DNA of 64,000 nucleotides, taken from contig OY970314.1 in the NCBI GenBank assembly GCA_963716475.1, forward strand, positions 787,865 to 851,864, given 5' to 3'. Every line of letters starts with the position of its first letter. Positions within the stretch are counted from its first letter, which is position 1. The notes beneath the pieces are model-generated. The model ran no database searches, was not told the DNA's origin, and saw nothing but the letters and a program-made list of their open reading frames with translations. Shown piece after piece: positions 1 to 64,000 of the stretch. The position numbers and the translations under genes are program-made. The stretch comes from Candidatus Woesebacteria bacterium. Lineage in GTDB: Bacteria; Patescibacteriota; Microgenomatia; UBA8517.

Positions 1-501
1 GGCCCTTCCGGAGAAACAATAACCATTTCTATCCACTCTGAACAAATTCCTGCCCAGAACGTTCAAATACCGGGAAGCGGCTCATGGAGCTATAGCCCGT
101 CCACCCCGCTTTCTGATGGACCCCATTCAATTACCATTTCCTGGTTGGATGCAACAGGAATCACAAGAACATTAACCAGAAATTTTGTGGTGCAGGCGGG
201 AGAGGTACCGGCTTTTGTTGCCACACCATCAGGTAAAACACCTATCCCGACCCCAACGGCAAGCCCGACACCAAAGACTTCTTCAAGTCCGACACCAACT
301 CCCACTCCAAGACCGACTGTAACCGCTACCCCTTCAGCTATACCCAGTGCAAGACCTTCGACTACCCCCAGGGTAACACCCACGATAGCACCCGAGTCCT
401 TACCCGCCACAGGCGATTTGACTCCCACTCTTCTGCTATCTATCATGGGAATTGCCATAATCGCTTTCGGTTTTTTTGTTTGGAAAATAGCCGATCGCTA
501 A
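1..501 (+). CDS. Partial (5'-truncated) surface protein. It has a PT-rich linker and a C-terminal LPATG-like sorting signal, then a hydrophobic segment and a basic tail (KIADR).
   Basis: Frame 1 is open from base 1 with no stop, and the ORF-track protein ends ...ESLPATGDLTPTLLLSIMGIAIIAFGFFVWKIADR. The LPxTG + TM + charged-tail architecture is typical of sortase substrates. Confidence 0.55.
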   Translation, partial: GPSGETITISIHSEQIPAQNVQIPGSGSWSYSPSTPLSDGPHSITISWLDATGITRTLTRNFVVQAGEVPAFVATPSGKTPIPTPTASPTPKTSSSPTPTPTPRPTVTATPSAIPSARPSTTPRVTPTIAPESLPATGDLTPTLLLSIMGIAIIAFGFFVWKIADR

Positions 502-505
502 GCTC

Positions 506-1537
506 ATGCCCAACCAAGATAAGTCTACCCAAAACCAAAATCCGGTAAGTCTGTCTGCGGACCCGCCGGTCGATCAAGCCACTACGCCACCCGTGGCGCC
601 AGTACTTTTCCCTCAATCGGATCTCCCACCGCTTTCACCCGAGTTTCAAAACCTGTCAAAAAACGATGTTCCCGCTATTCCTCCGGTTAACAGCGATGCC
701 GGTTCGGCTACTCCACCTGACATTTCCTCCGTAATTCCCAAAGCCAAGAAAAAGTTCGGAGGAGGAAAAATAATTGCAACAATTTTGGGTCTGGTTCTGC
801 TTGTTGGAGGAATCGGGGCAGGAATAATTTTGATTCAACAAAAACAACTCGTGCCGCAACAGGCATCAACAACCGGTACTATAAGAATCTGCCACAGTAC
901 CGGCTCTGGCGCCAATCCCTATATAGTTAATAATCCAGACAAAACAGGTGATGTTGGTGGGCATGATGGACACAATGGTCCTATCTGGTATAGTGGCATT
1001 GCCGGAGCTTGGGGAGATATTATTCCTCCTTTTAACTATGATAACGGAGGTCACTATAACGGCAAGAATTGGACCGACGAGGGACAAGCTTTTTACAACA
1101 ATGGCTGCAGTACACCAGCCCAATCACCAACAGCTTCACCGACAGTATTGCCAACGGCATTGCCGACAGCATCGCCAACGGTATCACCAATGGCAACAGC
1201 TTCACCAACTGAATCACCCACGGCGTCACCAATTTCGCCATCTTGTATACCAGTTAGAGCATATGATGATTATTGGGTTACCTTAACAAATGTACAGCTA
1301 TCTGCTTTAACGGCCGGTGACCTTGTCAACTTCTGCGTTAATGGATCTGCTACTTCCGGTAGTTTTGACAAGGCGCAATTCATGATTAATTCAACCATCG
1401 AACCTGAAACTACAAACAAGCGGCCGGGTTCAAGCGATTTTTGCCAGTCCTACACAATTTTATCAACCGACACAACCGTAAGTGTTAAGGCAAAAATCCA
1501 TCACTCGTCGGGTATCTGGGTGGGGGAAAATTTCTAG
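506..1537 (+). CDS. Type-II membrane-anchored surface protein (cassette gene A1). It has a proline-rich N-terminal tail, one TM, a variable Gly/His/Asn-rich middle domain, a PT linker and a conserved C-terminal domain.
   Basis: The 343-aa ORF shares its N-terminus with ORF 2278..3444 (MPNQDKSTQNQNPVSLSADPP...). A single hydrophobic stretch (IIATILGLVLLVGGIGAGIILI) follows a KKKFGGGK motif. The C-terminal about 110 aa are conserved with the paralog. Confidence 0.6.
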   Translation: MPNQDKSTQNQNPVSLSADPPVDQATTPPVAPVLFPQSDLPPLSPEFQNLSKNDVPAIPPVNSDAGSATPPDISSVIPKAKKKFGGGKIIATILGLVLLVGGIGAGIILIQQKQLVPQQASTTGTIRICHSTGSGANPYIVNNPDKTGDVGGHDGHNGPIWYSGIAGAWGDIIPPFNYDNGGHYNGKNWTDEGQAFYNNGCSTPAQSPTASPTVLPTALPTASPTVSPMATASPTESPTASPISPSCIPVRAYDDYWVTLTNVQLSALTAGDLVNFCVNGSATSGSFDKAQFMINSTIEPETTNKRPGSSDFCQSYTILSTDTTVSVKAKIHHSSGIWVGENF

Positions 1538-1539
1538 TT

Positions 1540-2157
1540 ATGAAAAACTTTTTAAAAGGTAAAATTGGAACAATAATAATATTATTTTTCACTGTGATTC
1601 TGGCAGGGGTGGCGGTCTTCACAGCTCTTAGACTTTATCAACTCCGTCAAGAACCCGTTGCACCCAATGTCCCGTCAAGCATCCCCCGTGCAGAAGAAGC
1701 AACTTCGTCACCGGCTGGGGCTTGTACTCTGACGTTTACCATCTCTTCAGCGACAGCGTCACCGACGGAATCTCCGATGGCGTCACCAACTGCGTCACCC
1801 ACAGCCTCGCCAACAGAATCTCCGACGGCGTCACCAACAACCTCATCAACCGTCACACCGACAGCAACACCGACTGTTACTTCCACTGCCACTCCGACCC
1901 TTACCACAAATCCTTCAGGTGCACCTAATTCCTGCGGGGGTACCTGTGGAAGTGATTTAAATTGCGGAAGCGGTTTGTACTGTTACCAGGGTTTCTGTAG
2001 GAATCCTTCCTGCCCAACCCAAAGTAGTTGTAGTTGTCCGAATGCGCCGGCACCAACATCACCCGCCCTTCCTGCTTCCGGTACTGACTGGCCGACAATT
2101 GTCGGAGCAGGTTTCGGACTGTTCATAATAATCGGATCACTCCTTTTGGCACTATAG
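1540..2157 (+). CDS. Small Cys-rich surface protein (cassette gene B1). It has an N-terminal signal/anchor, a PT linker, a Cys-rich module and a C-terminal LPASG motif followed by a hydrophobic tail.
   Basis: The 205-aa ORF begins 3 nt after A1. It starts MKNFLKGKIGTIIILFFTVILAGVAVFTAL..., contains NSCGGTCGSDLNCGSGLYCYQGFCRNPSCPTQSSCSCP, and ends LPASGTDWPTIVGAGFGLFIIIGSLLLAL. Confidence 0.6.
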   Translation: MKNFLKGKIGTIIILFFTVILAGVAVFTALRLYQLRQEPVAPNVPSSIPRAEEATSSPAGACTLTFTISSATASPTESPMASPTASPTASPTESPTASPTTSSTVTPTATPTVTSTATPTLTTNPSGAPNSCGGTCGSDLNCGSGLYCYQGFCRNPSCPTQSSCSCPNAPAPTSPALPASGTDWPTIVGAGFGLFIIIGSLLLAL

Positions 2158-2277
2158 ACCGGCCTGTGTAAATTTTTATCCAATCTTACTGAAATCTCGG
2201 TTTTATCGGCTGTGTCTGCAATGTGATATATTTAAACTGTTTCGTAAATCTGATTTTCTTATCAAATAAAACAAGAA

Positions 2278-3444
2278 ATGCCCAACCAAGATAAGTCTAC
2301 CCAAAACCAAAATCCGGTAAGTCTGTCTGCGGACCCGCCGGTCGATCAAGCCACTACGCCACCCGTGGCGCCAGTACTTTTCCCTCAATCGGATCTCCCA
2401 CCGCTTTCACCCGAGTTTCAAAATCTGTCAAAAAACGATGCTCCCGCTGTTCCTCCGGGTAACAGTGATTCCGGTTCGGCTACTCCACCTGACATTTCCT
2501 CCGTAATTCCCAAGGCCAAGAAAAAGTTCGGAGGAGGAAAAATAATTGCAACAATTTTAGTACTGGCTGTGATTATTGGAGGACTCGGGGCAGGGGTACT
2601 GCTAACTCAACAACAACAACTTTTCAAACAAAAGGCGATTGGAGCTTGTGGTGACGATTGCACAACAATAGGAGAGACAAAGTGCGTTACTGGTCAAACC
2701 CAGTCCTGGATTACAATTTGTTCGGTACCTCTCGCCGGTTGTAGTAATAATTACTGGAAAATAGATCATTACGTAGATAGTTGTTCTTCACCGCCAACCA
2801 GTCCACCCAACCCGGAAAAATGCAGTAACCCGGGCGGAGGCAACCCAGATGGTTGTTATAATCAGTATCCTGGTTATGAATATTGTTCTGTCACCAATTT
2901 CGGTAACGGTGGGCTAAACCATATGCGCTGTGACAGAACTGGCGCTAGCGGATTGTGTACAAATACGTATATAGATCCCTGTGATAACCCCTGTCTTGAC
3001 CGGCCATCAACCCCTAGTTATGTTAAACCACCTGAATGCTCGGGCGGAACACCAACGCCTACTGTTACACCGACATCATCGCCGACCTTGTCACCTACCG
3101 CTACGGCCTCGCCAACAGAATCGCCTACCGCATCGCCAATCGCACCCTCCTGTATTGCGGTTAAAGCATATGATGATGGCTGGACTGTCCTAACGAATGT
3201 GCAACTTTCTGCTCTAACGGCAGGTGACATCGTTAACTTCTGTGTTAATGGGTCCGCAACTTCTGGGACGTTCGACAAAGCTCAATTTAAAATCAATTCC
3301 ATTCTCGAACCCGAAACCACAAACAAACGACCTAGTACGGACGACTTTTGCCAGTCCTACACAATTTTATCAACAGACACAACTGTAAGTGTTAAGGCAA
3401 AGATTCATCACACAACACTGGGATGGTTCGGGGAAGAAATCTAA
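2278..3444 (+). CDS. Paralog A2 of the surface protein. Its N- and C-terminal modules match A1, but the central domain is a different, Cys-rich one.
   Basis: The 388-aa ORF has its first roughly 95 aa and last roughly 110 aa near-identical to ORF 506..1537. The central ACGDDCTTIGETKC...CDNPCLD region is unrelated to the A1 centre. Confidence 0.6.
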   Translation: MPNQDKSTQNQNPVSLSADPPVDQATTPPVAPVLFPQSDLPPLSPEFQNLSKNDAPAVPPGNSDSGSATPPDISSVIPKAKKKFGGGKIIATILVLAVIIGGLGAGVLLTQQQQLFKQKAIGACGDDCTTIGETKCVTGQTQSWITICSVPLAGCSNNYWKIDHYVDSCSSPPTSPPNPEKCSNPGGGNPDGCYNQYPGYEYCSVTNFGNGGLNHMRCDRTGASGLCTNTYIDPCDNPCLDRPSTPSYVKPPECSGGTPTPTVTPTSSPTLSPTATASPTESPTASPIAPSCIAVKAYDDGWTVLTNVQLSALTAGDIVNFCVNGSATSGTFDKAQFKINSILEPETTNKRPSTDDFCQSYTILSTDTTVSVKAKIHHTTLGWFGEEI

Positions 3445-3447
3445 AAA

Positions 3448-4017
3448 ATGAAAAACTTTTTAAAAGGTAAAATTGGAACAATAATAATATTATTTTTCAC
3501 CGTGATTCTGGCAGGGGTGGCGGTCTTCACAGCTCTTAGACTTTATCAACTCCGTCAAGAACCCGTTGCACCCAATGTCCCGTCAAGTATTCCCCGTGCA
3601 GAAGAAGCAACTTCGTCACCGGCTGGGGCTTGTACTCTGACGTTTACCATCTCTTCAGCGACAGCGTCACCGACAGAATCTCCGACAGCATCACCAACTA
3701 CCACACCGACAGTTACCCCAACTGTCACACCAACGGTAACTCCTACAGCCACTTCCACCGTGACTCCAACTTCTTCAGGCTCTCCTAATTCCTGCGGGGG
3801 TACCTGTGGAAGTGATTTAAATTGTGGAAACGGTTTGTACTGTTACCAGGGCTTCTGCAGGAATCCGTCATGCCCAACCCAAAGTAGTTGTAGTTGTCCG
3901 AATGCGCCGGCACCAACATCACCTGCCCTTCCTGCTTCCGGTACTGACTGGCCGACAATTGTCGGAGCAGGTTTCGGACTGTTCATAATAATCGGGTCAC
4001 TCCTTTTGGCACTTTAG
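3448..4017 (+). CDS. Paralog B2 of the small Cys-rich surface protein.
   Basis: The 189-aa ORF is about 95% identical to B1 at the DNA level at both ends. The PT linker differs: TPTVTPTVTPTVTP against SPTASPTESP. Confidence 0.6.
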   Translation: MKNFLKGKIGTIIILFFTVILAGVAVFTALRLYQLRQEPVAPNVPSSIPRAEEATSSPAGACTLTFTISSATASPTESPTASPTTTPTVTPTVTPTVTPTATSTVTPTSSGSPNSCGGTCGSDLNCGNGLYCYQGFCRNPSCPTQSSCSCPNAPAPTSPALPASGTDWPTIVGAGFGLFIIIGSLLLAL

Positions 4018-4082
4018 CGGGATCGTCATCCTCAACTCGATACCCAATAGTAACTTTTACCAAGCTGTGCTGGAAAAGCCAT

Positions 4083-6527
4083 CTATCTCCATGAGGCAAC
4101 CCAGTAATAGCTTTTGTCCAGCCACAAAGGAACTTGAAGTCCTACCCAATGAGGATAAAAATAAACGAAAAGTGAAAAAGCGAGAACAAAAAACGGAAGT
4201 GCCAGCTTTGGATTCCGGCGCAAAACATACCCCGCAGCGATCGCCAAAAAAGGAATCGAGGGAAGATAGTGGTACAAAAACATAATCCTTGGTGAAACTG
4301 CCCAAGGTACAAAGAAAATTAAATAGGCAAAAACAACGAAAGCCAAATTTTTATTTTTCTCCAAAAATGAATAAATTAATGACAAAGCCACCGACGCCAG
4401 ACCAAACCAGAAAACCAGAGGATTCCCCATAGCATAGATTCTTGCAACCATTCCTCCCACTTCCTCACTTGTATAAAGATAAATCGGGCGCATAAGAAGC
4501 GGCCAGCTCCACCAGGGGGATGAATAGGGATGAGTAGCACGAAGGCCTGTGTGATACCACCACATCTGCTCCTGCATTCCCCACCAGATAGACAAATTGT
4601 GCCCCGTTAAAAACATCGGCAGATAAGTTAAAAGGTAAATAGTAATTGGTAAAAGCAAAAAATAAACAAACATTGGTAATCCAAACTTATTTTTACGTCT
4701 TAGCCAAAGAACAAAAATGATCGGGGTTACCCAAAGAGCCGACCATTTTGAGGCCATTGCAAGACCAAATGATAATGCCGACAAAAGATCTTTTTGTTTT
4801 AAGAATAGATAGATTGATAAAAGAGCAAAGAAAAGAATATAGCTGTCGTTCATTCCAATTCTACTCATTACAAGAGCAAGTCCGTCGAGGGAAAATACAG
4901 CCGCCGCCAGAAGCCCAACCGCTTCATCTTTGAAAAGTTCCTTTGCCAAAAGATACACAAGGAATACCGAACCCACCCCGAGGATCGCCCCCGGAATTCT
5001 CCAACCGAAAGAGTTTTCGCCAAAAACCAGCATTCCCAAAACCATTCCCAACTTCGCAAGCGGCGGATGGGTCCACTCGTAGGCAAAACCGGCGGGTGGC
5101 GTATTCCACCATTCCCAAGCCTTGGGATCACCGTGCAAAATGACCCGGGCAGTAAAAGCATGATAAACCTCATCGAAATAGTCATTCTTGGGAGACCACA
5201 AATCAAAAGTTCTGGTTGCAAAGGCAAACATTAATATCAAGATTAAGACAAGTCTTGCCCTTTGGGGGCTAAGTGAAAGCTTTGGCAACTTTTCCGGAGA
5301 CCCTGAAACCCCTCTCTTCTTCCAATGATTAACAAACCGGTTTACGATCAACAGCATCTTTCCCCATTCCGCTTTCAGACCACGGGCAATTGAATAAAAT
5401 ATAACAACCACAAGGCTAATATTTACTACCTCCAAAAGTTTAACTGTAAAGTCGGAAAAGATCTGCCTAAAGTTATCCGTGATCCAAACGTAAGAATAAT
5501 AAAGATTGGAAACATAAGTCAGGGAAAATCCAAGGTAGGGAATTAAAAATATCGGATTCTCAATAGCAATAATTGCCAGCGGGGCAAAAACAGGAAGTAA
5601 ATGCCTCTCGTGCATCCTCGTAAAAAAAATAAAACTGGCAGCGAAAACAAGTGCTGAAAGATAATAGGGTGCGTTCTTGCTTCTCCAAAGTTTAAAGGAC
5701 GCAAATAAAGCTAAAAGTAAAGTCAGCGTATAACCGCCAAGCTGGTAATAAATATTATCCGCTTTCCATAACCCGAACAGCCCCCAAAAGTTAAACGCAT
5801 TAACGGAAGTATAAGGGTACTGACTAAGTGATATTCCAAGCCGTTCATATATAAAAGAAATTAGGTTACCGTGATTCCAGAAGGGAATAAATAAACCAAT
5901 AAATACCAATAAACCAATAAGCAAATAAGCAATTATTTTTTGTACCTTCCACTTTTCTTTAAGCATCATGAATATAATCACAGGGAATATAAATGCGGTC
6001 TGGGGTTTAATCAAAGTCCCTACTGCCAAACTAACGGCCGACAAAATAAAACTAAAAGGCATTAGATACATTGAGAGAGTGGAGGTCAAAGCAGTCAGAG
6101 AATCGACCTGACCCCAAAGTGAGGAATTGGCAAGAATGGCAGGATTAAAAAGATAAATTCCGGCGCCAATAAGCGCCCACTTTTGACCTTTAGATCTTAC
6201 TAAAATTTTATAAATTAGATAACCTGTACCTATATCAGCAAGTACCGCAGGCAATTTATACAGTATCGTGTCGGGAACAATATTCCTGATTCTTCCGAGA
6301 AAATACAAAATATATAGATACCCAGGTAGGTAGTCACTCCAGGAATTATAAAAAACCTTAAATCCGTCTCTAACCAGGGCTGAACTCCAGCCAATAAAAG
6401 TCCCCTGATCAAGGTGTAACGTTCCGAAACCCGAGAAGAGAATTCTCACCATGAACCCGATGAGTAAAACATATACAATATTTGGTATGAAAAAGATTCT
6501 CTTTTTTGCCTTTGTGCTTTCTTTCAT
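4083..6527 (-). CDS. Large polytopic membrane glycosyltransferase that appears to fuse two GT-C modules. The C-terminal half is GT39 (PMT / protein O-mannosyltransferase-like).
   Basis: The 814-aa protein is hydrophobic with many TM segments. Its second half contains ...TRTFDLWSPKNDYFDEVYHAFTARVIL...WRIPGAILGVGSVFLVYLLAKELF, the FDEVYHA-type loop-1 motif of GT39/PMT enzymes. The start overlaps the divergent ORF 6451. Confidence 0.65.
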   Translation of the reverse strand: MKESTKAKKRIFFIPNIVYVLLIGFMVRILFSGFGTLHLDQGTFIGWSSALVRDGFKVFYNSWSDYLPGYLYILYFLGRIRNIVPDTILYKLPAVLADIGTGYLIYKILVRSKGQKWALIGAGIYLFNPAILANSSLWGQVDSLTALTSTLSMYLMPFSFILSAVSLAVGTLIKPQTAFIFPVIIFMMLKEKWKVQKIIAYLLIGLLVFIGLFIPFWNHGNLISFIYERLGISLSQYPYTSVNAFNFWGLFGLWKADNIYYQLGGYTLTLLLALFASFKLWRSKNAPYYLSALVFAASFIFFTRMHERHLLPVFAPLAIIAIENPIFLIPYLGFSLTYVSNLYYSYVWITDNFRQIFSDFTVKLLEVVNISLVVVIFYSIARGLKAEWGKMLLIVNRFVNHWKKRGVSGSPEKLPKLSLSPQRARLVLILILMFAFATRTFDLWSPKNDYFDEVYHAFTARVILHGDPKAWEWWNTPPAGFAYEWTHPPLAKLGMVLGMLVFGENSFGWRIPGAILGVGSVFLVYLLAKELFKDEAVGLLAAAVFSLDGLALVMSRIGMNDSYILFFALLSIYLFLKQKDLLSALSFGLAMASKWSALWVTPIIFVLWLRRKNKFGLPMFVYFLLLPITIYLLTYLPMFLTGHNLSIWWGMQEQMWWYHTGLRATHPYSSPWWSWPLLMRPIYLYTSEEVGGMVARIYAMGNPLVFWFGLASVALSLIYSFLEKNKNLAFVVFAYLIFFVPWAVSPRIMFLYHYLPSIPFLAIAAGYVLRRNPKLALPFFVLAFSLFVYFYPHWVGLQVPLWLDKSYYWVASWR

Positions 6528-7632
6528 TGTTTATTTTTTAACCTCAGCCGGAAAAACCCCTTTCGACTATTTTACTAGACTTTCGGATTCTTTTCTCCAA
6601 GGAAAAATTTACTTAACCGAAAAGCCCTCCTGGCTTACCGAGCTCATTCCTGCCGGACCGGGTAAATTCTATGTAGTTTACCCACCCATGCCCGCAATTT
6701 TATCTATGCCTTTTCGACTAATCTTCAAAGAAAATTTCCAACAGCAATACCTTGCCCACCTTCTGGGTGCGGGAATGGTGGCAATTACCATGCTCATATC
6801 GTGGAAGGTCAAAAAAAACATCAATCTCTTAATTTGGTCAGGACTTTTATCATCAATTGGAACAATAACTTGGTATTTGAGTGCGACCGGCTCTTCTTGG
6901 TTTTTGGGACAGGTAACCGCCGCGTTTTTTCTCACTCTAGCTATTTGGAAAGGAATTGAACGGAAAAACCCGTTTTTGGTTGGGGTTTTTTTGGGAGCCG
7001 CTTATTTATCGCGTTTACAAACAATACTTTCTTTACCACTTTTTTTATATCTTTTTTTCGACAAGAATTGGTTAAAAAAATATTTTTTCCTTTGTCTGGG
7101 AGTTTTACCGTTTATCCTTTTTAATTTTTATTACAACTTCATCCGATTCGGAACAATTTTTGATAAAGCCTATTATTTGATTCCCGGACTTCTGTCCGAA
7201 CCCTGGTTTTCAAAAGGGCTCTTTAACGCAGCTTATATTCCCAATAGTCTCAAGGCTATTTTTTGGTCTTTTCCGAGATTTTCAAGTAAATTCCCATATG
7301 TGACACCATCATGGGCCGGTCTTGCAATATGGATTACCACTCCCGCCTTCATTTACGCATTCCTTGCGAACATCAAAGAAAGGGTTGTAAAGTTTTCCTG
7401 GATTTCCATACTTCTGATATCACTTGTGATTTTCAGCCACGGGACAACTGGTTTTGCCCAATTTGGTTACCGATTCGCCGTAGACTTTTATCCGATTCTT
7501 GTATATCTGACAATAATGGGTGTCGCAAAAACCGGCCCAAAATGGCCACATTACCTGGTGTTGGTACTTGGCATTATTGTTAATCTATGGGGAGTTTTAT
7601 GGATAAACAAGTTTGGCTTCGTCGGATTTTAG
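6451..7632 (+). CDS. Polytopic integral membrane protein, possibly a GT-C-type glycosyltransferase or envelope polymer enzyme.
   Basis: The 393-aa protein has at least 10 predicted TM helices and sits inside the GT-C gene cluster. Alternative starts exist at 6460 and 6487. Confidence 0.4.
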   Translation: MNPMSKTYTIFGMKKILFFAFVLSFIVYFLTSAGKTPFDYFTRLSDSFLQGKIYLTEKPSWLTELIPAGPGKFYVVYPPMPAILSMPFRLIFKENFQQQYLAHLLGAGMVAITMLISWKVKKNINLLIWSGLLSSIGTITWYLSATGSSWFLGQVTAAFFLTLAIWKGIERKNPFLVGVFLGAAYLSRLQTILSLPLFLYLFFDKNWLKKYFFLCLGVLPFILFNFYYNFIRFGTIFDKAYYLIPGLLSEPWFSKGLFNAAYIPNSLKAIFWSFPRFSSKFPYVTPSWAGLAIWITTPAFIYAFLANIKERVVKFSWISILLISLVIFSHGTTGFAQFGYRFAVDFYPILVYLTIMGVAKTGPKWPHYLVLVLGIIVNLWGVLWINKFGFVGF

Positions 7633-9188
7633 CTAAACAAATTCGAATGGGTGGAATTTTAGGTAATGAAAAAGTTTTACTGGCTTGGTTTTTAAATAAA
7701 AAAACTTGGCAAAATATCGTTTTATATCTCATTCTTTTTCTTGCCTTTGCGGTCCGCATCTATCATCTTGGCACAAACCCACCAGAACTTTTTAGTGACG
7801 AAATAACCCAGGTTTTGTCGGCCAGAACCATTTTAGAAACTGGTCGTGATACTAATGGAAAACTAAATCTGTTTTTATACAATAAGATTAAACTCGGTAC
7901 ACCTATTTCCGGTTATTTATCCGCATTTTCGACGTACGTCCTCGGAAATAACAATTTTGCAGTCAGATTACCATCCGTTTTGGCAGGAACACTGGTGGTT
8001 TTCTTAATCTTTAAACTTAACCTTTTACTAACCAAAAATAAGCTGATATCTTTAATATCAGCACTTGTCTGTGCTTTGATTCCGTGGGCAATATATTTTA
8101 GCCGTATTGCCTGGGAACCAGCGTTTACAGTACCTTTTTTACTTGCTTCAATTTATATTTTCATAAACTCAATAAATAATAAATCCGATAAAGGAATTGT
8201 TGTCTCATATATCTTATTCGCAACTTCGGTTTACGCCTCAGACGCAGCAGAATTCTTGTCACCACTGTTCCTAATGTTACTGGGGATTATTTATTTTAAA
8301 AATATCTTGAACAATAAAAAAATTCACCTATTGGGCGGGCTTATTTTTGCGATCTTACTTGTTCCAATAATATTCGTTTCGTTAACCAACCCGTTAAAAA
8401 GTGAGCGAACAATCAAAATCTCCACTTTTGCAGAGGGTGTCAATTCACAAACATTAAGAACTTTCGCAGGTAATTATATTGACCATTTTACCTATAAATT
8501 TTTATTTACAAACGGCGATCCAAACTTGAGACACGGTACAGGCCAAGATGGGGTACTTTATTGGGTACTTTTGCCATTTATCCTTATTGGAACTATTTAT
8601 TTACTGACTCATATAAAAAATAAGGAGAACCAATTTCTTATCTTGTGGGTTCTGGCATTTCCTCTTGGCGGAGCGCTAACAAATGACGGTGTACCCCATG
8701 CTACGAGGACAATAATTGGCTATCCGGTTTTGATTCTAATTGCAGCACTAGGTTTAAAACAAATGTTAATCTATATTAAAAATGTATATGTACAAAAAAT
8801 ATTTGTTTTTATATTTCTTTTGATTCTCTCACTTGAGTTTGTAAAGTTTACCCAAAGCTATTTTATAAAATACCCCATCAATTCCCAGGGTTGGTGGGAC
8901 TACGGGACCAAAAATACTTTGACTTTCATTCAGAAAAACACACGAGGCGATGAAAGTTTATGTCTTCCAAATATAGAATATTGGCATGAGGATACTTACA
9001 CTAATTATTATTTGGGTACGAAAAACAATTATCAAATCACATTTGATGTAAACGATTCGAAATGTTTAGATTCTGATATTCTAGTACTACCAGCAGGTAC
9101 TAATCCGCCCCAAAACTATCACACAATCGATGTTGTCGACAATCTGCAGGGTCAAACAATCTGGAATGTCTATCGATCTGTGAATTGA
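7587..9188 (+). CDS. GT-C family glycosyltransferase (ArnT/PMT-like, GT39/83). The donor is probably a polyprenyl-phosphate sugar.
   Basis: A motif ...GTNPPELFSDEITQVLSARTILETGRD... follows TM1, then multi-TM. GGGGAG lies 4 nt upstream of ATG 7587, and there is an alternative ATG at 7647. Confidence 0.65.
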   Translation: MGSFMDKQVWLRRILAKQIRMGGILGNEKVLLAWFLNKKTWQNIVLYLILFLAFAVRIYHLGTNPPELFSDEITQVLSARTILETGRDTNGKLNLFLYNKIKLGTPISGYLSAFSTYVLGNNNFAVRLPSVLAGTLVVFLIFKLNLLLTKNKLISLISALVCALIPWAIYFSRIAWEPAFTVPFLLASIYIFINSINNKSDKGIVVSYILFATSVYASDAAEFLSPLFLMLLGIIYFKNILNNKKIHLLGGLIFAILLVPIIFVSLTNPLKSERTIKISTFAEGVNSQTLRTFAGNYIDHFTYKFLFTNGDPNLRHGTGQDGVLYWVLLPFILIGTIYLLTHIKNKENQFLILWVLAFPLGGALTNDGVPHATRTIIGYPVLILIAALGLKQMLIYIKNVYVQKIFVFIFLLILSLEFVKFTQSYFIKYPINSQGWWDYGTKNTLTFIQKNTRGDESLCLPNIEYWHEDTYTNYYLGTKNNYQITFDVNDSKCLDSDILVLPAGTNPPQNYHTIDVVDNLQGQTIWNVYRSVN

Positions 9189-10714
9189 TACACTGTGTAT
9201 GGACCACTTCTCAAAATCTTGGTAAATCTTGAGTCATTTTTGCCTATAGAATAATCAATCAGGTAATATCCAGTAGAATCTGAATTTTTATCGATATCTC
9301 TATTGATTTCGTAAACGTTTACAACTACATACCAGGCCGCCCAATCCAAAGCAAAGTTTTTAGGGTTCGTCTCATCACTACTTACGACAAACCTATTAAA
9401 TCCTTTTGAGCCAGAATCTTTGATAATAAAATCAATAGAGTTTTTAAGAAAATTATATTGAGTATCAGAATAAGTGCTCAGATGGCCGTTTGTAAAATTA
9501 TAGTTTTTGATAAAAATCTCATATCTGAAAACAAACACCGCCCAAAACACGGCAACTAGAATAGGTAGGGCTATAAATATCCTACCCTTTAGAATTGTTG
9601 AAATGTCGTTGGCAAAGATTCCCCATAGCAAAGCAAATGATGGCAAACTTATTAAAAAATATCTTGGTATCGGGGGAACGTTAGGTAACCTAACCAAAAC
9701 AAGAAAAAAGAGGGGGGAAATTGCCCAAAGAAAAATTGTTGCCCGTAGCATCTTTTTCTCTTTGCGTATAAATATTGCCAAGAAACTATAGACCAATACC
9801 AAAAAGTTCAAGAAAATAATTGGTAACCGAAAACTTGTTAACAACGCATTATCTTTCTCAAAATCGGTGTTTCCATATCCCAACTGGTACTCAAAACTAT
9901 TTCCAGACAACACCGATATCAAACCTATAGAAATAGTCTTAATTCTTGAAAAATAATCATCCCTTCCTTCAACCAGTTGGGTTTTAATGTTTTCATTATC
10001 ATTGAGTAGATAATTCTGAAGATTAAAGTTGTAAAAATATGGAACTGTTAATAACAGCGATGTGACTATACCAATAATCAAATATCTATTGATGAGCTTA
10101 AATTTGATAGATGCAAATAGAGAGACCGCACTAATCAAAACAAACGAAATCGAATGAACGTAAAGTTCAACCAAAAAAACCCAAGAAAAAATTGTCAATG
10201 CCAACCAAAATGAGTTGGGTTTTCGAAGAGTCATAAAAAACAACACCATAGAGATAGCAATAAGTGAGACGACTGCGGTCGGCTGATATATCATTCTGGA
10301 AAAAATGTACCACCAGGGGTGTGTGGCAAGCAGTAAACCTGCCACCAAACCTGCCACCTTAGAAAAATATTTTTGGCCTAGATATATTACAAGAACTACG
10401 CTAACCAAATTGAAAATTGCAATCATGTTTGACACTAAGAGAGGGTTTCTGCTTACAAGAAAGAATGGAGCATAAAAAAAGAACAGTGAAGGTCCCCAAG
10501 AAATGTTCCCCCAAGGACTTTTTTCGGCAAATTTTTGTGTATCAATTAATTTCCCATTATCTATATATTGGATAATCCTTGTAGCCAATCTCGGTTGGTC
10601 ATAACCAAACTCAATAGTGTCAAAATGTGACAATCTTAAAAATAGATAAATTGCACAAATTACCGTCGCTACAAAAAAGAACAAGTACTTTGTTACTGAA
10701 GATTTTTGAACCAT
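9170..10714 (-). CDS. GT-C family glycosyltransferase (ArnT/PMT-like) membrane protein.
   Basis: The 514-aa polytopic protein has an N-terminal TM followed by an extracytoplasmic loop, FGYDQPRLATRIIQYIDNGKL, with the same architecture as the neighbouring GT-C genes. Confidence 0.55.
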   Translation of the reverse strand: MVQKSSVTKYLFFFVATVICAIYLFLRLSHFDTIEFGYDQPRLATRIIQYIDNGKLIDTQKFAEKSPWGNISWGPSLFFFYAPFFLVSRNPLLVSNMIAIFNLVSVVLVIYLGQKYFSKVAGLVAGLLLATHPWWYIFSRMIYQPTAVVSLIAISMVLFFMTLRKPNSFWLALTIFSWVFLVELYVHSISFVLISAVSLFASIKFKLINRYLIIGIVTSLLLTVPYFYNFNLQNYLLNDNENIKTQLVEGRDDYFSRIKTISIGLISVLSGNSFEYQLGYGNTDFEKDNALLTSFRLPIIFLNFLVLVYSFLAIFIRKEKKMLRATIFLWAISPLFFLVLVRLPNVPPIPRYFLISLPSFALLWGIFANDISTILKGRIFIALPILVAVFWAVFVFRYEIFIKNYNFTNGHLSTYSDTQYNFLKNSIDFIIKDSGSKGFNRFVVSSDETNPKNFALDWAAWYVVVNVYEINRDIDKNSDSTGYYLIDYSIGKNDSRFTKILRSGPYTVYQFTDR

Positions 10715-11775
10715 TTATTAATTTCTTCCCATTTTCCGTTACCTAGTTTGGGTATTAAAACATATTGTTTGTCATACGTTAGCGAAATGGGTGGGTTTGC
10801 AAGAAGATCTGTAGATAGAACCCTCGAATTCATATTATTTCTGGATCCGAGAGCAGCCTTTGCCAGTGCTCCGATGGCGGTTGGATCTAAATCTGTTTCG
10901 ACTGATGCTTTAACCGCCCTGAGAATTCTATAATCTTTAATCGGATTGATAACTGTACCAAAAGAAAGAACTCTTTTACTTATCGCCGAAATTATTTTTT
11001 GCTGTCTCGCCGACCTTGCAAAATCAGTATTTTCTCCGTTATCTCCTTCGCGCGACCTGGCAAATTCAAGCGCCGTCGCCCCACCCATATGGATTAAGCC
11101 CTGGTCAAAATGTATAGTTTTATAGCGGCAGGCGAACGTCAGGTCACCACCACAGGCATCATTTTCCCTGCCGGCAATTGGATACTTGGTATCCGTAAAA
11201 CTATTTTCGACAGAGACATCAATCCCTCCGATAGTATCTATAATATCCTGAAACCCGGAAAAATCGATTACCATAGCATAGTCAACCGGCTGCCCCGTAA
11301 CCTCGGATGCAACTTGCTTAGCAAAGTTTAGGCCTCCTCCACGCTCAGGCTGTAAATTACCCCAGTAGTAGGCACTATTTATCTTGGCTCTGATTTCCGG
11401 TATCCAGATATCTCTAGGAACTGAGACCAATGTTATCGAGTGGTTTATCAAAGAAATCGAAGCAAAAATCATAGTGTCTGTCAGATCTCCTCCTTCGTGT
11501 CCCTTTCCCCCTATCCCTAGAATTAATACATTTACTCTTCCGTTTTCGGATTTAACTGCCGTGGCGTTGGAAAAAAGAAAGCTTTTAACCACCTCCTGAT
11601 ACCCTGTCACACCTGCACTTTTAAAAATTGCGTTCGCTGCAACAAATGGAAGAAGCAGTACCAGAGCCACAACTAAGACGATCCCGAACCAAACCGACGA
11701 TTTATGCCGTCGAGGCAAATCATGCCGTTGGGACACCTCCTTCGGGGTGATAGAATTGATTTGTTCTTTTTCCAT
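10693..11775 (-). CDS. LCP (LytR-CpsA-Psr) family cell-wall glycopolymer ligase.
   Basis: LCP-domain motifs are present: VLILGIGGKGHEGGDLTDTMIFASI...SVPRDIWIPEIRAKINSAYYWG...VDYAMVIDFSGFQDIIDTIGGIDV. The ORF track starts it at 11877; the internal Met at 11775 gives a short cytoplasmic tail plus TM and abuts the pcrA start. Confidence 0.8.
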   Translation of the reverse strand: MEKEQINSITPKEVSQRHDLPRRHKSSVWFGIVLVVALVLLLPFVAANAIFKSAGVTGYQEVVKSFLFSNATAVKSENGRVNVLILGIGGKGHEGGDLTDTMIFASISLINHSITLVSVPRDIWIPEIRAKINSAYYWGNLQPERGGGLNFAKQVASEVTGQPVDYAMVIDFSGFQDIIDTIGGIDVSVENSFTDTKYPIAGRENDACGGDLTFACRYKTIHFDQGLIHMGGATALEFARSREGDNGENTDFARSARQQKIISAISKRVLSFGTVINPIKDYRILRAVKASVETDLDPTAIGALAKAALGSRNNMNSRVLSTDLLANPPISLTYDKQYVLIPKLGNGKWEEINKWFKNLQ

Positions 11776-11776
11776 T

Positions 11777-13624
11777 ATGTCTATTCTATCCGATCTTAAC
11801 CCCGAACAAAAGGCTGCCGTAACATATAACGGTGGGCCTCTTTTGGTTTTAGCAGGCGCCGGGTCCGGAAAAACCAAAGTATTGACCCACCGCGTGGCCT
11901 ATTTTATTGAGCAGGGCTTAATCAAATCTGAAAACGCCCTTCTTTTAACCTTCACCAATAAAGCCGCAAACGAGATGAAGGAAAGAATTTCGGGTCTTAC
12001 CAAGGGAAATACTCCAATGACCGGAACTTTCCATTCTTTCTGTGCCAAGGTGCTTAGGATCGACGGAAGACACATTGGGATCCCCGTAAATTTTATAATA
12101 TATGATGAACAGGATCAGAAGGACGCGGTAAAGCAAATTCTTGAAGGAGCGGATATATCAACCGACCAGTACAACCCGGCGTCAATCTTAAACGGCATAA
12201 GCGAAGCCAAAAATCAAATGCTGACCCCCGAGGAATATAAAGATTTCGTCCGGGGTGAATGGCAGGAGGTTGTCGCCAGGGTTTACCCTGAATATGAAAA
12301 AATGCTCAAAGAAATCGGAGCACTGGATTTTGACGACCTTTTAATTAAAACTGTCGAGCTTTTCAAAAAAGTGCCGGAGGTTTTGGAAAAATGGCAAAGA
12401 ACACTTACTCACATTTTTGTCGATGAATGGCAAGATACAAATAAAATCCAGTACACGCTGACAAAACTTTTGGTCGGCAAACGTAAAAACATTACTGCGG
12501 TCGGGGATGCTTCCCAATCTATATACTCATGGCGCGGCGCGGACTTTAGGAATATTAATTATCTGATCCGCGATTACCCTGATATAAAAGTGCTTAATTT
12601 GGAGCAAAACTACCGCTCAACCCAAAATATTCTCGACGCCGCTAACCTGGTCATTTCTAAAAACACCACTCATCCGATTTTGAAACTTTGGACTCAAAAA
12701 GCAGCCGGAGCAAAAATCAAACTTTATGCTGCCAGAAACGGTTTCGACGAAGCGGATTTTGTGGTCGATGAAATCAACTGTCTGGGAAAATATTCCGACG
12801 TCGCGGTTTTATACCGCACCAATGCTCAGTCACGGGTACTCGAAGAGGCACTTCTTCACGCCGGAATTCCCTATGTATTGGTGGGTGGAGTAAGGTTTTA
12901 CGACCGGAAAGAAATTAAGGACGTAGTTTCTTACATTAAATTTCTGGTTAACCCCAAGGATTCCGTTTCCAAAAAAAGAATCGAAAAAATCGGCCTCAGG
13001 CGCTTTGAAAAATTGAAGGAAATGGCCTCGATCGATGGAATGACAACTCTTGATATTTTGGATGCCGTCATTCAAAAAACCGATTATCTGGCTCTTTTCC
13101 AAAAAGAATCCGAGGAAAACCTGGCCCGGCTGGAAAACCTGAAAGAACTAAGGTCTGTTGCAACGGAATTTCCCAACATTAATGATTTTTTGGAAAATGT
13201 AGCCTTGGTTGAAGCTGGTCCCAGAAATAAAACCAAAAATGCGGTAACACTCATGACCCTCCACGCCGCCAAGGGCCTTGAATTCCCGATTGTTTTTATT
13301 GTCGGAATGGAAGAAGGACTCTTTCCCCATTCCCGATCCTTAATGGATACAAATCAACTGGAAGAGGAGAGACGTCTTGCTTACGTTGGAATAACTCGGG
13401 CCAAAGAAATAATTTATCTAACTTACGCAAGTTCCCGTCTTTATTTCGGGGAAAGAATAAGTAACCCCCCCAGCCGGTTCATAATGGATATCCCCGAGAA
13501 CCTCATCGAAAATCTCGGATCAAATAGTTTTTCGAAACCGGATGGTCTAAAATTGGATTCAGCTGATGATATTAAAGGAACTTTCGACGATATCATTGAA
13601 AAATACCTGGAACATGATAACTAA
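11777..13624 (+). CDS. pcrA: ATP-dependent DNA helicase of the UvrD/PcrA family.
   Basis: Seen motifs are LNPEQKAAVTYNGGPLLVLAGAGSGKTKVLTHR (Walker A), DEWQDTN and LEQNYRST. The ORF-track start 11747 is upstream; MSILSDLNPEQ at 11777 matches the usual PcrA N-terminus. Confidence 0.85.
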   Translation: MSILSDLNPEQKAAVTYNGGPLLVLAGAGSGKTKVLTHRVAYFIEQGLIKSENALLLTFTNKAANEMKERISGLTKGNTPMTGTFHSFCAKVLRIDGRHIGIPVNFIIYDEQDQKDAVKQILEGADISTDQYNPASILNGISEAKNQMLTPEEYKDFVRGEWQEVVARVYPEYEKMLKEIGALDFDDLLIKTVELFKKVPEVLEKWQRTLTHIFVDEWQDTNKIQYTLTKLLVGKRKNITAVGDASQSIYSWRGADFRNINYLIRDYPDIKVLNLEQNYRSTQNILDAANLVISKNTTHPILKLWTQKAAGAKIKLYAARNGFDEADFVVDEINCLGKYSDVAVLYRTNAQSRVLEEALLHAGIPYVLVGGVRFYDRKEIKDVVSYIKFLVNPKDSVSKKRIEKIGLRRFEKLKEMASIDGMTTLDILDAVIQKTDYLALFQKESEENLARLENLKELRSVATEFPNINDFLENVALVEAGPRNKTKNAVTLMTLHAAKGLEFPIVFIVGMEEGLFPHSRSLMDTNQLEEERRLAYVGITRAKEIIYLTYASSRLYFGERISNPPSRFIMDIPENLIENLGSNSFSKPDGLKLDSADDIKGTFDDIIEKYLEHDN

Positions 13625-14564
13625 TAATTTGGACAGGATTTCCACACACCCTCTGCAAACCTCTGCATGGGCAGAGTTTAGACGAAGGTGGGGAAACGAA
13701 GTTCTCGAGACAAAATACGGAGTTCTAACTCTACACAAACTCCCCTTCACCAATTACAAAATTGCGATGTTTGAAAAGGGGCCGATTCCGACAAAAGCAA
13801 TGCTCGAGGACCTGAGAAAAATCGGAAAAGAAAATGATTTAGTCTTCATTAAGCTGGAGCCAAATTGCATCAAATCCGATGAATTATCCAAATTGGTCCA
13901 ATCGGAAGGTGCCATTGCCGGTCATAGGCTATTTACTCCAACAACTTTCTGGATCGATTTAACCCCAAGCGAAGAGGAATTGATGAAAAGTTTCTCCGGT
14001 AAGACCCGGTATAACATCCGCCTGGCCCAAAAGAAGGGTGTCATTGTTAAAGAAGACAATTCAGATAAGGCTTTTGATAAATATTTAGAATTAACCCGCG
14101 AAACAATCACCCGTCAGGGATTTTACGCACACACTGAAAAATATCACCGCCTGATGTGGAACGCCCTCAAAAAAGCCGGAATTGCACATCTCATGACAGC
14201 CACATATCAGGGTGAAATCATAACCACCTGGATAGTTTTTGCTTGGAAAAATTTTCTTTATTACCCGTACGGTGCCTCAACCGAAAAACACAAAGAAGTT
14301 ATGGCCAATAATTTGATTATGTGGGAGGCAATAAAATTCGGTAAAAAACTGGGGCTTGCCACATTCGATCTTTGGGGGAGAGAAGAGGGCAAAGGTTTTA
14401 CAAGATTCAAGGAAGGTTATAACCCCAAAGTAATTGAATTTTTGGGAACCTGGGACCTTGTAATTAATAAGCCGCTCTATGTACTCTACAAATTGGCGGA
14501 GTGGATCCGCTGGCCGACTCTCAAAATCGCCGCCACATTTGGTCTTTCCAAACACAGATTTTAA
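13614..14564 (+). CDS. FemAB-family aminoacyl-tRNA-dependent peptidyltransferase (peptidoglycan interpeptide-bridge formation).
   Basis: FemAB pattern ...TSAWAEFRRRWG...RYNIRLAQKKGV...YQGEIITTWIVFAWKNFLYYPYGAS...NNLIMWEAIKFGKKLGLATFDLWG. The ORF-track start is 13566; the internal Met is at 13614. Confidence 0.7.
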   Translation: MITNNLDRISTHPLQTSAWAEFRRRWGNEVLETKYGVLTLHKLPFTNYKIAMFEKGPIPTKAMLEDLRKIGKENDLVFIKLEPNCIKSDELSKLVQSEGAIAGHRLFTPTTFWIDLTPSEEELMKSFSGKTRYNIRLAQKKGVIVKEDNSDKAFDKYLELTRETITRQGFYAHTEKYHRLMWNALKKAGIAHLMTATYQGEIITTWIVFAWKNFLYYPYGASTEKHKEVMANNLIMWEAIKFGKKLGLATFDLWGREEGKGFTRFKEGYNPKVIEFLGTWDLVINKPLYVLYKLAEWIRWPTLKIAATFGLSKHRF

Positions 14565-14565
14565 A

Positions 14566-15420
14566 ATGGTAGATATTCGCCAATCTATTCACTATGCCAA
14601 TTATCTTAAGCGTGAAGGATGGATTGTCGAGAGAATCGGAGAGATTAACTACTTCATCAGAAAATTTCCATTGGCGGGTTCATTACTAAAAATACAAAGG
14701 CCTGAAGAAATCAACTACGACATAATTAACAAATTATACCGAAAATACCGCGTTTTTCAGGTTGTTCTCGAACCAAAACTAGCCTCCGTCATCAGCACCA
14801 CCGATAGTCATAATCCAATACTACAACACGGGTTTAAATTGTCAAAAAATCCTTATTTACCCTCAAAAACACTCCAAATTGACCTGACTCAGACACAAAA
14901 AGATATTTTTGAGCATTTTAAGAAGGATGCCCGATACGCGGTCAAGAGGGGAGAGGCCACAAATACTAAATCCTACTCGACCCCCGATGAAATTAGAAAG
15001 TGGCGCGAGGCGTGGAAAAAATCCGTTAAATATAATCGTTATGTACCGTCTGCCGAACAATTAATTAATTTACGCAAAAGTTTTCCCAGTAGTTACTCCC
15101 TTTTCCTTGCGTCGCACAATATATCTGGCAGAATTATAGGTGGAGTGCTTTTCACGCGATCTTTACACGATTTTGCTTACTACTGGTACGGATTTACAAA
15201 TGACGAGGGTCGTACTTCCCTCTCCCAGTACTCACTCCTCTATCAAGGAATACTATGGGCTAAAAAACTGGGCTGTAAGATTTTTGATTTCGAAGGAGTT
15301 TATGATCCCCGCTTCCCCAATAAGAGCTGGCTCGGTTTTTCCCATTTCAAGAAAAGTTTCGGTGGTTATGAAGTTCTCTATCCCGGCTGCTATACTAAGT
15401 TTATATTCCCTTTTATATGA
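14566..15420 (+). CDS. Second FemAB-family peptidyltransferase, tandem paralog.
   Basis: MVDIRQSIHYANYLKREGW...ARYAVKRGE...ISGRIIGGVLFTRSLHDFAYYWYGFTN...ILWAKKLGCKIFDFEGV. ATG 14566 lies 1 nt after the upstream stop. Confidence 0.7.
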   Translation: MVDIRQSIHYANYLKREGWIVERIGEINYFIRKFPLAGSLLKIQRPEEINYDIINKLYRKYRVFQVVLEPKLASVISTTDSHNPILQHGFKLSKNPYLPSKTLQIDLTQTQKDIFEHFKKDARYAVKRGEATNTKSYSTPDEIRKWREAWKKSVKYNRYVPSAEQLINLRKSFPSSYSLFLASHNISGRIIGGVLFTRSLHDFAYYWYGFTNDEGRTSLSQYSLLYQGILWAKKLGCKIFDFEGVYDPRFPNKSWLGFSHFKKSFGGYEVLYPGCYTKFIFPFI

Positions 15421-15701
15421 ATCTTGCCAAATATTTATCCCTCGGGATAATTTTTACATTGCTCGGTTATGCTATCGGTTATAAACTAGCTTCAACTCTG
15501 TTTAATCTGGAAAATAAAATCAAAAAAATGGTAAATATAAAAAGATTCCACGTCCATCACGATTTTTTTGGACTGTTTCTAATCCTCACTGCCACATTTT
15601 TAGCTAACTTATTTTGGCAGATTGCGGTGGCTGGAATAGGATTTGGTTTATTTATCCATCACACGACAACTGAGGGATTTAAGTTTATTACGAAAAATTA
15701 A
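15417..15701 (+). CDS. Small membrane protein (2-3 TM) with His-rich loops (HVHHD, HHTT).
   Basis: The 94-aa hydrophobic ORF overlaps the upstream stop by 4 nt. Confidence 0.3.
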   Translation: MNLAKYLSLGIIFTLLGYAIGYKLASTLFNLENKIKKMVNIKRFHVHHDFFGLFLILTATFLANLFWQIAVAGIGFGLFIHHTTTEGFKFITKN

Positions 15702-16027
15702 TGAAGGCGATTTCCCTTAAGCAACCCTGGGCTAATCTGGTGGCGTCAGGCAAGAAAACTATTGAAACCAGAAAGTGGTCCACGAGTTATCGCGGCGATC
15801 TGGTAATTTGTTCCTCGCAAAATCCAAAAATTGAACCTTACGGCAAAGCACTTTGTATTGTAGAGCTTTATGACATTGGGCCGATGGAAAAGAAACACGA
15901 AAAAAATGCCTGCATTAAAGTTTATCCCAAGGCTAAGTCTTGGTTTCTGAGAAACTTGCGCCAGGTAAACCCCCCAGTTCCTGTCAAAGGAAACTTGGGG
16001 ATATTTGACTTGAAGTTACCCCTCTGA
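15701..16027 (+). CDS. ASCH (PUA-like) domain protein.
   Basis: The N-terminal MKAISLKQPWANLVASGKKTIETRKW motif is characteristic of ASCH/YqfB-like domains. Confidence 0.5.
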   Translation: MKAISLKQPWANLVASGKKTIETRKWSTSYRGDLVICSSQNPKIEPYGKALCIVELYDIGPMEKKHEKNACIKVYPKAKSWFLRNLRQVNPPVPVKGNLGIFDLKLPL

Positions 16028-18943
16028 TTTACAAAACAGCGAGAACTCGCAACCCATTTGGCAGAACATATGATTGCTGCATTTAAAGTCGGATTTTTCT
16101 ATTTCGTCCCGAACTTTGATAATTTCGGTAACCGCGTCCTCCAACTGTTTCGAGGTTCTGGTTGTAGAAATTTTTTCCTGTTCGTCCAGATAATATAAAG
16201 AAAGCTTTACTTTTTCCGGAGCTTTTCCAAAAGGTGTTGTCGGAATCTTTGTTGCAGCAAGTGCGTAGAAAGAAAGCTGTAAGTTTATATCAACCTCTCT
16301 TTGGGTTGGAATTGTTGCGCCGGTTTTGTAGTCGATAATTTCTATTTCACCGTCGCCCAAATCGTCAACCCTGTCCACTCTTCCCCCAATCTTAAGATCT
16401 TTGCCAATAGGAACAGTGAACGGTTGTTCCAATGCAACCGGTAATATTTTGGGGTTAAATCCGTATTTTAGAAAACCCGCCAGATAATCTTTGCCCTTTT
16501 GCAAAAAATCCGATTCGTGTTTTTTGCCTTTATAACCTTCCCGGACCCAATTTTTATCGAGCAGACCAAACATTAATGACTCCGTTGGTTTTGATCCGGA
16601 AGCAACTTCCTCATAAAAACCTTTCAGGGTGGCATGGATTGCGGTTCCAAAACTTGCAGAGCCAGATGGCGGAGTCGGAACTTTATAAATATAACGTAGT
16701 TTGTAATGCAACGGACAAGTTTGGAAAGTTTCGATCTGGGAATAGGATAAATAATCAATATGCAAAGGTTCGCTTTCCGCCGTCTTGGTAGCTTTTATCG
16801 GTTTGTATTCAAGAAAAGACAATTGGTCAACTTTGGGCAACATTTTCTCGCTTGACACGGCTTTATCTCCCAAGGATTCGAAAATAAACGGCGAAAGTTT
16901 TTTCTCACGCCTTCCTTCTCCATAATAATCAGCAGCAGTCAAAATCAATTTTTCTTTTGCTCTGGTCATTCCCACATAAAATAGCCGGCGCTCTTCTTCA
17001 AGGTGATAATCCCCCACCGGCAAAATTTCTTTGATGAGGGCATCCGGAATCGGGATTTGCTCCCGCCTTTCCATCGTCGGAAATCTTTGCCCGACCAAGT
17101 TAACAATAAAAACCACCGGGAACTCCAATCCCTTGGCGGAATGCACAGTCAAAATATTAACGGCGTTGATCTCTGTCCAATCTTCATTTGTTGCCAACGG
17201 GGATTCCCCAAGCTCCATTGAAAGATCCAGCCAATCGGTAACCGCCGAGACAGTAGCATCCTCATGATCAACCTCATAAGTTTTAAGTTTATCGAAAAAT
17301 TTGGAGATATTTTTAGCCTCATTTTCCGCTTCTACGGACTCCGGAGATAAAAGTTTTTGAAGAAGTCCCGTCTCCTCCAGGAAATAATATAGCAGTTGCC
17401 CCGCTGTCTCCTTTTTGACCATATTAAGGTGTTTTCCGATTATTCCGAGTAATTTATGTACCGTTTCTTTTGCCTTTTGGGTTACAAAAATGTCATCAAT
17501 TTTTTCCGCAGATTCGAATAAACTCAGATTATATTTTCTCGCATAGTTTCCAATCGCCGCTAAGTCGCGCCCAGGGATATCAAAATAATCAATAGAAAGG
17601 ATTCTATAAAACGCGACCGAATCGGAAAAATCGTAAAGGACTTTAAGATATGAAATAAGATCAACTATTTCGGGTTGTTTGAAAAGTCTACCCGGACCCA
17701 AAAATTGATAAGGAATGCCGTTTCGCCCCAGAGCTCTCCCGATCGGTTCGGAATGATTATTGGCCCGAACAAGGATTGCAAAATCTTTATATGCATACTT
17801 GTCCTGAGCAATTAGTCGAAGGATTTCCTTGGCAATCCGGTCGGATTCATTTTCGACTCGATCCGAGTGGATAAAACTTATTTCGGTTCCGTCTTTGGAT
17901 GTTTGCGACTTCAACCTCTTGTCGATTTTCTCAACAACTTCCAACCGGTCCGGATTATTAAATTGAATAAGGTCGTAGCTCCTGTCCAAAATTTCCTGTG
18001 TACTTCTGTAGTTTTTTGTCAAAACTATAACTTTAGTTTTAGGAAAATTTTTTCTGAACTGAATAATATTACTTACCGCAGCGCCTCTAAACCTGTAAAT
18101 TGATTGGTCGTCATCCCCTACTACATTTATATTTCCTGTTTTTCCCACAAGAAGTTTGGTTAATTCGTTTTGGGCATAGTTTGTATCCTGAAACTCATCG
18201 ACAAGAAGATTTTTAAATTGTTTTTGATATTCTTTCAAAATATTAGGACGGTCTCTGAAAAGTTTAAGGGTCTTAACGATTAAATCCCCAAAATCCATTA
18301 AGCCTTCTTTCACTTTTATCTCGTCGTAAGCCTTATAAGCCTTGGAAAGTTCATGCCATTTTTCAATTTCAATTTTTTCTTCGTCTACTACCGCTTTTTG
18401 TTTTTTAACCCATTCCACATAATCATTTGGAGAAACGTCCTCATCCTGGAGACGAGAGAAATGCTGCAACATTCCGCTTAAAAATTTGGTCGGATTTCCC
18501 AGAGGACGGAAATAATTGAGTTCCAGTTTAAAAATATTGTTTCTTAAGAGTTGAATCGCCTCTGCTTCCGTCATTAATTTATATCTGGGGTCAAGCCCAA
18601 TATGAAGCGCCTCGCGTCGAAGTATCCGGTCGCAGAAGGAATGGAAGGTCATAATCCACATTTGCGTGTAACCGTAAGGCATAGCTACATCCACCCTCTC
18701 CTCCATTTCTCTTGCAGCTTTCTCGGTAAAAGTTAAGGCCAAGATTTCCGAGGGTTTTACCTTTTTGGATAGAATCAAATACTTAATCCTCTCGGTGATA
18801 ACTGTCGTCTTTCCTGTACCAGCTCCTGCGATAATAAGAAGCGGGCCGTTGCCAAATTTAATCGCATCCAATTGCTCTCTATTTAATTTAAGGTTTGAAG
18901 TTTTATCTATCATCCAACTCTTTCTTTTTTGCACTTCCACCAA
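16016..18943 (-). CDS. UvrD-type superfamily-1 helicase fused to a C-terminal RecB/Cas4-like PD-(D/E)xK nuclease, with a 4-Cys (Fe-S-type) cluster.
   Basis: The N-terminus has LNREQLDAIKFGNGPLLIIAGAGTGKTTVITER, DEFQDTN and KNYRST. The C-terminus has QTCPLHYKLRY...GGRVDRVDDLGDGEIEIIDYKTGA (nuclease motifs) and CSNHMFCQMGCEFSLFC. Confidence 0.75.
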   Translation of the reverse strand: MVEVQKRKSWMIDKTSNLKLNREQLDAIKFGNGPLLIIAGAGTGKTTVITERIKYLILSKKVKPSEILALTFTEKAAREMEERVDVAMPYGYTQMWIMTFHSFCDRILRREALHIGLDPRYKLMTEAEAIQLLRNNIFKLELNYFRPLGNPTKFLSGMLQHFSRLQDEDVSPNDYVEWVKKQKAVVDEEKIEIEKWHELSKAYKAYDEIKVKEGLMDFGDLIVKTLKLFRDRPNILKEYQKQFKNLLVDEFQDTNYAQNELTKLLVGKTGNINVVGDDDQSIYRFRGAAVSNIIQFRKNFPKTKVIVLTKNYRSTQEILDRSYDLIQFNNPDRLEVVEKIDKRLKSQTSKDGTEISFIHSDRVENESDRIAKEILRLIAQDKYAYKDFAILVRANNHSEPIGRALGRNGIPYQFLGPGRLFKQPEIVDLISYLKVLYDFSDSVAFYRILSIDYFDIPGRDLAAIGNYARKYNLSLFESAEKIDDIFVTQKAKETVHKLLGIIGKHLNMVKKETAGQLLYYFLEETGLLQKLLSPESVEAENEAKNISKFFDKLKTYEVDHEDATVSAVTDWLDLSMELGESPLATNEDWTEINAVNILTVHSAKGLEFPVVFIVNLVGQRFPTMERREQIPIPDALIKEILPVGDYHLEEERRLFYVGMTRAKEKLILTAADYYGEGRREKKLSPFIFESLGDKAVSSEKMLPKVDQLSFLEYKPIKATKTAESEPLHIDYLSYSQIETFQTCPLHYKLRYIYKVPTPPSGSASFGTAIHATLKGFYEEVASGSKPTESLMFGLLDKNWVREGYKGKKHESDFLQKGKDYLAGFLKYGFNPKILPVALEQPFTVPIGKDLKIGGRVDRVDDLGDGEIEIIDYKTGATIPTQREVDINLQLSFYALAATKIPTTPFGKAPEKVKLSLYYLDEQEKISTTRTSKQLEDAVTEIIKVRDEIEKSDFKCSNHMFCQMGCEFSLFCKSEG

Positions 18944-19865
18944 GATTTTGTGTGCTGGTTATTTTCTGTCCCAACTGCATAAATGAAGAGAATACATTCC
19001 CCATCATGTTGTAAGCATTGGTTAAGTGCTTTTGCAGGGTTCCGAGATTTTCTTCGACTTTTCCATAATCGGATTTTATAGCACGAAGCGAGGATAGAAT
19101 TTCTTTTGCCTGATCTTCAATTTTTTGTCCTTCAAAACTCATTAAAATAGCTTTTAGGTAAGCATAAAAAGTTGTCGGGGAAACCGGAAGAACTCTTTTT
19201 TGACCTGCATAATCAAAAAGTTCCTGATTGTTTACAATTTCGTAATAAATCGACTCGGAAGGAATATACATTAAAGCATAATCAATTGTCCCCTCCTCAG
19301 TTAAAATATACTTCCTCGAAATATCGTCGATGTGTTTTCGCACATCCCTTTCAAAATCGTGTCCCGCAATTTTCTTTGAGGCATCGTCCCCCCCGCCTGA
19401 CATTTTTCTGAAGTTTTCCATGGGAAACTTTGAATCAACCGGAATAATCCCTCCCGAGGTTTTTATGGCAGCGTCAACTTTTTCACCCGATTTGAAAGTG
19501 TACTGAAGATTAAAAGATTCTTTCGGTAAAAACTGCTTTAAAAGTTCTTTCAAGACCTGTTCGCCAATGTTTCCTCTGAGTTTTGGCGAACTCAAAAATT
19601 CCTGGAGATCCTTCATTCCCCGCCCGATTTCGCTAAACTCGCCGATATTCTTTTGCACCTGTCCGATTACTCTAGCTGCATTGTCAAGCCGTTCATTGAA
19701 ATTTTTCGTCTGCTCGTTTAGCCTGGTATTTGTGGTTTTTAAATACTCCAGGAGCTCCTCGGAAGGTTTTTGTGATTCTTTTAAGTCGGTTAATTTTTTA
19801 TTGATAAAAACGGCTACAATAACCAAGGCCGCTAATACTATAATTAGAATAATAATCGGGTCCAT
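18903..19865 (-). CDS. rmuC: DNA recombination protein RmuC.
   Basis: N-terminal TM, a coiled-coil region, then ...PVDSKFPMENFRKM...YALMYIPSESIYYEI..., the RmuC family pattern. Confidence 0.75.
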   Translation of the reverse strand: MDPIIILIIVLAALVIVAVFINKKLTDLKESQKPSEELLEYLKTTNTRLNEQTKNFNERLDNAARVIGQVQKNIGEFSEIGRGMKDLQEFLSSPKLRGNIGEQVLKELLKQFLPKESFNLQYTFKSGEKVDAAIKTSGGIIPVDSKFPMENFRKMSGGGDDASKKIAGHDFERDVRKHIDDISRKYILTEEGTIDYALMYIPSESIYYEIVNNQELFDYAGQKRVLPVSPTTFYAYLKAILMSFEGQKIEDQAKEILSSLRAIKSDYGKVEENLGTLQKHLTNAYNMMGNVFSSFMQLGQKITSTQNLGGSAKKKELDDR

Positions 19866-19918
19866 AATTCAGACTATTCTACCATTTAAAAAATTAAATG
19901 GCCAAGACAGCTTAGTAT

Positions 19919-20260
19919 ATGCGTAAAAGAAAGAATTCACATAGGGAGGAGGCCCTCAAAAGGAAAAACTTCCTGCCGACGCTTCTTATTACAATTTTTC
20001 TTTGGTCAATTCTTGGGGGTCTTATCTATTTTATCGACCCCGGTTCTTTCGGAGCGATTTTCTTCTTTTTTATAACAATGTTCTTCTGTCTCCTTTTTAC
20101 TTTTTCACTGATTTTTGCAAACAGCCGGCGCGGGATTGTAGCAACAATTGCTATAACTTCTTTTCTTCTCCTAATGTACTTGGGAGTTGGTAACATTCTT
20201 AATCTTATTTTGATTGTTGCAATAGCTGTCTGTATCGAGTTATATTTCAGCTTGAGATGA
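19919..20260 (+). CDS. Small integral membrane protein, hypothetical.
   Basis: A 113-aa ORF with a basic N-terminus and three hydrophobic segments. Confidence 0.3.
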   Translation: MRKRKNSHREEALKRKNFLPTLLITIFLWSILGGLIYFIDPGSFGAIFFFFITMFFCLLFTFSLIFANSRRGIVATIAITSFLLLMYLGVGNILNLILIVAIAVCIELYFSLR

Positions 20261-20589
20261 ATCCCTCTCTTAAACGTCAACTACTCCGGACATTTTCTCA
20301 GATGATTGATGATTTGGATGAACCTAAAGAAGTTGAAACTTTTTTGAAAGATTTTTTTGATGACGAGGAACTTGCAAGATATGTGAAAAGACTTGCCATC
20401 ACCTACTGGCTGAAAAAGGGTAGGGATAAAGAAAATATTACTAGAAACCTGCAAGCTACCTCTAAAGAAATAACTGAAGCAGGAAGGTTACTCAAAAAGG
20501 AAGGGGTCAAGCTAGCCCTTAAAAAAATTGAGGCTGAAGAATGGGCCAGCGTCTGGGCTGAGAGGATCAAGAAATTGAGAAAGAACTAG
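20257..20589 (+). CDS. TrpR-like YerC/YecD-family putative DNA-binding protein.
   Basis: The pattern ETFLKDFFDDEELARYVKRLAITYWLKKG...LQATSKEITEAGRL resembles the YerC/YecD TrpR-like fold signature. It overlaps the upstream stop (ATGA). Confidence 0.45.
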   Translation: MNPSLKRQLLRTFSQMIDDLDEPKEVETFLKDFFDDEELARYVKRLAITYWLKKGRDKENITRNLQATSKEITEAGRLLKKEGVKLALKKIEAEEWASVWAERIKKLRKN

Positions 20590-20622
20590 CTTCAAATACC
20601 CTTCAGGCTGTACAATAGGGGC

Positions 20623-22044
20623 ATGGACAAGAAATTCTATATTACTACCACACTACCGTACGTGAATGCGGAGCCTCATATTGGCTTTGCGTTGGAAATT
20701 ATCCAGGCAGATGCTGTAGCTCGTTATCACAAACTGCTTGGGGAAGAAGTTATTTTTAACTTCGGAACGGATGAGCATGGTCAAAAAATCTACAAAAAGG
20801 CTCTTGAGGTCAAAAAAGATCCCCAAGAATATTGTGATGAGTATGCGGCCAAATTCGACGCCCTCAAAAAGGCCTTAAACCTCAGTTATACAAACTTTAT
20901 AAGGACTACCGATCCCAAACACGTCGAGGCAGCCCAGGAATTCTGGAAACTTTGTGATAAAAACGGCGACATTTACAAAAAGTCATATAAAACCAAATAC
21001 TGTGTGGGCTGTGAACTGGAAAAGACTGATTCAGAGCTTGTTGATGGCAAATGCCCCCTCCACCCCACCCAAGAACTTGAAATTATTGAGGAGGAAAATT
21101 ATTTCTTCAAATTCAGTAAATATCAGAAACCTCTTTTGGAATTTTACGAGAAAAATCCGGATTTTGTGATTCCGAAAGGGAAATTTAACGAAATTAAAAC
21201 TTTCGTTAAGGAAGGATTACAAGATTTCAGTATTTCCCGCCTTAAAAGTAAGATGCCCTGGGGAATTCCTGTACCGGATGATCCCGAGCAGGTAATGTAT
21301 GTTTGGTTTGATGCCCTCATCAACTATATTTCCACTCTCGGCTGGCCGAAAGATATAAAAAATTACGAAGGTTTCTGGCCCGGAATTCAGGTTGCGGGAA
21401 AAGATAATTTGCGTCAACAAAGCGCCATATGGCAGGCGATGCTTGCTTCGGCGGGATTACCTTTTTCCAAACAGATTTTTATCCATGGATTTATAACTGT
21501 TAACGGACAAAAAATAAGTAAAAGCCTAGGGAATACCATTAACCCGATTGAAGTTGCTGAAAAATACGGAACGGATGCCCTCCGCTACTATCTTCTGGCC
21601 AAAATTAACCCCTACGACGACTCGGACTTTACTTTTGAAAAATTCGAGGAGGTCTACAATGGAGATTTGGCAAACGGGCTCGGAAATTTGGTAGCACGCA
21701 CAATGCAACTTGCGCAGACATATTTAGAAAAAGGGACCCGTCCGGAACCTACAAAATTACCCGAGGAATATACCAAGGCAATTGACAAATTCGAATTCAA
21801 TAAAGCCCTTGAAATGGTGTGGAGTCTTATCCAAAAATTAGATACAAAGATTACCGAAACTGAGCCGTTTAAATTGGTCAAGACTAACCTAGAAGCCGGT
21901 AAAAAATTAATTTTTGATTTAACACAAGAATTATATTTCATCGGACGATTGCTAAATCCTTTTCTTCCGGAAACCAATGCAATAATTAAAGATGCTGTTA
22001 TTGCAAATATTAAACCAAAGTCCCTTTTCCCCCATTTAAGTTAA
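20623..22044 (+). CDS. metG: Methionyl-tRNA synthetase, minimal form without the C-terminal tRNA-binding domain.
   Basis: TLPYVNAEPHIGFALEIIQADAVARYHKLLGEEVIFNFGTDEHGQKI, Cys-rich knuckle CVGCE...CPLH, and KMSKS-type KISKSLGN. Length 473 aa. Confidence 0.9.
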   Translation: MDKKFYITTTLPYVNAEPHIGFALEIIQADAVARYHKLLGEEVIFNFGTDEHGQKIYKKALEVKKDPQEYCDEYAAKFDALKKALNLSYTNFIRTTDPKHVEAAQEFWKLCDKNGDIYKKSYKTKYCVGCELEKTDSELVDGKCPLHPTQELEIIEEENYFFKFSKYQKPLLEFYEKNPDFVIPKGKFNEIKTFVKEGLQDFSISRLKSKMPWGIPVPDDPEQVMYVWFDALINYISTLGWPKDIKNYEGFWPGIQVAGKDNLRQQSAIWQAMLASAGLPFSKQIFIHGFITVNGQKISKSLGNTINPIEVAEKYGTDALRYYLLAKINPYDDSDFTFEKFEEVYNGDLANGLGNLVARTMQLAQTYLEKGTRPEPTKLPEEYTKAIDKFEFNKALEMVWSLIQKLDTKITETEPFKLVKTNLEAGKKLIFDLTQELYFIGRLLNPFLPETNAIIKDAVIANIKPKSLFPHLS

Positions 22045-22052
22045 AATTAAAT

Positions 22053-23543
22053 ATGCGCGAATTTATAATTAGGCATGAGAAAGGCATTCTGCGCGTCCTG
22101 GAAATATTGCCCGGCTTTGTCTCCTGGAATCTGATTCTTCTTCCCTACTGGGGAATTTTTGTTTTTCCGGTATTTGTTGCCTACTTTATACTTTTTTTCA
22201 ACATTTACTGGTTTTACCAATCCCTTCAAATTGCCGTTTCTTCAATTATTTCCCATACGCGCATACAGGCCGCAAAAATCTACGACTGGATGGGAGATGT
22301 TAGAGGTTTTCCCGATTGGGAAAAAGTCCGGCATGTTGTGATTATTCCAACTTATAAAGAACCACTTTATATTCTTGAAAGAACACTCGATTCTCTTGCA
22401 GCCCAGGAATTTCCGACCAAACAAATAATTCCTGTATTGGCCATGGAGGGAAAAGAAACAATCCAAGATAGGAATGCCAAATGGGAAGTGCTGAAAGCCA
22501 AATATTCAAGAGTTTTTCGGCATATGTTCATGACTGTACACGAGCTCGAATTGGGAGAGGTTTCCGGCAAGGCTTCAAACGAAAGGTTCGCGGCAATTTG
22601 GGTTAAAGAGAACTACATAGATCCGAATAAATTAGAAATTGACTATTTTACAGTCTCTTCCTGCGATGCAGACCATAAATTTCATCCCAAGCATTTCGCT
22701 TGTCTGACATACAAATTCTTAGATAACCCGAACCGCTACAAAACATTTTGGCAACCTTCCGTCATGTTCTACAACAACATCTGGGAAATACCGGCAATTA
22801 CGCGTGTCCCAAACACCCTGATGACAATTTGGAATCTTTCCCAACTTGCACGCAAAGACCGTCTGATTAACGCCCAAAATTATTGCCTGTCTTTTAAACT
22901 TCTTTACGAGGTCGGATATTGGGATGCCGATAAGATTCCGGAAGATTGGGGAATATTTTTCAAGGCTTTTTTCAAAAAGGGGGGCGGAATAGAGGTTGAG
23001 CCAATTTATCTTCCTTTAATGGCTGATGCAGCCCAATCTACTTCCTTCTGGAAAACAATAGTTAATCAATACCAGCAAATTCAAAGGTGGGCTTGGGGTG
23101 TAAGCGATGATCCCTGGATAATTAAAAGCTATTTTTTGGCCCGCAATATTCCTTTCTGGGACAAAACCACACGCCTCTTCCAAGTTATCTGGGCCCACTT
23201 TCTCTGGCCTGTCAACTGGTTTCTTATTACAATCGGTTTGACTCTCCCCACTCTTCTTAACCCGGCTTTCGGAAGAACCGCATTGGGCTACACCGTCCCC
23301 AAGCTTTCATCCTTCATTCTGACAGTCTCACTTGTGTTTCTCCTTATCATGATAATCATTGATAACATTCATAAACCCAAAAGGCCGAATAAGGTTTCGC
23401 TTTTCAGAGTGCTATTAACTCCGTTTGAATTTATCCTTATGCCCATTGCAGGATTTTTCTTCTCGGCTCTTCCGGGCCTTGACGCACACACCCGGCTGAT
23501 GTTGGGCAAATACATAGAGTATAGGGTCACTGAAAAAGTGTAA
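22053..23543 (+). CDS. Processive family-2 glycosyltransferase (cellulose/chitin/hyaluronan-synthase-like) integral membrane protein.
   Basis: Two N-terminal TMs are followed by VVIIPTYKEPLYILERTLDSLAAQ, then SCDADHKF (DxD), then QQIQRWAWG (QxxRW), then a C-terminal TM bundle. Confidence 0.7.
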   Translation: MREFIIRHEKGILRVLEILPGFVSWNLILLPYWGIFVFPVFVAYFILFFNIYWFYQSLQIAVSSIISHTRIQAAKIYDWMGDVRGFPDWEKVRHVVIIPTYKEPLYILERTLDSLAAQEFPTKQIIPVLAMEGKETIQDRNAKWEVLKAKYSRVFRHMFMTVHELELGEVSGKASNERFAAIWVKENYIDPNKLEIDYFTVSSCDADHKFHPKHFACLTYKFLDNPNRYKTFWQPSVMFYNNIWEIPAITRVPNTLMTIWNLSQLARKDRLINAQNYCLSFKLLYEVGYWDADKIPEDWGIFFKAFFKKGGGIEVEPIYLPLMADAAQSTSFWKTIVNQYQQIQRWAWGVSDDPWIIKSYFLARNIPFWDKTTRLFQVIWAHFLWPVNWFLITIGLTLPTLLNPAFGRTALGYTVPKLSSFILTVSLVFLLIMIIIDNIHKPKRPNKVSLFRVLLTPFEFILMPIAGFFFSALPGLDAHTRLMLGKYIEYRVTEKV

Positions 23544-23648
23544 AGTTATTGACCCTATACTATATCTCTTAGTTCACTTCATTTCTCAAAATAGACATTT
23601 TTCGAAAGCCGTGAACTGCGAGATTGAGTATCGTGTAACCGAAAAAGT

Positions 23649-24590
23649 CTAGAGGAATTTGTAGTACTCAATCGTTTTTTGAAGACCTTCTTCTAAATTT
23701 ACTTTTGGCTCCCAACACAGAACCTTTTTAGCTTTGGTAATGTCCGGTTGCCTTCTCATGGGATCATCCTTTCTGAAAGTTCCGCTGTATTTAATTTGGG
23801 ATTTGGAGTCTGTAAGCTTAATAATTTTGTCAGCCAGTTCCTTTACTTTGTATTCCTCGGGGTTCCCTAAATTAAATATCTCACCCTTGGTACCATCAGA
23901 AAACATGGCTTTTACAATTCCTTCCACCATATCATCGACATAACAAAAGGACCGGGTCTGACTTCCGTCACCGTCGATACTTACAACATCGCCCGAAAGC
24001 GATTCGTTGATAAAATTTGAAACAACTCTCCCATCATCTTTTTGCATCCGTGGCCCATAGGTATTAAAAATTCTCACTATCCGCGCGTCCAAGTTGTATT
24101 TATGAATATAAACGTAAGTTGCGGCTTCGGCAAATCTTTTGCTTTCATCGTAACAGGAACGAGGTCCAAAAGTATTTACATTTCCAAAGTATGTCTCTTT
24201 TTGTGGATGCTCCTTAGGATCTCCATAAACTTCGGATGTCGAGGCAACGAGGACCTTGGAGGCGATCTTTTTTGCCAGTTCTAATATTTTTAATATACCC
24301 GTAGAATTGGCCATAAGTGTTTCTTCCGGATAATTTTGATAATCAACAGGTGAGGCCGGCGAAGCCAGATGAAAAATACAATCTAAACCCGAAGTGTCTA
24401 GATCAAGAGGTTTTGTAATATCGGCTTCGACAAATTCAAAATTGGGGTCACCCAAAAGGTGCTTAATATTTTCCTTTGTGCCAGTAAGAAGATTGTCAAG
24501 ACAGATAACTTTATAACCATTATCAACCAAAAAGTCGCAAAGGTGGGAGCCAATGAATCCCGCCCCCCCGGTAACCAAAACGCTTTGCAT
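23649..24590 (-). CDS. uxs: UDP-glucuronate decarboxylase (UDP-xylose synthase), an NAD-dependent SDR.
   Basis: MQSVLVTGGAGFIGSHLCD...ASTSEVYGDP...CYDESKRFAE...RIFNTYGPRM is near-canonical UXS. Confidence 0.85.
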   Translation of the reverse strand: MQSVLVTGGAGFIGSHLCDFLVDNGYKVICLDNLLTGTKENIKHLLGDPNFEFVEADITKPLDLDTSGLDCIFHLASPASPVDYQNYPEETLMANSTGILKILELAKKIASKVLVASTSEVYGDPKEHPQKETYFGNVNTFGPRSCYDESKRFAEAATYVYIHKYNLDARIVRIFNTYGPRMQKDDGRVVSNFINESLSGDVVSIDGDGSQTRSFCYVDDMVEGIVKAMFSDGTKGEIFNLGNPEEYKVKELADKIIKLTDSKSQIKYSGTFRKDDPMRRQPDITKAKKVLCWEPKVNLEEGLQKTIEYYKFL

Positions 24591-26163
24591 ATGGGCAAAT
24601 TATACCATAAGCGAAGCTTGGCCATTTCTCAGAGAAATGGTAATATGGTTATATATGAAATCGGTTTGGGATAAACTTCATATCCTTTCGGAAAAACTTC
24701 GTATTCCCTCTCTCCCCAATTGGCTTGTCGGAATTCTGGCGCTTGTCTTTATTCTTAGAATCCCCTCTTTCTTCGAACCTTATTATTACGGCGACGAGAT
24801 GGTTTATCTGACTCTGGGCCAGGGGGTAAGACAAGGCCTTACGCTTTACAAAGATATCCACGACAATAAACCCCCTCTTTTGTATTTGACAGCAGCTGTA
24901 GCCGGAAATCTTTTCTGGTTTAAAATCATCTTGGCTTTTTGGAGTCTTATCACAGTTGTTGTTTTCTATAAACTCACAAAGCTCTTATTTGAAAGTAACC
25001 AAAAAGCACAAAAGATTGCGACTATTCTTTTCGGGCTTTTGACAACACTTCCACTTCTTGAGGGTCTTACTATCAATTCCGAACTCTTCATGATAGTTTT
25101 TACTATTTTGGCGTTTATTATACTGCTCAAGAAAGATGTCAAGTCGAACGGAATATTTTTGGCTGGGGTCTTTTTCGGCTTGGGAACTCTCTTCAAAATT
25201 CCCGCCGCATTTGATGCACCCGTTATCGTCTTTTATTGGTTAATTACCACGGGACTGGGCAATTGGAGAAAAATATTCAAAGACACATCCATGCTTATTG
25301 CAGGATTTACTACACCGCTTCTAATAACTTTTATTTGGTACTTTTTTAAAGGGGCTCTACCTGAGTACCTCAGAGCCGCATTTTTACAAAATGTCGGTTA
25401 TTTAAGCAGTTTCAGACCGGGAGATGTCCAAAAGTCATTTTTGGTACGGAATGCGCCACTTCTTATCCGAGGGTTTGTCGTACTTTTCGGATCATCAATT
25501 ATTTTTATATTTCGAAAAAAACTTTCGAATAAATTTGTTTTATTCTCTCTCTGGACTCTTTTTGCACTATTTGCAATTACCCTTTCGGAACGGCCATATC
25601 CGCATTATTTAATTCAGATGATTGCACCGATTTCACTTCTTTTGGCTACATTCTTTAGTGAAAAAAGCTTGGAACAATCTCTTGCTGTTATTCCCCTCGC
25701 TCTGGCATTTTTTGTACCGGTTTTTTATAAATTCTGGCTGTATCCGACGAGCAGTTATTATCTGCGTTTCATTAATTTTGCAATACATAGGCAAACGAAA
25801 GCCGAATATTTCAATGGTTTTTCCCCCACCACCAATAGAAATTATGAAATTGCTCAGTTTTTAGCTACATCAAGTGAGGTTTCCGACCGTGTATTTATGT
25901 GGGGACCGGATTCCGCCACTGTCTATGCACTCGCCAAGCGCCTCCCCCCGATTAAATACGTTGTTGATTATCACATACTGGACTATTCCTCAAAGGCACA
26001 GGAAGCCAAAAATATTGCCTCCAACCCTCCAAGGTTCATAATATTAACCAGTGACAATCCGTACCAAGAACTAAGGCCCCTAATCAGACAAAAATATATA
26101 TTGGTCAACACAATTGAAAATGCCAATATATATTCAAGGGTAAATTTTGCTCCAGAAAAGTGA
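24553..26163 (+). CDS. GT-C family glycosyltransferase (ArnT-like, GT83/39).
   Basis: A loop motif PSFFEPYYYGDEMVYLTLGQG after TM1 with DIHDNKPPLLYL, then 12+ TMs. Alternative starts at 24637 and 24655 would avoid overlap with uxs. Confidence 0.6.
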   Translation: MNPAPPVTKTLCIWANYTISEAWPFLREMVIWLYMKSVWDKLHILSEKLRIPSLPNWLVGILALVFILRIPSFFEPYYYGDEMVYLTLGQGVRQGLTLYKDIHDNKPPLLYLTAAVAGNLFWFKIILAFWSLITVVVFYKLTKLLFESNQKAQKIATILFGLLTTLPLLEGLTINSELFMIVFTILAFIILLKKDVKSNGIFLAGVFFGLGTLFKIPAAFDAPVIVFYWLITTGLGNWRKIFKDTSMLIAGFTTPLLITFIWYFFKGALPEYLRAAFLQNVGYLSSFRPGDVQKSFLVRNAPLLIRGFVVLFGSSIIFIFRKKLSNKFVLFSLWTLFALFAITLSERPYPHYLIQMIAPISLLLATFFSEKSLEQSLAVIPLALAFFVPVFYKFWLYPTSSYYLRFINFAIHRQTKAEYFNGFSPTTNRNYEIAQFLATSSEVSDRVFMWGPDSATVYALAKRLPPIKYVVDYHILDYSSKAQEAKNIASNPPRFIILTSDNPYQELRPLIRQKYILVNTIENANIYSRVNFAPEK

Positions 26164-26215
26164 ATGTTGGTCTGTTTTGGAAATATCCGGAAGTATCGTA
26201 CAATAGGAGACGCGT

Positions 26216-26548
26216 ATGTGGAAAAAAGTGCCTTACAGGAACTACTTTCTGACGGCAATTGTAATTAATTTCGGTGTCCTTGCCACGTTAATTCTTCTTA
26301 AAAGTTTTCTGCCACCCCTCGCACCGCTTTTTTACGGACGTCCGGCAGGCGAAGCGCAACTCACAAATACGCTTGGCCTTCTTATCACTCCAGGTGTATC
26401 ACTCCTAATAACAATAATAAATTTACTTCTTTGCTCCTGGATTAAGGACACTTTTCTGGAAAAACTTTTGGCCGTTTCTACTGTTGTCGTGTCCGTGCTA
26501 ACGGCCATCACTATAATTAAGATTATTCTCTTGGTAGGCTTTTTTTAA
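26216..26548 (+). CDS. Small polytopic membrane protein, hypothetical.
   Basis: 110 aa with 3-4 hydrophobic segments, immediately upstream of the WecA-like gene. Confidence 0.3.
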   Translation: MWKKVPYRNYFLTAIVINFGVLATLILLKSFLPPLAPLFYGRPAGEAQLTNTLGLLITPGVSLLITIINLLLCSWIKDTFLEKLLAVSTVVVSVLTAITIIKIILLVGFF

Positions 26549-26556
26549 ATCCGGCT

Positions 26557-27648
26557 ATGAATAATTTACGTAATCTTTTTCTCCTCCCCTGGCTCGTAGC
26601 TGCCATTGTGGCGTTTCTTACAACCCCACTTGTAATAAAGTTCGCCGGGAAAATCGGAATAATAGATGATCCGAGACATAATAAGCATCCGAAAGTGATC
26701 CACACCTACCCTGTTCCCAGGGGCGGGGGGATCCCTATTTTTTTGGCGCTCCTGGTTAGCAGCCTTTTTTTTCTGCCGATCGATAAGCATGCTGTAGGGA
26801 TATTAATCGGGGCTGCAATTTTAGTCGTAATGGGGACGCTAGATGACAAATTAAATCTCAATCCCTACCTACGATTGGCTTTGGGTTTTGTGGCCGCTGC
26901 AGCTCCGATTGCAGCCGGAATCGGAATCTCCTTCATTTCCAACCCTCTGGGAGGAATAATTAACTTAAGTCAGCCCCAAATCAGCTTTACCCTCCTAGGG
27001 GCTACTCATACTATCTGGGTTTTTTCGGACATATTCGCACTTATTTGGATTACTTTCCTCATGAATATGGTAAATATGGGGGCCAAGGGAGTCGACGGAC
27101 AGCTTAGCGGCGTAACTGTGATTGCAGCGTTAACCATTGCTTTCCTTTCTCTGAGATTTTCTGCAGACATCACTCAATGGCCAGTAATAATCCTGGCAGC
27201 AATTACGGCAGGAGCATACTTAGGATTTTTGCCGTGGCATATATTTCCCCAAAAAATTATGCCGGGTTATGGGGGAAGCACTATGGCCGGATACCTTCTG
27301 GCAGTTCTTTCAATTCTCTCTACAACTAAAGTAGGGGCACTTATGGTGGTTCTCGGAATTCCGCTTATCGATACAGGCTACACCATCGTAAGGCGCATTG
27401 CGGGTGGCAAATCCCCCGTTTGGGGCGATAGAGGGCATCTCCACCATAGACTCCTCGACGCAGGGCTAACAAAAAGACAGGTAGCATATTTTTACTGGGG
27501 AATCACAGCAATTTTGGGATTCCTTGCTCTTAATTTGAATACTGCCACAAAGCTCTATACAATGATCGGTGTGGCCCTTGGAATTGGAGGACTTATCGTA
27601 TGGCTGACGTCACGACCGAAACTGACAGAAAAACAAAAGACTCCTTAA
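26557..27648 (+). CDS. Polyprenyl-phosphate N-acetylhexosamine-1-phosphate transferase (GT4 MraY/WecA/TagO family).
   Basis: LDDKLNLNP (DDxxD), NMVNMGAKGVDGQLSG and C-terminal GDRGHLHHRLLDAGLTKRQ match WecA/TagO motifs. Confidence 0.75.
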   Translation: MNNLRNLFLLPWLVAAIVAFLTTPLVIKFAGKIGIIDDPRHNKHPKVIHTYPVPRGGGIPIFLALLVSSLFFLPIDKHAVGILIGAAILVVMGTLDDKLNLNPYLRLALGFVAAAAPIAAGIGISFISNPLGGIINLSQPQISFTLLGATHTIWVFSDIFALIWITFLMNMVNMGAKGVDGQLSGVTVIAALTIAFLSLRFSADITQWPVIILAAITAGAYLGFLPWHIFPQKIMPGYGGSTMAGYLLAVLSILSTTKVGALMVVLGIPLIDTGYTIVRRIAGGKSPVWGDRGHLHHRLLDAGLTKRQVAYFYWGITAILGFLALNLNTATKLYTMIGVALGIGGLIVWLTSRPKLTEKQKTP

Positions 27649-28580
27649 TTATTGGCGCATTCAAGGCTATGCGGCCGGTACATTGGATAAAAAATCTTTC
27701 GCTGTTTGCCGCGGTTTTCCTTTCCGGGACCATGTTTGACAAGGGGCAATTCGAAAAAGTCGTCTGGGCTTTTATCGCTTTTTGCCTGGTAACATCGGCT
27801 ACATATTTAATTAATGACGTCTTCGATGTGAAGGCTGACAGGCTCCATCCGACTAAAAAATTCCGGCCTGTTGCCTCGGGGTCGCTCCCTATTTCCGTAG
27901 CTCTTATTGAGGCTATTATTCTCGCCCTATCTTCAATCTTTATTGCAATCCTGGGCGGACTAAACTCGCTTTTCCTTTCGGTTATTGTCGTCTACCTTAT
28001 TATGCAGTTTTTCTATAGTGCAGGGCTTAAAAATGTTGCAATTCTCGATATTATTATCATCGCCGCCGGATTCGTATTAAGAGTGTACGCGGGTGCATTT
28101 GCAATTGATGCCCATCTTTCAGCCTGGTTTTTGCTTTGCGTGATTTCCGCCGCTCTTTTTCTGGCTTCGGGCAAAAGGAGAGCAGAAATTAATATTGCCC
28201 AAAATTTTAACTACGCTACCAGAAAAAGCTTAGGAACTTACAAAAAGGAACTTCTTAATTCTTACGTCACCATGTTTGGCAACGCTTCCTGGATGAGCTG
28301 GGCTCTTTTTACATTTTTTGAAAGCCCAAAAGCCTCACTTCCTTTTTGGTTGGCTCTGGCCGAGCTTTCCCGAACTACGACTATCGATAAGCTTTTAATG
28401 TCTACAATTCCTATCACAATTTTTGGAATAATGAGATATGAGTCTTTGATTTTCGAAGGTAAAAGTGAAACACCGGAAAAACTTCTTTTGACCGATAGAT
28501 CCCTTATAATTGCAGTCGGACTTTGGCTCCTCTTTATTTACTGGGTTCTTTATAGCGGCGTTTCTGCTACTGGTATTTAA
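27600..28580 (+). CDS. UbiA-family prenyl-phosphate phosphoribosyltransferase (decaprenyl-phosphate 5-phosphoribosyltransferase / DPPR synthase-like).
   Basis: LINDVFDVKADRLHPTKKFRPVASGSL closely follows the Rv3806c-type NDxxDxxxD...HPTKRFRP signature, with 8-9 TMs. GGAGGA lies 8 nt upstream of ATG 27600; an alternative ATG at 27669 avoids the 49-nt overlap with the upstream gene. Confidence 0.65.
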   Translation: MADVTTETDRKTKDSLIIGAFKAMRPVHWIKNLSLFAAVFLSGTMFDKGQFEKVVWAFIAFCLVTSATYLINDVFDVKADRLHPTKKFRPVASGSLPISVALIEAIILALSSIFIAILGGLNSLFLSVIVVYLIMQFFYSAGLKNVAILDIIIIAAGFVLRVYAGAFAIDAHLSAWFLLCVISAALFLASGKRRAEINIAQNFNYATRKSLGTYKKELLNSYVTMFGNASWMSWALFTFFESPKASLPFWLALAELSRTTTIDKLLMSTIPITIFGIMRYESLIFEGKSETPEKLLLTDRSLIIAVGLWLLFIYWVLYSGVSATGI

Positions 28581-28582
28581 TA

Positions 28583-29458
28583 CTATTTAAGATTTGCACT
28601 CCCAGTGGCTTCCTCTACTTGAGTAATCTTTTTAACATATTGTCCTGCCACCCAACCTTCAATTCCGTTCGGTAAACCAGATGCCGGTGCCTCATACTGA
28701 ATTTTTACCCACCCCGTCGCCACGTCTTCGTCAAGAAACAGATATTGCTCCCCCGGCTTGACTTGAGCAATCTCACTGCCGGCTGTACCGGGGCCGGATC
28801 TGACCCTCAAAAATCCTGTAGGGGTAGAAAGTATTTGAACGTAAGTTTTCACCACAGGAACCGGGGTGGGTGTGGGCTGCGGTGTAAGAACCTTGGCAAG
28901 TTTTGCAAACAAGGAGAGCCGAAAGCCAACTAGTGTTTTTACTGTCATTATTCTGTCGGTATAGCCCGGCGCCCTGACTGTAATTTGATGCTGGGCGGGT
29001 GAAATATCCGAAGTTTTATACGGCGCAAAGCCTTGAGGTAAGCCGTCTACCGAAACTTGAGCATTTTCCGGTGTTGATATTACAATTAAGCCAGTTTCTG
29101 CACCCCCGATTCTGTCGAAGGAAATTACGTCTCCGGAAGATTCATCTTCAGTCCCGCCAAACTCTCTCCTTACAATGGTTTGTATGCCGGGAACAAGTGT
29201 TATTTTTGTTTCATAGGCAATCAGATTTTGCCCGGTTGAGTCAGGAACTAATTTAAGCATTATCTCCCCCGCCTTGAAAGCGCTTGTGTATGGAGTTTTG
29301 CCCACCAAATTTTCGTTAACGTAAACGTCTGAAACAGGGCTGGTATCAATAAATACGCCGCCAGGTTTCTCTCTGAAATATCCAATCAAAAAAAAGACTG
29401 CAACAATCAGGGCCGTTAGGGAGATGAGCGAAATAATTACAATTTTGGCTATCTTCAC
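28583..29458 (-). CDS. Membrane-anchored protein with two PEGA-like beta-sandwich domains and a C-terminal SH3b-like domain.
   Basis: N-terminal TM, then repeats such as VYVNENLVGKTPYTS and VSVDGLPQGFAPYKTSDISPAQHQITVRAPGY, then a C-terminus ...GFLRVRSGPGTAGSEIAQVKPGEQYLFLDEDVATGWVKIQ. Confidence 0.45.
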   Translation of the reverse strand: MKIAKIVIISLISLTALIVAVFFLIGYFREKPGGVFIDTSPVSDVYVNENLVGKTPYTSAFKAGEIMLKLVPDSTGQNLIAYETKITLVPGIQTIVRREFGGTEDESSGDVISFDRIGGAETGLIVISTPENAQVSVDGLPQGFAPYKTSDISPAQHQITVRAPGYTDRIMTVKTLVGFRLSLFAKLAKVLTPQPTPTPVPVVKTYVQILSTPTGFLRVRSGPGTAGSEIAQVKPGEQYLFLDEDVATGWVKIQYEAPASGLPNGIEGWVAGQYVKKITQVEEATGSANLK

Positions 29459-29522
29459 TTCGATCCGAGTGTATCATATGGTATAGGTGAAGCAAGGCTT
29501 GACACTCGCGTGATAAGCTAAC

Positions 29523-29551
29523 TTGGCCATTCATCTAATGAATGGTAAAAT
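29523..29551 (+). promoter_or_regulatory. Putative sigma-70-type promoter for tRNA-Cys. A weak -35 TTGGCC and an extended -10 TGGTAAAAT end 10 nt before the tRNA.
   Basis: Sequence cttggccattcatctaatgaatggtaaaat with 17-nt spacing. Confidence 0.3.
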
Positions 29552-29561
29552 ACAAGCACCT

Positions 29562-29637
29562 GGCCGGATGGCGAAGTGGAAACGCGGGAGTCTGCAAAAC
29601 TTCTATCGCGCGGGTTCGATTCCCGCTCCGGCCTCCA
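29562..29637 (+). tRNA. tRNA-Cys (anticodon GCA) with an encoded CCA end.
   Basis: It folds manually: acceptor GGCCGGA/TCCGGCC, D-arm GCGA..., anticodon stem GGAGT/ACTTC with loop CTGCAAA (anticodon GCA), T-arm GCGGG-TTCGATT-CCCGC, discriminator T, then CCA. Confidence 0.85.
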
Positions 29638-29708
29638 AAAAACCCTTAAGAAATCTGTCCTCTTCTAAACTTGACTTTCAGTCTTTTCATGGGTTAGAAT
29701 AGCGACTC

Positions 29709-29732
29709 ATCCCGCAATTCGCGGGATTTTTT
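29709..29732 (+). terminator. Rho-independent terminator: a 7-bp GC-rich stem (ATCCCGC/GCGGGAT), a 5-nt loop and a T6 run.
   Basis: atcccgcaattcgcgggatttttt lies downstream of tRNA-Cys. The T-run ends 1 nt before ATG 29733. Confidence 0.5.
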
Positions 29733-30404
29733 ATGAGAAAAATTAGCCTTGAACTGCCTAAGTACCGCCTCCAGCTTCACGTCAAGCTGGTTAAAAGGCG
29801 CAAGCCTCTTTTGGCCGAGCCGATCCTGCCTACAAAGGCTTTTGTAAACAAAAAATATAGAACCGGCACCTTTGTCGGACGTCTTGTCAGGTACTTCGCA
29901 GATCATAAAAGTATCAGGAAAATCTTTGCCACAGGTTTTGTCTTTACGGCCGTTTTGGCCGGTTTTGCCCCCCAAAGCACCAACATTCAGGTGCAGGCTG
30001 ATGAAACCGTAATTCAGCCCCAAACAACCCTTACTACACAAAAGGGTATGCAATATCCCGTAGAGCCCGTAAAAATCAACCAGGGATACAGCTTTTTCCA
30101 CCCGGCAATTGACCTTGGCGGACAAATAGGAGAACCCATAAAACCCGTCATGCCCGGTGTTGTTGCCTACGCCGGCTGGGACATTTCAGGCTATGGAAAT
30201 TTGGTGGTATTAAACCATATAAACGGTCTTCAATCTTACTACGCCCATCTTTCTAAAATTGAGGTTAAAACCGGCGAAACTGTCGGTATGGATACCGAAA
30301 TCGGGAAAATTGGAGTAACGGGGCACTCAACGGGGCCGCATCTTCATCTGGAAATTCATCAAAACGGAATCTCCCTTAATCCCCTAATGGTCCTGAGCAG
30401 ATAA
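29733..30404 (+). CDS. M23-family (LytM-like) metallopeptidase, membrane-anchored.
   Basis: HPAIDLGG...GVVAYAGWDISGYGNLVVLNHINGLQSYYAHLSKI...GVTGHSTGPHLHLEI gives the HxxxD and HxH motifs. An N-terminal anchor IFATGFVFTAVLAGFA is present. Confidence 0.75.
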   Translation: MRKISLELPKYRLQLHVKLVKRRKPLLAEPILPTKAFVNKKYRTGTFVGRLVRYFADHKSIRKIFATGFVFTAVLAGFAPQSTNIQVQADETVIQPQTTLTTQKGMQYPVEPVKINQGYSFFHPAIDLGGQIGEPIKPVMPGVVAYAGWDISGYGNLVVLNHINGLQSYYAHLSKIEVKTGETVGMDTEIGKIGVTGHSTGPHLHLEIHQNGISLNPLMVLSR

Positions 30405-30824
30405 ACCTCTCTCGACAAGATCTAATATTTGCTGAGTAACCGGGTGTCCACACAATACTCTTGCTTTCCCAAAAGTTGTCTCGAAATGAATATTTCGTCC
30501 CTCGGGACTAGACAATTTTCCCTTCCATTTTGTTACCAAATATACATGTCTCAAATTCAATGTTCCGTCAGGCTCTACTGCAAAATTTATTCCCAGTTTT
30601 TTGTAGCTCAAGGCTCTCACATCATACTCCTCGCGAACTTCTCTTCTGAGAGCTTCTTCCACAGTTTCTCCGGATTTAAGACTACCTCCAGGAACGATAG
30701 TATATCCATAATACGGGTCTCCTATTTCCACTCTTTTCTCAAGCTGTAATTTCTGACCGTCAAATAAAGCAAAGATAACTCCGTGTTTTTCGGTTTTTTC
30801 TTTTCTCTCCATCATGAAGCCCAA
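30384..30824 (-). CDS. NUDIX hydrolase.
   Basis: Nudix box GGSLKSGETVEEALRREVREEYDV. Confidence 0.75.
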   Translation of the reverse strand: MGFMMERKEKTEKHGVIFALFDGQKLQLEKRVEIGDPYYGYTIVPGGSLKSGETVEEALRREVREEYDVRALSYKKLGINFAVEPDGTLNLRHVYLVTKWKGKLSSPEGRNIHFETTFGKARVLCGHPVTQQILDLVERGLSAQDH

Positions 30825-30836
30825 TCTATCACAAAT

Positions 30837-31433
30837 CTAATTGTTTTCAAGACTCCGCCATAAATACCATGAAGCGACCGTACGGTACGGTTTCCAATAT
30901 TTTTCGGCAAACTTGGCAGAAGTCACCTTATCAAACTTATTTCCTGTGACTTTTTCGAAACCATTTTTAATTCCCAAATCCTCGACCGGAAAAATATCAG
31001 GACGTCCCAAAGAAAACATAAGAAACATGTCCGCAGTCCACGGGCCAATTCCTTTCACTGCCAAGAGTTCACTTTTGACCGTACTATCGGACTTTTCCGT
31101 TAGTTTATTTACATGAAGTTGGTTGTTTTTTACTCTTATAGACAAATCCTCGATTGCCCTCACTTTGCTCCAGGCCATTCCGCAATTTCTGAGTTCGTCA
31201 TCTGCTAGGGCCAATACTTTATCGGGGGTTAGCCTCCCTTTAACCTTAGCTTTTAGCCGTCCTTCGATTACATCCGCTACCCGGCCGGAAAGCTGTTGTC
31301 CGATTATTGCACTCACCAAACCTTGATAGTAATCAGTATGAACTCTGGGTTTTATTGTACAACGCCCCCACTTTTTAATCAGGGGTGCAATATGTTTGTC
31401 TTTGAGAAGAAATTTTTCTGCCTCACTCCACAT
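30837..31433 (-). CDS. HhH-GPD base-excision glycosylase, AlkA-like (3-methyladenine DNA glycosylase II).
   Basis: LVSAIIGQQLSGRVADVI...LLAVKGIGPWTADMFLMFSLGRPDIFPVEDLGI shows the HhH + GPD with catalytic Asp arrangement. Confidence 0.7.
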   Translation of the reverse strand: MWSEAEKFLLKDKHIAPLIKKWGRCTIKPRVHTDYYQGLVSAIIGQQLSGRVADVIEGRLKAKVKGRLTPDKVLALADDELRNCGMAWSKVRAIEDLSIRVKNNQLHVNKLTEKSDSTVKSELLAVKGIGPWTADMFLMFSLGRPDIFPVEDLGIKNGFEKVTGNKFDKVTSAKFAEKYWKPYRTVASWYLWRSLENN

Positions 31434-33061
31434 TAATAGTCCATTCCGCCCATTCCGCCTTGTGGCATTACGGGTTCTTTCTTTTCCTCGGGTATATCTG
31501 TCACAAGTCCCTCGGTTGTAAGGACCATCATGGCAACGCTGGCTGCATTTTGGAGTGCGCTTCTGGTTACCTTTACGGGGTCTATCACTCCAAATTTTGT
31601 CATTGATCCGTATTCCCCTGTCAGGGCATTATATCCGTAATCGTTGTCCTTACTTGCCAACACTTTTTTCAAAACCGCTTCCCCATCCTCCCCGGCATTT
31701 TTGGATAGCCACTTAATCGGTTCCTCGAGTGCCTCCCAAACAATATCAACCCCGATTTGTTCGTCACCTTTCTCAACCTTGAGTTTCTTTACGGCACCTC
31801 GGGCTCTGAGAAACGCCGTTTCGCCACCCGGAACAATCCCTTCCTCAGTTGCAGCTTTTGTAGCTCCAACCGCATCTTTTACTCTTTCTTTTTTATCATT
31901 AAGTTCAATTTCAGTAGCGGCTCCAACGTTTATCTGGGCGACTCCGCCAGCAAGTTTTGCCAACCTTTCTTCAAACTTCTCCTTATCAAAATCACTATCT
32001 GTAACCTCTATCTGCTTCTTAATCGAGCCTATTCTGGCATCAATTGCTCCCTTGTCACCCTTACCACCGATCAGTCTGGCGTTATCCTTGTCTGCCCAAA
32101 CTTTATCTGCCTGTCCCAAATCCGTCACTTCAATGGATTCAAAATTGCGTCCAGTATCTTCCGATATTACCGTCCCGCCGGTTAGAACCGCAATGTCTTC
32201 GAGCATTTCTTTCCTTCTGTCACCAAACCCGGGGGCTTTAATTGCCAAAACATTAAAAGTTCCCCGGAGTTTATTTACCACCAGGGTGGCTAAAGCTTCT
32301 CCTTCAATTTCGTCGGCAATAATTACCAAATTCTTGGAAACTTTTACAAATTTTTCCAGGAAAGGAAGAAGATCCTGAATCGCAGAAATCTTTTTATCCG
32401 TGATAAGTATGTATGCCCCTTCAATTTCAGCTTCCATCTTATCAGGATTGGTTACAAAATATGCTGAAGCATAACCCCTGTCAAACTCCATTCCTTCCTT
32501 ATATTCAATATCTATGGTCAAACCTTTTCCTTCTTCAACAGTGACAACACCGTCACGGCCGACTTTATCAAGCGCTTCGGCAATCTTGGCTCCAATTTCG
32601 GTATCCCCGGCGGAAATTGCGGCCACCTGCGCAATTTCTTCTTTATTCTTAATGGGTTTTGCCATTTTTTTGAGTTCCGCTGTCACGGCTTCAACTGCCT
32701 TTTCAATGCCCTTTTTGACAATCATTGGGTTGGCGCCAGCATTAATTTTGGCCATTCCCTTTTGGGTCATAACCTGAGCCAGAAGAGTTGATGTTGTAGT
32801 TCCGTCTCCCGCATTATCGTTGGTTTTACTCGCAGCCTCTTTAACAAGTTGTGCACCCATGTTTTCAAAAGGGTCCGGAAGGTCGATTTCTTTTGCAACA
32901 GACACCCCGTCATGAACAATGTTTGGGGCACCCCACTTTTTATCGAGGGCGATATTTCTTCCCTTGGGGCCAAGAGTGGTCACCACGGCTTTAGCTACAG
33001 TATCAATTCCTTTTAAAAGCGCTTCTCTGGCTTTGTTGGAAAATTTTAATTGTTTCGCCAT
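31433..33061 (-). CDS. groL: Chaperonin GroEL.
   Basis: [59 protein letters not shown]... with a C-terminal GGMGGM tail. Confidence 0.95.
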
Positions 33062-33063
33062 GT

Positions 33064-33363
33064 TTATTTTGTTTCAACAGCTAAAACATCCTCAAATTTT
33101 ACGAAAAGATATTCAATATTTCCGACTTTGACTTCATTTCCGCCCCACTTTTTGTAAATGACAATGTCGTTAACTTTTACGGGCGAGGCTCTCTTTACTC
33201 CTTTTTCCGTGATCTCGGAGGCGCCAACTGCTAAGACTTTTCCTTTTTGGGGTTTTTCTCCGGCCGTGTCGGGAAGGTAGATTCCGGAAGCTGTTTTAAC
33301 CTCTTTTTCAAGAGGTTCGATAAGAAGATATCCCGCGGTTGGTTTTAGGTTTAGTTTTGTCAT
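33064..33363 (-). CDS. groS: Co-chaperonin GroES.
   Basis: A 99-aa protein [47 protein letters not shown]..., 2 nt upstream of groL. Confidence 0.9.
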
Positions 33364-33390
33364 TTTTTCGAAAAAATAAATGCTAATTGC

Positions 33391-33417
33391 TTAGCATTCT
33401 AACTAGCTGAGTGCTAT
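33391..33417 (-). promoter_or_regulatory. CIRCE (HrcA operator) inverted repeat upstream of groES.
   Basis: TTAGCATTC-N9-GAGTGCTAT against the consensus TTAGCACTC-N9-GAGTGCTAA, 28-54 nt upstream of the groES start. A second short palindrome TGCTAATTGCTTAGCA lies just upstream. Confidence 0.6.
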
Positions 33418-33440
33418 TCTAAAGGCTGTGTTGTGCCTTG

Positions 33441-34307
33441 TCAAGAGCCGAGACGTGAGATTACAAGCTTCCCGAGGTCTTGCGGATGGAAGACGGCGCG
33501 GGTCGGAGTAGCCACCTCTCTTGTCATTTTAGACTTCATAAATCCGTATTGAGACTTGAATGCAATTTTTTCAACTAATAAAAAAATAGGGTTTTTAAAA
33601 ACGTGCTTCTTGCCCCCTTCTTCCTGCTCCCCGATTTTTACAGCATTTGGCCAATACTTTAAAATCCACCTGTTTTTATGCAAAAATCTTTCGTAAATAC
33701 CATCCTTATCTACCAGCGGCAAAACCTGAGCTATTTCATGAGCCGTATACAGATTCCTATCGCCTTTCCTCCAGACAAGATCTTTTTCATCCATCCACAT
33801 GTTCAGACACAATTTATCTTTTTCGTTGGCGTCACCAGCCTTCCTTAATTTAAAGCCGGTAACTTTCAAAACAAAATAGGACAAGATCCTGGTTGTCCAG
33901 AGAAGATTTCTATGGGTAACTATAAAAAGGTCTATATCGCTTTCGTCCGCGGCATTGCTCATTGCCAGTGAACCCGTCACCGCTACCATTTTTATACTCG
34001 GGATCAGAGAAAGTGTATTAGCAGCTTTTTTGGCAATTTCCATTTTCTTTGCAGAAATCCTGTTTCGAAGTGCTCTTTTATAAACCAAGCCCCCCCTCCC
34101 GTCCAAAAAGTAGTAACCATTTTGATAAATAACAGGAATTTTATACTGTCTTAGCAACAGGTATTTTGACGGTTCCCATTTAATAAGATCTGCAAATGTA
34201 AGCGGAAAGTCAAACAGATCGTGATAGTATATGCTAAGTTTTTCCGGCTTTCCCAACATTTTCCTATCTTTGGATTTATCTGAAGCAATCGGGTAAAGAC
34301 TATGCAT
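33441..34307 (-). CDS. Nucleotidyltransferase-fold (Pol-beta superfamily) protein with a C-terminal extension.
   Basis: GSLAMSNAADESDIDLFIV matches the GS-x(n)-DxD NTase motif. Start chosen at the Met giving a TAATG overlap with the upstream gene; the ORF track extends to 34361. Confidence 0.4.
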   Translation of the reverse strand: MHSLYPIASDKSKDRKMLGKPEKLSIYYHDLFDFPLTFADLIKWEPSKYLLLRQYKIPVIYQNGYYFLDGRGGLVYKRALRNRISAKKMEIAKKAANTLSLIPSIKMVAVTGSLAMSNAADESDIDLFIVTHRNLLWTTRILSYFVLKVTGFKLRKAGDANEKDKLCLNMWMDEKDLVWRKGDRNLYTAHEIAQVLPLVDKDGIYERFLHKNRWILKYWPNAVKIGEQEEGGKKHVFKNPIFLLVEKIAFKSQYGFMKSKMTREVATPTRAVFHPQDLGKLVISRLGS

Positions 34308-35731
34308 TATTTGACCACAAGGCGATATTGGGCAAGTACTTGGGCAACCCCTTGCGCGCACGTAGCAAGGGCCTGGGTTACAGACTCCTTATTATCGGCA
34401 ACTGAGTTAACAGCGTCGCCAAAATAATTTGAAAGTTGAGTATTAATGCCCGTTGGTCCGTCAAATGTGCGGGAAGCCAGATACCAACTCCGGGCACCCG
34501 GAGCCTGTGATGTTATTGACCCAAGAATCGGATGATCGGTTAAAAGTTGTGCCATGTCGATCCTTGGGTAAACTTCCCCAAGTCCCCTGGCAGCTGTTGC
34601 GTTTTGATACATCTTCTGCAAAGAATCTTGCGTGCTTAGAAATCCTAAGAAATCCCAGGCTGCAGCCTTACTAGGACTTTTTGCCCAAACACCCTGCGCC
34701 CAGTATGTAGCATACGTAATGTCTTGCTGACTTGGGTTATCTTTGGGAAGCTGAGGAATGGGAGCTGTTTTAAATTTCAGGTTTGGATTTGCTTGCTTAA
34801 TCTCAAAATAGCGCCACGACGGACCTATATACATGGCAAGTTTCCCTGCCGAAAACGATTGTGTGGAAGGAGGAAGTGTAGCATCCCACACTCCGTCAAC
34901 CGAAGAAAAATGAGTGAAAAATGTAAGAGCTCCTTCGGCGTTTTTACCGGTAGGATTCGCCAGATCGACGTTGTTCTGAATCATCATAAGCGCCAATATT
35001 TCCTGCCAGTGATCCACATTTTCGGTTCTTCCCAGGGCAACCCCCGCCTGGACAATCGCACCCTGATCATTTTTTATTGTAAGTCTTATTGCCAAAGCCC
35101 TTAGTTCATCCCATGTGGCAGGAGGAGACACACCCGCTCCATTAAAAATATCCTCATTTATGTAAAGCGTAAGAGCATCGTACCCGAGCGGTATCCCGAC
35201 AATTGAATTTCCAGTAGATAAATCCGACGATGCTGTACGGTAAAAAGTTTTTACATAATCCGCAGGATTCATTACATTTGCAGGAAGGCTGTCTAGATCA
35301 TTCCTAAACATCGGTACCCAAGAATTGTGGAAGGTAAAAATATCCGGTCCTGTTCCTTTTGCCAATGAATTCGTCAGTCTTTCCCGATAGTCCTGCTGTG
35401 ACTGTTCAATATAATTGATCTTGATCCCCGGGTGAGACGCCTGATACTCCGTAATAAGCGGCGTTACTATGGCCGGATCCTCCCAAAGACCCCACCAGGT
35501 TATTTGTCCTGATGTACCGCTCTTCGAACTCATCAGTTGCCGGACCACAAATAGAGCAGCTATAACAAGTATCAAACCGACAGCTATAAATATTAATGCC
35601 TTAGGAAAATGTTTTTTAGCTTTAACAACGGGTGAAGGTGTCTGTTGTACCGAAACCCCCGCAACGGGGATCTGAGCTACCGGCGGCGAACTAAAAGATG
35701 GATCGTTTTGGTAAATATTTTTTGGTGGCAT
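34307..35731 (-). CDS. Extracellular solute-binding protein (ABC-type family 1, sugar-binding MalE-like), TM-anchored.
   Basis: A Pro-rich N-tail, a TM (ALIFIAVGLILVIAALFVV), then ITWWGLWEDPAIVTPLITEYQASHPGIKINYIEQSQQDYRERL...GPDIFTFHNSW... SBP_bac_1-like pattern. Confidence 0.6.
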   Translation of the reverse strand: MPPKNIYQNDPSFSSPPVAQIPVAGVSVQQTPSPVVKAKKHFPKALIFIAVGLILVIAALFVVRQLMSSKSGTSGQITWWGLWEDPAIVTPLITEYQASHPGIKINYIEQSQQDYRERLTNSLAKGTGPDIFTFHNSWVPMFRNDLDSLPANVMNPADYVKTFYRTASSDLSTGNSIVGIPLGYDALTLYINEDIFNGAGVSPPATWDELRALAIRLTIKNDQGAIVQAGVALGRTENVDHWQEILALMMIQNNVDLANPTGKNAEGALTFFTHFSSVDGVWDATLPPSTQSFSAGKLAMYIGPSWRYFEIKQANPNLKFKTAPIPQLPKDNPSQQDITYATYWAQGVWAKSPSKAAAWDFLGFLSTQDSLQKMYQNATAARGLGEVYPRIDMAQLLTDHPILGSITSQAPGARSWYLASRTFDGPTGINTQLSNYFGDAVNSVADNKESVTQALATCAQGVAQVLAQYRLVVK

Positions 35732-37538
35732 GCTTATCTCTTGGCTCTCTATCCTTTCTAAATGGTATCATATCGGTGTGAGAAGATCGATACTGCATTT
35801 GAATAAAAAACGGGTTAAAATATTCGCCTGGATCGGGCTTTCTCTCATCACAGCAATTCTGGGCGTCTTTGCTATCTATTTTTTACTATTCACGGGTAAG
35901 GTTTATCCAAATACTAGTGTTGCCGGCGTTGAAATCGGAGGGCTATCTGTTAATGAAGCCACCACTTTTCTGTCTTCAAATATTAATGTGCCGCAAAAAA
36001 TCCAGTTAACCGATGCCGGTCAGACTTTCAACATAGATACCAAAAATATTGATTTTTCATACAACTTTACGTACTCGGTGCAAAGAGCTTTTAATTTAAC
36101 CAGAACCGGAAACTTTTTCTACGATATCTCAGAACGTATTAACCTCCTTTTTAAGCCCATAAACATTGGTCTCGCCGTTAATCTGGACGAAGGTAAACTG
36201 GATAAAATAATTTCGGTTATTTCCGGCCAAGTCTCGAAAGACCCCGTAGAACCCTCCATTACACCTACCAACGGTGCCATAACAATTGATAAGGGTGCCG
36301 CCGGGACAGAGGTGGACTCAATTACGTTAAGAGCGGTAATCGGGGAAAATCTGTCACTTGTTAGAACCGGTGATATAGAAATACCGATTAATGCAGTTGA
36401 TCACACTCTCAGTCAAAACGCGGCCGACGAACTCAAAAAGCGTGCGGAAAAATACATAGGTAGGTCGTTACAATTGAAATTTGAATACAATACCTATACC
36501 TTGGCCGATAAAGATTTAATTAAACTTCTCGATACCGGAACCGGATATAATGACCAATCAATAGAAGCGCTGATTCCGGACTTTTCCGCCAAGGTTAACC
36601 GCGACCCGCAAAATCCCAAGTTTATTTTCGAAAACGGCCGAGTAACCGAGTTCCAACCGGCTCTCGATGGTATTCGGATTGATAGCGAAAATTTTAAAAA
36701 CCAAATTATCGTCGCCCTTAGCCAAATCGAGAACGGGACTGATAAAATCGTCGCTCTCAATATTCCGGTCTTTAGAACCCCATCGGAAGTTTCAACCGAA
36801 AGTATAAACAATCTTGGAATTAAAGAATTAATAGGGCGTGGTACCTCTATCTACTTTCACTCAATTCCGGGCAGGGTTCACAACGTAGTCCTCGCCGCAA
36901 GTAGAATCAACGGAACATTGGTTAAGCCGGGAGACACCTTTTCTTTTAATGACGCCTTAGGGGATGTATCGGCGTTTACCGGATACCAGCAGGCGTATAT
37001 AATTTCCGGGGGCAAAACTATTTTAGGCGACGGCGGCGGTGTGTGCCAAGTTTCAACTACCCTTTTTCGGGCACTTCTTAACGCCGGTTTACCGATTGTC
37101 GAACGGGCTGCTCACGCCTATAGAGTAGGTTATTATGAACAGGATTCTCCACCCGGATTTGATGCAACAGTTTATGCCCCCTCGCCGGATTTAAAATTTA
37201 TAAATGACACGCCAGGCTATATTTTAATCGAGGCTGTGGCTAATCCTAAAAATTATTCGTTGGTCTTCGAATTATATGGTACCAGCGACGGAAGAGTAGC
37301 AACAGCCTCTAAACCTGTTGTTTCAAATGTTACACCCGCTCTTCCGACGGTTTACCAGGATGATCCCACTCTCCCGGCCGGAACTCTTAAACAAACAGAT
37401 TTCAGCGCGGCCGGGGCTACGGTTAAATTTAACTATGTGGTAAATAGAGGCGGCCAAACTATTTTCCAAAAAACATTCATAAGTAACTACAGGCCCTGGG
37501 CTGCCGTTTATCTCCGTGGTACAGGACCAGCAATTTAG
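35730..37538 (+). CDS. VanW-family protein, membrane-anchored, with N-terminal repeats.
   Basis: ...FSFNDALGDVSAFTGYQQAYIISGGKTILGDGGGVCQVSTTLFRALLNAGLPIVERAAHAYRVGYYE is the VanW domain signature, with an N-terminal TM. Confidence 0.7.
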   Translation: MLISWLSILSKWYHIGVRRSILHLNKKRVKIFAWIGLSLITAILGVFAIYFLLFTGKVYPNTSVAGVEIGGLSVNEATTFLSSNINVPQKIQLTDAGQTFNIDTKNIDFSYNFTYSVQRAFNLTRTGNFFYDISERINLLFKPINIGLAVNLDEGKLDKIISVISGQVSKDPVEPSITPTNGAITIDKGAAGTEVDSITLRAVIGENLSLVRTGDIEIPINAVDHTLSQNAADELKKRAEKYIGRSLQLKFEYNTYTLADKDLIKLLDTGTGYNDQSIEALIPDFSAKVNRDPQNPKFIFENGRVTEFQPALDGIRIDSENFKNQIIVALSQIENGTDKIVALNIPVFRTPSEVSTESINNLGIKELIGRGTSIYFHSIPGRVHNVVLAASRINGTLVKPGDTFSFNDALGDVSAFTGYQQAYIISGGKTILGDGGGVCQVSTTLFRALLNAGLPIVERAAHAYRVGYYEQDSPPGFDATVYAPSPDLKFINDTPGYILIEAVANPKNYSLVFELYGTSDGRVATASKPVVSNVTPALPTVYQDDPTLPAGTLKQTDFSAAGATVKFNYVVNRGGQTIFQKTFISNYRPWAAVYLRGTGPAI

Positions 37539-37562
37539 CTTCAAAATTGATACAATTGCTGC

Positions 37563-38627
37563 ATGCAGATAATCAAAAGTGATAAAGGGGCGGTCAAGGT
37601 TGCTATCAAGGTTTTAAAAACCGGCGGTCTGGTCGTTTATCCGACTGAAACTCTATACGGAATTGGGGCTGATGCTACAAACCGCGAGGCAGTCAAAAAA
37701 CTTACCGAATATAAAGATAGGCCTTTCGGGAAACCGTATTCCATTGCCGTGACGGATCTGAAAATGGCGGAGGAATATGTTAAATTGAATTCTACTGCCA
37801 GAAATCTTTATAGAGAATTCCTTCCCGGACCCCTAACCATTATTTCAAGCGGAAAGCACAAAGTTGCCAAGGGAGTTGAATCCGAGGACGGAACTCTCGG
37901 AATCAGAATTCCTGACTATAAATTGGCCACCAATATTGTTAAGGAATACGGCAAACCCATTACAGCAACTAGTGCAAATGCCAGTTATAAAAAACGTCCG
38001 TATAAGATATCCGACATTTTGGAAAATATCAGCGGTAAGCAAAAAGGTTTAATAGACTTGATAATTGACGCCGGTGAACTTCCCCACAATGAACCGTCTA
38101 CTGTCATTGATACAACTCTTGATAATACCGTTACGCTTCGTCAGGGGAAAATTAAATTCAGCAACAAAAATGAAGTTCTAACTAAAAGTGAGGAATCTAC
38201 CCAAAATTTGGCCAAGGAAATCTGGCAAAAATACGAAGTCCAAAAAGGCAAGCGTGCGATTGTTTTCGCTCTTCAGGGAGATATGGGTACAGGAAAAACT
38301 ATTTTTACAAAAGGCCTGGCCCGGGCAATAGGAATAACCGAAGTTGTTACCTCCCCCACTTTCGCTTTGGAGAATCAATACTTAATACCTAATACCAAAC
38401 ACTCTCTTTACCATTTTGATGCTTGGCGTCTCGAAAAATCGGACGGGCTAAGAGCTCTTGGTTTTGAGAATCTGATCAAAAATAAATCTGTAATCTCTAT
38501 TGAATGGGCCGATAGGGTTTCTGGTGCGATCCGTGAATTTGATGATGAAGCAATCATTCTTTGGGTAAAATTGGAGTTTGGAAATAAGGAAAATGAGAGG
38601 ATTATTTCTTGGGGGGTCGCGCAGTGA
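37563..38627 (+). CDS. tsaC-tsaE: Fusion of TsaC/Sua5 (YrdC domain) with TsaE (YjeE P-loop ATPase) for t6A37 tRNA modification.
   Basis: The N-terminus KVLKTGGLVVYPTETLYGIGADATNREAVKKL is the YrdC signature. The C-terminus AIVFALQGDMGTGKTIFTKGLARAIGITEVVTSPTFALENQY...HFDAWRL is the TsaE signature. Confidence 0.8.
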   Translation: MQIIKSDKGAVKVAIKVLKTGGLVVYPTETLYGIGADATNREAVKKLTEYKDRPFGKPYSIAVTDLKMAEEYVKLNSTARNLYREFLPGPLTIISSGKHKVAKGVESEDGTLGIRIPDYKLATNIVKEYGKPITATSANASYKKRPYKISDILENISGKQKGLIDLIIDAGELPHNEPSTVIDTTLDNTVTLRQGKIKFSNKNEVLTKSEESTQNLAKEIWQKYEVQKGKRAIVFALQGDMGTGKTIFTKGLARAIGITEVVTSPTFALENQYLIPNTKHSLYHFDAWRLEKSDGLRALGFENLIKNKSVISIEWADRVSGAIREFDDEAIILWVKLEFGNKENERIISWGVAQ

Positions 38628-39646
38628 AAATACTATCAATCGACACATCGTGCGATGAGACAGCCGTAGCTGTAACAGAAGATACAAAAATTCTAAGTAA
38701 CGTTATTTGGTCCCAGGCAAGCGCCCATGCTAAATTTGGCGGAGTAATGCCCTCTCTCGCCCAGCGAATGCACGAGGAACGAATCGATTGGGTTATAGAT
38801 AAAGCCTTAAAAATATTAAAAACCGAAAGATTAGATGTAATTGCAGTGACTGTCGGACCGGGGCTTTCAATCGCACTCGGCGTCGGAATCGACAGAGCCA
38901 AAAAACTGGCTACAAAGTACGACAAGAAATTAATTGCGGTAAACCATCTTGAGGGACATGTGTTGAGCTCCTTATTAAATCATGAGAATCTTATCTCGGG
39001 AATCAAGTATCCCGCCTTAGGCCTAGTCGTTTCCGGTGGAAACACAATTCTTGTAAAAATTAATAAAATTGGGTCTTACGAAACCTTGGCACAAACAACT
39101 GATGATGCACTCGGCGAAGCTTTGGATAAAGGGGCAAGGATGTTGGGGCTGGGATACCCCGGCGGGGCTATTTTAGAAGAGTTCGCACGTGGTGGAAATG
39201 TAAAAGATTATTCATTACCCATCCCAATAGCCGGTCAAGAAGAAAGGAAAATATTTACCTACTCGGGATTAAAAACCTCTTTCTCTCGATTGGTAGAATC
39301 CGAAAAACCTTTAACTAAAAAGAAAATTATTAATCTTGTGGCTTGCTTCCAAAATGTCGCTTTCACTCACCTGATCCGTATTTGTTCGCACGTAATTAGA
39401 AATTCGAAATTTAAATTTACTACTCTTCTTGTTGGAGGCGGCGTCTCAGCAAACATAGAACTTAGAAGACGTTTAAGAAAACTGGGTAAGGAAACAGGAA
39501 TTGAAGTCTTATTTCCCTCCTCCAGGAAACTTACGGGTGATAATGCTGCAATGATTGGAATAGCTGCATATTTTAAAGCCAAACGTAGAGAGTTTGTTGA
39601 AGTTGATAAAATCGATCGAAATCCAAGCGCAAAGATTACTGATTGA
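38624..39646 (+). CDS. tsaD: tRNA N6-adenosine threonylcarbamoyltransferase TsaD (Kae1/Gcp family).
   Basis: KILSIDTSCDETAVAV...VNHLEGHVLS (HxEGH metal site)...GGVSAN. A GTG start overlaps the tsaC-tsaE stop (GTGA); the ORF track begins at 38609. Confidence 0.8.
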   Translation: MKILSIDTSCDETAVAVTEDTKILSNVIWSQASAHAKFGGVMPSLAQRMHEERIDWVIDKALKILKTERLDVIAVTVGPGLSIALGVGIDRAKKLATKYDKKLIAVNHLEGHVLSSLLNHENLISGIKYPALGLVVSGGNTILVKINKIGSYETLAQTTDDALGEALDKGARMLGLGYPGGAILEEFARGGNVKDYSLPIPIAGQEERKIFTYSGLKTSFSRLVESEKPLTKKKIINLVACFQNVAFTHLIRICSHVIRNSKFKFTTLLVGGGVSANIELRRRLRKLGKETGIEVLFPSSRKLTGDNAAMIGIAAYFKAKRREFVEVDKIDRNPSAKITD

Positions 39647-39662
39647 TGTTACAATATTAGGC

Positions 39663-41726
39663 ATGGAACCCCAGTACGATCACACAAAATACGAGAGTGA
39701 TATTTATAAAAAATGGGAAGACTCCGGCGCCTTTTCTCCAAAACATGATGGTAATAACCCGTTTACTATCATTATGCCCCCTCCAAATGCCAATGATCCC
39801 CTTCACATCGGACATGCCAGATTTGTCGCCATTGAGGATATCTTAATCCGCTACCACAGAATGAAAGGGGAACCAACCCTCTGGCTTCCGGGAAGCGATC
39901 ACGCAGGAATCGAAACCCAGTTCGTTTTTGAAAAGAAACTAAGGGAAAAAGGAAAAAGCCGTTTCGATTACGACCGCGATACTTTATATAAAATGATTTG
40001 GGATTATGTTCAGGAAAATACCGGATTAATGGAATCCCAACTCAAAAAACTCGGTGCCTCCTGTGACTGGAGTAGATTTAAGTACACACTTGATCCCGAA
40101 ATTATAAAAATCGTGTATAAAACCTTTAAGAAACTTTACGACGACGGGTTGGTATATCGGGGTGAAAGAATTGTAAATTATTGTCCCCGCTGCGGTACTG
40201 CCTATTCGCAACTAGAGGTAGATTACGTCGAACGCGATGATAATTTCTACTATCTGGATTACGGTACGATCACAATCGCCACAACCCGGCCCGAAACAAT
40301 ATTTGCAGACGTTGCGGTTGCCGTTAATCCCAAGGATAAAAGATACACTAAACTAATCGGATTAAACGCAAAAATACCGCTTATTAACCGCGACGTTGCC
40401 ATAATTGATGATAATCTTGTAGATATAAGCCTAGGAACCGGGGCTCTTAAAATTACACCTGCACATGACTCTACAGATTTCGAGATCGGGCAAACCCACA
40501 AACTCCCCATCATATCCGTAATTGATGAAAAAGGTCGTATGACAGGTACTCCCGAGAAATACATCGGTCTGAAAGCGGAAATGGCAAGAGCTGAAGTCGT
40601 AAAGGACTTACAGGCTGCAGGTAAGATAAAGGAAATCGACGTCATTCACCATTCGGTAGGCACTTGCTACAAGGATCACGGCTTAATCGAACCCATGGTT
40701 TCCAAACAGTGGTATATAAAGGTAGAAAGTTTAACTAAAAAAGCTCTTGGGTCAGTAAGAAACAAGGAAGTCAAGTTTGCCGTTAAAAAGTACGAGAAGA
40801 TAGCAACTAATTGGCTAAAAAACCTTAAAGATTGGAATATAAGCCGTCAAATTGTCTGGGGAATAAGAATTCCGGCCTGGAGATGCGAGAAGTGTTTGGA
40901 ATGGACAATCACCGACGGAGATATTCCGACCGAATGTTCAAGTTGCAACAATAAAGTTTTATCGCAAGACCCGGACACGTTTGATACCTGGTTTTCCTCG
41001 GGTCAATGGCCATTCGTCACTTTACAAACGGGAAAATCCGGCGATTTTGAAAAGTTTTATCCGACAAGTGTTATGGAAACGGCCTACGATATACTACCTT
41101 TCTGGGTGATAAGAATGATTATGCTCGGGGTTTATGCAACCGGAAAAGTTCCGTTTAAAGAAGTTGTTATCCATGGGCTTGTCAGGGACCGCGAAGGACA
41201 AAAAATAAGTAAGTCCAAAGGGAATGTCATAAATCCAATTGAGATGACCGAAAAATATGGTGCTGATTCTTTACGGATGGGGCTTGTTTGGGGAGGGCTT
41301 ATTGAAAACGATATCACCCTTGATGAACAAAAGATTAACGGTCAGAGAAAATTTGCAAACAAAATTTGGAATATCGCCAGGTTTGTCACTTCAAGTCAAT
41401 CCGTTAAAAAAGCCACAAAAAATGCCGACGATGAACTTGTTCTAAGCGAATTGAAACAAACAATTAAAAATGTTTCAAAAGATTTGAACAAATTCCGTTT
41501 AAACGAAGCCGCTGAAAAAATATATGATTTTGTATGGCATAAGTTCGCCGATGTCTATATTGAAAAAACCAAGGACAGACGCAAAGAAGCCCAACCTACT
41601 CTGGAAAAAGTCCTTGTCAATTCACTTAAACTTCTCCACCCGTTTATGCCCTTTGTCACAGAACAAATCTGGCACGAAATGGGGAATAATGAGCTTCTGA
41701 TTACTTCCGAGTGGCCTAAAACTTAA
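39663..41726 (+). CDS. valS: Valyl-tRNA synthetase, short form without the C-terminal coiled-coil.
   Basis: PPPNANDPLHIGHARFVAIEDILIRYHRMKGEPTLWLPGSDHAGIETQ (HIGH), KMSKS KISKSKGN, and CPRCGT Zn knuckle. The N-terminal region is ValRS-like rather than IleRS/LeuRS-like. Start at the internal Met; the ORF track begins at 39594. Confidence 0.8.
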   Translation: MEPQYDHTKYESDIYKKWEDSGAFSPKHDGNNPFTIIMPPPNANDPLHIGHARFVAIEDILIRYHRMKGEPTLWLPGSDHAGIETQFVFEKKLREKGKSRFDYDRDTLYKMIWDYVQENTGLMESQLKKLGASCDWSRFKYTLDPEIIKIVYKTFKKLYDDGLVYRGERIVNYCPRCGTAYSQLEVDYVERDDNFYYLDYGTITIATTRPETIFADVAVAVNPKDKRYTKLIGLNAKIPLINRDVAIIDDNLVDISLGTGALKITPAHDSTDFEIGQTHKLPIISVIDEKGRMTGTPEKYIGLKAEMARAEVVKDLQAAGKIKEIDVIHHSVGTCYKDHGLIEPMVSKQWYIKVESLTKKALGSVRNKEVKFAVKKYEKIATNWLKNLKDWNISRQIVWGIRIPAWRCEKCLEWTITDGDIPTECSSCNNKVLSQDPDTFDTWFSSGQWPFVTLQTGKSGDFEKFYPTSVMETAYDILPFWVIRMIMLGVYATGKVPFKEVVIHGLVRDREGQKISKSKGNVINPIEMTEKYGADSLRMGLVWGGLIENDITLDEQKINGQRKFANKIWNIARFVTSSQSVKKATKNADDELVLSELKQTIKNVSKDLNKFRLNEAAEKIYDFVWHKFADVYIEKTKDRRKEAQPTLEKVLVNSLKLLHPFMPFVTEQIWHEMGNNELLITSEWPKT

Positions 41727-42238
41727 GGGGCCGCAGTTGGAGAACTTGAAGGCCTTGCTGTTGGGCTGGCAGTAGGGCTTGCGGTCAGACTAGCAGATGG
41801 GGACGCTGTTGAAATTGGTCTTCCGGAACCGCTTGCTGTCGGTACTTCTATCGGAGTAGCGGCCGGAATAATGGTTGGTGTAAATGTGGCCACCGTCGTT
41901 GGGGTTGGCTGAGGTGAAAGAAGTTTTGCACCAAAAACATACGCCGCAACTGCCAAAACAGCAACTAATGCCAAAATTATCGCTATTATCAATAAAGGTG
42001 ATTTTTTCTTTGGACTTTCCTGCACAGGAGTCACTGTTTCAGCCGGAGGGGGTGACGCGGTCTCTAAAGGAATCACTGACGGAGATTCCTGTGCCTGTGG
42101 GTTCTGTACAACGGGCTGTTCCACGGGTACCGGCTGCTGCGGAACGGTAACATCCTGTTTAACGGGGTTTTGCAAATCCTGTCCGGGGTTCTTTACTCCA
42201 CCATCTTCCCCTTGCGGATTTTGATTATTTGGGTCCAT
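41723..42238 (-). CDS. Pro/Gln/Thr-rich single-pass membrane protein, hypothetical.
   Basis: 171 aa with a low-complexity N-terminal half, a TM LLIIAIILALVAVLAVAAYVF, and a PT-rich tail. Confidence 0.35.
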   Translation of the reverse strand: MDPNNQNPQGEDGGVKNPGQDLQNPVKQDVTVPQQPVPVEQPVVQNPQAQESPSVIPLETASPPPAETVTPVQESPKKKSPLLIIAIILALVAVLAVAAYVFGAKLLSPQPTPTTVATFTPTIIPAATPIEVPTASGSGRPISTASPSASLTASPTASPTARPSSSPTAAP

Positions 42239-42253
42239 ACTCTACATTAACAT

Positions 42254-42517
42254 ATGTCTGCCAAACGGGTCAACAAGGCCGCCATTGAACTCTTCATCTT
42301 TGTTGCTGCGCTTCTTGTTTTGCTTCTCTCCGCAGTAAACATAGAAAGTTTTCAGTCTCCCAAAAAAGTCTTAGGTGCTGAAGTCCAAATAAACTCCGAC
42401 GATAAATTCTGGCAAGATTTTCTAAATAAAAACCCGGATTATATTCCCGGCTGGATGGAAATAGGAAGAATAGATAAAGTAAAAGAAATCGATCCCAACT
42501 ATTCAAAAGTGAAGTAA
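42254..42517 (+). CDS. Small secreted or membrane-anchored protein, hypothetical.
   Basis: 87 aa with an N-terminal hydrophobic segment and no recognisable motif. Confidence 0.3.
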   Translation: MSAKRVNKAAIELFIFVAALLVLLLSAVNIESFQSPKKVLGAEVQINSDDKFWQDFLNKNPDYIPGWMEIGRIDKVKEIDPNYSKVK

Positions 42518-42519
42518 AT

Positions 42520-42708
42520 TTAATGCTCTCCGTCTTCCTCCTGGCCTAGAATGTCATCAGGCAAGTTCCGAAAGTCTGTAGTAGGTTTTTTAGATGATAA
42601 CAATAAATCCTTAATTGTCTGGATAAGACTTCTTCTGTCCATTGAATTTACAAATCCGTCAGGATCCCTTCCATCTAATTCTTGCAAAAAGCCGTTTTCA
42701 AGACTCAT
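42520..42708 (-). CDS. Possible small acidic protein (62 aa) encoded 4 nt downstream of rplY.
   Basis: ATG 42708 follows the rplY stop (42713-42715) by 4 nt. The protein is MSLENGFLQELDGRDPDGFVNSMDRRSLIQTIKDLL.... It is part of the longer ORF-track entry 42520..42924, whose 5' part overlaps rplY out of frame. Confidence 0.2.
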   Translation of the reverse strand: MSLENGFLQELDGRDPDGFVNSMDRRSLIQTIKDLLLSSKKPTTDFRNLPDDILGQEEDGEH

Positions 42709-42712
42709 AAAA

Positions 42713-43411
42713 TTATTTTTGAGGTTCTTCTTTCGAAGCAGGGGCACCTTCAGCGGGAACCTCACCTTCAACTGGCACTTCTCCCTCAGCAGGTACGGAT
42801 CCCTCGGCAGGAACTTCTCCTTCAGCGGGGGGTGGAGGAGCAACAACTTCCTCTTTTTGAGGAGGTTCAACTTTAACAACAATTTCATCCGCTCCTGTTT
42901 TAATATCAACCTTGCTTCGATCAACCTTCAGGTCTTTTACTAAGATTGATTGATCAACATCGGATAATTCAGACGTATCCACAACAAACTTCTCAGGGAG
43001 ATCCGTTGGAAGGGCCTCAACTTTAATTTCGTTAAGGTATTGGACAACTGTGCCTATTGCCTGCTTTTCCGCCGGGGCTTCACCTGCCAATTCGACAGGC
43101 ACTCCCGCTTCAACTTTTTCTTTAAGGTCTACCTGTAAGAAATCGACATGAACGGGAATGTCGCTAACCGGATTAACCTGAAGATTATGAATTAGAACGG
43201 GTTTTTCTTCTTTTCCGATTTCAAGAGTCAAAAGACCCGTTTCCCCTACCTCTTTGTAAACTTTCTCAAAATCTTTGAATATAACCTGAACAGCCTCGGA
43301 CTTTATTTTTTTCCCGGAAATATTTCCAGGTAGAATCCCCTCTCTGCGGAGATTTTTTACCTTTCTGCCGGAAATTTTCCTAACTTCTGCTTTTAGCGTA
43401 AATTTGTCCAT
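42713..43411 (-). CDS. rplY: Ribosomal protein L25 / general stress protein Ctc (long form) with an acidic repetitive C-terminal tail.
   Basis: MDKFTLKAEVRKISGRKVKNLRREGILPGNISGKK...LTLEIGKEEKPVLIHNLQVNPVSDIPVHVDFLQV... Confidence 0.85.
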   Translation of the reverse strand: MDKFTLKAEVRKISGRKVKNLRREGILPGNISGKKIKSEAVQVIFKDFEKVYKEVGETGLLTLEIGKEEKPVLIHNLQVNPVSDIPVHVDFLQVDLKEKVEAGVPVELAGEAPAEKQAIGTVVQYLNEIKVEALPTDLPEKFVVDTSELSDVDQSILVKDLKVDRSKVDIKTGADEIVVKVEPPQKEEVVAPPPPAEGEVPAEGSVPAEGEVPVEGEVPAEGAPASKEEPQK

Positions 43412-43412
43412 A

Positions 43413-46046
43413 TTACCAAGCGAGGCGCAGGAACAAATCCCGTGCCAAGGTTGTATTATAACTGTAAGAACCCTCCCTGGTCAAGGCAAACCTCGGGTCA
43501 GGATTGGACTGTGTTCCACCGCCCTCAATAATAATATTTATCGGGTCGGAATCGGTACCCGCCTGTTTTCTAATATACAGGCCGTAATTCGCCAAATGAG
43601 TTGTTTCTTCCGACCCCGATGTCCAGGAAAATTCTATGTTTTTATCGCCACCGGCCAAAAGATCCACCAGTACGCCTATCTCTATATGACCCCTCACCTC
43701 AGTCAACTCGGGAGATAACGTTTCCTGAACTCCGGCATTATAACTTATAACAGAAACTGTAGATGCATCGTCAGGAACCAAAATCCTCACATAAGCCTTA
43801 TATCTGCCCGAGGGCCCGAGTGCGGGGTTGGCCGGATTTTTAAGGGATAGTGTCAATTTGTGATTTATTTCGCTTGCGCCGAGAGTTACGTCAAGGTTGA
43901 TATTTCTCTGAATAAAATAATTTGTTTTATTATCACCAACGTTTGCCTCAACAACACCTACCAGATCGGCATAACAACTTGTTCCGCAAGTAGGTGTTGC
44001 CACAGCTCCGTCCCAGCCGAGTGCTGAGAAAGCATCTTGTGAAACGTTTTCGTGTAAATATACTTGAATGTGACGTTCGTCAAGGCTTGCATAAAAAGTT
44101 CTGAGCATGTCTACTTTTTGGTTTGTCTTTAGGCTGCTAAAATCAGCCAAAAGACTTCGTGAAAGAGCGGTCAGGAAACTAGCTTTGTTGTGGGTCCCCG
44201 GGAAAAAACTGCTATCTACTTCACTTTGTGTTTTTTCGTATAAATTATCTGAGGTAATGTCCAAATTGTAATCAGACAAAAATATCGGGCCGGTATTTTT
44301 AAGCATTTCCTTTATCGGAAATAGATCTACTGCTACGACCCCATCAACCTGTTTACTTATTTCTTTGTCCAAAAACCATTCCGCCCTTTTGGCCGAAGTC
44401 GGAAAATCGGGATCCCAGTTGGAATCTCTGAACCACCAATTTGCCTCGCCCAAATAGTTTTTAATCGGGGCCGGGGGTTCTACGTGCCCGTTAAGTTGTC
44501 CGTCTGCAGAGTAAACATCGTTAACGGTAAGATCGGTAAGACGCCCGCTGTCAAAAGTAAGTAATCCAAAAGAACCAATAAAACCACCCGTAGGCCTTAG
44601 TTCCATGTTGTTTTCAAAAAGAACCAAATACGTTTTACTTTTATCTTGTCCCAGGAGTTCGGGAGCATTGGCGGCGAGAATCCGGCACTCTGAAATTAGA
44701 TTGATAAACCGCTCAAAATCAATTTTGCTCAATATTTTTTTTGCCAGAATAATGTTTTGTTCTGAGGCGTTATCTGTCAACGATTTTGTTAATAGAACGT
44801 CATTGTAAAGAAATTCCACCTCAGATTCAATTTTGCGGGACTGGTTGGTCGAGTCGTAAACCTGATCCCCGAATACACTTTCAAACAGTTTGGTTGTATC
44901 TTTGACAACAGGTATAGCATGAGTTCCGATGGTATCGGATTGCTCTGTGAAAACTGATGCAAATTCTGTTTCTTTGTAAATTAAACGAAACCCCGGAATG
45001 TAGCTAAAAACTTTACTTGTCTTTTCTGAGACTACGGCGAAAGTCCGGGCCAACAAAAAAGAATTTTGAGAAAAACCGTCATTACCTGCTACAAAACTTT
45101 TGTATGCTATAAAAGTAATAAGCAGACTTATTAATACGGTAACAAAAGGAAACACTAAAAGGAGAAAAAGTGCCAGAATTACGGTCTTAAATTTCCTGAA
45201 GGACGGCTTCTTGATTTTAACAATCTTTTTTTTGTCTTCTTTCGTCTCCGTCGCCGGCGCCGGGTGTTTGGGCCAGTTATTTCTTAGCCAGCCGTATGTT
45301 TCATTCAAAGTAAAGCCTAAATTACTACTCACAATTTCTCTTTCAAAATCCTTAGGTATGCTTCTTGCAGCAATTTTTAAGTCATATTTTAATTTAAGGT
45401 CACCAACATATTTTTGGTTGTAGTTCCAAAAAGTATCGCCAGAGGTCTGGCTTCCTAGAAGAAAAACCACTTTACCATAAGGTCCGAACGAAAAAAGCCA
45501 CCTGACTATTACTTTCACTGCATCCGCTATAAAAATTGGGAATAGTACGTCCCCAACCGCCAATGTCATTTTTCTTTCATAAAGAATCTCCGATAACAAC
45601 CTCGAGGCCAACAGATCACTTTCGAGATCAATCCTCGGACCAAGTAAATCCCCCACAAAGAGCACTACTAAGCTGTCAGGAACTTTAAATTTTTCAACCC
45701 GGCTCCTGTCAAACGCCTCAAGGGGAAAAATAACCAAAGTCTTTACTTGGGTTATGTCTATTAGTGAACTAAAATCGGCATATTCTTTGTAAGCATTAAA
45801 TGAATTTACAAAGCCTCCAAAAAAGATCGCGTAATCATATAGGTTATTGCTGTCAAGGTTTTTTCTATCGATAATGCTAAATTTATTGTTTGTTGATAAC
45901 TGGCGTGTTCTACTTTTCCAGTTGCTCGTGTCTTTTGTTATAACATTAACAATACAATTTTTGGAAAGAAGGTTTTCAAGAATATTTACTGCCAAAAAGT
46001 TTGCGTCCGAAAATAAACAAATTAAAAGTTTGCCTTGAGGGTTCAT
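43413..46046 (-). CDS. Large membrane protein with an N-terminal Rossmann-like domain, one TM and a C-terminal DUF4012-like extracytoplasmic domain (capsule/exopolysaccharide-locus type).
   Basis: 877 aa with the TM VILALFLLLVFPFVTVLISLLITFIAY. The C-terminal LRPTGGFIGSFGLLTFDSGRLTDLTVNDVYSADGQ...NWWFRDSNWDPDFP resembles DUF4012. It sits directly upstream of rplY. Confidence 0.5.
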   Translation of the reverse strand: MNPQGKLLICLFSDANFLAVNILENLLSKNCIVNVITKDTSNWKSRTRQLSTNNKFSIIDRKNLDSNNLYDYAIFFGGFVNSFNAYKEYADFSSLIDITQVKTLVIFPLEAFDRSRVEKFKVPDSLVVLFVGDLLGPRIDLESDLLASRLLSEILYERKMTLAVGDVLFPIFIADAVKVIVRWLFSFGPYGKVVFLLGSQTSGDTFWNYNQKYVGDLKLKYDLKIAARSIPKDFEREIVSSNLGFTLNETYGWLRNNWPKHPAPATETKEDKKKIVKIKKPSFRKFKTVILALFLLLVFPFVTVLISLLITFIAYKSFVAGNDGFSQNSFLLARTFAVVSEKTSKVFSYIPGFRLIYKETEFASVFTEQSDTIGTHAIPVVKDTTKLFESVFGDQVYDSTNQSRKIESEVEFLYNDVLLTKSLTDNASEQNIILAKKILSKIDFERFINLISECRILAANAPELLGQDKSKTYLVLFENNMELRPTGGFIGSFGLLTFDSGRLTDLTVNDVYSADGQLNGHVEPPAPIKNYLGEANWWFRDSNWDPDFPTSAKRAEWFLDKEISKQVDGVVAVDLFPIKEMLKNTGPIFLSDYNLDITSDNLYEKTQSEVDSSFFPGTHNKASFLTALSRSLLADFSSLKTNQKVDMLRTFYASLDERHIQVYLHENVSQDAFSALGWDGAVATPTCGTSCYADLVGVVEANVGDNKTNYFIQRNINLDVTLGASEINHKLTLSLKNPANPALGPSGRYKAYVRILVPDDASTVSVISYNAGVQETLSPELTEVRGHIEIGVLVDLLAGGDKNIEFSWTSGSEETTHLANYGLYIRKQAGTDSDPINIIIEGGGTQSNPDPRFALTREGSYSYNTTLARDLFLRLAW

Positions 46047-46192
46047 GTCATTAGTATTATCTCCGCAAAAATATTTATTTAACTGGTGCCAATTTTTGCT
46101 TCTAAAACTGTTTTCAAGTTTTACGTAAAAAATATTTTACTTCCCTTGCACGAAAACGTGAAATTTTCATACTAAATTTTCCCAAATATATA

Positions 46193-46615
46193 TTAACTAT
46201 TTTTGTCCAGCTCTCTGTTTACTAAAACGTCTGCTTTCTTGTTTTTTGAACGGGGAATGTTTTTATACAAAATCGTTAGTTCAATTGTTTTTGACAACTT
46301 ATTTACCTGAAGGAAAAGCTCTGTAAGTTTTTTGTCTTTTACCTTATAGACTCCGCTAATTTGCCGTGCAACCAACTCGGAATCCAAATAAAATATTGCC
46401 GACCTTGCCGTAAGGTTTTTATGGTTAGTGCTAAGCCACTTAAGAGCAAGTATCACACCCTGATATTCTGCGCAGTTATTCGTTGAGTTCCCTAAAAAAC
46501 CAGACTCTTCCTGAATTATTTTTCCGCCGACTTCAGCAACAAAAGCGCAGGCGGCCGGCCCCGGATTACCTCTGGCCCCCCCGTCGGTATGAATAACAAT
46601 TCCGTCTTCATTCAT
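46193..46615 (-). CDS. rnhA: Ribonuclease HI-like (type 1 RNase H).
   Basis: IVIHTDGGARGNPGPAACAFV...NCAEYQGVILALKW...LDSELV carries the DEDD-type catalytic residues in context. Confidence 0.7.
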   Translation of the reverse strand: MNEDGIVIHTDGGARGNPGPAACAFVAEVGGKIIQEESGFLGNSTNNCAEYQGVILALKWLSTNHKNLTARSAIFYLDSELVARQISGVYKVKDKKLTELFLQVNKLSKTIELTILYKNIPRSKNKKADVLVNRELDKNS

Positions 46616-47985
46616 GCAAACAGTTTACCATTTCGACTCGAAACGGCCAAGCTACGCTTACCAGTGCTCTGGCTGGACAAGCTACGCTTATCAGTGCTCT
46701 GACTGGCTAAGCTTGGCTTATCACTAAACTTGTTTTCCGCTTCAAGGGAGTTTCCTAATACAAATGCCAAAAGAAACATGTTTTGTTGTAAAGTAAACCA
46801 GTAGTGATCGACAAGCCCCGTCGTTAATACAAACACCAGAGCCAAAAATATAATTTTATCGTTTAATAAAAACGCTTTCCGGTTTGTTTTGACCAGTAGA
46901 AAATAGACAAAAGACAAACCGATTATTCCAGTTTCGCTAAAAATTAGGAGGAAAATGTTGTGAACCGGCTGTAAAATCCACAAGAATGATCCTGCGTATG
47001 GAATTTTGGTTTCATTTATAACAAAAGTATTAAGCCCCTCCCCTTGCCAGAATTTTTCTGAAATCATGCTACCTGCGATCGAAGACAAGTCGAGTCTCTG
47101 TATAATGTTTGAGGGATAATTAAATTTGTTGCTAAAATATTTTGCTGAAACAAAAGGAAGAACTAAACTAATCAATAAAAATACGGATGGAATAAATACA
47201 AGAGCCCCGGTTCTAAAATATTTTCTTCTTATAAGCATGTACAAAATACCACAAGCAATAATTCCGACTACTGACGAAAGTGAGAATGTCAGCAAGAAGG
47301 CAATAAAAACAATCGTTATTCCCAAGATCCTTTTAACGAGTTCTTTTTGGGAATAAGTGAACGATATCACTAGAAGCCCCAAGCCCAAATACCCGGCAAA
47401 AGAGTTGGGGTGAGAAAACGTAGAGTATGCCCTCATAAAATTTCTACCCAAAATTTGAGTAAGTGCGATCCCTGGGGTTGAAACATTAAAACTGCGTTCT
47501 CCTAACAAATAGAATGGTCCGCCCAGGGTTCTTCTCAAAATAAATTGGAAAATCCCGATCACGGAAAAAAATATAAGAGAGTAAAACAAAGTGGCAATCA
47601 AGGTTTTTGATTTAAAAATGTCACTCCTAACCCGAACATAAAAATAAAATATTACAAGTTCCGATAATTTTAACCATTTGTAAACCGATGGGAAAACCGA
47701 TGTTGAGAATGCTATGTTTACTACCGCCAAGAAAATGAATAGAAAAATATAGATTTTGTTTTTCTCGACAGTTTCAAGAAATATTTTGTGATAACTTCTC
47801 ATCCAAATAACAAACAATGTCAGAAACAAAGCATCGGTTAAATAAATACTCGGCGCCAGATAGTCAACTCTTATGCCGAATACAAATGCTGTGGGCGGCC
47901 AAAAATGAAGCGCCAACTGTGTAGGAAGCAAAAAAATAAGAAGGTAATTTAAATACTTTTCCAGCCGGACCCAGCAAGAAATCAC
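46612..47985 (-). CDS. O-antigen ligase / Wzy_C-family polymerase-ligase membrane protein with a repetitive basic C-terminal tail.
   Basis: 12 TMs and LQPVHNIFLLIFSETGIIGLSF (HNxFL...E.GiiGL, the Wzy_C signature). The C-terminal tail has 10-aa repeats SQSTDKRSLS/SQSTGKRSLA. Confidence 0.6.
   Translation of the reverse strand: MISCWVRLEKYLNYLLIFLLPTQLALHFWPPTAFVFGIRVDYLAPSIYLTDALFLTLFVIWMRSYHKIFLETVEKNKIYIFLFIFLAVVNIAFSTSVFPSVYKWLKLSELVIFYFYVRVRSDIFKSKTLIATLFYSLIFFSVIGIFQFILRRTLGGPFYLLGERSFNVSTPGIALTQILGRNFMRAYSTFSHPNSFAGYLGLGLLVISFTYSQKELVKRILGITIVFIAFLLTFSLSSVVGIIACGILYMLIRRKYFRTGALVFIPSVFLLISLVLPFVSAKYFSNKFNYPSNIIQRLDLSSIAGSMISEKFWQGEGLNTFVINETKIPYAGSFLWILQPVHNIFLLIFSETGIIGLSFVYFLLVKTNRKAFLLNDKIIFLALVFVLTTGLVDHYWFTLQQNMFLLAFVLGNSLEAENKFSDKPSLASQSTDKRSLSSQSTGKRSLAVSSRNGKLFA
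46649..46726 (-). repeat. 30-nt tandem repeat (about 2.6 copies) encoding the C-terminal tail of the O-antigen-ligase-like protein.
   Basis: caagctacgcttaccagtgctctggctgga / caagctacgcttatcagtgctctgactggc / taagcttggcttatcact. Confidence 0.6.
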
Positions 47986-48443
47986 TTTTTTGGCTTAATT
48001 ATTAAGAAACGTTCCTCTCCTTCCCCTTGAGATTCTGTTGTTATGCTGTCGTCCTCGGAAAGGGCAAGGTGAATAACTCTTCTTTGCCAGGACTTCAGGT
48101 TGTATAGGTTTTGCGGTTCTCCTGTTTCCTTCGCCCTCTGGGCGGTAGAGGTGGCCAGATCTTTAAGATAGCCTTCTTCCTTCTCTCTATAATCACCCAC
48201 GTTGATAAGAACTCTGTTCCATTCCCCTGTTTTTTGCTTTAGGAGAAACCCCAGAACCGTCTGGATGCCCAAAAGCGTTTCACCCTTTTTACCTATCAGA
48301 AGTCCTGTTTCGTCACCCGCGTCTATATTAACGGTAAAGGCTTCGTTTTCCTTATCGTAAGAGACTGCCGCCTTAGCTTTGGTTAACATCAGGGACAACA
48401 GTTCGTCGGTTAGTTTTTGTAAAATTTTTACTTTCTTTTCCAT
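47982..48443 (-). CDS. jag: Jag/KhpB (SpoIIIJ-associated) RNA-binding protein with KH and R3H domains.
   Basis: ...LLIGKKGETLLGIQTVL... (KH GxxG) and ...SWQRRVIHLALSEDDSITTESQGEGEERFLII (R3H), downstream of yidC. Confidence 0.8.
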   Translation of the reverse strand: MEKKVKILQKLTDELLSLMLTKAKAAVSYDKENEAFTVNIDAGDETGLLIGKKGETLLGIQTVLGFLLKQKTGEWNRVLINVGDYREKEEGYLKDLATSTAQRAKETGEPQNLYNLKSWQRRVIHLALSEDDSITTESQGEGEERFLIIKPKK

Positions 48444-48486
48444 ATTAACTTTTTGTGAATTTCGATTTTACGCTAGCAAGCGAAGA

Positions 48487-49320
48487 TCATGTTTCCGGAC
48501 GTGATCTTATCAAATTTAACCTCTTAATAAAAGGAGTCAAACTCCCCCATCCTGACATGCTTACCTGCTGCCATACGTTAACTACCGAAAAAACCAACCA
48601 GTAAAGTGCAAGCCCTGATTGAAATGTCAAACCAAAATAAAGGGTCATAAGCGGCAACATATAAGTCATTGAGCTCTGCATGGCAACTTGCATGTCGTCG
48701 GTCTGGGACTTGGTTTTTTTGGCAATTTTTTGCTCTTCCGAAATATATGGTGCCATTATCTTAACGGATAGAAACTGTGCAATCGCTGCCAAGATGACAA
48801 AAATCCCAGGAATTATGTCAGGTAACCCCGGTATCAACTTGTTTAACTTGTCCGGCTGGTTGATATCCATGTACAAAAATTTTGTATTTATTGTTTGGCC
48901 TTGCGAAAATTGTAGAGGAGCATAGAGTCGCTTATTAAGATTGGCTGTCACGTCTCCACTCCTGGCAAGAGCGGTGTTAAAAACGTTGAAAAGCGCTATC
49001 AATATTACAAATTGCAAAATATACGGAAGGCATCCTGCGGTTGGATTAATTTTGTTCTGCTTGTAAAGCTCTGCCTGTGCTTGAGACATTTTAAGTTTAT
49101 CTGTACCGAATTTTTTCCTAAGTTTTGCCAACTGAGGTTCCATCTCTTTTATTCTTTTCATTGATTGCATATAAGGTTTTGTCAGGGGTCGAAGGAGAAA
49201 GACGAGGACAAGACTAAAAACCAGTATCGCAATACCCAAATTTTGTCCCAAAACTTTATAAAAAAGAATAAGGCCGTTAGTTAGCGGTTGGACAAGAATG
49301 ATTGTAAAAATATTTCCCAT
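48487..49320 (-). CDS. yidC: Membrane protein insertase YidC/Oxa1, short form.
   Basis: ...MEPQLAKLRKKFGTDKLKMSQAQAELYKQNKINPTAGCLPYILQFVILIALF... with the conserved rpmH-rnpA-yidD-yidC-jag order. Confidence 0.85.
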   Translation of the reverse strand: MGNIFTIILVQPLTNGLILFYKVLGQNLGIAILVFSLVLVFLLRPLTKPYMQSMKRIKEMEPQLAKLRKKFGTDKLKMSQAQAELYKQNKINPTAGCLPYILQFVILIALFNVFNTALARSGDVTANLNKRLYAPLQFSQGQTINTKFLYMDINQPDKLNKLIPGLPDIIPGIFVILAAIAQFLSVKIMAPYISEEQKIAKKTKSQTDDMQVAMQSSMTYMLPLMTLYFGLTFQSGLALYWLVFSVVNVWQQVSMSGWGSLTPFIKRLNLIRSRPET

Positions 49321-49325
49321 GCTAT

Positions 49326-49562
49326 TTAATGACTACTTAATTCTGGTACGGGATCCCAGCCGGACCCTCCCCAAGGATGACACCTCGCAAATCTTTTAAT
49401 TCCCACAGCCAATCCTCTCTTGGTTCCAAATCTTTCCAGGGCGGTAATTGTATACTCGCTGCACGTTGGTGTAAACCTGCAGGCCTTCCCAAAAACCATC
49501 TCTAGAACCGGCGAAATAATGTTTTTGTAAAATTTGAGTATTTTAATAATAAGTATATTCAT
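49326..49562 (-). CDS. yidD: Membrane protein insertion efficiency factor YidD.
   Basis: [51 protein letters not shown]. Confidence 0.85.
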
Positions 49563-49903
49563 TTTGACAAACCGCTTTCTTTAAGGGAAATGCGGACCTC
49601 CTTCATAATCTCAGATGTAGAAACTCTGGCAATGGACGTTTTGGCCAAAAATATAACGTCAAAACCACTGCTTAAGTCAATGCTGGCGATCCTTACCGCC
49701 TCGCTCATGGCTCTCTTAAATCTGTTCCGATCTACCGCGTCTTTGGCAATTTTTGTGGAAACTATAAAACCAAAACGGCTTGGGTCAGTATCCCCTCTCC
49801 TTATATATGCAATTCCAAAATTTGCGGACTGGTAAACCGTCCCCTCTTTTTGAATCTTGGCAAAACTCTTCGCTCCTGTAAGCCTAAATTTTTTGGCAAG
49901 CAT
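49559..49903 (-). CDS. rnpA: RNase P protein component.
   Basis: [21 protein letters not shown]...[11 protein letters not shown], with an ATGA overlap to yidD. Confidence 0.85.
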
Positions 49904-49911
49904 TTTGGAGT

Positions 49912-50055
49912 TTACGAGACCGCAAGGTGTTTCCTTCCTTTAAGTCTTCTTCTTTTTAATACCTGTCTGCCTTTTTTTGATTCCATCCTGGTTCTAAAAC
50001 CGTGTACTTTAATTCTTTTGGTTTTACTTGGTTGGTAAGTCCTTTTCGTCGACAT
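49912..50055 (-). CDS. rpmH: 50S ribosomal protein L34. The ORF track misses it because it is under 60 aa.
   Basis: Manual translation of the minus strand gives [47 protein letters not shown], the canonical L34, ending 8 nt before rnpA. Confidence 0.85.
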
Positions 50056-50113
50056 GTGAGCATTATATCAACTAAACGGTTAATTAATCAACCTTTTAAC
50101 TGCCAATTGGCCC

Positions 50114-50131
50114 TTGACGAATTGTGGATAA
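50114..50131 (+). promoter_or_regulatory. dnaA promoter region with a -35-like TTGACG overlapped by a perfect DnaA box (TGTGGATAA, 50123..50131), suggesting autoregulation.
   Basis: cccTTGACGaatTGTGGATAActttgtaaac lies 25-40 nt upstream of the dnaA ATG. Confidence 0.5.
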
Positions 50132-50155
50132 CTTTGTAAACAGTACTTTCAAGAT

Positions 50156-51517
50156 ATGGATAATGGTCAAGTCTGGAAAGATTCACTGGAAATAATAAAG
50201 GTCTCCGTTTCCCCGGCAATTTTTTCCACATGGTTTTCACAAAGCCACCTTTCCTCTATCGAGGCTGTGGGCGAGAGGGTTGTTGCCGAAGTCGGGTGTC
50301 CCACATCTTTTGCAAAAAACACAATCGAATCGAGATACTTTGGGCTGGTTCAAGACTCTTTAAGTAAGGTTGTAGGCAAAAACTGCGATTTGACGTTCAT
50401 TGTTAAAACCAACCCAAATAAACAAAAATTACCCGAGGAGACGGCGGCTCCTCTATTTTCGGTAGAAAAAGAGGGAAACGATTTGCTTGAAGTATTACAA
50501 AGAGCCCGTCTTAGACCCAGTTTTACATTCGAGAATTTTGCCGTTTCTTCGTCTAACCAAATGGCCCACGCAGCTGCCGAGGCCGTATCACAAAGCCTGG
50601 GAAGTGCTTATAACCCCTTATTCATCTGGGGTGGGGTGGGAGTTGGGAAAACCCACCTTATGGCCTCTGTCGGAAATTATATTCTAAGGGTTAACCCGGA
50701 TAAAAAAGTTATTTTTTGCACAGGCGAGGATTTCACTAACGACATTGTCGAGGGAATCAGAAACAAAACCACCCAGGCTTTCAGAAATAAATACAGAAAG
50801 CTGGATTTACTTCTAATCGATGATATTCAATTCATTGCAGGCAAGGATACTGTACAGGAGGAGTTCTTCCATACCTTTAATGCTGTCACCTCCGTCGGCG
50901 GGCAAATTATTTTAACTTCGGATCGACCACCCTCAGAAATATCCAAACTTGAAGAAAGGCTTAGAAGCAGGTTTGAGGCGGGCTTAATCGTAGATATTGC
51001 CCCGCCTGATTTCGAACTTAGGTGTGCAATAACTCAAATAAAGGCTCGGGAAAAGGGAATCGCCCTGACTCCGGAACAAGCCCAAATGATAGCCGCCAAC
51101 TCCGAATCGGCCAGAAAAATTGAAGGCCTGCTTACCAAGCTCCTGACCGAGATCCATGTTAAAAAGGTCCCGATTACAAACGAGCTTATTGAATCGTCTT
51201 TTGCAAAAAATCTGGAAATGGGGAGCAAAATTACAAGAAGCACTCCTGATGAGGTGACAGAGGTTGTTTCCAAGTATTACCAGGTAGGCAAAAGACTTCT
51301 TATGGGGGACAGCCGGGCCCGTCCGATTGCGCGTCCCAGACAGGTTCTAATGTATTTACTTCGAACACACCTTGGTGTGCCGTTGGAAGAAGTCGGAAGG
51401 GTCGTTGGGGGAAGGGACCACACCACCGTCATGCATGCTGTGGAGAAAATCACCCAGCTGGCCACCAACGATGTGCAGATCCGTGAGGATATCTTAAAAC
51501 TAAAACAAAGCATTTGA
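50156..51517 (+). CDS. dnaA: Chromosomal replication initiator DnaA.
   Basis: AAA+ motifs GGVGVGKTHLMASVGNYI, LLLIDDIQFIAGK, and C-terminal DNA-binding VGGRDHTTVMHAVEKI. Confidence 0.95.
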   Translation: MDNGQVWKDSLEIIKVSVSPAIFSTWFSQSHLSSIEAVGERVVAEVGCPTSFAKNTIESRYFGLVQDSLSKVVGKNCDLTFIVKTNPNKQKLPEETAAPLFSVEKEGNDLLEVLQRARLRPSFTFENFAVSSSNQMAHAAAEAVSQSLGSAYNPLFIWGGVGVGKTHLMASVGNYILRVNPDKKVIFCTGEDFTNDIVEGIRNKTTQAFRNKYRKLDLLLIDDIQFIAGKDTVQEEFFHTFNAVTSVGGQIILTSDRPPSEISKLEERLRSRFEAGLIVDIAPPDFELRCAITQIKAREKGIALTPEQAQMIAANSESARKIEGLLTKLLTEIHVKKVPITNELIESSFAKNLEMGSKITRSTPDEVTEVVSKYYQVGKRLLMGDSRARPIARPRQVLMYLLRTHLGVPLEEVGRVVGGRDHTTVMHAVEKITQLATNDVQIREDILKLKQSI

Positions 51518-51785
51518 GGATAACTATTTACGTATATAGAGTTATGAACAATGGGTTTACTTTTATCCACAAATCTATCAACATTCTGCCAGGCTTGTTA
51601 TTAACACGAAATTGTCCCGAAAGATGTATTTAAAAAATGATAATTCTCAACTTATCAACACCACCTACTACTAGAACTACTAGTTAATATATGATAAACA
51701 CAGTTTGTCACAAACTTCGTTTTGTGATAAATAACAAGATATTCACAGGGACAGTGAAACGAAAATGTAAAGATAAAATCATCCT
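51518..51785 (+). other. Candidate oriC: the dnaA-dnaN intergenic region with DnaA boxes and an AT-rich unwinding element.
   Basis: Perfect TTATCCACA at 51563..51571, a 1-mismatch TTATCAACA at 51652..51660, and AT-rich aaagatgtatttaaaaaatgataattctcaac at 51620..51650. Confidence 0.6.
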
Positions 51786-52910
51786 ATGAAACTACAAATC
51801 CTTCAGGAAAATCTGGAAAAAGCTGTCAGTACGACATCCCGTTTTGCCAGTACTAGAGCCCAACTTCCTGTTTTAGGAAACATTCTTCTTTCTACCAAAA
51901 AAACTAAAATTTATATTTCCTCAACAAACTTGGAAATTTCTGCTTCAGTCCAGGTAGGAGCAAAAATCGAAGAAGAAGGGGAAATAAGTATTCCGGCCAA
52001 GGTAATCTCCGAACTGGTCGCCAATTTACCCAAAGAAACAGTAAGCCTGGTATCAGAAAAGGAGCAGTTAAAAGTGTCTGTGTCAGGTTTTTCCTCAACT
52101 GTTTTGGGAATGAACTCTTCCGACTTCCCCAAAATACCAAATAGTGTAGATAAAGAAAAATCGATAAGTTTTCCACAAAGCGAATTGGTAAAAGCTCTTG
52201 GACAGGTCATATTTGCGACTTCTACAGACGAGACAAGACCCGTTTTAACAGGGGTACTCTTCTTGTTTGGAAAAAATTCACTATCACTGGTCGCAACGGA
52301 CGGATTTAGGTTGTCCAGGAAGACGCTTCCTTTGAAGGTAGGTAAGGGGGCGGATGACAGTGTGGTTATACCGAAGGGTGTTCTTAGTGAAATTTCAAGA
52401 ACAGAAGCGGAGGATGGTGAAATACTTTTCGGTGTGCAGGACAAAGAAAAGCAGGTACTTTTTGGGATAGGGGATACAGTACTAACTTCCCGTCTTTTGG
52501 AAGGAGAATACCCGGATTTTGAGAAAATAATTCCAAAAAGCTCGTCAATAAAAGTACTTTTGGATAAGGAAGAACTTATGAGGGCGGTAAAACTGGCATC
52601 TATCTTTGCCAGGGAATCCGCAAATATAGTAAAAATTAAGGTTTTGAAGGAATCGATCAAAGTTTCCGCCGAGAGCGGAACTGCGGGTAGCCAGGAAACC
52701 AGGGTAGATGCAAAAGTAACCACTGAAGGCCCCGATCTTGCCGAATGGGAAATAGCTTTTAACTACCGTTTTGTGGAGGAATTTTTACACTCGGTCGGCG
52801 GAGAAGAAGTAAAAATGGAATTCTCCGGCGTTTCCGCTCCGGGAGTTTTTACGGATACATCCGACACATCATATCTTCACCTGATAATGCCGGTTAAAGT
52901 TCAAACTTAA
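51786..52910 (+). CDS. dnaN: DNA polymerase III beta sliding clamp.
   Basis: MKLQILQENLEKAVSTTSRFASTRAQLPVLGNILLS... with three-domain length and position after dnaA. Confidence 0.9.
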   Translation: MKLQILQENLEKAVSTTSRFASTRAQLPVLGNILLSTKKTKIYISSTNLEISASVQVGAKIEEEGEISIPAKVISELVANLPKETVSLVSEKEQLKVSVSGFSSTVLGMNSSDFPKIPNSVDKEKSISFPQSELVKALGQVIFATSTDETRPVLTGVLFLFGKNSLSLVATDGFRLSRKTLPLKVGKGADDSVVIPKGVLSEISRTEAEDGEILFGVQDKEKQVLFGIGDTVLTSRLLEGEYPDFEKIIPKSSSIKVLLDKEELMRAVKLASIFARESANIVKIKVLKESIKVSAESGTAGSQETRVDAKVTTEGPDLAEWEIAFNYRFVEEFLHSVGGEEVKMEFSGVSAPGVFTDTSDTSYLHLIMPVKVQT

Positions 52911-53905
52911 AGACCTTCTAGGGCCGGTAAATAAAGTATCACTTGGACATCACCCACACCTAAGAGTGTTGCTGTCCCTGTTAGCTTATATACAGGTTGG
53001 AGACTTGTTGACGAAGTTGTGTCAAGTAGGTATGCAATATCTATTTGATCTATAACAATTTCCTTTACAAAATCCGAGGGTAAATCCTTCATAGGGGTTT
53101 CTACTCCGTCAAGACTGATTAAAACAGAGTTTCCGATAGAATCACCGATTTCTTTATAAGTCTTAATTGCATATTCAGTAGGCCCTTTTTGCGCATCATC
53201 AAAAACAACCAGTTGGAGCGAATAAACGTTCCCGCCTTTTGTTAGTTGTATGTAGTTGGTACTTTCAGTTGAAGTGGGTGAGATAATCTCGTATTCGGAC
53301 GATTTGGGTAAAATGTCTATTTGATATAACGAAAAATCGTCCCTGGTTGATTTTTTGAAACCTTCGCGTAAACCACCGTCTTTGAGGAATTGTACGTTTC
53401 CTAAAGAAAAGGCATTCGTATTTAAAATACCGGCATCTGTCAGGAATTTGCTGGCAGTGGCCTTAACAGCATCTTCCGATAGCTGCTTGTCGGTAACGAG
53501 GAAAGATTCTCCTGAGCTATAACGGATGCTCGACGTGTTTGTGTATGCAAAAAGGGTTGAGTTGTCGTTTTTCCAAAAATACGTCAGACCTTCTTGGGTG
53601 TCGTTTATTGTCGTAGGGAGACCTGTAAAGCCTATAAAGGAAGCAATATTATTGAGATAGTCTTCCGTAATGACTCTTTTTGTAATATTTAAAAAGGGAA
53701 GCCGGGCGACATATTTAAATTGGTTTTCCTTTATGTTTAAAGATATCGATAAAGCGCCATTGTAAGTTTGAACAAGATTTGGTTTATGGGGAACAAGGCC
53801 GGCATTTTTATTTGGAGTCCCTTTTAGATAAAGATATACGATCCAGACAATACTTATCAGGGATACGACAACCAAGGCTATTTTGATCAATTTCTTCACA
53901 TTCAT
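52907..53905 (-). CDS. Type-II membrane-anchored extracytoplasmic protein, hypothetical. It may be an accessory (VirB8-like position) of the adjacent T4SS-like module.
   Basis: A 332-aa protein with an N-terminal anchor LIKIALVVVSLISIVWIVYLYL and no motif I can name. It is the last gene of the minus-strand block 63611->52907, with a 9-nt gap after the giant gene. Confidence 0.35.
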   Translation of the reverse strand: MNVKKLIKIALVVVSLISIVWIVYLYLKGTPNKNAGLVPHKPNLVQTYNGALSISLNIKENQFKYVARLPFLNITKRVITEDYLNNIASFIGFTGLPTTINDTQEGLTYFWKNDNSTLFAYTNTSSIRYSSGESFLVTDKQLSEDAVKATASKFLTDAGILNTNAFSLGNVQFLKDGGLREGFKKSTRDDFSLYQIDILPKSSEYEIISPTSTESTNYIQLTKGGNVYSLQLVVFDDAQKGPTEYAIKTYKEIGDSIGNSVLISLDGVETPMKDLPSDFVKEIVIDQIDIAYLLDTTSSTSLQPVYKLTGTATLLGVGDVQVILYLPALEGL

Positions 53906-53914
53906 ATTATATGT

Positions 53915-56900
53915 TTAATTACAAGTTGCCGTACTTGTACAGCCAAGCGGAACATTTCTTTTAAGATAAGGTTTTTGAGTTGTGGGAATAGGCCCCGTGT
54001 CAAAGAATTGGAAGTGTAAATGAGGACCACTGGTACAGCTACCTGTGTTGTCACTGATTCCGAGAGGTTGGCCAATTGTTACTCTTTGACCGTTGCCAAC
54101 CATAACAGAACCCAAATGTCCGTAATATGAACTAAACGACGATCCGCCGCAGGACGAAGCCACACGAACCCACCTTCCCCCACAGGCGCTTTCCCCGGTG
54201 CTTATGGTTCCGCTATGCATGGCAATGATGGTTGCACCATTTACGCCAATGTCGATTGCATTTGGGGTGTTGTAATGTGTCCACCCCAGGGGTGTCATGG
54301 ACCCTTGGGTAATAAGATTTATGCCTGCGTCGTTGGCAAGAGGCCAGGCATTATTTGGGCATTCCATTGGCGGGGCGCCAATTATTATTGAGGCAGATCC
54401 TGCCGAAACCACACCCTTTTGGTCCGTCGTGTCTGCAGTAACAGTAAACGTGTTTACCGTTGCAGAATTGTCATAGTTGTGAGAGGTAAAACTTCGTGTG
54501 TAAGTGAAGCTAAAAGGTTTGGTCGGCGAAATCGAAACAGGCGCCGCAGGTGTCCCTTGAGAAGGGCTTGGGCAAGAGGGAGGTGTCCCTGTTTTGATAA
54601 CTTTGCATTCATCTTTAAAGGAAACATTGGTTAATACGCCTTTTTTAGCAGAAACAGTAATTGTATAGGTAATCTTGGTTTTTGTGGGAATGTCGGAGTT
54701 ATTGAAAGGGCCTGCGGGATTGGCAGTTTTTTCAACACTGATATAAGGGTTACTTAAAGCGGCAAGATAACCGGTTGGGGTTGACGGAGGAACGACATAG
54801 GCGCCGGAGTTAATAATAAAAAGAATCAGGGCAACCAGAACGGGGATGACGAGAAGGGCTATTAATATAGGCATAACAGCGGCTGTCAAAAAGGTCCTCC
54901 CTACGGCGCGAAAAAATACCGCAATTCCACTTCCAACTCCGGCCATTGTTACTCCGGCCGTGGAAGCGACACCAACGCCGACCACCGTGATCCCACCCAA
55001 AATAAGACCCGTACTACCGATGACCAAGCCACCAACCAGCATAGGCGCCCCAATAATGGCGCTTCCAATTGCCATGCCGTTTTCTTTTACCTTTTTCCAG
55101 TTGATCTTTTCAATAATTTTTCCTACCACCCAACCCAATGCCAAGGCAATCGCATTCCCGATAATCGGTATCCATGACCCTAGAGTCTGAAGAGCTGTGT
55201 TGAGAGCAACCATCGTGCCCTTGCCCACCACTGATACAGCGGCTTTTGTTGCCGCAGATGCAGCAGCCTTTCCCACTACTGGTGTTAGTAATTTTGTTAC
55301 CGCCTCGGTTTCAATTCCCGTTGCGAGACCTTCCGCGGCGACAATCCCGGTAGCACCCTCGGCCAATAAGGTTCCTCCCTCGACAACGGCTGCTTCTTCG
55401 ACCAACGCAGTGCCCTCAGTTACTAAAAGAGACGCTTCGGCAATTTCGGCAGGGGCAGCTGCACCGATCAGATCAATTCCCAAAACGTCGCCGAGACCTT
55501 CGAGAAAATTCGAACCACCCGGAATTTTTTGAATAAGACCCCCGAGCGGGCTTTCACCAATTGGCGTGGTCTTACTAAATCCCGCAGACGATAAGACTTG
55601 TTGTCCCAGCTCACTGTTGTAAAATTTGGAAATGGCGCTGTCTGCAGGCAGGTTGGCTATTTTAGAATCAAGAAAGTCTCTGGCACGACCCGTTAGTAAA
55701 CTTTTAGCCTTATCGCTAGCAAAAGAGCCAATATTGTCCAGAACATCTGACTGTGATTCCAGAAGATTAGTGTAGCCTTCATTAAGTTGCCCGAGGTCTA
55801 TTTCGTGTGTGTATCCTTCGTTCGGTTGACCTAAAAAGGAAACTTTTAAATTTTCGGGACCCGTACCAAAAACAGAAACTGCAAGATTTTCGTCTATTGA
55901 AGAGAGAATGTTCTTACTAAGTTGGGCGCTATTCTTAAAATGACCCAGATCCGCGGAGGCCTTTTTTAGAAGTTCGGCAGTGTTTGTTTCGGCGACCAAC
56001 TTTGGCAGAATCTTTGAATCCTCGGCTAAAGCACCCAGAATAGCGGATTGAGTGTTTGCGGATGATTGGGCGGGGAAATTATTAATTGCAGAAACCGTAT
56101 CAAATGCCGTTTTTTTGACTATAAAATCAATTTGTTCCGGGGTAAGTTTCTTTGAAAGCTCCGGGGTTATTTTTGCTTTTATACTTTCTGCCAAATCTTT
56201 TTCAAAGGATGCGGGATAATTTTTCGCTTCTTCTATAAACTTGATCGTACTTTCACTTGGTGGAGGAGCCTCTTTTGAAATTTCCACCCGGGCGTAAATC
56301 TTTTTACCCGTTAAAGGTTCCTGGATATCTTTTTGTCTACTAATAGCTTCTTCCAACTTTTCTTTTGCCCCCTCGCTTATGGTTGGTTGTTCCGGAATTA
56401 CCATTTTTTCTTCTGGTAGCTCAGCCGTAGGTCCCGCCTGTCGGGTAAAAAGAAGCGGTACGGATGTTATTGATTCAGAGGTAGGAGATGTTTCTATCGG
56501 TTGGCCTGAAAGTGAGACGTATGGGGTTAGTGTTGGAGCAGCAACCGCAACTGCGACAGCCGACGGTTCCACATTTAGTACCACAGGCTTAACTTCAGGG
56601 AGAACAACCTTGTCTAAAAGAACAGAGGTTTGCTTTGCAGATTCGCTCATTTTCCCGGGATAGTTAGCAGGCATAGACATCTTGGGCAGAACGGAAGGAG
56701 GTTCAATTTGACCGATTTCTACTTGTGAAGTAATAGTTGTGACACTGTTGCCAAAACTGTGAACATCGCTAATGTTGATTGCAGGTAAACTTTGATTCTC
56801 CTGATTCTCGGCTATTTTAAATTGGGTTGCCTCCTCGGGGCCGTAAGCAGCCACAACCACGTTTTCCGGTAGAAAAGTCTTCAAGAGAGCGGTGTTTGTT

Positions 56901-59900
56901 TGGTACTGTGTATTTGCGACGTCTGCGGCTGTTTTTGCAGCAGAAGCAAACTTCACCCTTTCTTCTGTGTCAGGAATGATGTTCTTAAGACCGGGATCGC
57001 GTGCGTCTGCTACAGCACTAAAATAAGCAACGGGATTAATGGGTGAGGCAATCTCTTTGGGAAGATCTTCTACGGTATTTATATTCTTACCTGCATCAAC
57101 CATACGCAAGGTGAAGTCTTGCGCTGTTTTTCCAATTACGGCCGGGGTTATAGATGCCTGTAGTGGTGGGTTTTTGGCAACAGCCGAACTGATATTTTCC
57201 TCAACGATTTTTTCGAAGGCGGGAGGGTCGTTTTTGGCGGCCTTCACAACATTAAAGAAGGCCGTTCGATCCTTGTTGCTTTGGAGAGGAATTGTTACTG
57301 TTTCAGTAGCAGGCTCAATTCTTATTTCCTTGACCGCAGTTGATGTTGTTTTTGGGGGGGTGGCAACCGCGACGGTTCCTCCGAAAAGCTCTTCCGGGAG
57401 AGAAACCTTTTCCTTGTTTATTGGGGATGGTTGGGAGGTGGTCTGGGAAGCTCCGAATTCGTCTGAAACAGGCATTTCTGATACGGAAAAAGGTGTTTCG
57501 GGAGCAGTGGTTTGTAGTATTGTGGCATGGGCGACGGGTGTTTCAGTTGTGGACAGCTCCGGCGCCAAGTTCTTTGCTTGAGTTAGGGGTTCTTCAATGG
57601 GGGCATTTTTAACACCAAAAAACGCCCTTATTCGGTCATTAATTTTTAGTTTGGTTGACGGAACCGTCGGAGTGGTGGAGACATTGATCTGAGAAACACT
57701 GGTGGGAGTTCCTACTTCGGGGGAATGCTCAGCCTCGTTAACGGGTAGCTGGGAATATGATGGTGGAAAGCCCGTTTCTTCGGTGGTAGGTAAGGGTTTG
57801 GGATTTGAAGCGGCATTCTTGTTTACAGGTATCAGGGCCGGGATTGGGGTAACAACAGGCTCCTCTGAAATGGGTGATGGTGTTTCGGAAGTGGGGGTGG
57901 TCTCCGAAGGAGTTTGACTTACTGTCGCCTGAGCAAATTGAACAGGAGGAGCAAAAACGGTCGGTGGAAACGGCGTCTGACTTGGCTCTGGAATTTGAGG
58001 AGTTTTCCCCAAGCCTTTAACAACACTATCCGTGGGCTTAACCTCTTGTGTTTGTACTACCACTGTTGGAATCACCGGTGGTATAAGCGTTACGGATGGT
58101 TCTTCGAAAACCGGTTGTGGGGACTCTTCCGTCACGGGAACGAAAGGCGGGTTCTCCGTTATTGTGGGTTGTGGTGTGCCTGGTGTAACCTGTGTTAGGT
58201 AAGGCGGTGGCGTGTATGTTACGGGTTGTGTTATGCCGGCTGCGCCTACCGAACCGGGTACACTTGTTGTTTCTTCATACGGTATCGGAGGGGTGGTATA
58301 TATCGCGGTTTCCTCTTCCGGGATCGGTTGTAACGGTTGTGGGGATTCCTCCTCTGTCCTTGCAATATGTCCAACGGCCTTTTCTCGTGAGGGCTCCCTG
58401 GTGCTGGATTCCTCTTTGGCTAGACCTTCGTTTTCCACCGGTGCCGGTTTTTTCTCAGGAGCTTTTTCAAATGTTTTTCTGATCCCTTCAAAGAAATTTT
58501 TCGGTGGGGCCTCGTCTGTAGTTTGTCTTGATTCGCCAGGTGTCCCTTTGGCCTTAGGAATTGTTCCATATACCATGGGTTGTTCTTCAGGAACGGGTTG
58601 TGATGCAGCGGATGTACCCAGAATTGACACATCTTGGGTTGGTTGAGTGGGCCGGTTAGACTGAATTGGCTGAATAGTCGGAATATACGCTACGGGTTTT
58701 TCCTCCTGGATTGGTTGCACCCCCTCTTCTCCTGCCGCCTCCTCCGTCTTTTTTGGTTTAGCTACTTTTATGGGTTGAGAGGTGTTTGGAGTATTTTGTG
58801 TGTTTGACGGTTGTTGATACCATGCCGATTGAACCTGTTGAGTGGGTTGAATCGGAATGTTTGCTGTACCCGGATTTTTTTGTATCTCTTCCGGCGCTCC
58901 CTGCGGAACAGACTGAGCCGGGTTATCGTTCTCTTTGGGAGCGGCCTTCCCGATAATGGCCGCTTGAAACGTTTTTGTTAGATTTTGAAAAGCCTGTTGG
59001 GGTGAAAACCTTCCCTTTGGTTTTGGTACACTTGGTAATTTTGACTCACCTGTTGCCTGCGTGAATGTTTGTGGCTGTTTTTCAAAAACATCCTGTGCAA
59101 GGAACGGCTCCCTGCTCAATTCGGGAGATTCTTGGATCTCCTCTTCTGTCGCTTGCGCTTCTTCTTGCCGGATTTTTTTCTGAAGATCGGCCTTACCGGT
59201 AAGCTCCTCCTGTCTACGGATTGCTGTTTTAATAGCATTTCCCAAAGCGTCGGATACTGTTTGTGTAGAGAATAGCTTTTTTGATTCCGACTTACTTGGG
59301 TTTACTGGTGAACGCATATCTTGCCTGTTTATTTCCGGTTGTTTTAATATGACACCGGGTGTCACAACGACCTCTGATGGGTGTGCGGACGGAATATGTT
59401 GTTTGAATTCTGGAGGTTTTAAAATAGCCTTTGCCTTTTGTACCTGCGGGGTCGCTTGCGGGGTAGGTTGTTTAACGGTCGTTTCCTTACCTTTTTCTGG
59501 AGCATTCTCGGCAGCTTTGACTTTTGAAGCTTCCGCCAGTGCCTGTTTTTTTTCTATTGAAGCCTGAACCTTTGCTTGGGCTTGCAGTTTTGTTTGTTTT
59601 ATCTTGCCTGTTCTTAAATTTTCCTCCGCCTGTAGTTGTGCCAGTTGATCCGGAGTTAAGGTGGTTGGGTGTACGGGGTATTCCGGCGCGCTTGTAACTG
59701 TCCGATATAAGATATTACTGGCAGACCTGATGTCGCTTGTTTTGGTTAGGTCTGTTATATAAACAAAGAAATCTTTATTGCTTGGCCAGTGGTATTTCCC
59801 GTCGATTGTCGTGAAAGATTCGTCGAGGCTCCTGTTTTCTCCTTCACCGAACAAATCGGACTTGAAAACTTGTTCGGTTCCATGAATAAGACCTTGAAGA

Positions 59901-59953
59901 TCCTGCCTGGTACATTGATCAAGAGTTTTGGGTGGAGCCAAATATTTCGCCAT
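53915..59953 (-). CDS. Giant (2012 aa) multidomain envelope protein. It has an N-terminal globular region, a roughly 1000-aa Pro/Thr/Gln/Glu-rich low-complexity region, a central folded region, a Gly/Ala-rich multi-TM block and a C-terminal M23 (LytM-type) peptidoglycan peptidase domain.
   Basis: The C-terminal about 130 aa read AIDIGVNGATIIAMHSGTIS...GGRWVRVASSCGGSSFSSYYGHLGSVMVGNGQRVTIGQPLGISDNTGSCTSGPHLHFQF, giving the HxxxD and HxH motifs. The TM cluster spans about aa 1530-1760 (nt ~54670..55370), and low complexity spans about aa 150-1150. It has no signal peptide and lies 24 nt downstream of the VirB4-like fragments. Confidence 0.7.
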   Translation of the reverse strand: MAKYLAPPKTLDQCTRQDLQGLIHGTEQVFKSDLFGEGENRSLDESFTTIDGKYHWPSNKDFFVYITDLTKTSDIRSASNILYRTVTSAPEYPVHPTTLTPDQLAQLQAEENLRTGKIKQTKLQAQAKVQASIEKKQALAEASKVKAAENAPEKGKETTVKQPTPQATPQVQKAKAILKPPEFKQHIPSAHPSEVVVTPGVILKQPEINRQDMRSPVNPSKSESKKLFSTQTVSDALGNAIKTAIRRQEELTGKADLQKKIRQEEAQATEEEIQESPELSREPFLAQDVFEKQPQTFTQATGESKLPSVPKPKGRFSPQQAFQNLTKTFQAAIIGKAAPKENDNPAQSVPQGAPEEIQKNPGTANIPIQPTQQVQSAWYQQPSNTQNTPNTSQPIKVAKPKKTEEAAGEEGVQPIQEEKPVAYIPTIQPIQSNRPTQPTQDVSILGTSAASQPVPEEQPMVYGTIPKAKGTPGESRQTTDEAPPKNFFEGIRKTFEKAPEKKPAPVENEGLAKEESSTREPSREKAVGHIARTEEESPQPLQPIPEEETAIYTTPPIPYEETTSVPGSVGAAGITQPVTYTPPPYLTQVTPGTPQPTITENPPFVPVTEESPQPVFEEPSVTLIPPVIPTVVVQTQEVKPTDSVVKGLGKTPQIPEPSQTPFPPTVFAPPVQFAQATVSQTPSETTPTSETPSPISEEPVVTPIPALIPVNKNAASNPKPLPTTEETGFPPSYSQLPVNEAEHSPEVGTPTSVSQINVSTTPTVPSTKLKINDRIRAFFGVKNAPIEEPLTQAKNLAPELSTTETPVAHATILQTTAPETPFSVSEMPVSDEFGASQTTSQPSPINKEKVSLPEELFGGTVAVATPPKTTSTAVKEIRIEPATETVTIPLQSNKDRTAFFNVVKAAKNDPPAFEKIVEENISSAVAKNPPLQASITPAVIGKTAQDFTLRMVDAGKNINTVEDLPKEIASPINPVAYFSAVADARDPGLKNIIPDTEERVKFASAAKTAADVANTQYQTNTALLKTFLPENVVVAAYGPEEATQFKIAENQENQSLPAINISDVHSFGNSVTTITSQVEIGQIEPPSVLPKMSMPANYPGKMSESAKQTSVLLDKVVLPEVKPVVLNVEPSAVAVAVAAPTLTPYVSLSGQPIETSPTSESITSVPLLFTRQAGPTAELPEEKMVIPEQPTISEGAKEKLEEAISRQKDIQEPLTGKKIYARVEISKEAPPPSESTIKFIEEAKNYPASFEKDLAESIKAKITPELSKKLTPEQIDFIVKKTAFDTVSAINNFPAQSSANTQSAILGALAEDSKILPKLVAETNTAELLKKASADLGHFKNSAQLSKNILSSIDENLAVSVFGTGPENLKVSFLGQPNEGYTHEIDLGQLNEGYTNLLESQSDVLDNIGSFASDKAKSLLTGRARDFLDSKIANLPADSAISKFYNSELGQQVLSSAGFSKTTPIGESPLGGLIQKIPGGSNFLEGLGDVLGIDLIGAAAPAEIAEASLLVTEGTALVEEAAVVEGGTLLAEGATGIVAAEGLATGIETEAVTKLLTPVVGKAAASAATKAAVSVVGKGTMVALNTALQTLGSWIPIIGNAIALALGWVVGKIIEKINWKKVKENGMAIGSAIIGAPMLVGGLVIGSTGLILGGITVVGVGVASTAGVTMAGVGSGIAVFFRAVGRTFLTAAVMPILIALLVIPVLVALILFIINSGAYVVPPSTPTGYLAALSNPYISVEKTANPAGPFNNSDIPTKTKITYTITVSAKKGVLTNVSFKDECKVIKTGTPPSCPSPSQGTPAAPVSISPTKPFSFTYTRSFTSHNYDNSATVNTFTVTADTTDQKGVVSAGSASIIIGAPPMECPNNAWPLANDAGINLITQGSMTPLGWTHYNTPNAIDIGVNGATIIAMHSGTISTGESACGGRWVRVASSCGGSSFSSYYGHLGSVMVGNGQRVTIGQPLGISDNTGSCTSGPHLHFQFFDTGPIPTTQKPYLKRNVPLGCTSTATCN

Positions 59954-59977
59954 TTTATTTAACCTGATGTTGCGGGT

Positions 59978-60634
59978 CTATTTCGTCTCATAAGGGTTTG
60001 TGTTTACCTTGGCAACTTCCTCGGGCTTTGTGGTAATTAATTTATTTTCTTCTTCGGAAGCAACGACCCTGATTGGTGCATGGTGTGGCCCTGCAAAAAA
60101 TATTCCCTCCCCGACATTTGCCGCCAGAAGTAATTGTTTTTCTCCTTGCGAAAGATAAAACACTTCCCCGATTTTATCTATCGCCGCAGGACTCTGTTTA
60201 AGAAGAACCTGCATGGAGCTATTTGTGACAATGGCCTTACCGATATCCTGACCCAAAAAGTCTTCAACATCCTGTGTAATTGTTGTGAGGCCAAGATAGT
60301 ATTTTCTTGCCCTTTTAACAACACTCCATAAAAATTGGGCACTATCCGGGTACTTCATCATTTGCCAGGCCTCCTCGGCGACTAGGATGCGTTTCTTGAG
60401 GTCTTTTTTGACTCTTGTCCAAATAAAATCAAGAATGATAAACATGGCGATCGGGCGAAGAGCGTCCTGCATATCCTTGACTGAAAAAACGGTGAACGGA
60501 TTATTGATGTTGATATTTGTTTGCTTGTCAAAGATTCCGACGAAAGAACCTCTCACGAATTTTTCAATTCTGGCAGCAAGGTCGAGTGCTTCCGGCATTT
60601 CCATTCCGATTAGGGTTTTATATAAATCTTCCAT
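59978..60634 (-). CDS. C-terminal fragment of a VirB4/TrbE/CagE-family T4SS ATPase (Walker-B region to C-terminus).
   Basis: ...RILVAEEAWQMM...GEGIFFAGPHHAPIRVVASEEENKLI. It overlaps the preceding fragment by 17 nt in another frame. Confidence 0.5.
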   Translation of the reverse strand: MEDLYKTLIGMEMPEALDLAARIEKFVRGSFVGIFDKQTNININNPFTVFSVKDMQDALRPIAMFIILDFIWTRVKKDLKKRILVAEEAWQMMKYPDSAQFLWSVVKRARKYYLGLTTITQDVEDFLGQDIGKAIVTNSSMQVLLKQSPAAIDKIGEVFYLSQGEKQLLLAANVGEGIFFAGPHHAPIRVVASEEENKLITTKPEEVAKVNTNPYETK

Positions 60635-61802
60635 GAGAGGAGGCTCCCTTCCCTTGAGTGTCCGGATCTGTGGTTATTCCTTTGTTTCTGTAGGTTATAA
60701 CCAGGGCTCTGTCGAGAATAGCTTCCTGGATTGGAGTGATTTTGCCCATGATTACTTTTAAAAGAGAGTGCAGCGACAGAATTTTCTGGCCCAGCTGGTT
60801 TTCTCCTTCTTCCCTGATTTGAGCCAGATCAAAGGGATTTATTTTTGCCGGAGCATTGTAAGAGAAAGAAATATATTCTCCGCCGACAGCGGCAGTTAGA
60901 GGTTTATATTCACTTTCGGGGTCAATGACGATAACCTCCGTGCCGATCATGAGTGATCTTAAGGCCTCAAGTTTTACGAAATAAGATTTTCCGGCCCCGG
61001 ATGTCGCAAAGATCGTCATGTTTGCATTTTCAAGGCTAAATCGGTCAAAAATAATAAATGATTCATTTTGGGAATTTATACCGTACAAAACCCCGCGGTC
61101 GCTTGAAAGTTCTGTTGACGTTAGAGGAAAGGTTGTAGCAACTGAAGTTGTATCCATATTCCTTGTGACGTTTAGCCTGTCCATTCCAAACGGGGCAGTG
61201 GAAAGGAACCCGCTTTCCATGTCGAGAAGCGCGTGTTTGCTGACGATAAGGAGTGACCCAAGCTGAGACTCTACCTGTTTGGTTATGTGATTAAGCTCTT
61301 CTACCGAATTGGCGGGAATTGTAATGTAAAAACTGAATTCGAAAAATCTTTCAATTCCTTTAACGAGCTGTTCCTGGATGGCTAGGGCATCTTCGAGTTT
61401 GGCCTGGGTTACCGGGTCAACTATTTTACCGCGTTCAATGTCTGTGGACATTTCGGCTTCCATTTCCGCGATTTTTCGTCTAAGGTCGTCGAGGACGCTT
61501 TTCCCGTCAACGGGATATATATAAAAAGAAATATCGAGTGACGTATCGATATTAACTACCGGCTCAAGCCACCCGGGAGTGACGAATCTAGGGTAACCAC
61601 CCACAAAAATCGTGCGGAAATAGATATCGTTAATTTTTATATAATCAAAATCCTCATCAACCGTTTGTGGGGCAATCGCATCAAGCAAATTCATGCCCTG
61701 AGAAATTGCAAGGTTGGGATCGGTTATTTTAGGTTTAGTTTCGGCAGGGCCAATTGGCGGAACCGCCATTTGCTGCGTTTGTTTATTTGGATCTTGTTTC
61801 AT
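60618..61802 (-). CDS. Central fragment of a VirB4/TrbE/CagE-family T4SS ATPase, including the Walker A motif.
   Basis: ...DFDYIKINDIYFRTIFVGGYPRFVTPGWLEPVV... and P-loop MTIFATSGAGKSYF. It ends ...ITYRNKGITTDPDTQGKGASSHGRFI* after an apparent frame change. Confidence 0.55.
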   Translation of the reverse strand: MKQDPNKQTQQMAVPPIGPAETKPKITDPNLAISQGMNLLDAIAPQTVDEDFDYIKINDIYFRTIFVGGYPRFVTPGWLEPVVNIDTSLDISFYIYPVDGKSVLDDLRRKIAEMEAEMSTDIERGKIVDPVTQAKLEDALAIQEQLVKGIERFFEFSFYITIPANSVEELNHITKQVESQLGSLLIVSKHALLDMESGFLSTAPFGMDRLNVTRNMDTTSVATTFPLTSTELSSDRGVLYGINSQNESFIIFDRFSLENANMTIFATSGAGKSYFVKLEALRSLMIGTEVIVIDPESEYKPLTAAVGGEYISFSYNAPAKINPFDLAQIREEGENQLGQKILSLHSLLKVIMGKITPIQEAILDRALVITYRNKGITTDPDTQGKGASSHGRFI

Positions 61803-61807
61803 AATTT

Positions 61808-62533
61808 TTAATTCTTGTTTTGTTCATGTTCTAACGTAACCTCCGGCTCTTTTTTTACTGCAGGGTGTTCGGGATTATAGATAGAATAGAAAAGAGCAAT
61901 CAGGTCTGCTGTTCCAAGTTGCTTGAATTTTATTCCAAGGCGCCCTGCCTGGCGGATCAGATGGTCGCGTCTTGGATAAAGAGCAATTTTTGCCTTTTTG
62001 ACAACATAGGACTCGGCGAAAGGAAGCGGTCCCGCCCGTTTTGTTATGCTGGCGACAGAGTTTCCTACCCCCAGCTCCAGCGGCGAAAAGTAGAGTACTA
62101 CAAAAAATCTTTTTCCAAGAACATTCTTCTTTTTAACCGAATCGACAACGAAGTTTTTATAATTTTGCATGAGTTTAATAAGTATCGGTCGCGTAAGTTT
62201 TTTTGCCTCTTCATCCAGAAAGCTTAGGTATGAAGACACATCCTTTCTTTGCGTAAGGACTATCAACTGGATAGCAAAGGTCAGGGAATTGATCATTGCG
62301 GCGTAAGCCGCAATAACCGCGACCTGTTCCCTTTCGGACAGAAGGCCGAAGTTTAAGGATGTAGATTCCATGACAAGAGCCGCTCCGCCATCCTTATAGA
62401 CAACGACGTCGTTTGTGATGTCGGCAATAGGAAGATGTTCCTGAGTGGTTGCGATAAGGGGTTTATCGGGAGTTGATAGAATAGGTATTTTGGGAAAATT
62501 TTTCATCGTAAATTGATTATTGATAATTGGCAC
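61808..62533 (-). CDS. N-terminal-domain-like fragment of VirB4 (CagE_TrbE_VirB N-terminal pattern), or a separate small subunit.
   Basis: EHLPIADITNDVVVYKDGGAALVMESTSLNFGLLSEREQ... matches the VirB4 N-terminal pattern (IPY..hV.d.ii.tkdGsl..v..l.G..FE..s.ee). Its stop lies 5 nt before the next ATG, out of frame. Confidence 0.4.
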   Translation of the reverse strand: MPIINNQFTMKNFPKIPILSTPDKPLIATTQEHLPIADITNDVVVYKDGGAALVMESTSLNFGLLSEREQVAVIAAYAAMINSLTFAIQLIVLTQRKDVSSYLSFLDEEAKKLTRPILIKLMQNYKNFVVDSVKKKNVLGKRFFVVLYFSPLELGVGNSVASITKRAGPLPFAESYVVKKAKIALYPRRDHLIRQAGRLGIKFKQLGTADLIALFYSIYNPEHPAVKKEPEVTLEHEQNKN

Positions 62534-63611
62534 TAAAACCGGGATCTACTGATTGAACAATTGGTTGTGGCATGCCCCCTTGATCAAAAGTAACAGAGTC
62601 CTGTATCTTTCGGCCCTCGACAAGTATGGGAGGGATTAAAGTTCCTGCCGCATCAAAACTTATGGGTGCAAATTGATAGCCGTCTTTTTCGGTTGCTATT
62701 TGGTATCTGCCGCTGTCAAGTGGAGTAACAGTAATGAAATGTCCGACCTTGTTGCTTCTCAGGGCCCGCACGGGACGCCCCATCTCATTCCTGATTTCCA
62801 TGATGGCCCCCTCGATGATCTTTCTGTTTTCATCAACCACCTGTCCGACCACAACATTAGGAGTTTCGGGAGGATTGGGGGGAGCTGCATCAACCGAGAA
62901 AATAGCCTGTTTGGTCGAAACAATTTCATCGCCGGCGACGATCGGCGCAACGTTATGAGAGGTTGCGTTGACGGATGGAGCCATTTTTGTTTTTTCCTCT
63001 ACTACCAGACGGGGTGTGTTCTGCGGCACTATTTTCATCGGAATAGAAACGGGAACACTTAAAACACTTTTTGCTTCGGTAGGGGTAGGTGCGGGAGCAG
63101 CAGGCGCGGGAGCAGGAGTTTGAGTTTTCATCCCGGCGAAAATTCCGCTAAGAGCCGCTAAAAATCCCTGCTCGGCCAGCTCAAACCTGGAGAACGGGCT
63201 AGTATTTTGTTTTGGGGTGGTAAGGTAAACCTTAAGTGCGGCTTCCTGGGTGGTGGTGCCGGATACGGTGGGAGTTTCTACAGCTTCGTCTTGGAAAAAC
63301 TTGACGGGAGAAGTGGTTTGTTTCCAAAAAAATTCTGTGGGTGAATAAATTACCTTGAAGAAAGCAAAAATCCAACGTTCAAGCGGCCTCTCCTCCAAAG
63401 GGACAAAGGCCATACCGGCGCCAAGAAGAGCAGAAAGAATCGCCAGAGGCCATTTAATAATGCCGATAAGAGGAAGGGAGTAGATAATAAATGCGATGAC
63501 TAAACCGCCGGCCAACTCAAAGAACTGCTTAAGAGTCATGTCTCCCACCAACCGGAATTGGTAGGATGATATATTTTGCGGGATTGCGTGTTGTTCCATG
63601 CTCTTCGGCAA
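62517..63611 (-). CDS. VirB3/PrgI-like two-TM protein with a Pro/Ala-rich linker and a C-terminal extracytoplasmic domain.
   Basis: The N-terminal 100 aa LKQFFELAGGLVIAFIIYSLPLIGIIKWPLAILSALLGAGMAFVPL form a helical hairpin in the position usually held by VirB3/PrgI just upstream of VirB4. A TQTPAPAPAAPAPTPTEAKS linker is followed by about 180 aa more. Confidence 0.35.
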   Translation of the reverse strand: MPKSMEQHAIPQNISSYQFRLVGDMTLKQFFELAGGLVIAFIIYSLPLIGIIKWPLAILSALLGAGMAFVPLEERPLERWIFAFFKVIYSPTEFFWKQTTSPVKFFQDEAVETPTVSGTTTQEAALKVYLTTPKQNTSPFSRFELAEQGFLAALSGIFAGMKTQTPAPAPAAPAPTPTEAKSVLSVPVSIPMKIVPQNTPRLVVEEKTKMAPSVNATSHNVAPIVAGDEIVSTKQAIFSVDAAPPNPPETPNVVVGQVVDENRKIIEGAIMEIRNEMGRPVRALRSNKVGHFITVTPLDSGRYQIATEKDGYQFAPISFDAAGTLIPPILVEGRKIQDSVTFDQGGMPQPIVQSVDPGFSANYQ

Positions 63612-63748
63612 GGTAAAAGAGCATCAAAAGCGAAGCTTTTATGCTTTACCCTACTTTTAGAGTACGTCGTGAACGTATTGTTTCAAGCGGTAAGCCTTTT
63701 CACGCACCGTTATTTACCTTTTGCCTGCCTCCGTGCTACAATTTCGGT

Positions 63749-64000
63749 ATGCCCGACAATATGTCTCCGGAACAGTCGTCAGTCGATTTTATGAGAACGT
63801 TGGGCCAACCGGTCAAACTTCCCGGTGCTGAAGAAGCAGCAAAAGCCGCGCAAGAATTTCCTATGCCGGAAGCTACGGGTTTCATACCTGATATAAGAAT
63901 GCAAGTGCAAGAGGAGGAAGAGGATAGAAACCCTCTAAAGGAGAGGTTGGAACATGAGCGTAGATTACAAGAAATGTACAGTGAGACGGGTTCTCTGAGA
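63749..64000 (+). CDS. Partial (3'-truncated) hypothetical protein, divergent from the T4SS-like block.
   Basis: The frame from ATG 63749 stays open to the window end (MPDNMSPEQSSVDFMRTLGQPVKLPGAEEAAKAAQEF...). It is not in the ORF track because no stop falls within the window. Confidence 0.3.
   Translation, partial: MPDNMSPEQSSVDFMRTLGQPVKLPGAEEAAKAAQEFPMPEATGFIPDIRMQVQEEEEDRNPLKERLEHERRLQEMYSETGSLR

Follow-up and report, generated by a model that had tools for sequence, protein, structure and literature searches.

How can two neighbouring gene copies share their ends when the parts between these ends are unrelated? The question is raised by a stretch of 64,000 nucleotides from a tiny, uncultured Candidatus Woesebacteria bacterium (Patescibacteria/CPR), referred to as the window, near the start of which a gene pair, A-B, is present in two successive copies (Table 1). 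The initial annotation described them as a mosaic surface-protein cassette with homogenised ends and exchanged centres, possibly a phase- or antigenic-variation system.

Arrangement of the two A-B copies

The gene coordinates and the two adjacent A-B copies of the initial annotation proved exact, all four genes being intact and on the same strand. PT-linker repeats with a period of 12 nt are present in all four genes. The A1, A2, B1 and B2 proteins gave no meaningful match in Pfam, NCBIfam or PADLOC, and literature searches on CPR and Woesebacteria returned no description of the A/B family. A PADLOC match of B to PD-T4-6 (E 2e-6) lies over the transmembrane segment and the PT linker, which is of low complexity, and was therefore rejected as compositional; the NCBIfam matches to GltJ, S-layer and PspM models (E 0.02-0.9) are weak and of the same compositional kind. 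The C-terminal domain of A is predicted to fold as an Ig/FnIII-like sandwich (model pLDDT 94.5).

Table 1 Features of the A-B locus, with nucleotide positions in the window.
Feature	Position	Strand	Description
Upstream operon gene, 3' end	1..501	+	Fn3/Big_13 Ig-like surface protein, PT linker, LPATG sortase signal; cut by the window start
A1	506..1537	+	343 aa, type-II membrane protein, intact
A1 cytoplasmic tail	506-787		Pro-rich
A1 transmembrane and juxtamembrane segment	788-859
A1 middle module	860-1111		'ICHxTG...WGDIIPPF' type
A1 PT linker	1112-1240
A1 C-terminal domain	1241-1534		Ig-like
B1	1540..2157	+	205 aa, intact; in order: N-terminal transmembrane anchor, 'ACTLTFTI' motif, PT linker, Cys-knot module (CGGTCGSDLNCG...FCRNPSCPTQSSCSCP), LPASG, hydrophobic tail
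B1 PT linker	1744-1914
Junction between copies	2158..2277		AT-rich, 120 nt
A2	2278..3444	+	388 aa, intact
A2 cytoplasmic tail	2278-2559		same as that of A1
A2 transmembrane segment	2560-2631		diverged
A2 middle module	2632-3063		Cys-rich, unrelated to that of A1
A2 PT linker	3064-3147
A2 C-terminal domain	3148-3441		Ig-like
B2	3448..4017	+	189 aa, intact; as B1 apart from a shorter PT linker and 4 aa changes in the C-terminal part
B2 PT linker	3652-3774		16 codons shorter than that of B1
Protein O-mannosyltransferase, PMT family (GT39)	4083..6527	-	Pfam PMT, PMT_2, PMT_4TMC

ORF reading and Pfam/NCBIfam searches identified the protein ending at 501 as Big_13 Ig-like and as bearing a PT linker. 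It has the C-terminal features of a putative sortase substrate, namely the LPATG motif followed by a transmembrane segment and the charged tail KIADR, with matches to Gram_pos_anchor (E 0.01) and TIGR01167 (E 0.03). In B, the LPx(S/A)G motif and hydrophobic tail are conserved across 25 orthologues, but there is no charged tail and no model match. The sorting-signal tails originally proposed for the cassette are thus found in B (LPASG followed by a transmembrane segment) and in the upstream protein, but not in A, which has no sorting signal. The assignment of A and B as envelope or surface proteins is supported. Transmembrane topology, Cys-rich modules, PT linkers and the adjoining PMT genes suggest that the variable protein is exposed at the surface; O-glycosylation and, for B, sortase processing are likewise presumed, and the PMT protein encoded next to B2 likely glycosylates the PT linkers. 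Nearly all Microgenomates have sortase, and extracellular disulfide machinery and ComEC/DprA are present in CPR (PMC6744442).

The junction between the copies bears weak promoter-like matches and resembles neither the sequence preceding A1 nor that following B2. Alignments of the junction as a decayed Big_13 3' end or as a decayed post-B2 region reached scores that were also reached by 191/500 and 139/500 shuffles, respectively, and both origins were rejected.

Divergence of the copies, segment by segment

Self-BLASTN of the window recovered two repeats far above chance, 506-849 against 2278-2621 with 93% identity (E 6e-148) and 1163-2157 against 3070-4017 with 82% identity (E 0). The expectation of near-identical DNA at both ends of the cassette was borne out for the cytoplasmic tail of A (codons 1-94), with 97.2% DNA identity and dS values of 0.03 and 0.10, and for B, with 98.3% DNA identity at the N-terminus and 94.3% at the C-terminus (dS 0.07 and 0.18). 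It failed for the transmembrane segment of A (codons 95-118), which is 70.8% identical in DNA and 50% in amino acids (dS 0.48), and for the C-terminal domain of A, at 75.9% DNA and 79.6% amino acid identity. In the latter domain dS is saturated at about 1.3, with a dN of 0.14 and a dN/dS of about 0.1. The 3' ends of A are accordingly not homogenised: this substitution pattern indicates a domain that is old and conserved at the protein level only, kept similar by purifying selection and not by gene conversion. The PT linkers of B1 and B2 do differ, as had been noted, by a 48-nt indel and substitutions.

The A1 and A2 N-termini are 96% identical to each other, the best other homologue reaching at most 72%, whereas the two C-terminal domains are 81% identical to each other and 78-80% identical to those of other organisms; the similarity rankings thus conflict between the two ends of the same protein. 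Considering this conflict together with a more than 10-fold spread in dS among segments (0.03-0.18 versus more than 1.3), recombination has shaped both copies in the window.

The middle modules of A1 and A2

That the A middles are completely different was fully upheld. The A1 middle (aa 119-202) contains 2 Cys and is rich in Gly, Asn and His, whereas the A2 middle (aa 119-262) contains 14 Cys. BLASTP aligned nothing meaningful between them, and the comparison of an A1-middle family profile with the A2 middle by hhalign gave a probability of 0.35%. The A1 middle belongs to a widespread domain of about 80 aa that carries no annotation and has no structural neighbour in the PDB; it is also found in giant adhesin-like CPR proteins carrying SpaA, SdrD_B, PKD and VWA domains. 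As this discrete family is unmatched by the A2 middle at the profile level, the two middles are different domains and not diverged copies of one. The family has an invariant Cys-His, a Gly-His...His motif, of which the His is nearly invariant, and an invariant Asp. Among the 154 A homologues, the A1 middle recurs in one only and the A2 middle in one only, partially; the A2 middle alone, used as a homologue-search query, gave no match. No relatives of the A C-terminal domain or of the A1 middle were found in the viral contigs searched.

The A family and its operon in Woesebacteria

The same architecture, conserved ends around a mosaic of unrelated and mostly cysteine-rich modules, is exhibited by the whole A family (about 150 homologues). 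The C-terminal domain lies at the extreme C-terminus in 153 of the 154 homologues, and the tail and transmembrane segment are common to 94-119 of them. B follows A in 18/18 genome loci and in about 97 of 99 related loci overall. The operon is ordered pilN, pilO-like gene, gene for a small membrane protein, Fn3/Big_13 LPXTG gene, A and B, with PMT glycosyltransferase genes alongside, and its products are all bitopic membrane proteins. The same neighbours occur in loci L019-L026 and L001, with the PMT gene in the same position in L019-L026, and the downstream side is likewise arranged in the window; Fn3/Big_13 orthologues of 444-454 aa lie immediately upstream of A in L001 and L019-L027. In relatives, B is followed by a 95-aa gene, of which a search of the window revealed no copy.

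The A-B pair is present as a single copy in about 100 related loci, and the tandem state is known from one assembly, on one contig, only. The distant lineage L104 holds an older tandem A-A pair, which is diverged along its whole length.

Replacement of the middle between natural strains

In two pairs of natural strains, L027/L024 and L065/L081, the single-copy orthologous loci have flanks 95-99.8% identical around non-homologous A middles. L027 and L024 differ at 4 positions in 2327 nt, then at 18 positions packed into the 80 nt coding for the transmembrane part; beyond it the sequences are non-homologous over 568 and 409 nt, respectively, and identity returns precisely where the C-terminal domain begins. 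In the same way, L065 and L081 have flanks of 96.1% and 94.6% identity, separated by non-homologous stretches of 751 and 535 nt. The breakpoints of the swap lie within the transmembrane segment on one side and at the beginning of the C-terminal domain on the other.

Additionally, no middle similarity was detected in 63% of homologue pairs with C-terminal domains 80-90% identical and in 38% of those above 90%. Where loci have C-terminal domains with an identity of 90% or more, the distribution is bimodal, the middles being either 100% identical or unrelated. Near-identical flanks enclosing non-homologous middles in two strain pairs show that alleles are replaced as cassettes by homologous recombination, and with a syntenic single-copy locus this is the pattern of cassette switching at the population level. 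Of the exchange or gene conversion initially proposed, the swapping of the central region by recombination between conserved ends is thus seen in relatives, while the homogenisation of the A 3' ends does not hold.

Origin of the tandem

The gene anatomy and synteny shown here, together with the replacement of alleles among relatives and the differing ages of the segments, make it fairly probable that the locus is a conserved A-B envelope-protein operon, the middle of which is swapped by homologous recombination, and that the window holds a rare tandem of two alleles. A would be held by its N-terminal transmembrane helix, with the conserved cytoplasmic tail inside the cell and, outside, in order, the exchangeable module, the Pro/Thr linker and, at the very C-terminus, the conserved Ig-like domain. 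The conserved ends may then play a double role, as structural docking parts and as homology arms, between which the whole central module would be replaced by recombination with other alleles, probably following DNA uptake. Nearly identical strains would in consequence display unrelated ectodomains, with phages or host cells as the presumed source of diversifying selection. In the window, where two alleles would be kept side by side, the A 5' end and B appear young or homogenised (dS 0.03-0.18), and the transmembrane helix, the middle and the C-terminal domain of A would together come from a deeply diverged allele (dS >1). Either the duplication is recent and a foreign allele was imported afterwards, or it is old and gene conversion has since acted on the A 5' end and on B.

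Plain tandem duplication with ordinary divergence, in which purifying selection kept the ends and the middle drifted beyond recognition, would suit the low dN/dS and saturated dS of the A C-terminal domain and has a counterpart in the L104 pair. We hold it to be improbable, since one gene pair would have to combine segments whose dS differs more than 10-fold, the N- and C-terminal similarity rankings disagree, and the A1 middle is a member of a family of its own. An equally low probability is given to an assembly artefact, i.e. the joining in tandem, by the assembler, of two strain alleles of a single-copy locus from a mixed population. The single copy in relatives, the real strain-level polymorphism of the locus, the occurrence of the tandem on one contig and the missing 95-aa gene all speak for it. 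Several points run counter to it. The junction is unique sequence, unlike what a simple concatenation of haplotypes at the edge of a repeat would give; substitutions scattered over the conserved parts, and an indel in a linker, distinguish the two copies; and the contig, at 982,852 bp, is roughly the size of a CPR genome.

The phase- or antigenic-variation system suggested at the outset, in which the copies, with or without silent cassettes, would exchange sequence by frequent conversion or alternate in expression, is very unlikely. The near-identical 5' ends and B genes are compatible with ongoing conversion between the copies, the periodic linker repeats could mediate slippage, and A2 is preceded by an AT-rich intergenic region of its own. 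Both copies, however, consist of complete genes, nearly all relatives lack the tandem arrangement, and no recombinase, invertase, inverted or invertible repeat or homopolymer tract was found near the locus. The further silent cassettes expected to share the conserved ends were not found either, TBLASTN and BLASTN detecting none beyond the two full copies in the 64-kb window. A diversity-generating retroelement target was also considered and rejected, as the middles are of unequal length and cannot be aligned, and positions 1-6000 contain no template-like repeat.

Comparison with known systems

The closest parallel to the two-allele operon that we favour is the S-layer cassette of Clostridioides difficile (slpA region), which is switched by homologous recombination and encodes, as its variable protein, a phage receptor (PMC7677006, PMC8809339). 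In both cases a surface locus at a fixed site, adjoining glycosylation genes, is replaced wholesale between close strains via conserved flanks. The present locus differs in protein family and organism; the exchanged unit is an internal module of one gene (transmembrane helix to C-terminal domain) instead of a multi-gene cassette, and the window genome keeps two alleles in tandem.

Mosaic surface proteins of Gram-positive bacteria, such as those of the streptococcal emm/mrp/enn M-like genes, staphylococcal sdrC-D-E and pneumococcal PspA/PspC, are tandem paralogues in which the export or anchor ends are conserved, the linkers are rich in Pro or Ser/Thr, and the ligand-binding regions, which recombination has shaped, are unrelated or hypervariable; they carry N-terminal signal peptides and C-terminal LPXTG or choline anchoring. 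In A, by contrast, the anchor is N-terminal, the cytoplasmic tail is long and the distal Ig-like domain is conserved, and Pfam/NCBIfam searches revealed no sequence homology of A or B to these proteins. The variable module of A is membrane-proximal and its conserved domain distal, the opposite of most tip-variable adhesins, which leaves the logic of exposure uncertain. Neisseria pilE/pilS and Borrelia vlsE likewise have conserved ends around a variable centre and produce variants by recombination, but they rely on arrays of silent cassettes that lack promoters and lie within one genome, and on dedicated recombination features; no such cassettes or features were found in the 64-kb window.

The operon also resembles the type IV pilus alignment-complex operons (pilM/N/O) of monoderm bacteria and CPR (PMC6744442), as it begins with a bona fide PilN (Pfam 4e-9, INLLP motif) followed by a weak PilO-like protein (Pfam E 0.01). 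A and B show no similarity to any pilus component, so that homology does not place them in a type IV pilus, and the A-B operon contains no pilin, ATPase or PilC; the tie to pilN/pilO would be one of synteny only.

Possible role of A

Attachment to other cells is believed to be the way of life of CPR/Patescibacteria and, to our knowledge, almost nothing is known about the surface molecules that set their partner or phage specificity outside cultivated Saccharibacteria. From its architecture and gene context, A may act as an interface with phages or with the host. A bolder proposal, which we regard as rather doubtful, is that A would be the specificity determinant of a pilN/pilO-linked partner-recognition apparatus, or the main phage receptor: the middle would set the partner or phage range, natural transformation would shuffle a population-wide pool of modules, the tandem would provide two specificities at once, and the A1 middle would be a widespread extracellular fold without a solved relative, its invariant and nearly invariant residues forming a possible metal site.

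The switching of surface proteins by recombination is a familiar phenomenon in pathogens, which makes the conceptual advance a modest one. For Woesebacteria, the A-B locus is a conserved and easily recognised site where near-identical strains differ by the wholesale exchange of one gene's ectodomain. The locus could be used as a strain-typing marker, A is a candidate interface protein for work on host range or resistance to phages, and the A middles together offer a natural collection of small extracellular modules rich in disulfides.

Organization of the duplicated A-B genes

The two-copy A-B layout and the gene coordinates proposed in the initial annotation were confirmed by ORF listing, repeat finding and self-BLAST, and the protein it placed just upstream, ending at 501, is a Big_13 product that does carry both a PT linker and LPATG. 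Self-BLAST yielded two homologous blocks, 506-849 versus 2278-2621 (93%, E 6e-148) and 1163-2157 versus 3070-4017 (82%, E 0), which were also recovered by repeat finding with pairwise alignment; the central A region between the blocks could not be aligned. The A middles are as unlike as claimed: residues 119-202 of A1 contain 2 Cys and abundant Gly, Asn and His, residues 119-262 of A2 contain 14 Cys, BLASTP found no match between them, and the A2 middle was not recognised by a profile built on the A1-middle family (hhalign probability 0.35%). The PT-linker repeats of A1, B1, A2 and B2 are mutually alike (60-76% identity), the linkers of B1 and B2 differ in length by exactly 48 nt, and these repeats may be substrates for recombination or slippage.

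Features of the window
Feature	Position	Strand	Description
Upstream gene, 3' end	1-501		Big_13 Ig-like domain, PT linker, LPATG, transmembrane segment, charged tail
A1	506-1537	+	343 aa, intact
A1 middle domain	860-1111		discrete, ~80 aa
B1	1540-2157	+	205 aa, intact
A2	2278-3444	+	388 aa, intact
B2	3448-4017	+	189 aa, intact
PT linkers	1123-1190, 1751-1850, 3109-3144, 3655-3712		imperfect 12- and 24-nt periodic repeats
B2-to-PMT gap	4018-4082		65 nt
PEGA + SH3_3 envelope protein	28583-29458	-	adjoins tRNA-Cys
tRNA-Cys	29562-29637		only tRNA of the window
GroEL	31433-33061	-	
171-aa protein	41723-42238	-	Pro/Gln-rich cytoplasmic tail, one transmembrane helix, PT linker
M23 protein	53915-59953	-	2012 aa, C-terminal M23 peptidase domain, DUF7507 repeat
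TraG/VirB4-like ATPase	59978-60634, 60618-61802		apparently split, adjoins M23 protein
PrgI-family protein	62517-63611		beside M23 protein

Mosaic ages of the A and B segments

The two copies were compared segment by segment, by DNA identity and Nei-Gojobori dS and dN. The 5' end of A and the whole of B are young or homogenised, and the C-terminal domain of A is anciently diverged, its likeness being held by purifying selection alone. The ends had been described as near-identical throughout; this applies to the A tail and to B, and not to the A transmembrane segment or C-terminal domain.

Comparison of A1-B1 with A2-B2
Segment	DNA identity	dS	dN
A cytoplasmic tail, codons 1-94	97.2%	0.03 (1-50), 0.10 (51-94)	0 (1-50), 0.04 (51-94)
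A transmembrane segment, codons 95-118	70.8%	0.48	0.33
A PT linker, last 16 codons	70.8%	13/15 synonymous sites changed	15/16 amino acids same
A C-terminal domain, 98 codons	75.9%	~1.3 (saturated), 0.56 in last third	0.14
B codons 1-79	98.3%	0.07	0
B last 82 codons	94.3%	0.18	0.02

The N-termini of A1 and A2 are 96% identical, and no other homologue exceeds 72%. Their C-terminal domains share 81% identity, with proteins of other organisms at 78-80% and the top bit score of the A2 domain going to the homologue P0019. These rankings, discordant between the two ends, accord with the segment ages, and recombination must therefore have shaped the pair.

Two histories fit these mosaic ages. The A-B pair may have been duplicated recently, a foreign allele then replacing the segment from the transmembrane region to the C-terminal domain in one copy; alternatively, gene conversion may have acted on the A 5' end and on B after an older duplication or the insertion of a second allele. 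Either route entails recombination. A trivial concatenation of haplotypes during assembly would also place two copies side by side, and the 120-nt junction (2158-2277), which is unique sequence, argues against it. The window holds a rare tandem state: among ~100 loci, only L104, from a distant soil lineage, likewise has two A genes. This A-A pair (437-2508; 357 and 315 aa) has unrelated middles and is diverged throughout, lacks a B gene, lies in a different genomic context, preceded by an EF-G-like fragment and followed by a UppS-like gene, and is independent of that in the window.

Middle replacement across the family

A and B gave no convincing Pfam, NCBIfam or PADLOC match. Homologue searches returned hundreds of proteins. 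Their sources are without exception metagenomes and MAGs under the names Candidatus Woesebacteria or Patescibacteria, and the proteins of the window itself lie on one 982,852-bp contig. Among 154 retrieved homologues the C-terminal domain (~98 aa) is present in 153, always at the extreme C-terminus, and the cytoplasmic tail and transmembrane segment are shared by 94-119 of them. A single homologue (P0002) has the A1 middle again, and the A2 middle returns only in part, in one fragment (P0091). Most A middles are rich in Cys (median 8.9%), and the middles are assembled from recurrent sub-modules in various combinations. B orthologues follow the same plan, with a conserved N-terminal transmembrane segment bearing a 'C.L.FT' motif, a conserved C-terminal (A/S)LPx(S/A)G and hydrophobic tail without a charged end, and variable middles, which hold up to two Cys-knot modules, a DUF11 domain or some other beta domain. 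The 171-aa protein of the window, which has no folded ectodomain, is laid out as the N-terminal half of A but is not clearly a homologue. L025 (9426-9980) and L026 (3461-4000) carry the same A gene (P0028), with B (179 aa) annotated on one contig only; this is probably a gene-calling difference, our own translation yielding B from both.

After masking of PT linkers, no middle similarity was detectable in 94-98% of homologue pairs with C-terminal domains below 70% identity, in 63% at 80-90% and in 38% above 90%. A metagenome scan added 80 loci, and where complete genes shared at least 90% identity in the C-terminal domain, their middles were either 100% identical or unrelated, with no intermediates. 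L027 and L024, two samples from one study, differ by 4 mismatches over the first 2327 nt, then by 18 clustered in the 80 nt encoding the transmembrane helix, followed by a non-homologous stretch (568 versus 409 nt); identity returns precisely with the opening codons of the C-terminal domain, where 45 nt hold ~10 mismatches and the other 390 nt only ~5. Similarly, in the L065/L081 pair a non-homologous stretch of 751 versus 535 nt lies between flanks of 96.1% and 94.6% identity. Such a pattern is characteristic of a single-copy syntenic locus that has undergone homologous recombination with a diverged donor allele, and the strain-pair breakpoints coincide with the zones of A1/A2 identity decay in the window.

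The cassette exchange first proposed therefore does occur, at the population level and by allelic recombination; a programmed switch was not demonstrated. The 64 kb contain no silent cassettes sharing the conserved ends, the locus has neither a recombinase nor any inverted repeat or phase-variable tract, and a phase- or antigenic-variation system found no support. Neither a DGR-like pattern nor viral homologues were found.

The A1 middle domain

An exhaustive search with the A1 middle domain (consensus ICHATGSxSNPYV...GHDGHNGP...WGDIIPPFxY...YPGKNWTxEGQAIxNNGC) gave 1535 representative proteins at E <=1e-3 and 522 at <=1e-10, with one to five copies per protein, often within CPR surface proteins of very large size that also carry SpaA, SdrD_B, PKD or VWA domains. 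It has no Pfam model and no sequence relative in the PDB. C11, H12, G34, D53, N70, G75 and C83 are invariant and H35 and H38 nearly so, which points to a disulfide and perhaps also to a metal site.

Genomic context

Species-representative genomes scanned with an alignment of the C-terminal domain contained 18 loci, all of them CPR, each single-copy and with a B homologue within a few bases after A. In the annotated neighbourhoods the gene order is fixed: dnaK operon and murJ (both minus strand), rpsT, pilN (Pfam 4e-9, INLLP motif present), a weak PilO-like gene, a 109-aa membrane protein, a 444-454-aa Fn3/Big_13 LPXTG protein, A, B, a 95-aa membrane protein, PMT (GT39; minus strand), PMT_2-like genes, LytR-CpsA-Psr (minus strand), UvrD and FemAB. 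Downstream of A-B the window matches this order except for the 95-aa polytopic protein (L001 11036-11323, L019 12204-12491), which is absent from the entire window; only a short gap separates B2 from PMT. Several MAG records with this Woesebacteria-type operon (L002, L003, L005, L008, L010, L013, L014, L017 and L018) are titled 'uncultured Gammaproteobacteria' or 'Alphaproteobacteria', probably taxonomic mislabels. Elsewhere in the window, the M23/DUF7507 protein, split ATPase and PrgI-family protein together have the appearance of a type IV secretion-like cluster.

Proposed function of A-B

A starts with a long, conserved tail rich in Pro, continues with a single transmembrane helix, a variable module and a PT linker, and ends in a conserved Ig-like domain. 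It is inherited together with B and with a set of bitopic membrane proteins headed by pilN, adjoining PMT glycosyltransferases. The N-terminus of A would be cytoplasmic and the rest outside the cell; the conserved ends would dock A into a complex that is itself conserved, with the middle turned towards the environment. Cys-rich modules probably form disulfides; MdbA-like and VKOR oxidoreductases are encoded in CPR (PMC6744442). The PT linkers may be O-mannosylated by the neighbouring PMT enzymes, and B and the upstream protein are putative substrates of sortase, which is near-ubiquitous in Microgenomates (PMC6744442).

Recombinationally switched mosaic surface proteins kept as tandem paralogues are well known; our literature searches found no description of the A/B family, its CPR setting or its pilN-operon context. 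S-layer cassette switching in C. difficile, whose SlpA is a phage receptor, is a precedent (PMC7677006, PMC8809339), and Streptomyces without Pmt resist phage phiC31 (PMC8698208). CPR commonly carry DNA uptake genes (ComEC, DprA, type IV pili; PMC6744442), a route for allele import. The wholesale replacement of A middles without intermediate divergence suggests negative frequency-dependent selection on them, via phages or partner-cell recognition.

Follow-up and report, generated by a model that had tools for sequence, protein, structure and literature searches.

The window, by which we mean the whole stretch of DNA examined here (64 kb), belongs to a Woesebacteria-like patescibacterium, an uncultured and ultrasmall member of the CPR. 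The CPR/Patescibacteria make up a very large and mostly uncultured share of bacterial diversity, with a lifestyle of attachment to, or dependence on, other cells. Within the window, a gene for a glycosyltransferase (GT4) of the MraY/WecA superfamily is followed by one for a UbiA-family protein, both ORFs lying at exactly the positions within 26216–28580 that an earlier, sequence-only reading of this DNA had given them (Table 1). Upstream on the same strand are genes for an orphan protein with three transmembrane helices (3-TM orphan), a GT-C fold glycosyltransferase and a membrane GT2, with a divergent gene for UDP-xylose synthase (UXS) between the last two, and a convergent PEGA/SH3 gene accompanies the core. 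The five-gene cassette (GT2, GT-C, 3-TM orphan, GT4 and UbiA-family protein) is kept across the Microgenomatia loci that we recovered. A scan for promoters and terminators gave nothing informative.

Table 1 Features of the locus and further genes of the window named in the text.
Feature	Position	Strand	Basis
Further GT-C paralogue	4083..6527		
Further GT-C paralogue	7587..9188		
Further GT-C paralogue	9170..10714		
LCP gene	10693..11877	-	
Membrane GT2, processive-synthase type, 496 aa	22053..23543	+	PF13632 Glyco_trans_2_3, E=5.6e-10
UDP-glucuronate decarboxylase (UDP-xylose synthase, UXS)	23649..24590	-	Divergent; human UXS1 match
GT-C fold glycosyltransferase, PMT_2 (ArnT/PMT-like) clan	24553..26163	+	PMT_2, 24.5 bits
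Orphan 110-aa protein, 3 predicted TM helices	26216..26548	+	Without Pfam match
PNPT variant (GT4, MraY/WecA superfamily), 363 aa	26557..27648	+	PF00953 Glycos_transf_4, 76.5 bits, E=3e-21
GGAGG, Shine-Dalgarno-like, within the GT4 coding sequence	27586..27590	+	Read from sequence
Overlap of GT4 3' end and UbiA 5' end, 49 nt	27600..27648	+	ORF coordinates
PPPRS/DPPRS, Rv3806c orthologue, 326 aa	27600..28580	+	PF01040 UbiA, E=1.8e-20
PEGA + SH3 membrane-anchored protein, convergent	28583..29458	-	PEGA E=2.2e-16, SH3_3 E=3.2e-10

Identity of the UbiA-family protein

By sequence comparison, the UbiA-family protein is an orthologue of Rv3806c, a polyprenyl-phosphate 5-phosphoribosyltransferase (PPPRS or DPPRS), and not a quinone or heme prenyltransferase. 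The signature ascribed to it beforehand (NDxxDxxxD...HPTK(K/R)FRP) was found as NDVFDVKADRLHPTKKFRP, and the protein thus carries both the NDxxDxxxD motif and the HPxK(K/R)xRP cytoplasmic loop. The DPPRS equivalog model NF008978 gives it 248 bits (cut-off 207), against 33.8 bits for cyoE (heme O synthase), 20.6 bits for ubiA and no match for the MenA model, and BLASTP scores Rv3806c at 157 bits but E. coli UbiA, MenA and CyoE at 24 bits or less. The Rv3806c structure 8j8j matches residues 14–309 (E=1.2e-44), and identity to Rv3806c is 39% over 277 aligned residues. Of the 13 residues that bind PRPP and polyprenyl phosphate in this structure, 12 are identical (R22, K28, Y70, N73, D77, K87, R90, Q135, Y138, K143, K191 and K208); the sole change, Y157 to F, occurs in mycobacteria too (PMC10994848). 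In a neighbour-joining tree the protein falls inside the DPPRS clade with Rv3806c, apart from E. coli UbiA, MenA and CyoE, so that the phylogenetic check proposed with the earlier DPPR-synthase assignment sides with that assignment, as do the equivalog model, the ligands and BLASTP; clustering with quinone or heme enzymes was not seen.

Names in the databases are divided, as close homologues from Microgenomates and Patescibacteria are called ‘decaprenyl-phosphate phosphoribosyltransferase’ by NCBI while many homologues are called ‘4-hydroxybenzoate polyprenyltransferase’ by JGI. The latter name and the Pfam family common to all these enzymes (PF01040) would fit an aromatic or heme prenyltransferase of the UbiA, MenA or CyoE type, an identity that the model scores, BLASTP and the tree nevertheless effectively refute; moreover, the phosphoribose ligands are all present here and are not conserved in UbiA enzymes, and we give this identity practically no probability. 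Extensions beyond the usual length, seen in 6 of 150 family representatives (>340 aa), were uninformative by eye.

A non-canonical PNPT and its overlap with the PPPRS gene

Like E. coli WecA, B. subtilis TagO, MraY and human DPAGT1, the GT4 protein belongs to PF00953 and has an architecture of ~10 TM helices, and with all of these it shares the DD, the NxxN, the second Asp of DGxDG and an Arg, its HxHH being WecA-type. The label ‘WecA/TagO-type’ that it had been given therefore holds for the family and for the HLHH and Arg motifs, but the protein fails the WecA cut-off (TIGR02380, 98 bits against 326.05; 35 bits for the mraY model) and two conserved Asp are gone. When aligned to WecA and MraY of E. 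coli, the protein still has the DD, NxxN, R and HLHH and one of the DGxDG Asp residues, with Lys177 at the position of WecA D156 and Tyr at that of D217. Across 140 sequences (the window protein and 139 relatives), the former position holds K, S, G, N or A and the latter Y, F or W, with Asp in 0/140 at either; in the same counts D90, D91, D159, N150, R265, H279 and H281 remain in place, and every sequence has HLHH and the R265 equivalent. The role of D217 is taken from papers on MraY and DPAGT1, where the corresponding residues (EcMraY D267, DPAGT1 D252) are described as Mg2+ ligand or catalytic Asp (PMC5039524, PMC6218659), and where a DPAGT1 D252N variant outperforms the wild type in activity (PMC6218659). 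Identity is 77–92% among the 120 best-scoring database homologues listed, and the protein appears to be under strong constraint. Since a Mg2+-ligand Asp is lost and a Lys gained, we read it, from its sequence, as a probably active but mechanistically altered phosphoglycosyl transferase and not a standard WecA/TagO, its activity being uncertain with two conserved Asp replaced; we refer to it as the PNPT variant.

The coupling of the two genes, suspected earlier as a possible overlap, proved to be a real overlap of 49 nt, allowing translational coupling. The GGAGG precedes the UbiA ATG (27600) by 9 nt, and homology to Rv3806c begins at residue 14, ahead of the next Met (M24). All 79 close relatives have a GT4 gene directly upstream of UbiA, as do 57 of the 60 distant loci that yielded a GT4 ORF, although their UbiA proteins can be as little as 35% identical to that of the window. 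For at least 118 of the 136 related loci the overlap is forced, since of the possible UbiA starts even the one furthest downstream falls inside the GT4 ORF. (The patterns for the metagenome scan were taken from a narrower alignment, a first, broad one being too diverse for patterns.) Every PNPT adjoining a PPPRS in the loci recovered here carries both substitutions. In six contexts sampled from the wider PPPRS family, none had a PF00953 neighbour.

Gene order is generally well conserved in this clade, with MetRS, GroEL and RmuC also syntenic across the relatives’ loci, so that two genes lying side by side say little by that fact about a common function. The PNPT variant and PPPRS could be neighbours only through inherited gene order and co-expression, the former priming an unrelated polymer (e.g., a teichoic-acid-like or linkage-unit glycan) and the latter feeding another glycosylation, such as that of pili or S-layer proteins via PMT-type GT-Cs. 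Such separate pathways would agree with the equal synteny of housekeeping genes, with the six wider-family contexts and with the classical role of PMT_2 enzymes as protein O-glycosyltransferases. The coding overlap, however, persists down to 35–50% UbiA identity and so outlasts plain synteny, which implies selection for coupled expression, and we regard separate pathways as unlikely, if the least unlikely of the alternatives considered here.

Neighbouring genes and the identity of the pentose

The GT-C announced by the sequence-only reading is present, and its PMT_2 score is borderline, just below the cut-off of 26.1, but supported by its orthologues, 12 of 31 of which match PMT_2 (best E=9.2e-14). 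D81 and E82 (YGDE motif), D104, P108, E170 and G171 are invariant, with a DE after TM1. In a profile comparison with E. coli ArnT (hhalign) the DE motif aligned at a probability of only 4%, which is not significant, and a PDB sequence search returned no match. The longest ORF runs into the start of the divergent UXS gene, and the true start is for this reason probably M35 (24655), as orthologue lengths suggest. The gene stands in the same operon-like row as the GT4–UbiA pair here and in the same row in most loci, and in some distant loci a second GT-C follows directly downstream of UbiA. GT-Cs are the enzyme class that uses polyprenyl-phosphate-sugar donors, and this one is the predicted user, on the outer face, of a polyprenyl-P-pentofuranose donor.

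The processive GT2 neighbour was likewise confirmed, by PF13632 and by DAD, EDW and QQIQRW motifs read directly in its translation (a PDB sequence search gave no match), and most relatives, near or distant, also have it upstream of the pair. Ten of the 11 surveyed loci have the PEGA gene beside UbiA, as do most of those in the near and distant relative sets; its product is a possible envelope partner or acceptor. At the position of the 3-TM orphan an ORF of 100–160 aa occurs in 125 of 128 loci, with a conserved loop motif, LPPxxPLFYxxPxGExQL. Pfam and NCBIfam gave no match to it even at E<=5, and PAP2 on one homologue was a chance-level match (E=0.088). Assignment as a GtrA, SMR or ArnE-type flippase found no support, similarity to ArnE being absent, and we treat the orphan as a candidate flippase or adaptor component.

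The ‘LCP ligases’ that had been placed around the pair come down to one LCP gene, 14.3 kb away and separated from it by helicase, FemAB, RmuC and MetRS genes. In 80 relatives an LCP gene was never found within 10 kb of the pair, and the suggested LCP-based ligation, which hangs on this one distant gene, is unsupported or overstated.

No 5'-phosphatase (HAD-PRP or PAP2) and no MATE, SMR, GtrA or EamA flippase was detected in the window or in 11 surveyed neighbourhoods. The lack of a nearby phosphatase gene, the conserved gene overlap, the Asp replacements in the window protein and 139 relatives and their occurrence in all PNPTs beside a PPPRS would together accord with a PNPT variant that acts directly with PPPRS on the same lipid intermediate, either by transferring a sugar-1-phosphate onto the 5-phosphate of polyprenyl-P-ribose-5-P or as a non-catalytic membrane partner of trimeric PPPRS. 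This is without precedent, the variant keeps the WecA-type HxHH and Arg motifs for UDP-HexNAc, and loss of a carboxylate need not alter the reaction, as the DPAGT1 variant shows (PMC6218659), so that we consider it very unlikely. A shade less probable again is a two-enzyme unit on one lipid in which the PNPT variant would either take the 5-phosphate of polyprenyl-P-ribose-5-phosphate as its acceptor or process this intermediate in some other way, standing in for the missing phosphatase; if true, the unit would yield a lipid-linked ribose-phosphate-sugar primer that has no known counterpart. On this primer an envelope polymer common to the Microgenomatia would be built, with the 3-TM orphan, GT-C and GT2 handling it.

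As to the pentose itself, arabinose had been among the sugars suggested. Scanning ORFs of at least 150 aa and shorter ones, we found no DprE1-like (FAD_binding_4) or DprE2-like (adh_short) gene in the 64-kb window; none lies within 10 kb of the locus in a 76%-identical relative, and none recurs in the 11 diverse neighbourhoods. With no epimerase, 5'-phosphatase or known flippase nearby, ribofuranose is more likely than arabinose as the donor sugar. A mycobacterium-like decaprenyl-P-arabinose route, in which DprE1/DprE2-type enzymes from genes elsewhere would epimerise the PPPRS product to polyprenyl-P-arabinofuranose for an arabinan-like polymer, would be in line with the orthology to Rv3806c and the several GT-C paralogues of the window, but beyond the missing FAD_binding_4 and classical short SDR genes in the window, relative and neighbourhoods, the only SDR of the window is a clear UDP-GlcA decarboxylase, and known non-actinobacterial arabinofuranose systems have their epimerases in the same cluster (PMC11127046). 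We accordingly hold the arabinose route to be distinctly improbable, though less so than action on a shared lipid.

That decarboxylase, UXS, had been named as a UDP-xylose synthase of the pathway. The enzyme is real (335 bits, E=6e-99, against human UXS1, 4gll/2b69; 147 bits for the next enzyme class), but as a nucleotide-sugar (UDP-Xyl) enzyme and inconstant neighbour it is an accessory: roughly every second close relative has it next to the pair, and it was not detected there in distant ones. The same scores, 335 bits as UDP-GlcA decarboxylase against 147 for epimerases, and the inconstant position led us to reject an ORF13-like lipid-sugar 3-epimerase.

Proposed pathway and relation to known systems

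On this evidence we think it fairly likely that the five genes are an envelope-glycan cassette that makes and uses a lipid-linked ribofuranose donor. From orthology and the conserved substrate ligands, PPPRS would move 5-phosphoribose from PRPP to polyprenyl phosphate at the cytoplasmic face, and a putative phosphatase would strip the 5-phosphate to give polyprenyl-P-ribofuranose. The donor would most likely remain ribofuranose, because no epimerase is encoded nearby. The lipid would then be flipped, the conserved 3-TM orphan being the only local flippase candidate, and the PMT_2-type GT-C, judging by its enzyme class, would transfer the pentofuranose to an acceptor beyond the membrane. The PNPT variant, co-translated with PPPRS, probably supplies this acceptor by priming a glycan on polyprenyl phosphate, which the QxxRW GT2 would perhaps extend.

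As read from its genes, the cassette probably makes a lipid-linked ribose donor for envelope decoration. A literature search found no paper tying Patescibacteria to DPPRS, UbiA or arabinofuranose and no published work on CPR/Patescibacteria cell-envelope composition; the predicted PRPP-derived ribofuranose decoration thus offers a concrete, testable handle on the CPR envelope. A PNPT that has lost its Mg2+-ligand Asp and is nevertheless constrained is also of interest for how enzymes of the MraY/WecA/DPAGT1 superfamily, a class of antibiotic targets, work. The aspects that look new are this PNPT with two Asp replaced, its 3' overlap with the PPPRS gene, and a pairing not seen in 6/6 wider-family contexts.

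The undecaprenyl-P-L-Ara4N system of E. coli (ArnC, ArnT, ArnE-ArnF) combines a synthase for the lipid-linked sugar with a flippase of small TM proteins and a GT-C of the ArnT clan. In general terms the locus follows this three-part plan, and its GT-C falls in the same Pfam clan (PMT_2). The synthase here is a PRPP-dependent UbiA enzyme and not a GT2, and neither the orphan (unlike ArnE) nor the GT-C (4% against ArnT) corresponds closely in sequence. The Pseudomonas aeruginosa Pa5196/PA7 pilin D-arabinofuranose system (PPPRS, DprE1/E2 homologues and the GT-C TfpW) likewise has a PPPRS homologue outside Actinobacteria feeding a GT-C. Its epimerase genes are clustered, whereas here they are absent and no pilin gene is adjacent; its GT-C glycosylates protein and is, by analogy, a possible model for the PMT_2-type GT-Cs.

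With M. tuberculosis (Rv3806c, the phosphatase Rv3807c, DprE1/DprE2 and Aft/Emb GT-Cs) the locus shares an orthologous synthase and, as predicted, a lipid-linked pentofuranose donor consumed by GT-Cs outside the membrane. It differs in having no adjacent PAP2 phosphatase of the Rv3807c type, no DprE1/E2 in the window and neighbourhoods surveyed, and a GT-C of the PMT_2 type for which Pfam gave no match to the Emb/Aft arabinosyltransferase families. The partner gene of the synthase is here a PNPT, in a patescibacterial host of ~1 Mb, whereas in mycobacteria WecA is unlinked to the synthase gene.

Systems of PPPRS, flippase and GT-C outside Actinobacteria, characterised in 2024, attach ribofuranose or xylofuranose on the extracytoplasmic side (PMC11127046). 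The novelty claimed for a pathway of this kind outside Actinobacteria does not stand, as the concept is known and the homologues already bear NCBI names; the value of the locus therefore lies in a lineage-specific variant and not in the concept. In Citrobacter youngae O1/O2, ORF15 is a PPPRS-PRP, ORF14 a MATE protein, ORF12 a GT136 and ORF13 an optional epimerase (Kelly et al. 2024, PMC11127046). Measured against this three-component pentofuranose system, our locus has the PPPRS (at the sequence level), and neither a PRP phosphatase nor a dedicated flippase was found: the PPPRS, at 326 aa, consists of a UbiA domain with no HAD phosphatase fused to it, and there is no MATE gene. The PNPT variant and the 3-TM orphan are additions. 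The UXS is a UDP-sugar enzyme in contrast to the lipid-sugar epimerase ORF13, and the GT-C was placed in the PMT_2 clan, the prototype's being a GT136. Common to both are a same-family PPPRS beside a GT-C, and in C. youngae ribofuranose is the default sugar without an epimerase and the donor is used outside the cytoplasm (PMC11127046). Lipid-linked pentofuranose pathways outside Actinobacteria are thus already known, and what is unusual here is their union with a PNPT variant of the kind that starts lipid-linked glycans.

Identity of the UbiA-family protein and its locus

The GC content of the window is low (about 0.34-0.49), and its proteins have their nearest relatives in Candidatus Woesebacteria/Microgenomates (Patescibacteria/CPR). 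The top genome match of the UbiA-family gene is Woesebacteria GW2011_GWA1_44_23 (88% identity), and all 80 loci listed in the genome search are Woesebacteria, Microgenomates or Patescibacteria MAGs. Many MAG records with the cassette are titled "uncultured Gammaproteobacteria bacterium" (L011, L012, L015, L017 and many others) and one with a Woesebacteria-type cassette "Alphaproteobacteria"; by gene content and synteny these are Patescibacteria, thus the record titles are unreliable.

The GT-C, the 110-aa ORF, the GT4 gene and the UbiA gene form a closely spaced row on the + strand (24553-28580). The sequence-only reading had placed the last two side by side, possibly overlapping, near a UDP-xylose synthase gene; all three genes were found, and GT4 and UbiA share 49 nt of coding sequence. 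The UbiA ATG is preceded by GGAGG, 9 nt upstream, and the overlapping start is real, since similarity to Rv3806c is already seen from residue 14 on, ahead of the next Met.

Features of the cassette and of other regions of the window
Feature	Position	Strand	Remarks
PMT-type GT-C, 814 aa	4083-6527	-	
393-aa ORF	6451-7632	+	
PMT_2 GT-C, 533 aa	7587-9188	+	
Protein of 514 aa	9170-10714	-	weak PMT_2 match
LCP gene	10693-11877	-	only one in window
UvrD-type helicase gene	11747-13624	+	between LCP and FemAB-like genes
Two FemAB-like genes	13566-15420	+	
MetRS, 473 aa	20623-22044		
GT2, QxxRW-type	22053-23543		upstream of the four-gene + strand row
UDP-glucuronate decarboxylase	23649-24590	-	divergent; 335 bits vs human UXS1
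GT-C	24553-26163	+	PMT_2
110-aa ORF, 3 TM	26216-26548	+	without family match
GT4/PNPT protein	26557-27648	+	PF00953, E=3e-21
UbiA-family protein	27600-28580	+	PF01040, E=1.8e-20
PEGA+SH3 membrane protein	28583-29458	-	convergent with UbiA gene
Sua5/TsaC-TsaE fusion (354 aa), then TsaD	37563-39646		
ValRS-like ORF, 710 aa	39594-41726		
Wzy_C (O-antigen ligase/polymerase-like) membrane protein, 457 aa, beside 877-aa DUF4012 protein	43413-47985	-	
dnaA/dnaN	50156-52910		
2012-aa protein	within 53915-63611	-	Peptidase_M23 domain at end
Two adjacent ORFs	59978-61802	-	TraG/VirB4-like P-loop matches
PrgI-like protein	62517-63611	-	

The UbiA-family protein passed the NF008978 "decaprenyl-phosphate phosphoribosyltransferase" equivalog model (248 bits; cut-off 207), while the models for heme O synthase, 4-hydroxybenzoate prenyltransferase and other UbiA subfamilies each gave less than 50 bits and the MenA model no score at all. 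Its alignment with the Rv3806c cryo-EM structure (8j8j) is full-length (E=1.2e-44, 107 of 277 positions identical). Among the ligands of PRPP, Mg2+ and decaprenyl phosphate defined by the structure paper (PMC10994848), R22, K28, Y70, N73, D77, K87, R90, Q135, Y138, K143, K191 and K208 are identical, and Y157 is replaced by Phe, as in some mycobacteria (PMC10994848). BLASTP scored Rv3806c at 157 bits, against 22.7, 24.3 and 16.5 bits for E. coli UbiA, MenA and CyoE, and a neighbour-joining tree placed the protein within the Rv3806c-like clade, not with the menaquinone or heme O enzymes. Model scores, BLASTP and tree thus all but rule out a UbiA, MenA or heme O synthase identity, and the protein is very probably an orthologue of DPPR/PPPR synthase (polyprenyl-phosphate 5-phosphoribosyltransferase, PPPRS), as had been proposed.

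Elsewhere in the window, a second envelope-related cluster lies at 4083-15420, and its GT-Cs together with that of the cassette make four GT-C paralogues. It holds the only counterpart of the "LCP ligases" said to surround the pair: one gene, 14.3 kb off and outside the conserved neighbourhood. The Wzy_C/DUF4012 genes, which have no link to the cassette, are a further candidate pair for envelope glycans. Directly after dnaA/dnaN, a minus-strand block of higher GC (53915-63611; 0.46-0.48) is reminiscent of the type IV secretion/conjugation genes of monoderm type that have been described in Patescibacteria. The MetRS and the ValRS-like ORF fall below the usual length of their bacterial counterparts.

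The GT4 protein and conservation of the cassette

The GT4 protein (hereafter PNPT*) did not bear out its earlier description as a WecA/TagO-type transferase, in that it reached only 98 bits with the WecA model (cut-off 326) and 35 bits with the MraY model, and two conserved Asp are replaced. We aligned it with E. coli WecA and MraY and counted columns over the window protein and 139 relatives. WecA D90, D91, N150, D159, R265, H279 and H281 are kept (D159 is Glu in 8 of the 140 sequences). The D156 position holds K, S, G, N or A and the D217 position (EcMraY D267, in the same motif as DPAGT1 D252) Y, F or W, with Asp in 0/140 at either.

In MraY, the Asp equivalent to D217 occupies the Mg2+ site and is considered catalytic (PMC5039524), and DPAGT1 D252 coordinates the catalytic Mg2+ (PMC6218659). 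The DPAGT1 mutant D252A keeps 7% activity and D252N is five-fold more active (PMC6218659), so loss of the carboxylate need not abolish activity. Identities of 77-92% among the best 120 database homologues listed imply strong constraint. Our reading is that PNPT* would be an active phosphoglycosyl transferase that handles metal or phosphate differently, its Lys perhaps standing in for metal; less probably, it uses a changed acceptor or serves as a non-catalytic partner.

The GT4 gene lies directly upstream of UbiA in 79/79 Woesebacteria loci having upstream DNA, preceded by the GT-C and the small ORF wherever that DNA suffices. A second scan, seeded with distant family representatives, listed 80 metagenome loci (UbiA 35-50% and GroEL 62-76% identical to the window proteins); 60 of these yielded a GT4 ORF, which abuts UbiA in 57. 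The housekeeping genes MetRS, GroEL and RmuC are also syntenic across cassette loci, hence adjacency alone is weak evidence. The kept coding overlap is stronger: the latest possible UbiA start falls within the GT4 ORF at 118 of 136 loci, both sets together.

In the wider family, a PF00953 neighbour was found in 0/6 contexts of PPPRS homologues (Acetivibrio, Sphaerobacter and four other genomes), so the PNPT/PPPRS pairing looks lineage-specific. Other lineages appear to give PPPRS different partners: a MurJ/MatE-like flippase and an LPG_synthase_TM protein at L171, and a Sulfatase/LTA-synthase-like protein at L170.

Surrounding membrane proteins, sugar and mechanism

The cassette GT-C had been called ArnT-like. 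It belongs to the PMT_2 clan (match in 12/31 orthologues, best E=9e-14), with a DE motif past TM1 invariant among orthologues, but likeness to ArnT was not demonstrable (hhalign probability 4%). In some distant loci (L088, L091-L094) a PMT-type GT-C immediately follows UbiA, which reinforces the synthase/GT-C link. A 76%-identical relative (L001, L002, L004, about 2073-3185) carries a GT87-family (PF09594) GT-C gene just upstream of MetRS where the window has small ORFs only, a further sign that polyprenyl-P-sugar-dependent GT-Cs come and go around the locus. The 110-aa ORF, without Pfam match or similarity to ArnE, is a member of an orphan family (about 100-160 aa; loop motif LPPxxPLFYxxPxGExQL) present in 125/128 loci. 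The membrane-anchored PEGA+SH3 protein neighbours the pair in 10/11 surveyed loci, as constant as GT4, its stop codon 2 nt from that of UbiA.

Arabinose requires DprE1/DprE2, and xylofuranose an ORF13-type epimerase whose substrate is the lipid-linked sugar. No gene for either turned up among the window's ORFs of at least 150 aa or the shorter ORFs scanned, nor within 10 kb of the UbiA gene in the 76%-identical relative, and the 129 ORFs of 11 diverse neighbourhoods contained no recurrent family of this kind; within this range, the arabinose option of the sequence-only reading is unsupported. The SDR beside the cassette is unambiguously a UDP-xylose synthase, a nucleotide-sugar enzyme, and looks accessory (it adjoins the pair in about half of close relatives and in no distant ones). 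Since the epimerases were not found and the SDR is accessory, ribofuranose would be the most economical prediction from the 64-kb window and the neighbourhoods.

The mechanism we favour, with moderate confidence, is a polyprenyl-P-ribofuranose-dependent extracytoplasmic glycosylation module. PPPRS would make the lipid-linked phosphoribose, a phosphatase would remove the 5-phosphate, a flippase would move the donor outward and the GT-C would transfer the sugar to an acceptor glycan. The co-translated PNPT* would probably prime this acceptor, which the GT2 may lengthen. Genes for a phosphatase (PAP2 or HAD) or a flippase (MATE, GtrA or SMR) were not found near the pair, either in the window scan or in the 11 neighbourhoods.

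Comparison with known systems

A DPPR-synthase pathway outside Actinobacteria, as put forward in the sequence-only reading, is already established. Kelly et al. (PNAS 2024, PMC11127046) gave biochemical proof of a widespread "three-component" system of PPPRS, flippase and GT-C, which with an extra epimerase adds xylo- or arabinofuranose; an earlier example is the pilin arabinofuranose system of P. aeruginosa. The enzyme belongs to a large family, with 1,541 clusters (50% identity) at E<=1e-30, and homologues in Microgenomates, "Patescibacteria group", Acetivibrio and Sphaerobacter already bear the NCBI name decaprenyl-phosphate phosphoribosyltransferase. Our literature search found no paper tying Patescibacteria to the enzyme, which in this phylum is uncharacterised, yet already annotated. 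What is new in comparison is the obligate overlapping pairing, in a CPR lineage, of PPPRS with a non-canonical PNPT and an orphan membrane protein.

Follow-up and report, generated by a model that had tools for sequence, protein, structure and literature searches.

The 64-kb window analysed here (the whole stretch of 64,000 nucleotides) very probably holds the chromosomal replication origin, oriC, of a genome of the Patescibacteria (CPR, Microgenomatia-like), with a predicted unwinding core in the dnaA-dnaN spacer at about 51542-51700. The origin is of the ordinary bacterial kind, with standard DnaA-binding and DNA-opening motifs. It is probably a canonical dnaA-dnaN origin with a box-trio module, and its description at the sequence level is probably new for the lineage. 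An earlier note on this DNA had already placed oriC inside the window. Both the skew minimum of the window and the box clusters of orthologous regions speak for that placement, which is therefore supported; what the note had overlooked is the DnaA-trio run that follows the box at 51652, the feature of greatest diagnostic value.

The genes around the origin follow the order rpmH-rnpA-yidD-yidC-jag on one side and dnaA-dnaN on the other, as had been read before, and the Pfam assignments agree with it:

47982-48443, minus strand: gene for a jag/KhpB-like R3H protein (Pfam)
48487-49320, minus strand: yidC (Pfam)
49326-49562, minus strand: yidD (Pfam)
49559-49903, minus strand: rnpA (Pfam)
49912-50055, minus strand: rpmH (Pfam)
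50156-51517, plus strand: dnaA, the initiator, 453 aa (Pfam Bac_DnaA 1.5e-64, Bac_DnaA_C and DnaA_N)
51786-52910, plus strand: dnaN, the sliding clamp, 374 aa (three of three Pfam DNA_pol3_beta domains)

No structured RNA was detected by Rfam in the spacers, and the sole match in the window is a tRNA at 29562-29634.

The strand composition changes at this locus. The cumulative G-C count decreases from 0 to -1430 at 50260, which is the minimum of the window and lies within the first 100 nt of dnaA, and then increases by about 400 across the remaining 13.7 kb. The two slopes are near-equal and opposite (about -0.028 and +0.029 per bp). Left of dnaA, the plus-strand skew is -0.042 for genes on the plus strand and -0.097 for genes on the minus strand (-0.141 and -0.104, respectively, at third codon positions). 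To the right of dnaA, both gene strands are positive, with +0.064 and +0.081. The switch is not a by-product of gene orientation, since the sign is the same for genes on either strand. The skew changes from negative to positive inside the window, a direction that marks an origin rather than a terminus. The minimum is a local one, because the window represents 6.5% (64 kb) of the 982,852-bp contig, and the skew also wanders locally, for example in a positive excursion at 37-42 kb.

The DnaA boxes reported earlier were all found at their positions. Only two perfect boxes occur in the 64 kb, one on each side of dnaA: TGTGGATAA at 50123-50131, in the putative dnaA promoter with the box on the minus strand, and TTATCCACA at 51563-51571. 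A further box, TTATCAACA at 51652-51660, carries one mismatch. Shuffled sequence contains a mean of 0.35 perfect boxes, and 6 of 100 shuffles reach two. When one mismatch is allowed the window contains 27 boxes, compared with 16.1 expected, and ten of them are placed within the 2.4 kb of 50123-52567, a concentration equalled by none of 20,000 random placements. The non-coding DNA adjoining dnaA thus holds a significant DnaA box cluster. Two of the one-mismatch boxes coincide with the ends of the dnaA gene:

50155-50163, minus strand: box TATGGATAA with one mismatch, which runs across the dnaA start codon (ATG GAT AAT)
51515-51523, minus strand: box TGAGGATAA with one mismatch, which overlaps the stop codon of dnaA

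The box at the start codon may simply reflect the coding sequence M-D-N rather than a regulatory site, because dnaA likewise begins with ATGGATAA in two related loci (L083 and L085) and the match is perhaps just that of M-D-N/K codons. At or near the position of the stop codon, a reverse-oriented box-like 9-mer with 1-2 mismatches is present in L083, L085 and L086.

The spacer between dnaA and dnaN is 268 nt long (51518-51785), as the earlier note had stated. Its AT-richness is real, with 31% G+C against 42% in the window, but is not distinctive alone, because other intergenic regions range from 27 to 47% G+C. Its least stable 30-bp duplex (51668-51697) ranks 128th of 63,970 in the window (top 0.2%) and overlaps the trios and the A+T tract, although this tract is not the least stable DNA of the window. 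The spacer is organised as follows:

51542-51583, plus strand: distal cluster of co-oriented boxes, TTATGAACA at 51542-51550, the perfect TTATCCACA at 51563-51571 and CTATCAACA at 51575-51583
51598-51606, plus strand: weak box TTATTAACA with 2 mismatches; the identical 9-mer is found at the equivalent position in L083
51644-51660, plus strand: proximal tandem boxes with an 8-bp step, TTCTCAACT at 51644-51652 (3 mismatches) and TTATCAACA at 51652-51660 (1 mismatch)
51661-51664, plus strand: CCAC, a G+C-rich spacer of 4 bp that separates the first trio from the proximal box
51665-51682, minus strand: six DnaA-trios, for which the plus strand reads CTA CTA CTA GAA CTA CTA
51683-51700: A+T-rich tract GTTAATATATGATAAACA, of which TTAATATATGATAAA is kept in L084 and L085
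51701-51785, plus strand: dnaN-proximal segment with a palindrome, GTTTGTCACAAAC, at 51703-51715 and a weak box, ATATTCACA, at 51739-51747

DnaA-trios, with the consensus 3'-GAT-5', are the motif by which the AAA+ oligomer of DnaA binds single strands (PMC6669920, PMC10721633). On the minus strand of the spacer the trios read 3'-GAT GAT GAT CTT GAT GAT-5', so that three consecutive GAT are followed by one trio that violates the NAN rule (trio 4, the non-canonical 3'-CTT-5') and by two more GAT. By analogy with the B. subtilis system, the segment 51665-51682 is proposed as the putative binding site of the DnaA oligomer on single-stranded DNA, and the tract 51683-51700 as the putative first region to unwind. 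The last segment, 51701-51785, is missing from close relatives and presumably carries putative dnaN expression signals; a consensus scan of the plus strand of the spacer returned no sigma-70 promoter for dnaN.

Both strands of the window were searched with the published rules for the BUS, the unwinding element of this type (PMC8287927): a box with at most two mismatches, a spacer of at most 16 bp and at least three NAN trios. These rules are passed by 79 sites of the window. The site at 51652 has CTA in five of its six triplets, whereas the 78 others have at most one, and the run 51665-51682 is the only site on either strand with at least four CTA among six in-frame triplets. In this element TTATCAACA is co-oriented with the trios at a distance of 4 bp, easily melted DNA lies beyond the trios, and the tandem partner, a second box for which up to four mismatches are allowed, is present in a weak form, TTCTCAACT, with three mismatches. 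This partner is weak in the window and better in L083 and L086, where it reads TTTTCCACT. Since the trios directly follow the 51652 box, the unwinding site is assigned to the dnaA-dnaN spacer. The distal boxes at 51563-51571 and 51575-51583, which stand in tandem with a 12-bp step, were also considered as an unwinding platform and rejected, as sequence inspection revealed no convincing trios after the pair.

The incC region of B. subtilis oriC and its basal unwinding system were reportedly described by Richardson in 2016. The element of the window resembles this B. subtilis incC BUS (PMC6669920, PMC8287927, PMC10721633, 8BTG) in the placement of its core in the dnaA-dnaN spacer, the two co-oriented proximal boxes with an 8-bp step, the 4-bp G+C-rich spacer and the six mostly 3'-GAT-5' trios followed by A+T-rich DNA. 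Distal co-oriented boxes upstream and the trio-capture residues of DnaA are shared as well. The proximal pair at 51644-51660 corresponds to box #6 and box #7 of B. subtilis. On the other hand, the box nearest to the trios is here the better one (1 mismatch) and its partner carries three mismatches, whereas box #6, the upstream one, is the consensus box of the B. subtilis pair. The non-NAN trio 4 is a further difference from the B. subtilis BUS, as is the tiny rpmH-side spacer with one firm box, where B. subtilis has the incA/incB clusters. When compared with the predicted BUS-type origins (DoriC / Pelliciari et al. 2021), the element satisfies all rules of the search program.

The initiator itself fits such an element. 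The best solved relative of the DnaA protein is 8BTG, the B. subtilis DnaA-BUS complex (E 2.7e-98), and the residues that capture or flank the trios were mapped by alignment to it. Six of the nine are identical: E183, N187, I193, R202, K222 and E228 of B. subtilis are E191, N195, I201, R210, K230 and E236 here. Two are conservative replacements (I190 by V198 and E223 by D231), and one is different (N196, K204 here); the AAA+ domain and domain IV are intact. Walker A and B, the SDRPP motif and the domain IV signature GGRDHTTV are all present.

A sequence of events can be proposed by analogy with the B. subtilis BUS. ATP-DnaA would dock on the co-oriented boxes via domain IV. Subsequently, DnaA would oligomerise from the proximal pair along the minus-strand trios via its AAA+ domain, flipping out and capturing the G-A dinucleotide of each trio. 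The stretching of this strand would melt the neighbouring A+T tract at 51683-51700. Helicase loading would then follow, and two forks would leave in both directions.

The spacer on the other side of dnaA has a different content. The rpmH-dnaA spacer is 100 bp long and contains two promoter-like sites and one firm box:

50062-50091, minus strand: predicted rpmH promoter, TTGATT-18-TATAAT (10/12 in the consensus scan, TG before the -10)
50114-50142, plus strand: putative dnaA promoter block, with the -35 element TTGACG at 50114-50119, the box TGTGGATAA at 50123-50131 and the -10-like element TAAACA at 50137-50142

The predicted -10 of rpmH ends 6 nt before the rpmH ATG. In the putative dnaA promoter, 3 nt separate the -35 from the box and 5 nt separate the box from the -10, which gives a promoter spacer of 17 nt, and the DnaA box overlaps the core promoter region of dnaA. 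The block CTTGAC-N4-TGTGGATAACTT is conserved in eight relatives. A consensus box between -35 and -10 is the classic layout of DnaA autorepression. Since the box at 50123-50131 is located between conserved -35 and -10-like elements, it is most likely, judged by its sequence context, an autoregulatory operator through which DnaA represses dnaA transcription; it may in addition function in looping, as a distal box. No trio element was found in this spacer in the BUS search of the window, and its least stable 30-mer ranks 1242nd. A spacer that has no trios and is not notably unstable is read as an operator, possibly with a looping box. The autoregulated dnaA promoters of E. coli and B. subtilis likewise have a consensus box within the promoter; in the window the box stands between -35 and -10 and is kept in relatives. 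The present promoter differs from them in its single box and its leader of about 6-13 nt without a Shine-Dalgarno sequence.

The same elements recur in related genomes. Among species-representative genomes, the closest DnaA proteins are those of Ca. Amesbacteria (49% identity) and other Patescibacteria, and next those of Chloroflexota and Bacillota; four closer relatives, with 53-65% identity, come from metagenomes. Of the first 80 loci, 63 carry dnaN immediately behind dnaA. When each of these loci of about 9 kb was searched in full, the top BUS candidate fell into the dnaA-dnaN spacer, with the same strand, in 46 of the 63. This spacer makes up 1.7% of the searched sequence, and 35 of the 46 candidates have at least three CTA. 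The conservation of box clusters in orthologous regions, which the earlier note had named as a check, was borne out at about 10 boxes per kb against a background of 0.53 per kb: over the 80 loci, rpmH-dnaA spacers hold 10.9 boxes per kb and dnaA-dnaN spacers 9.3, compared with 0.53 elsewhere. A box is present in 42 of the 47 divergent rpmH-dnaA spacers.

For about 135 bp, no gap interrupts the alignment of the spacer with that of Ca. Amesbacteria (L001), whose DnaA is 49% identical. Within this stretch fall the distal tandem boxes, then a CCCGAAA...TTAAAAAA block and finally the proximal box with the trios. A six-way alignment of close sequences shows conservation of the boxes, both distal and proximal, and of the trios. 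The three-box distal block is kept in L084, L083, L085, L086 and L001. In each of the six sequences the proximal box stands at -13 relative to the first trio, while the distal block shifts as a unit by 0, 0, 0, 11, 12 and 23 bp. The 4-bp spacer between box and trios is the commonest case (34 of 59 loci). In more distant relatives the box #6/#7 arrangement appears in Bacillota loci, for example as TTATCCACAAATCCACA in L035 and L070, and the box-trio unit occupies the equivalent place in relatives as distant as Bacillota.

Other features of these alignments concern the spacing of the elements. The core of about 135 bp is indel-free despite 49% DnaA identity, and the length changes of 11, 12 or 23 bp are roughly whole helical turns. 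Conserved non-box motifs, CCCGAAA and TTAAAAAA, lie between the box clusters. These observations, together with a non-canonical trio that recurs at positions 3-5, point to a BUS variant that is compact and has rigid spacing, but that the Microgenomatia-like lineage uses such a variant is rather unlikely. A Rayleigh periodicity test for helical phasing of the distal boxes over 59 loci was "significant" at numerous unrelated periods, its outcome being governed largely by genomes that are related to one another. The two motifs could bind an accessory factor. The recurrent odd trio might correspond to a break in the continuity of the DnaA filament.

Several other explanations of the locus were weighed. 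In a bipartite origin of the B. subtilis or H. pylori type, both spacers would be needed and dnaA would be looped out between them. Boxes flank dnaA here and in most relatives, and the distal boxes of B. subtilis can loop in either orientation and from hundreds of bp away (PMC6669920), both of which favour such an arrangement. However, the upstream spacer measures only 100 bp and is filled by the two promoter-like sites and the one firm box, this box is accounted for by an operator role inside the conserved -35/-10 block, and the downstream spacer has a distal cluster of its own with 3-4 boxes. The bipartite arrangement is thus unlikely, though it retains some weight. The reverse assignment, in which the rpmH-dnaA spacer is unwound and the boxes between dnaA and dnaN regulate dnaN only, is very improbable. 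Many bacteria do have oriC upstream of dnaA, and the per-base skew minimum at 50260 is slightly closer to the rpmH-dnaA spacer. This spacer nevertheless lacks a trio element, its stability minimum over 30 bp reaches only rank 1242, where the downstream spacer reaches rank 128, and it is the downstream trio element that is conserved across phyla.

The boxes could also be transcriptional operators of dnaA and dnaN only, with the true origin elsewhere on the 983-kb contig. The examined stretch covers 6.5% of this contig, and origins are located far from dnaA in some bacteria. Against this, the skew switches sign at the locus with equal and opposite slopes, independently of the gene strand, and we know of no transcriptional role for a box-spacer-trio unit; an operator-only function has, accordingly, very little probability. 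Finally, the CTA run might be a chance microsatellite adjoining a chance near-box. Slippage can create short triplet repeats, and the NAN rule alone is permissive, as the 79 candidates that pass it in the window indicate. But the run is unique in 128 kb (both strands), lies exactly 4 bp from a co-oriented box and is conserved at the equivalent place out to Bacillota, so that a chance origin is effectively refuted. The preferred reading is consequently the canonical one, with the predicted unwinding core in the dnaA-dnaN spacer and the upstream box most likely acting as operator.

Beyond dnaN, the window contains genes of a type IV secretion system (T4SS):

52907-53905, minus strand: ORF of 332 aa without family assignment
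53915-59953, minus strand: gene for a 2012-aa protein with a Peptidase_M23 domain
59978-60634 and 60618-61802, minus strand: VirB4/TraG-type ATPase in two pieces (P-loop_TraG, CagE_TrbE_VirB)
61808-62533, minus strand: ORF of 241 aa without family assignment
62517-63611, minus strand: gene for a PrgI-family protein

The virB4 gene is frameshifted in this assembly. The module is regarded as genuine because M23, VirB4/TraG-type and PrgI genes lie beyond dnaN; a cluster of genes for a VirB4-family ATPase, PrgI and an M23 hydrolase is that of an MPF-FATA-like T4SS. The earlier note had the module starting less than 1.2 kb from the origin. The module is indeed near, but a distance of 1.1 kb from the spacer holds only if the ORF at 52907-53905 belongs to it. 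The nearest genes that can be recognised as parts of the module are that of the M23 peptidase (53915-59953) and then virB4 (from 59978). Homologues of VirB4 and PrgI adjoin dnaA in L002, L004-L006 and L078, and of VirB4 alone in L074 and L125. The proximity of T4SS genes to dnaA has already been published for Paceibacteria and Microgenomatia, with dnaA taken as a proxy of the origin (PMC12102498), and this is the sole paper found that names Patescibacteria, oriC and DnaA together. The module of the window resembles the monoderm-conjugation-like T4SS of Patescibacteria described there in its virB4-like, PrgI-family and large M23 hydrolase genes beyond dnaN. It is placed downstream of dnaN and transcribed towards the origin, whereas in L004-L006 and L078 it is found upstream of dnaA and on the dnaA strand. 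It has been suggested that Patescibacteria keep the T4SS beside the origin to raise its expression (PMC12102498). The origin motifs themselves, and not just dnaA as a proxy, are now seen beside a T4SS module.

With these results, the probable origin is placed at base-pair resolution in an uncultivated genome that measures about 1 Mb, which is of use for genome coordinates, for the estimation of growth rate from read coverage and for gene-dosage arguments. Current views are left unchanged by the origin result. It also supplies examples from the Patescibacteria in favour of an ancient and widespread box-plus-trio unwinding module.

Between the distal (51542-51583) and proximal (51644-51660) DnaA boxes of the dnaA-dnaN spacer, the non-box motifs of the interval 51584-51643 are free of indels against the aligned parts of two orthologous dnaA loci of relatives, L001 (Ca. 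Amesbacteria) and L084, though the DnaA identity is 49-65%. These motifs could bind accessory factors, or could merely preserve the spacing. Upstream of dnaN, the spacer contains an extra segment of approximately 85 nt (51701-51785) that is missing in close relatives. The elements placed in these two segments are:

Within 51584-51643, conserved non-box motif, CCCGAAA in L001 and CCGAAAG in L084
Within 51584-51643, conserved non-box motif, TTAAAAAA run, in L001 only
Within 51584-51643, conserved non-box motif, AACAC
51703-51715, palindrome GTTTGTCACAAAC, in the extra dnaN-proximal segment
Within 51701-51785, TTTTGTGATAAA, in the extra dnaN-proximal segment
51739-47, weak DnaA box ATATTCACA, in the extra dnaN-proximal segment

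The divergent pair formed by rpmH (- strand) and dnaA (+ strand), at 50056-50160, appears to be near-leaderless on both sides. The rpmH ATG is placed only 6 nt past the end of the -10 element and the dnaA ATG 13 nt past the end of the -10-like hexamer, and no Shine-Dalgarno sequence is found upstream of dnaA or dnaN in the window. Because the distance from the promoter block to the dnaA ATG is roughly 90 nt or more in L083, L084 and L085, the relatives with the start visible in the alignment, the leader between this block and dnaA was apparently lost in the genome of the window.

The approximately 10.7 kb located directly to the right of dnaN (52907-63611) are transcribed towards the origin, head-on relative to the rightward fork. 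Within this region, in the gene of the 2012-aa M23-domain protein, the AT skew is strongly negative, falling as low as -0.35, while the GC skew is strongly positive. The left arm, otherwise negative, shows a local positive GC-skew excursion at 37000-42000, which coincides with a + strand gene block (35730-41726). Further genes on either side are:

46193-47985 region, Wzy_C (O-antigen ligase-like) membrane protein gene, directly past the jag-like gene
46193-47985 region, small RNase H / RVT_3 gene, directly past the jag-like gene
43413-46046, gene of an 877-aa DUF4012 protein, farther out than the two preceding genes
59978-61802, - strand, virB4-like ATPase gene, two overlapping ORFs in different frames with the junction at 60618-60634

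Compared with the window, the two virB4 parts share one frame, 1071 nt apart, in the relatives L004, L005, L006 and L078. From a shared CAA to ATGGAAGAT there are 19 nt in the window versus 18 nt in L004, with a G-rich run GGGAAGGGAG there. The junction difference is a 1-nt indel, to be read as a genuine frameshift, as a pseudogene or as a mistake in the assembly.

Four of the related loci (L003, L006, L034 and L078) belong to MAG records titled Gammaproteobacteria or Pseudomonadales. These loci rank among the best matches to the Patescibacteria-like DnaA of the window, and in L006 and L078 Patescibacteria-type VirB4 and PrgI adjoin dnaA. The labels are probably wrong.

In the DnaA-trio run, the mid-run trio at 51674-51676 departs from the published 3'-NAN-5' pattern, being GAA on the + strand, identical in L084. 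The corresponding NAN-breaking trio is CAA in L004, L006 and L078 and CGA in L057. It falls among trios 3-5 in the window and in L084, L083, L086, L004, L006, L057 and L078. In the Bacillota loci with at least three CTA, all trios at the equivalent positions keep NAN. The NAN-breaking mid-run trio may be a habit of the Patescibacteria.
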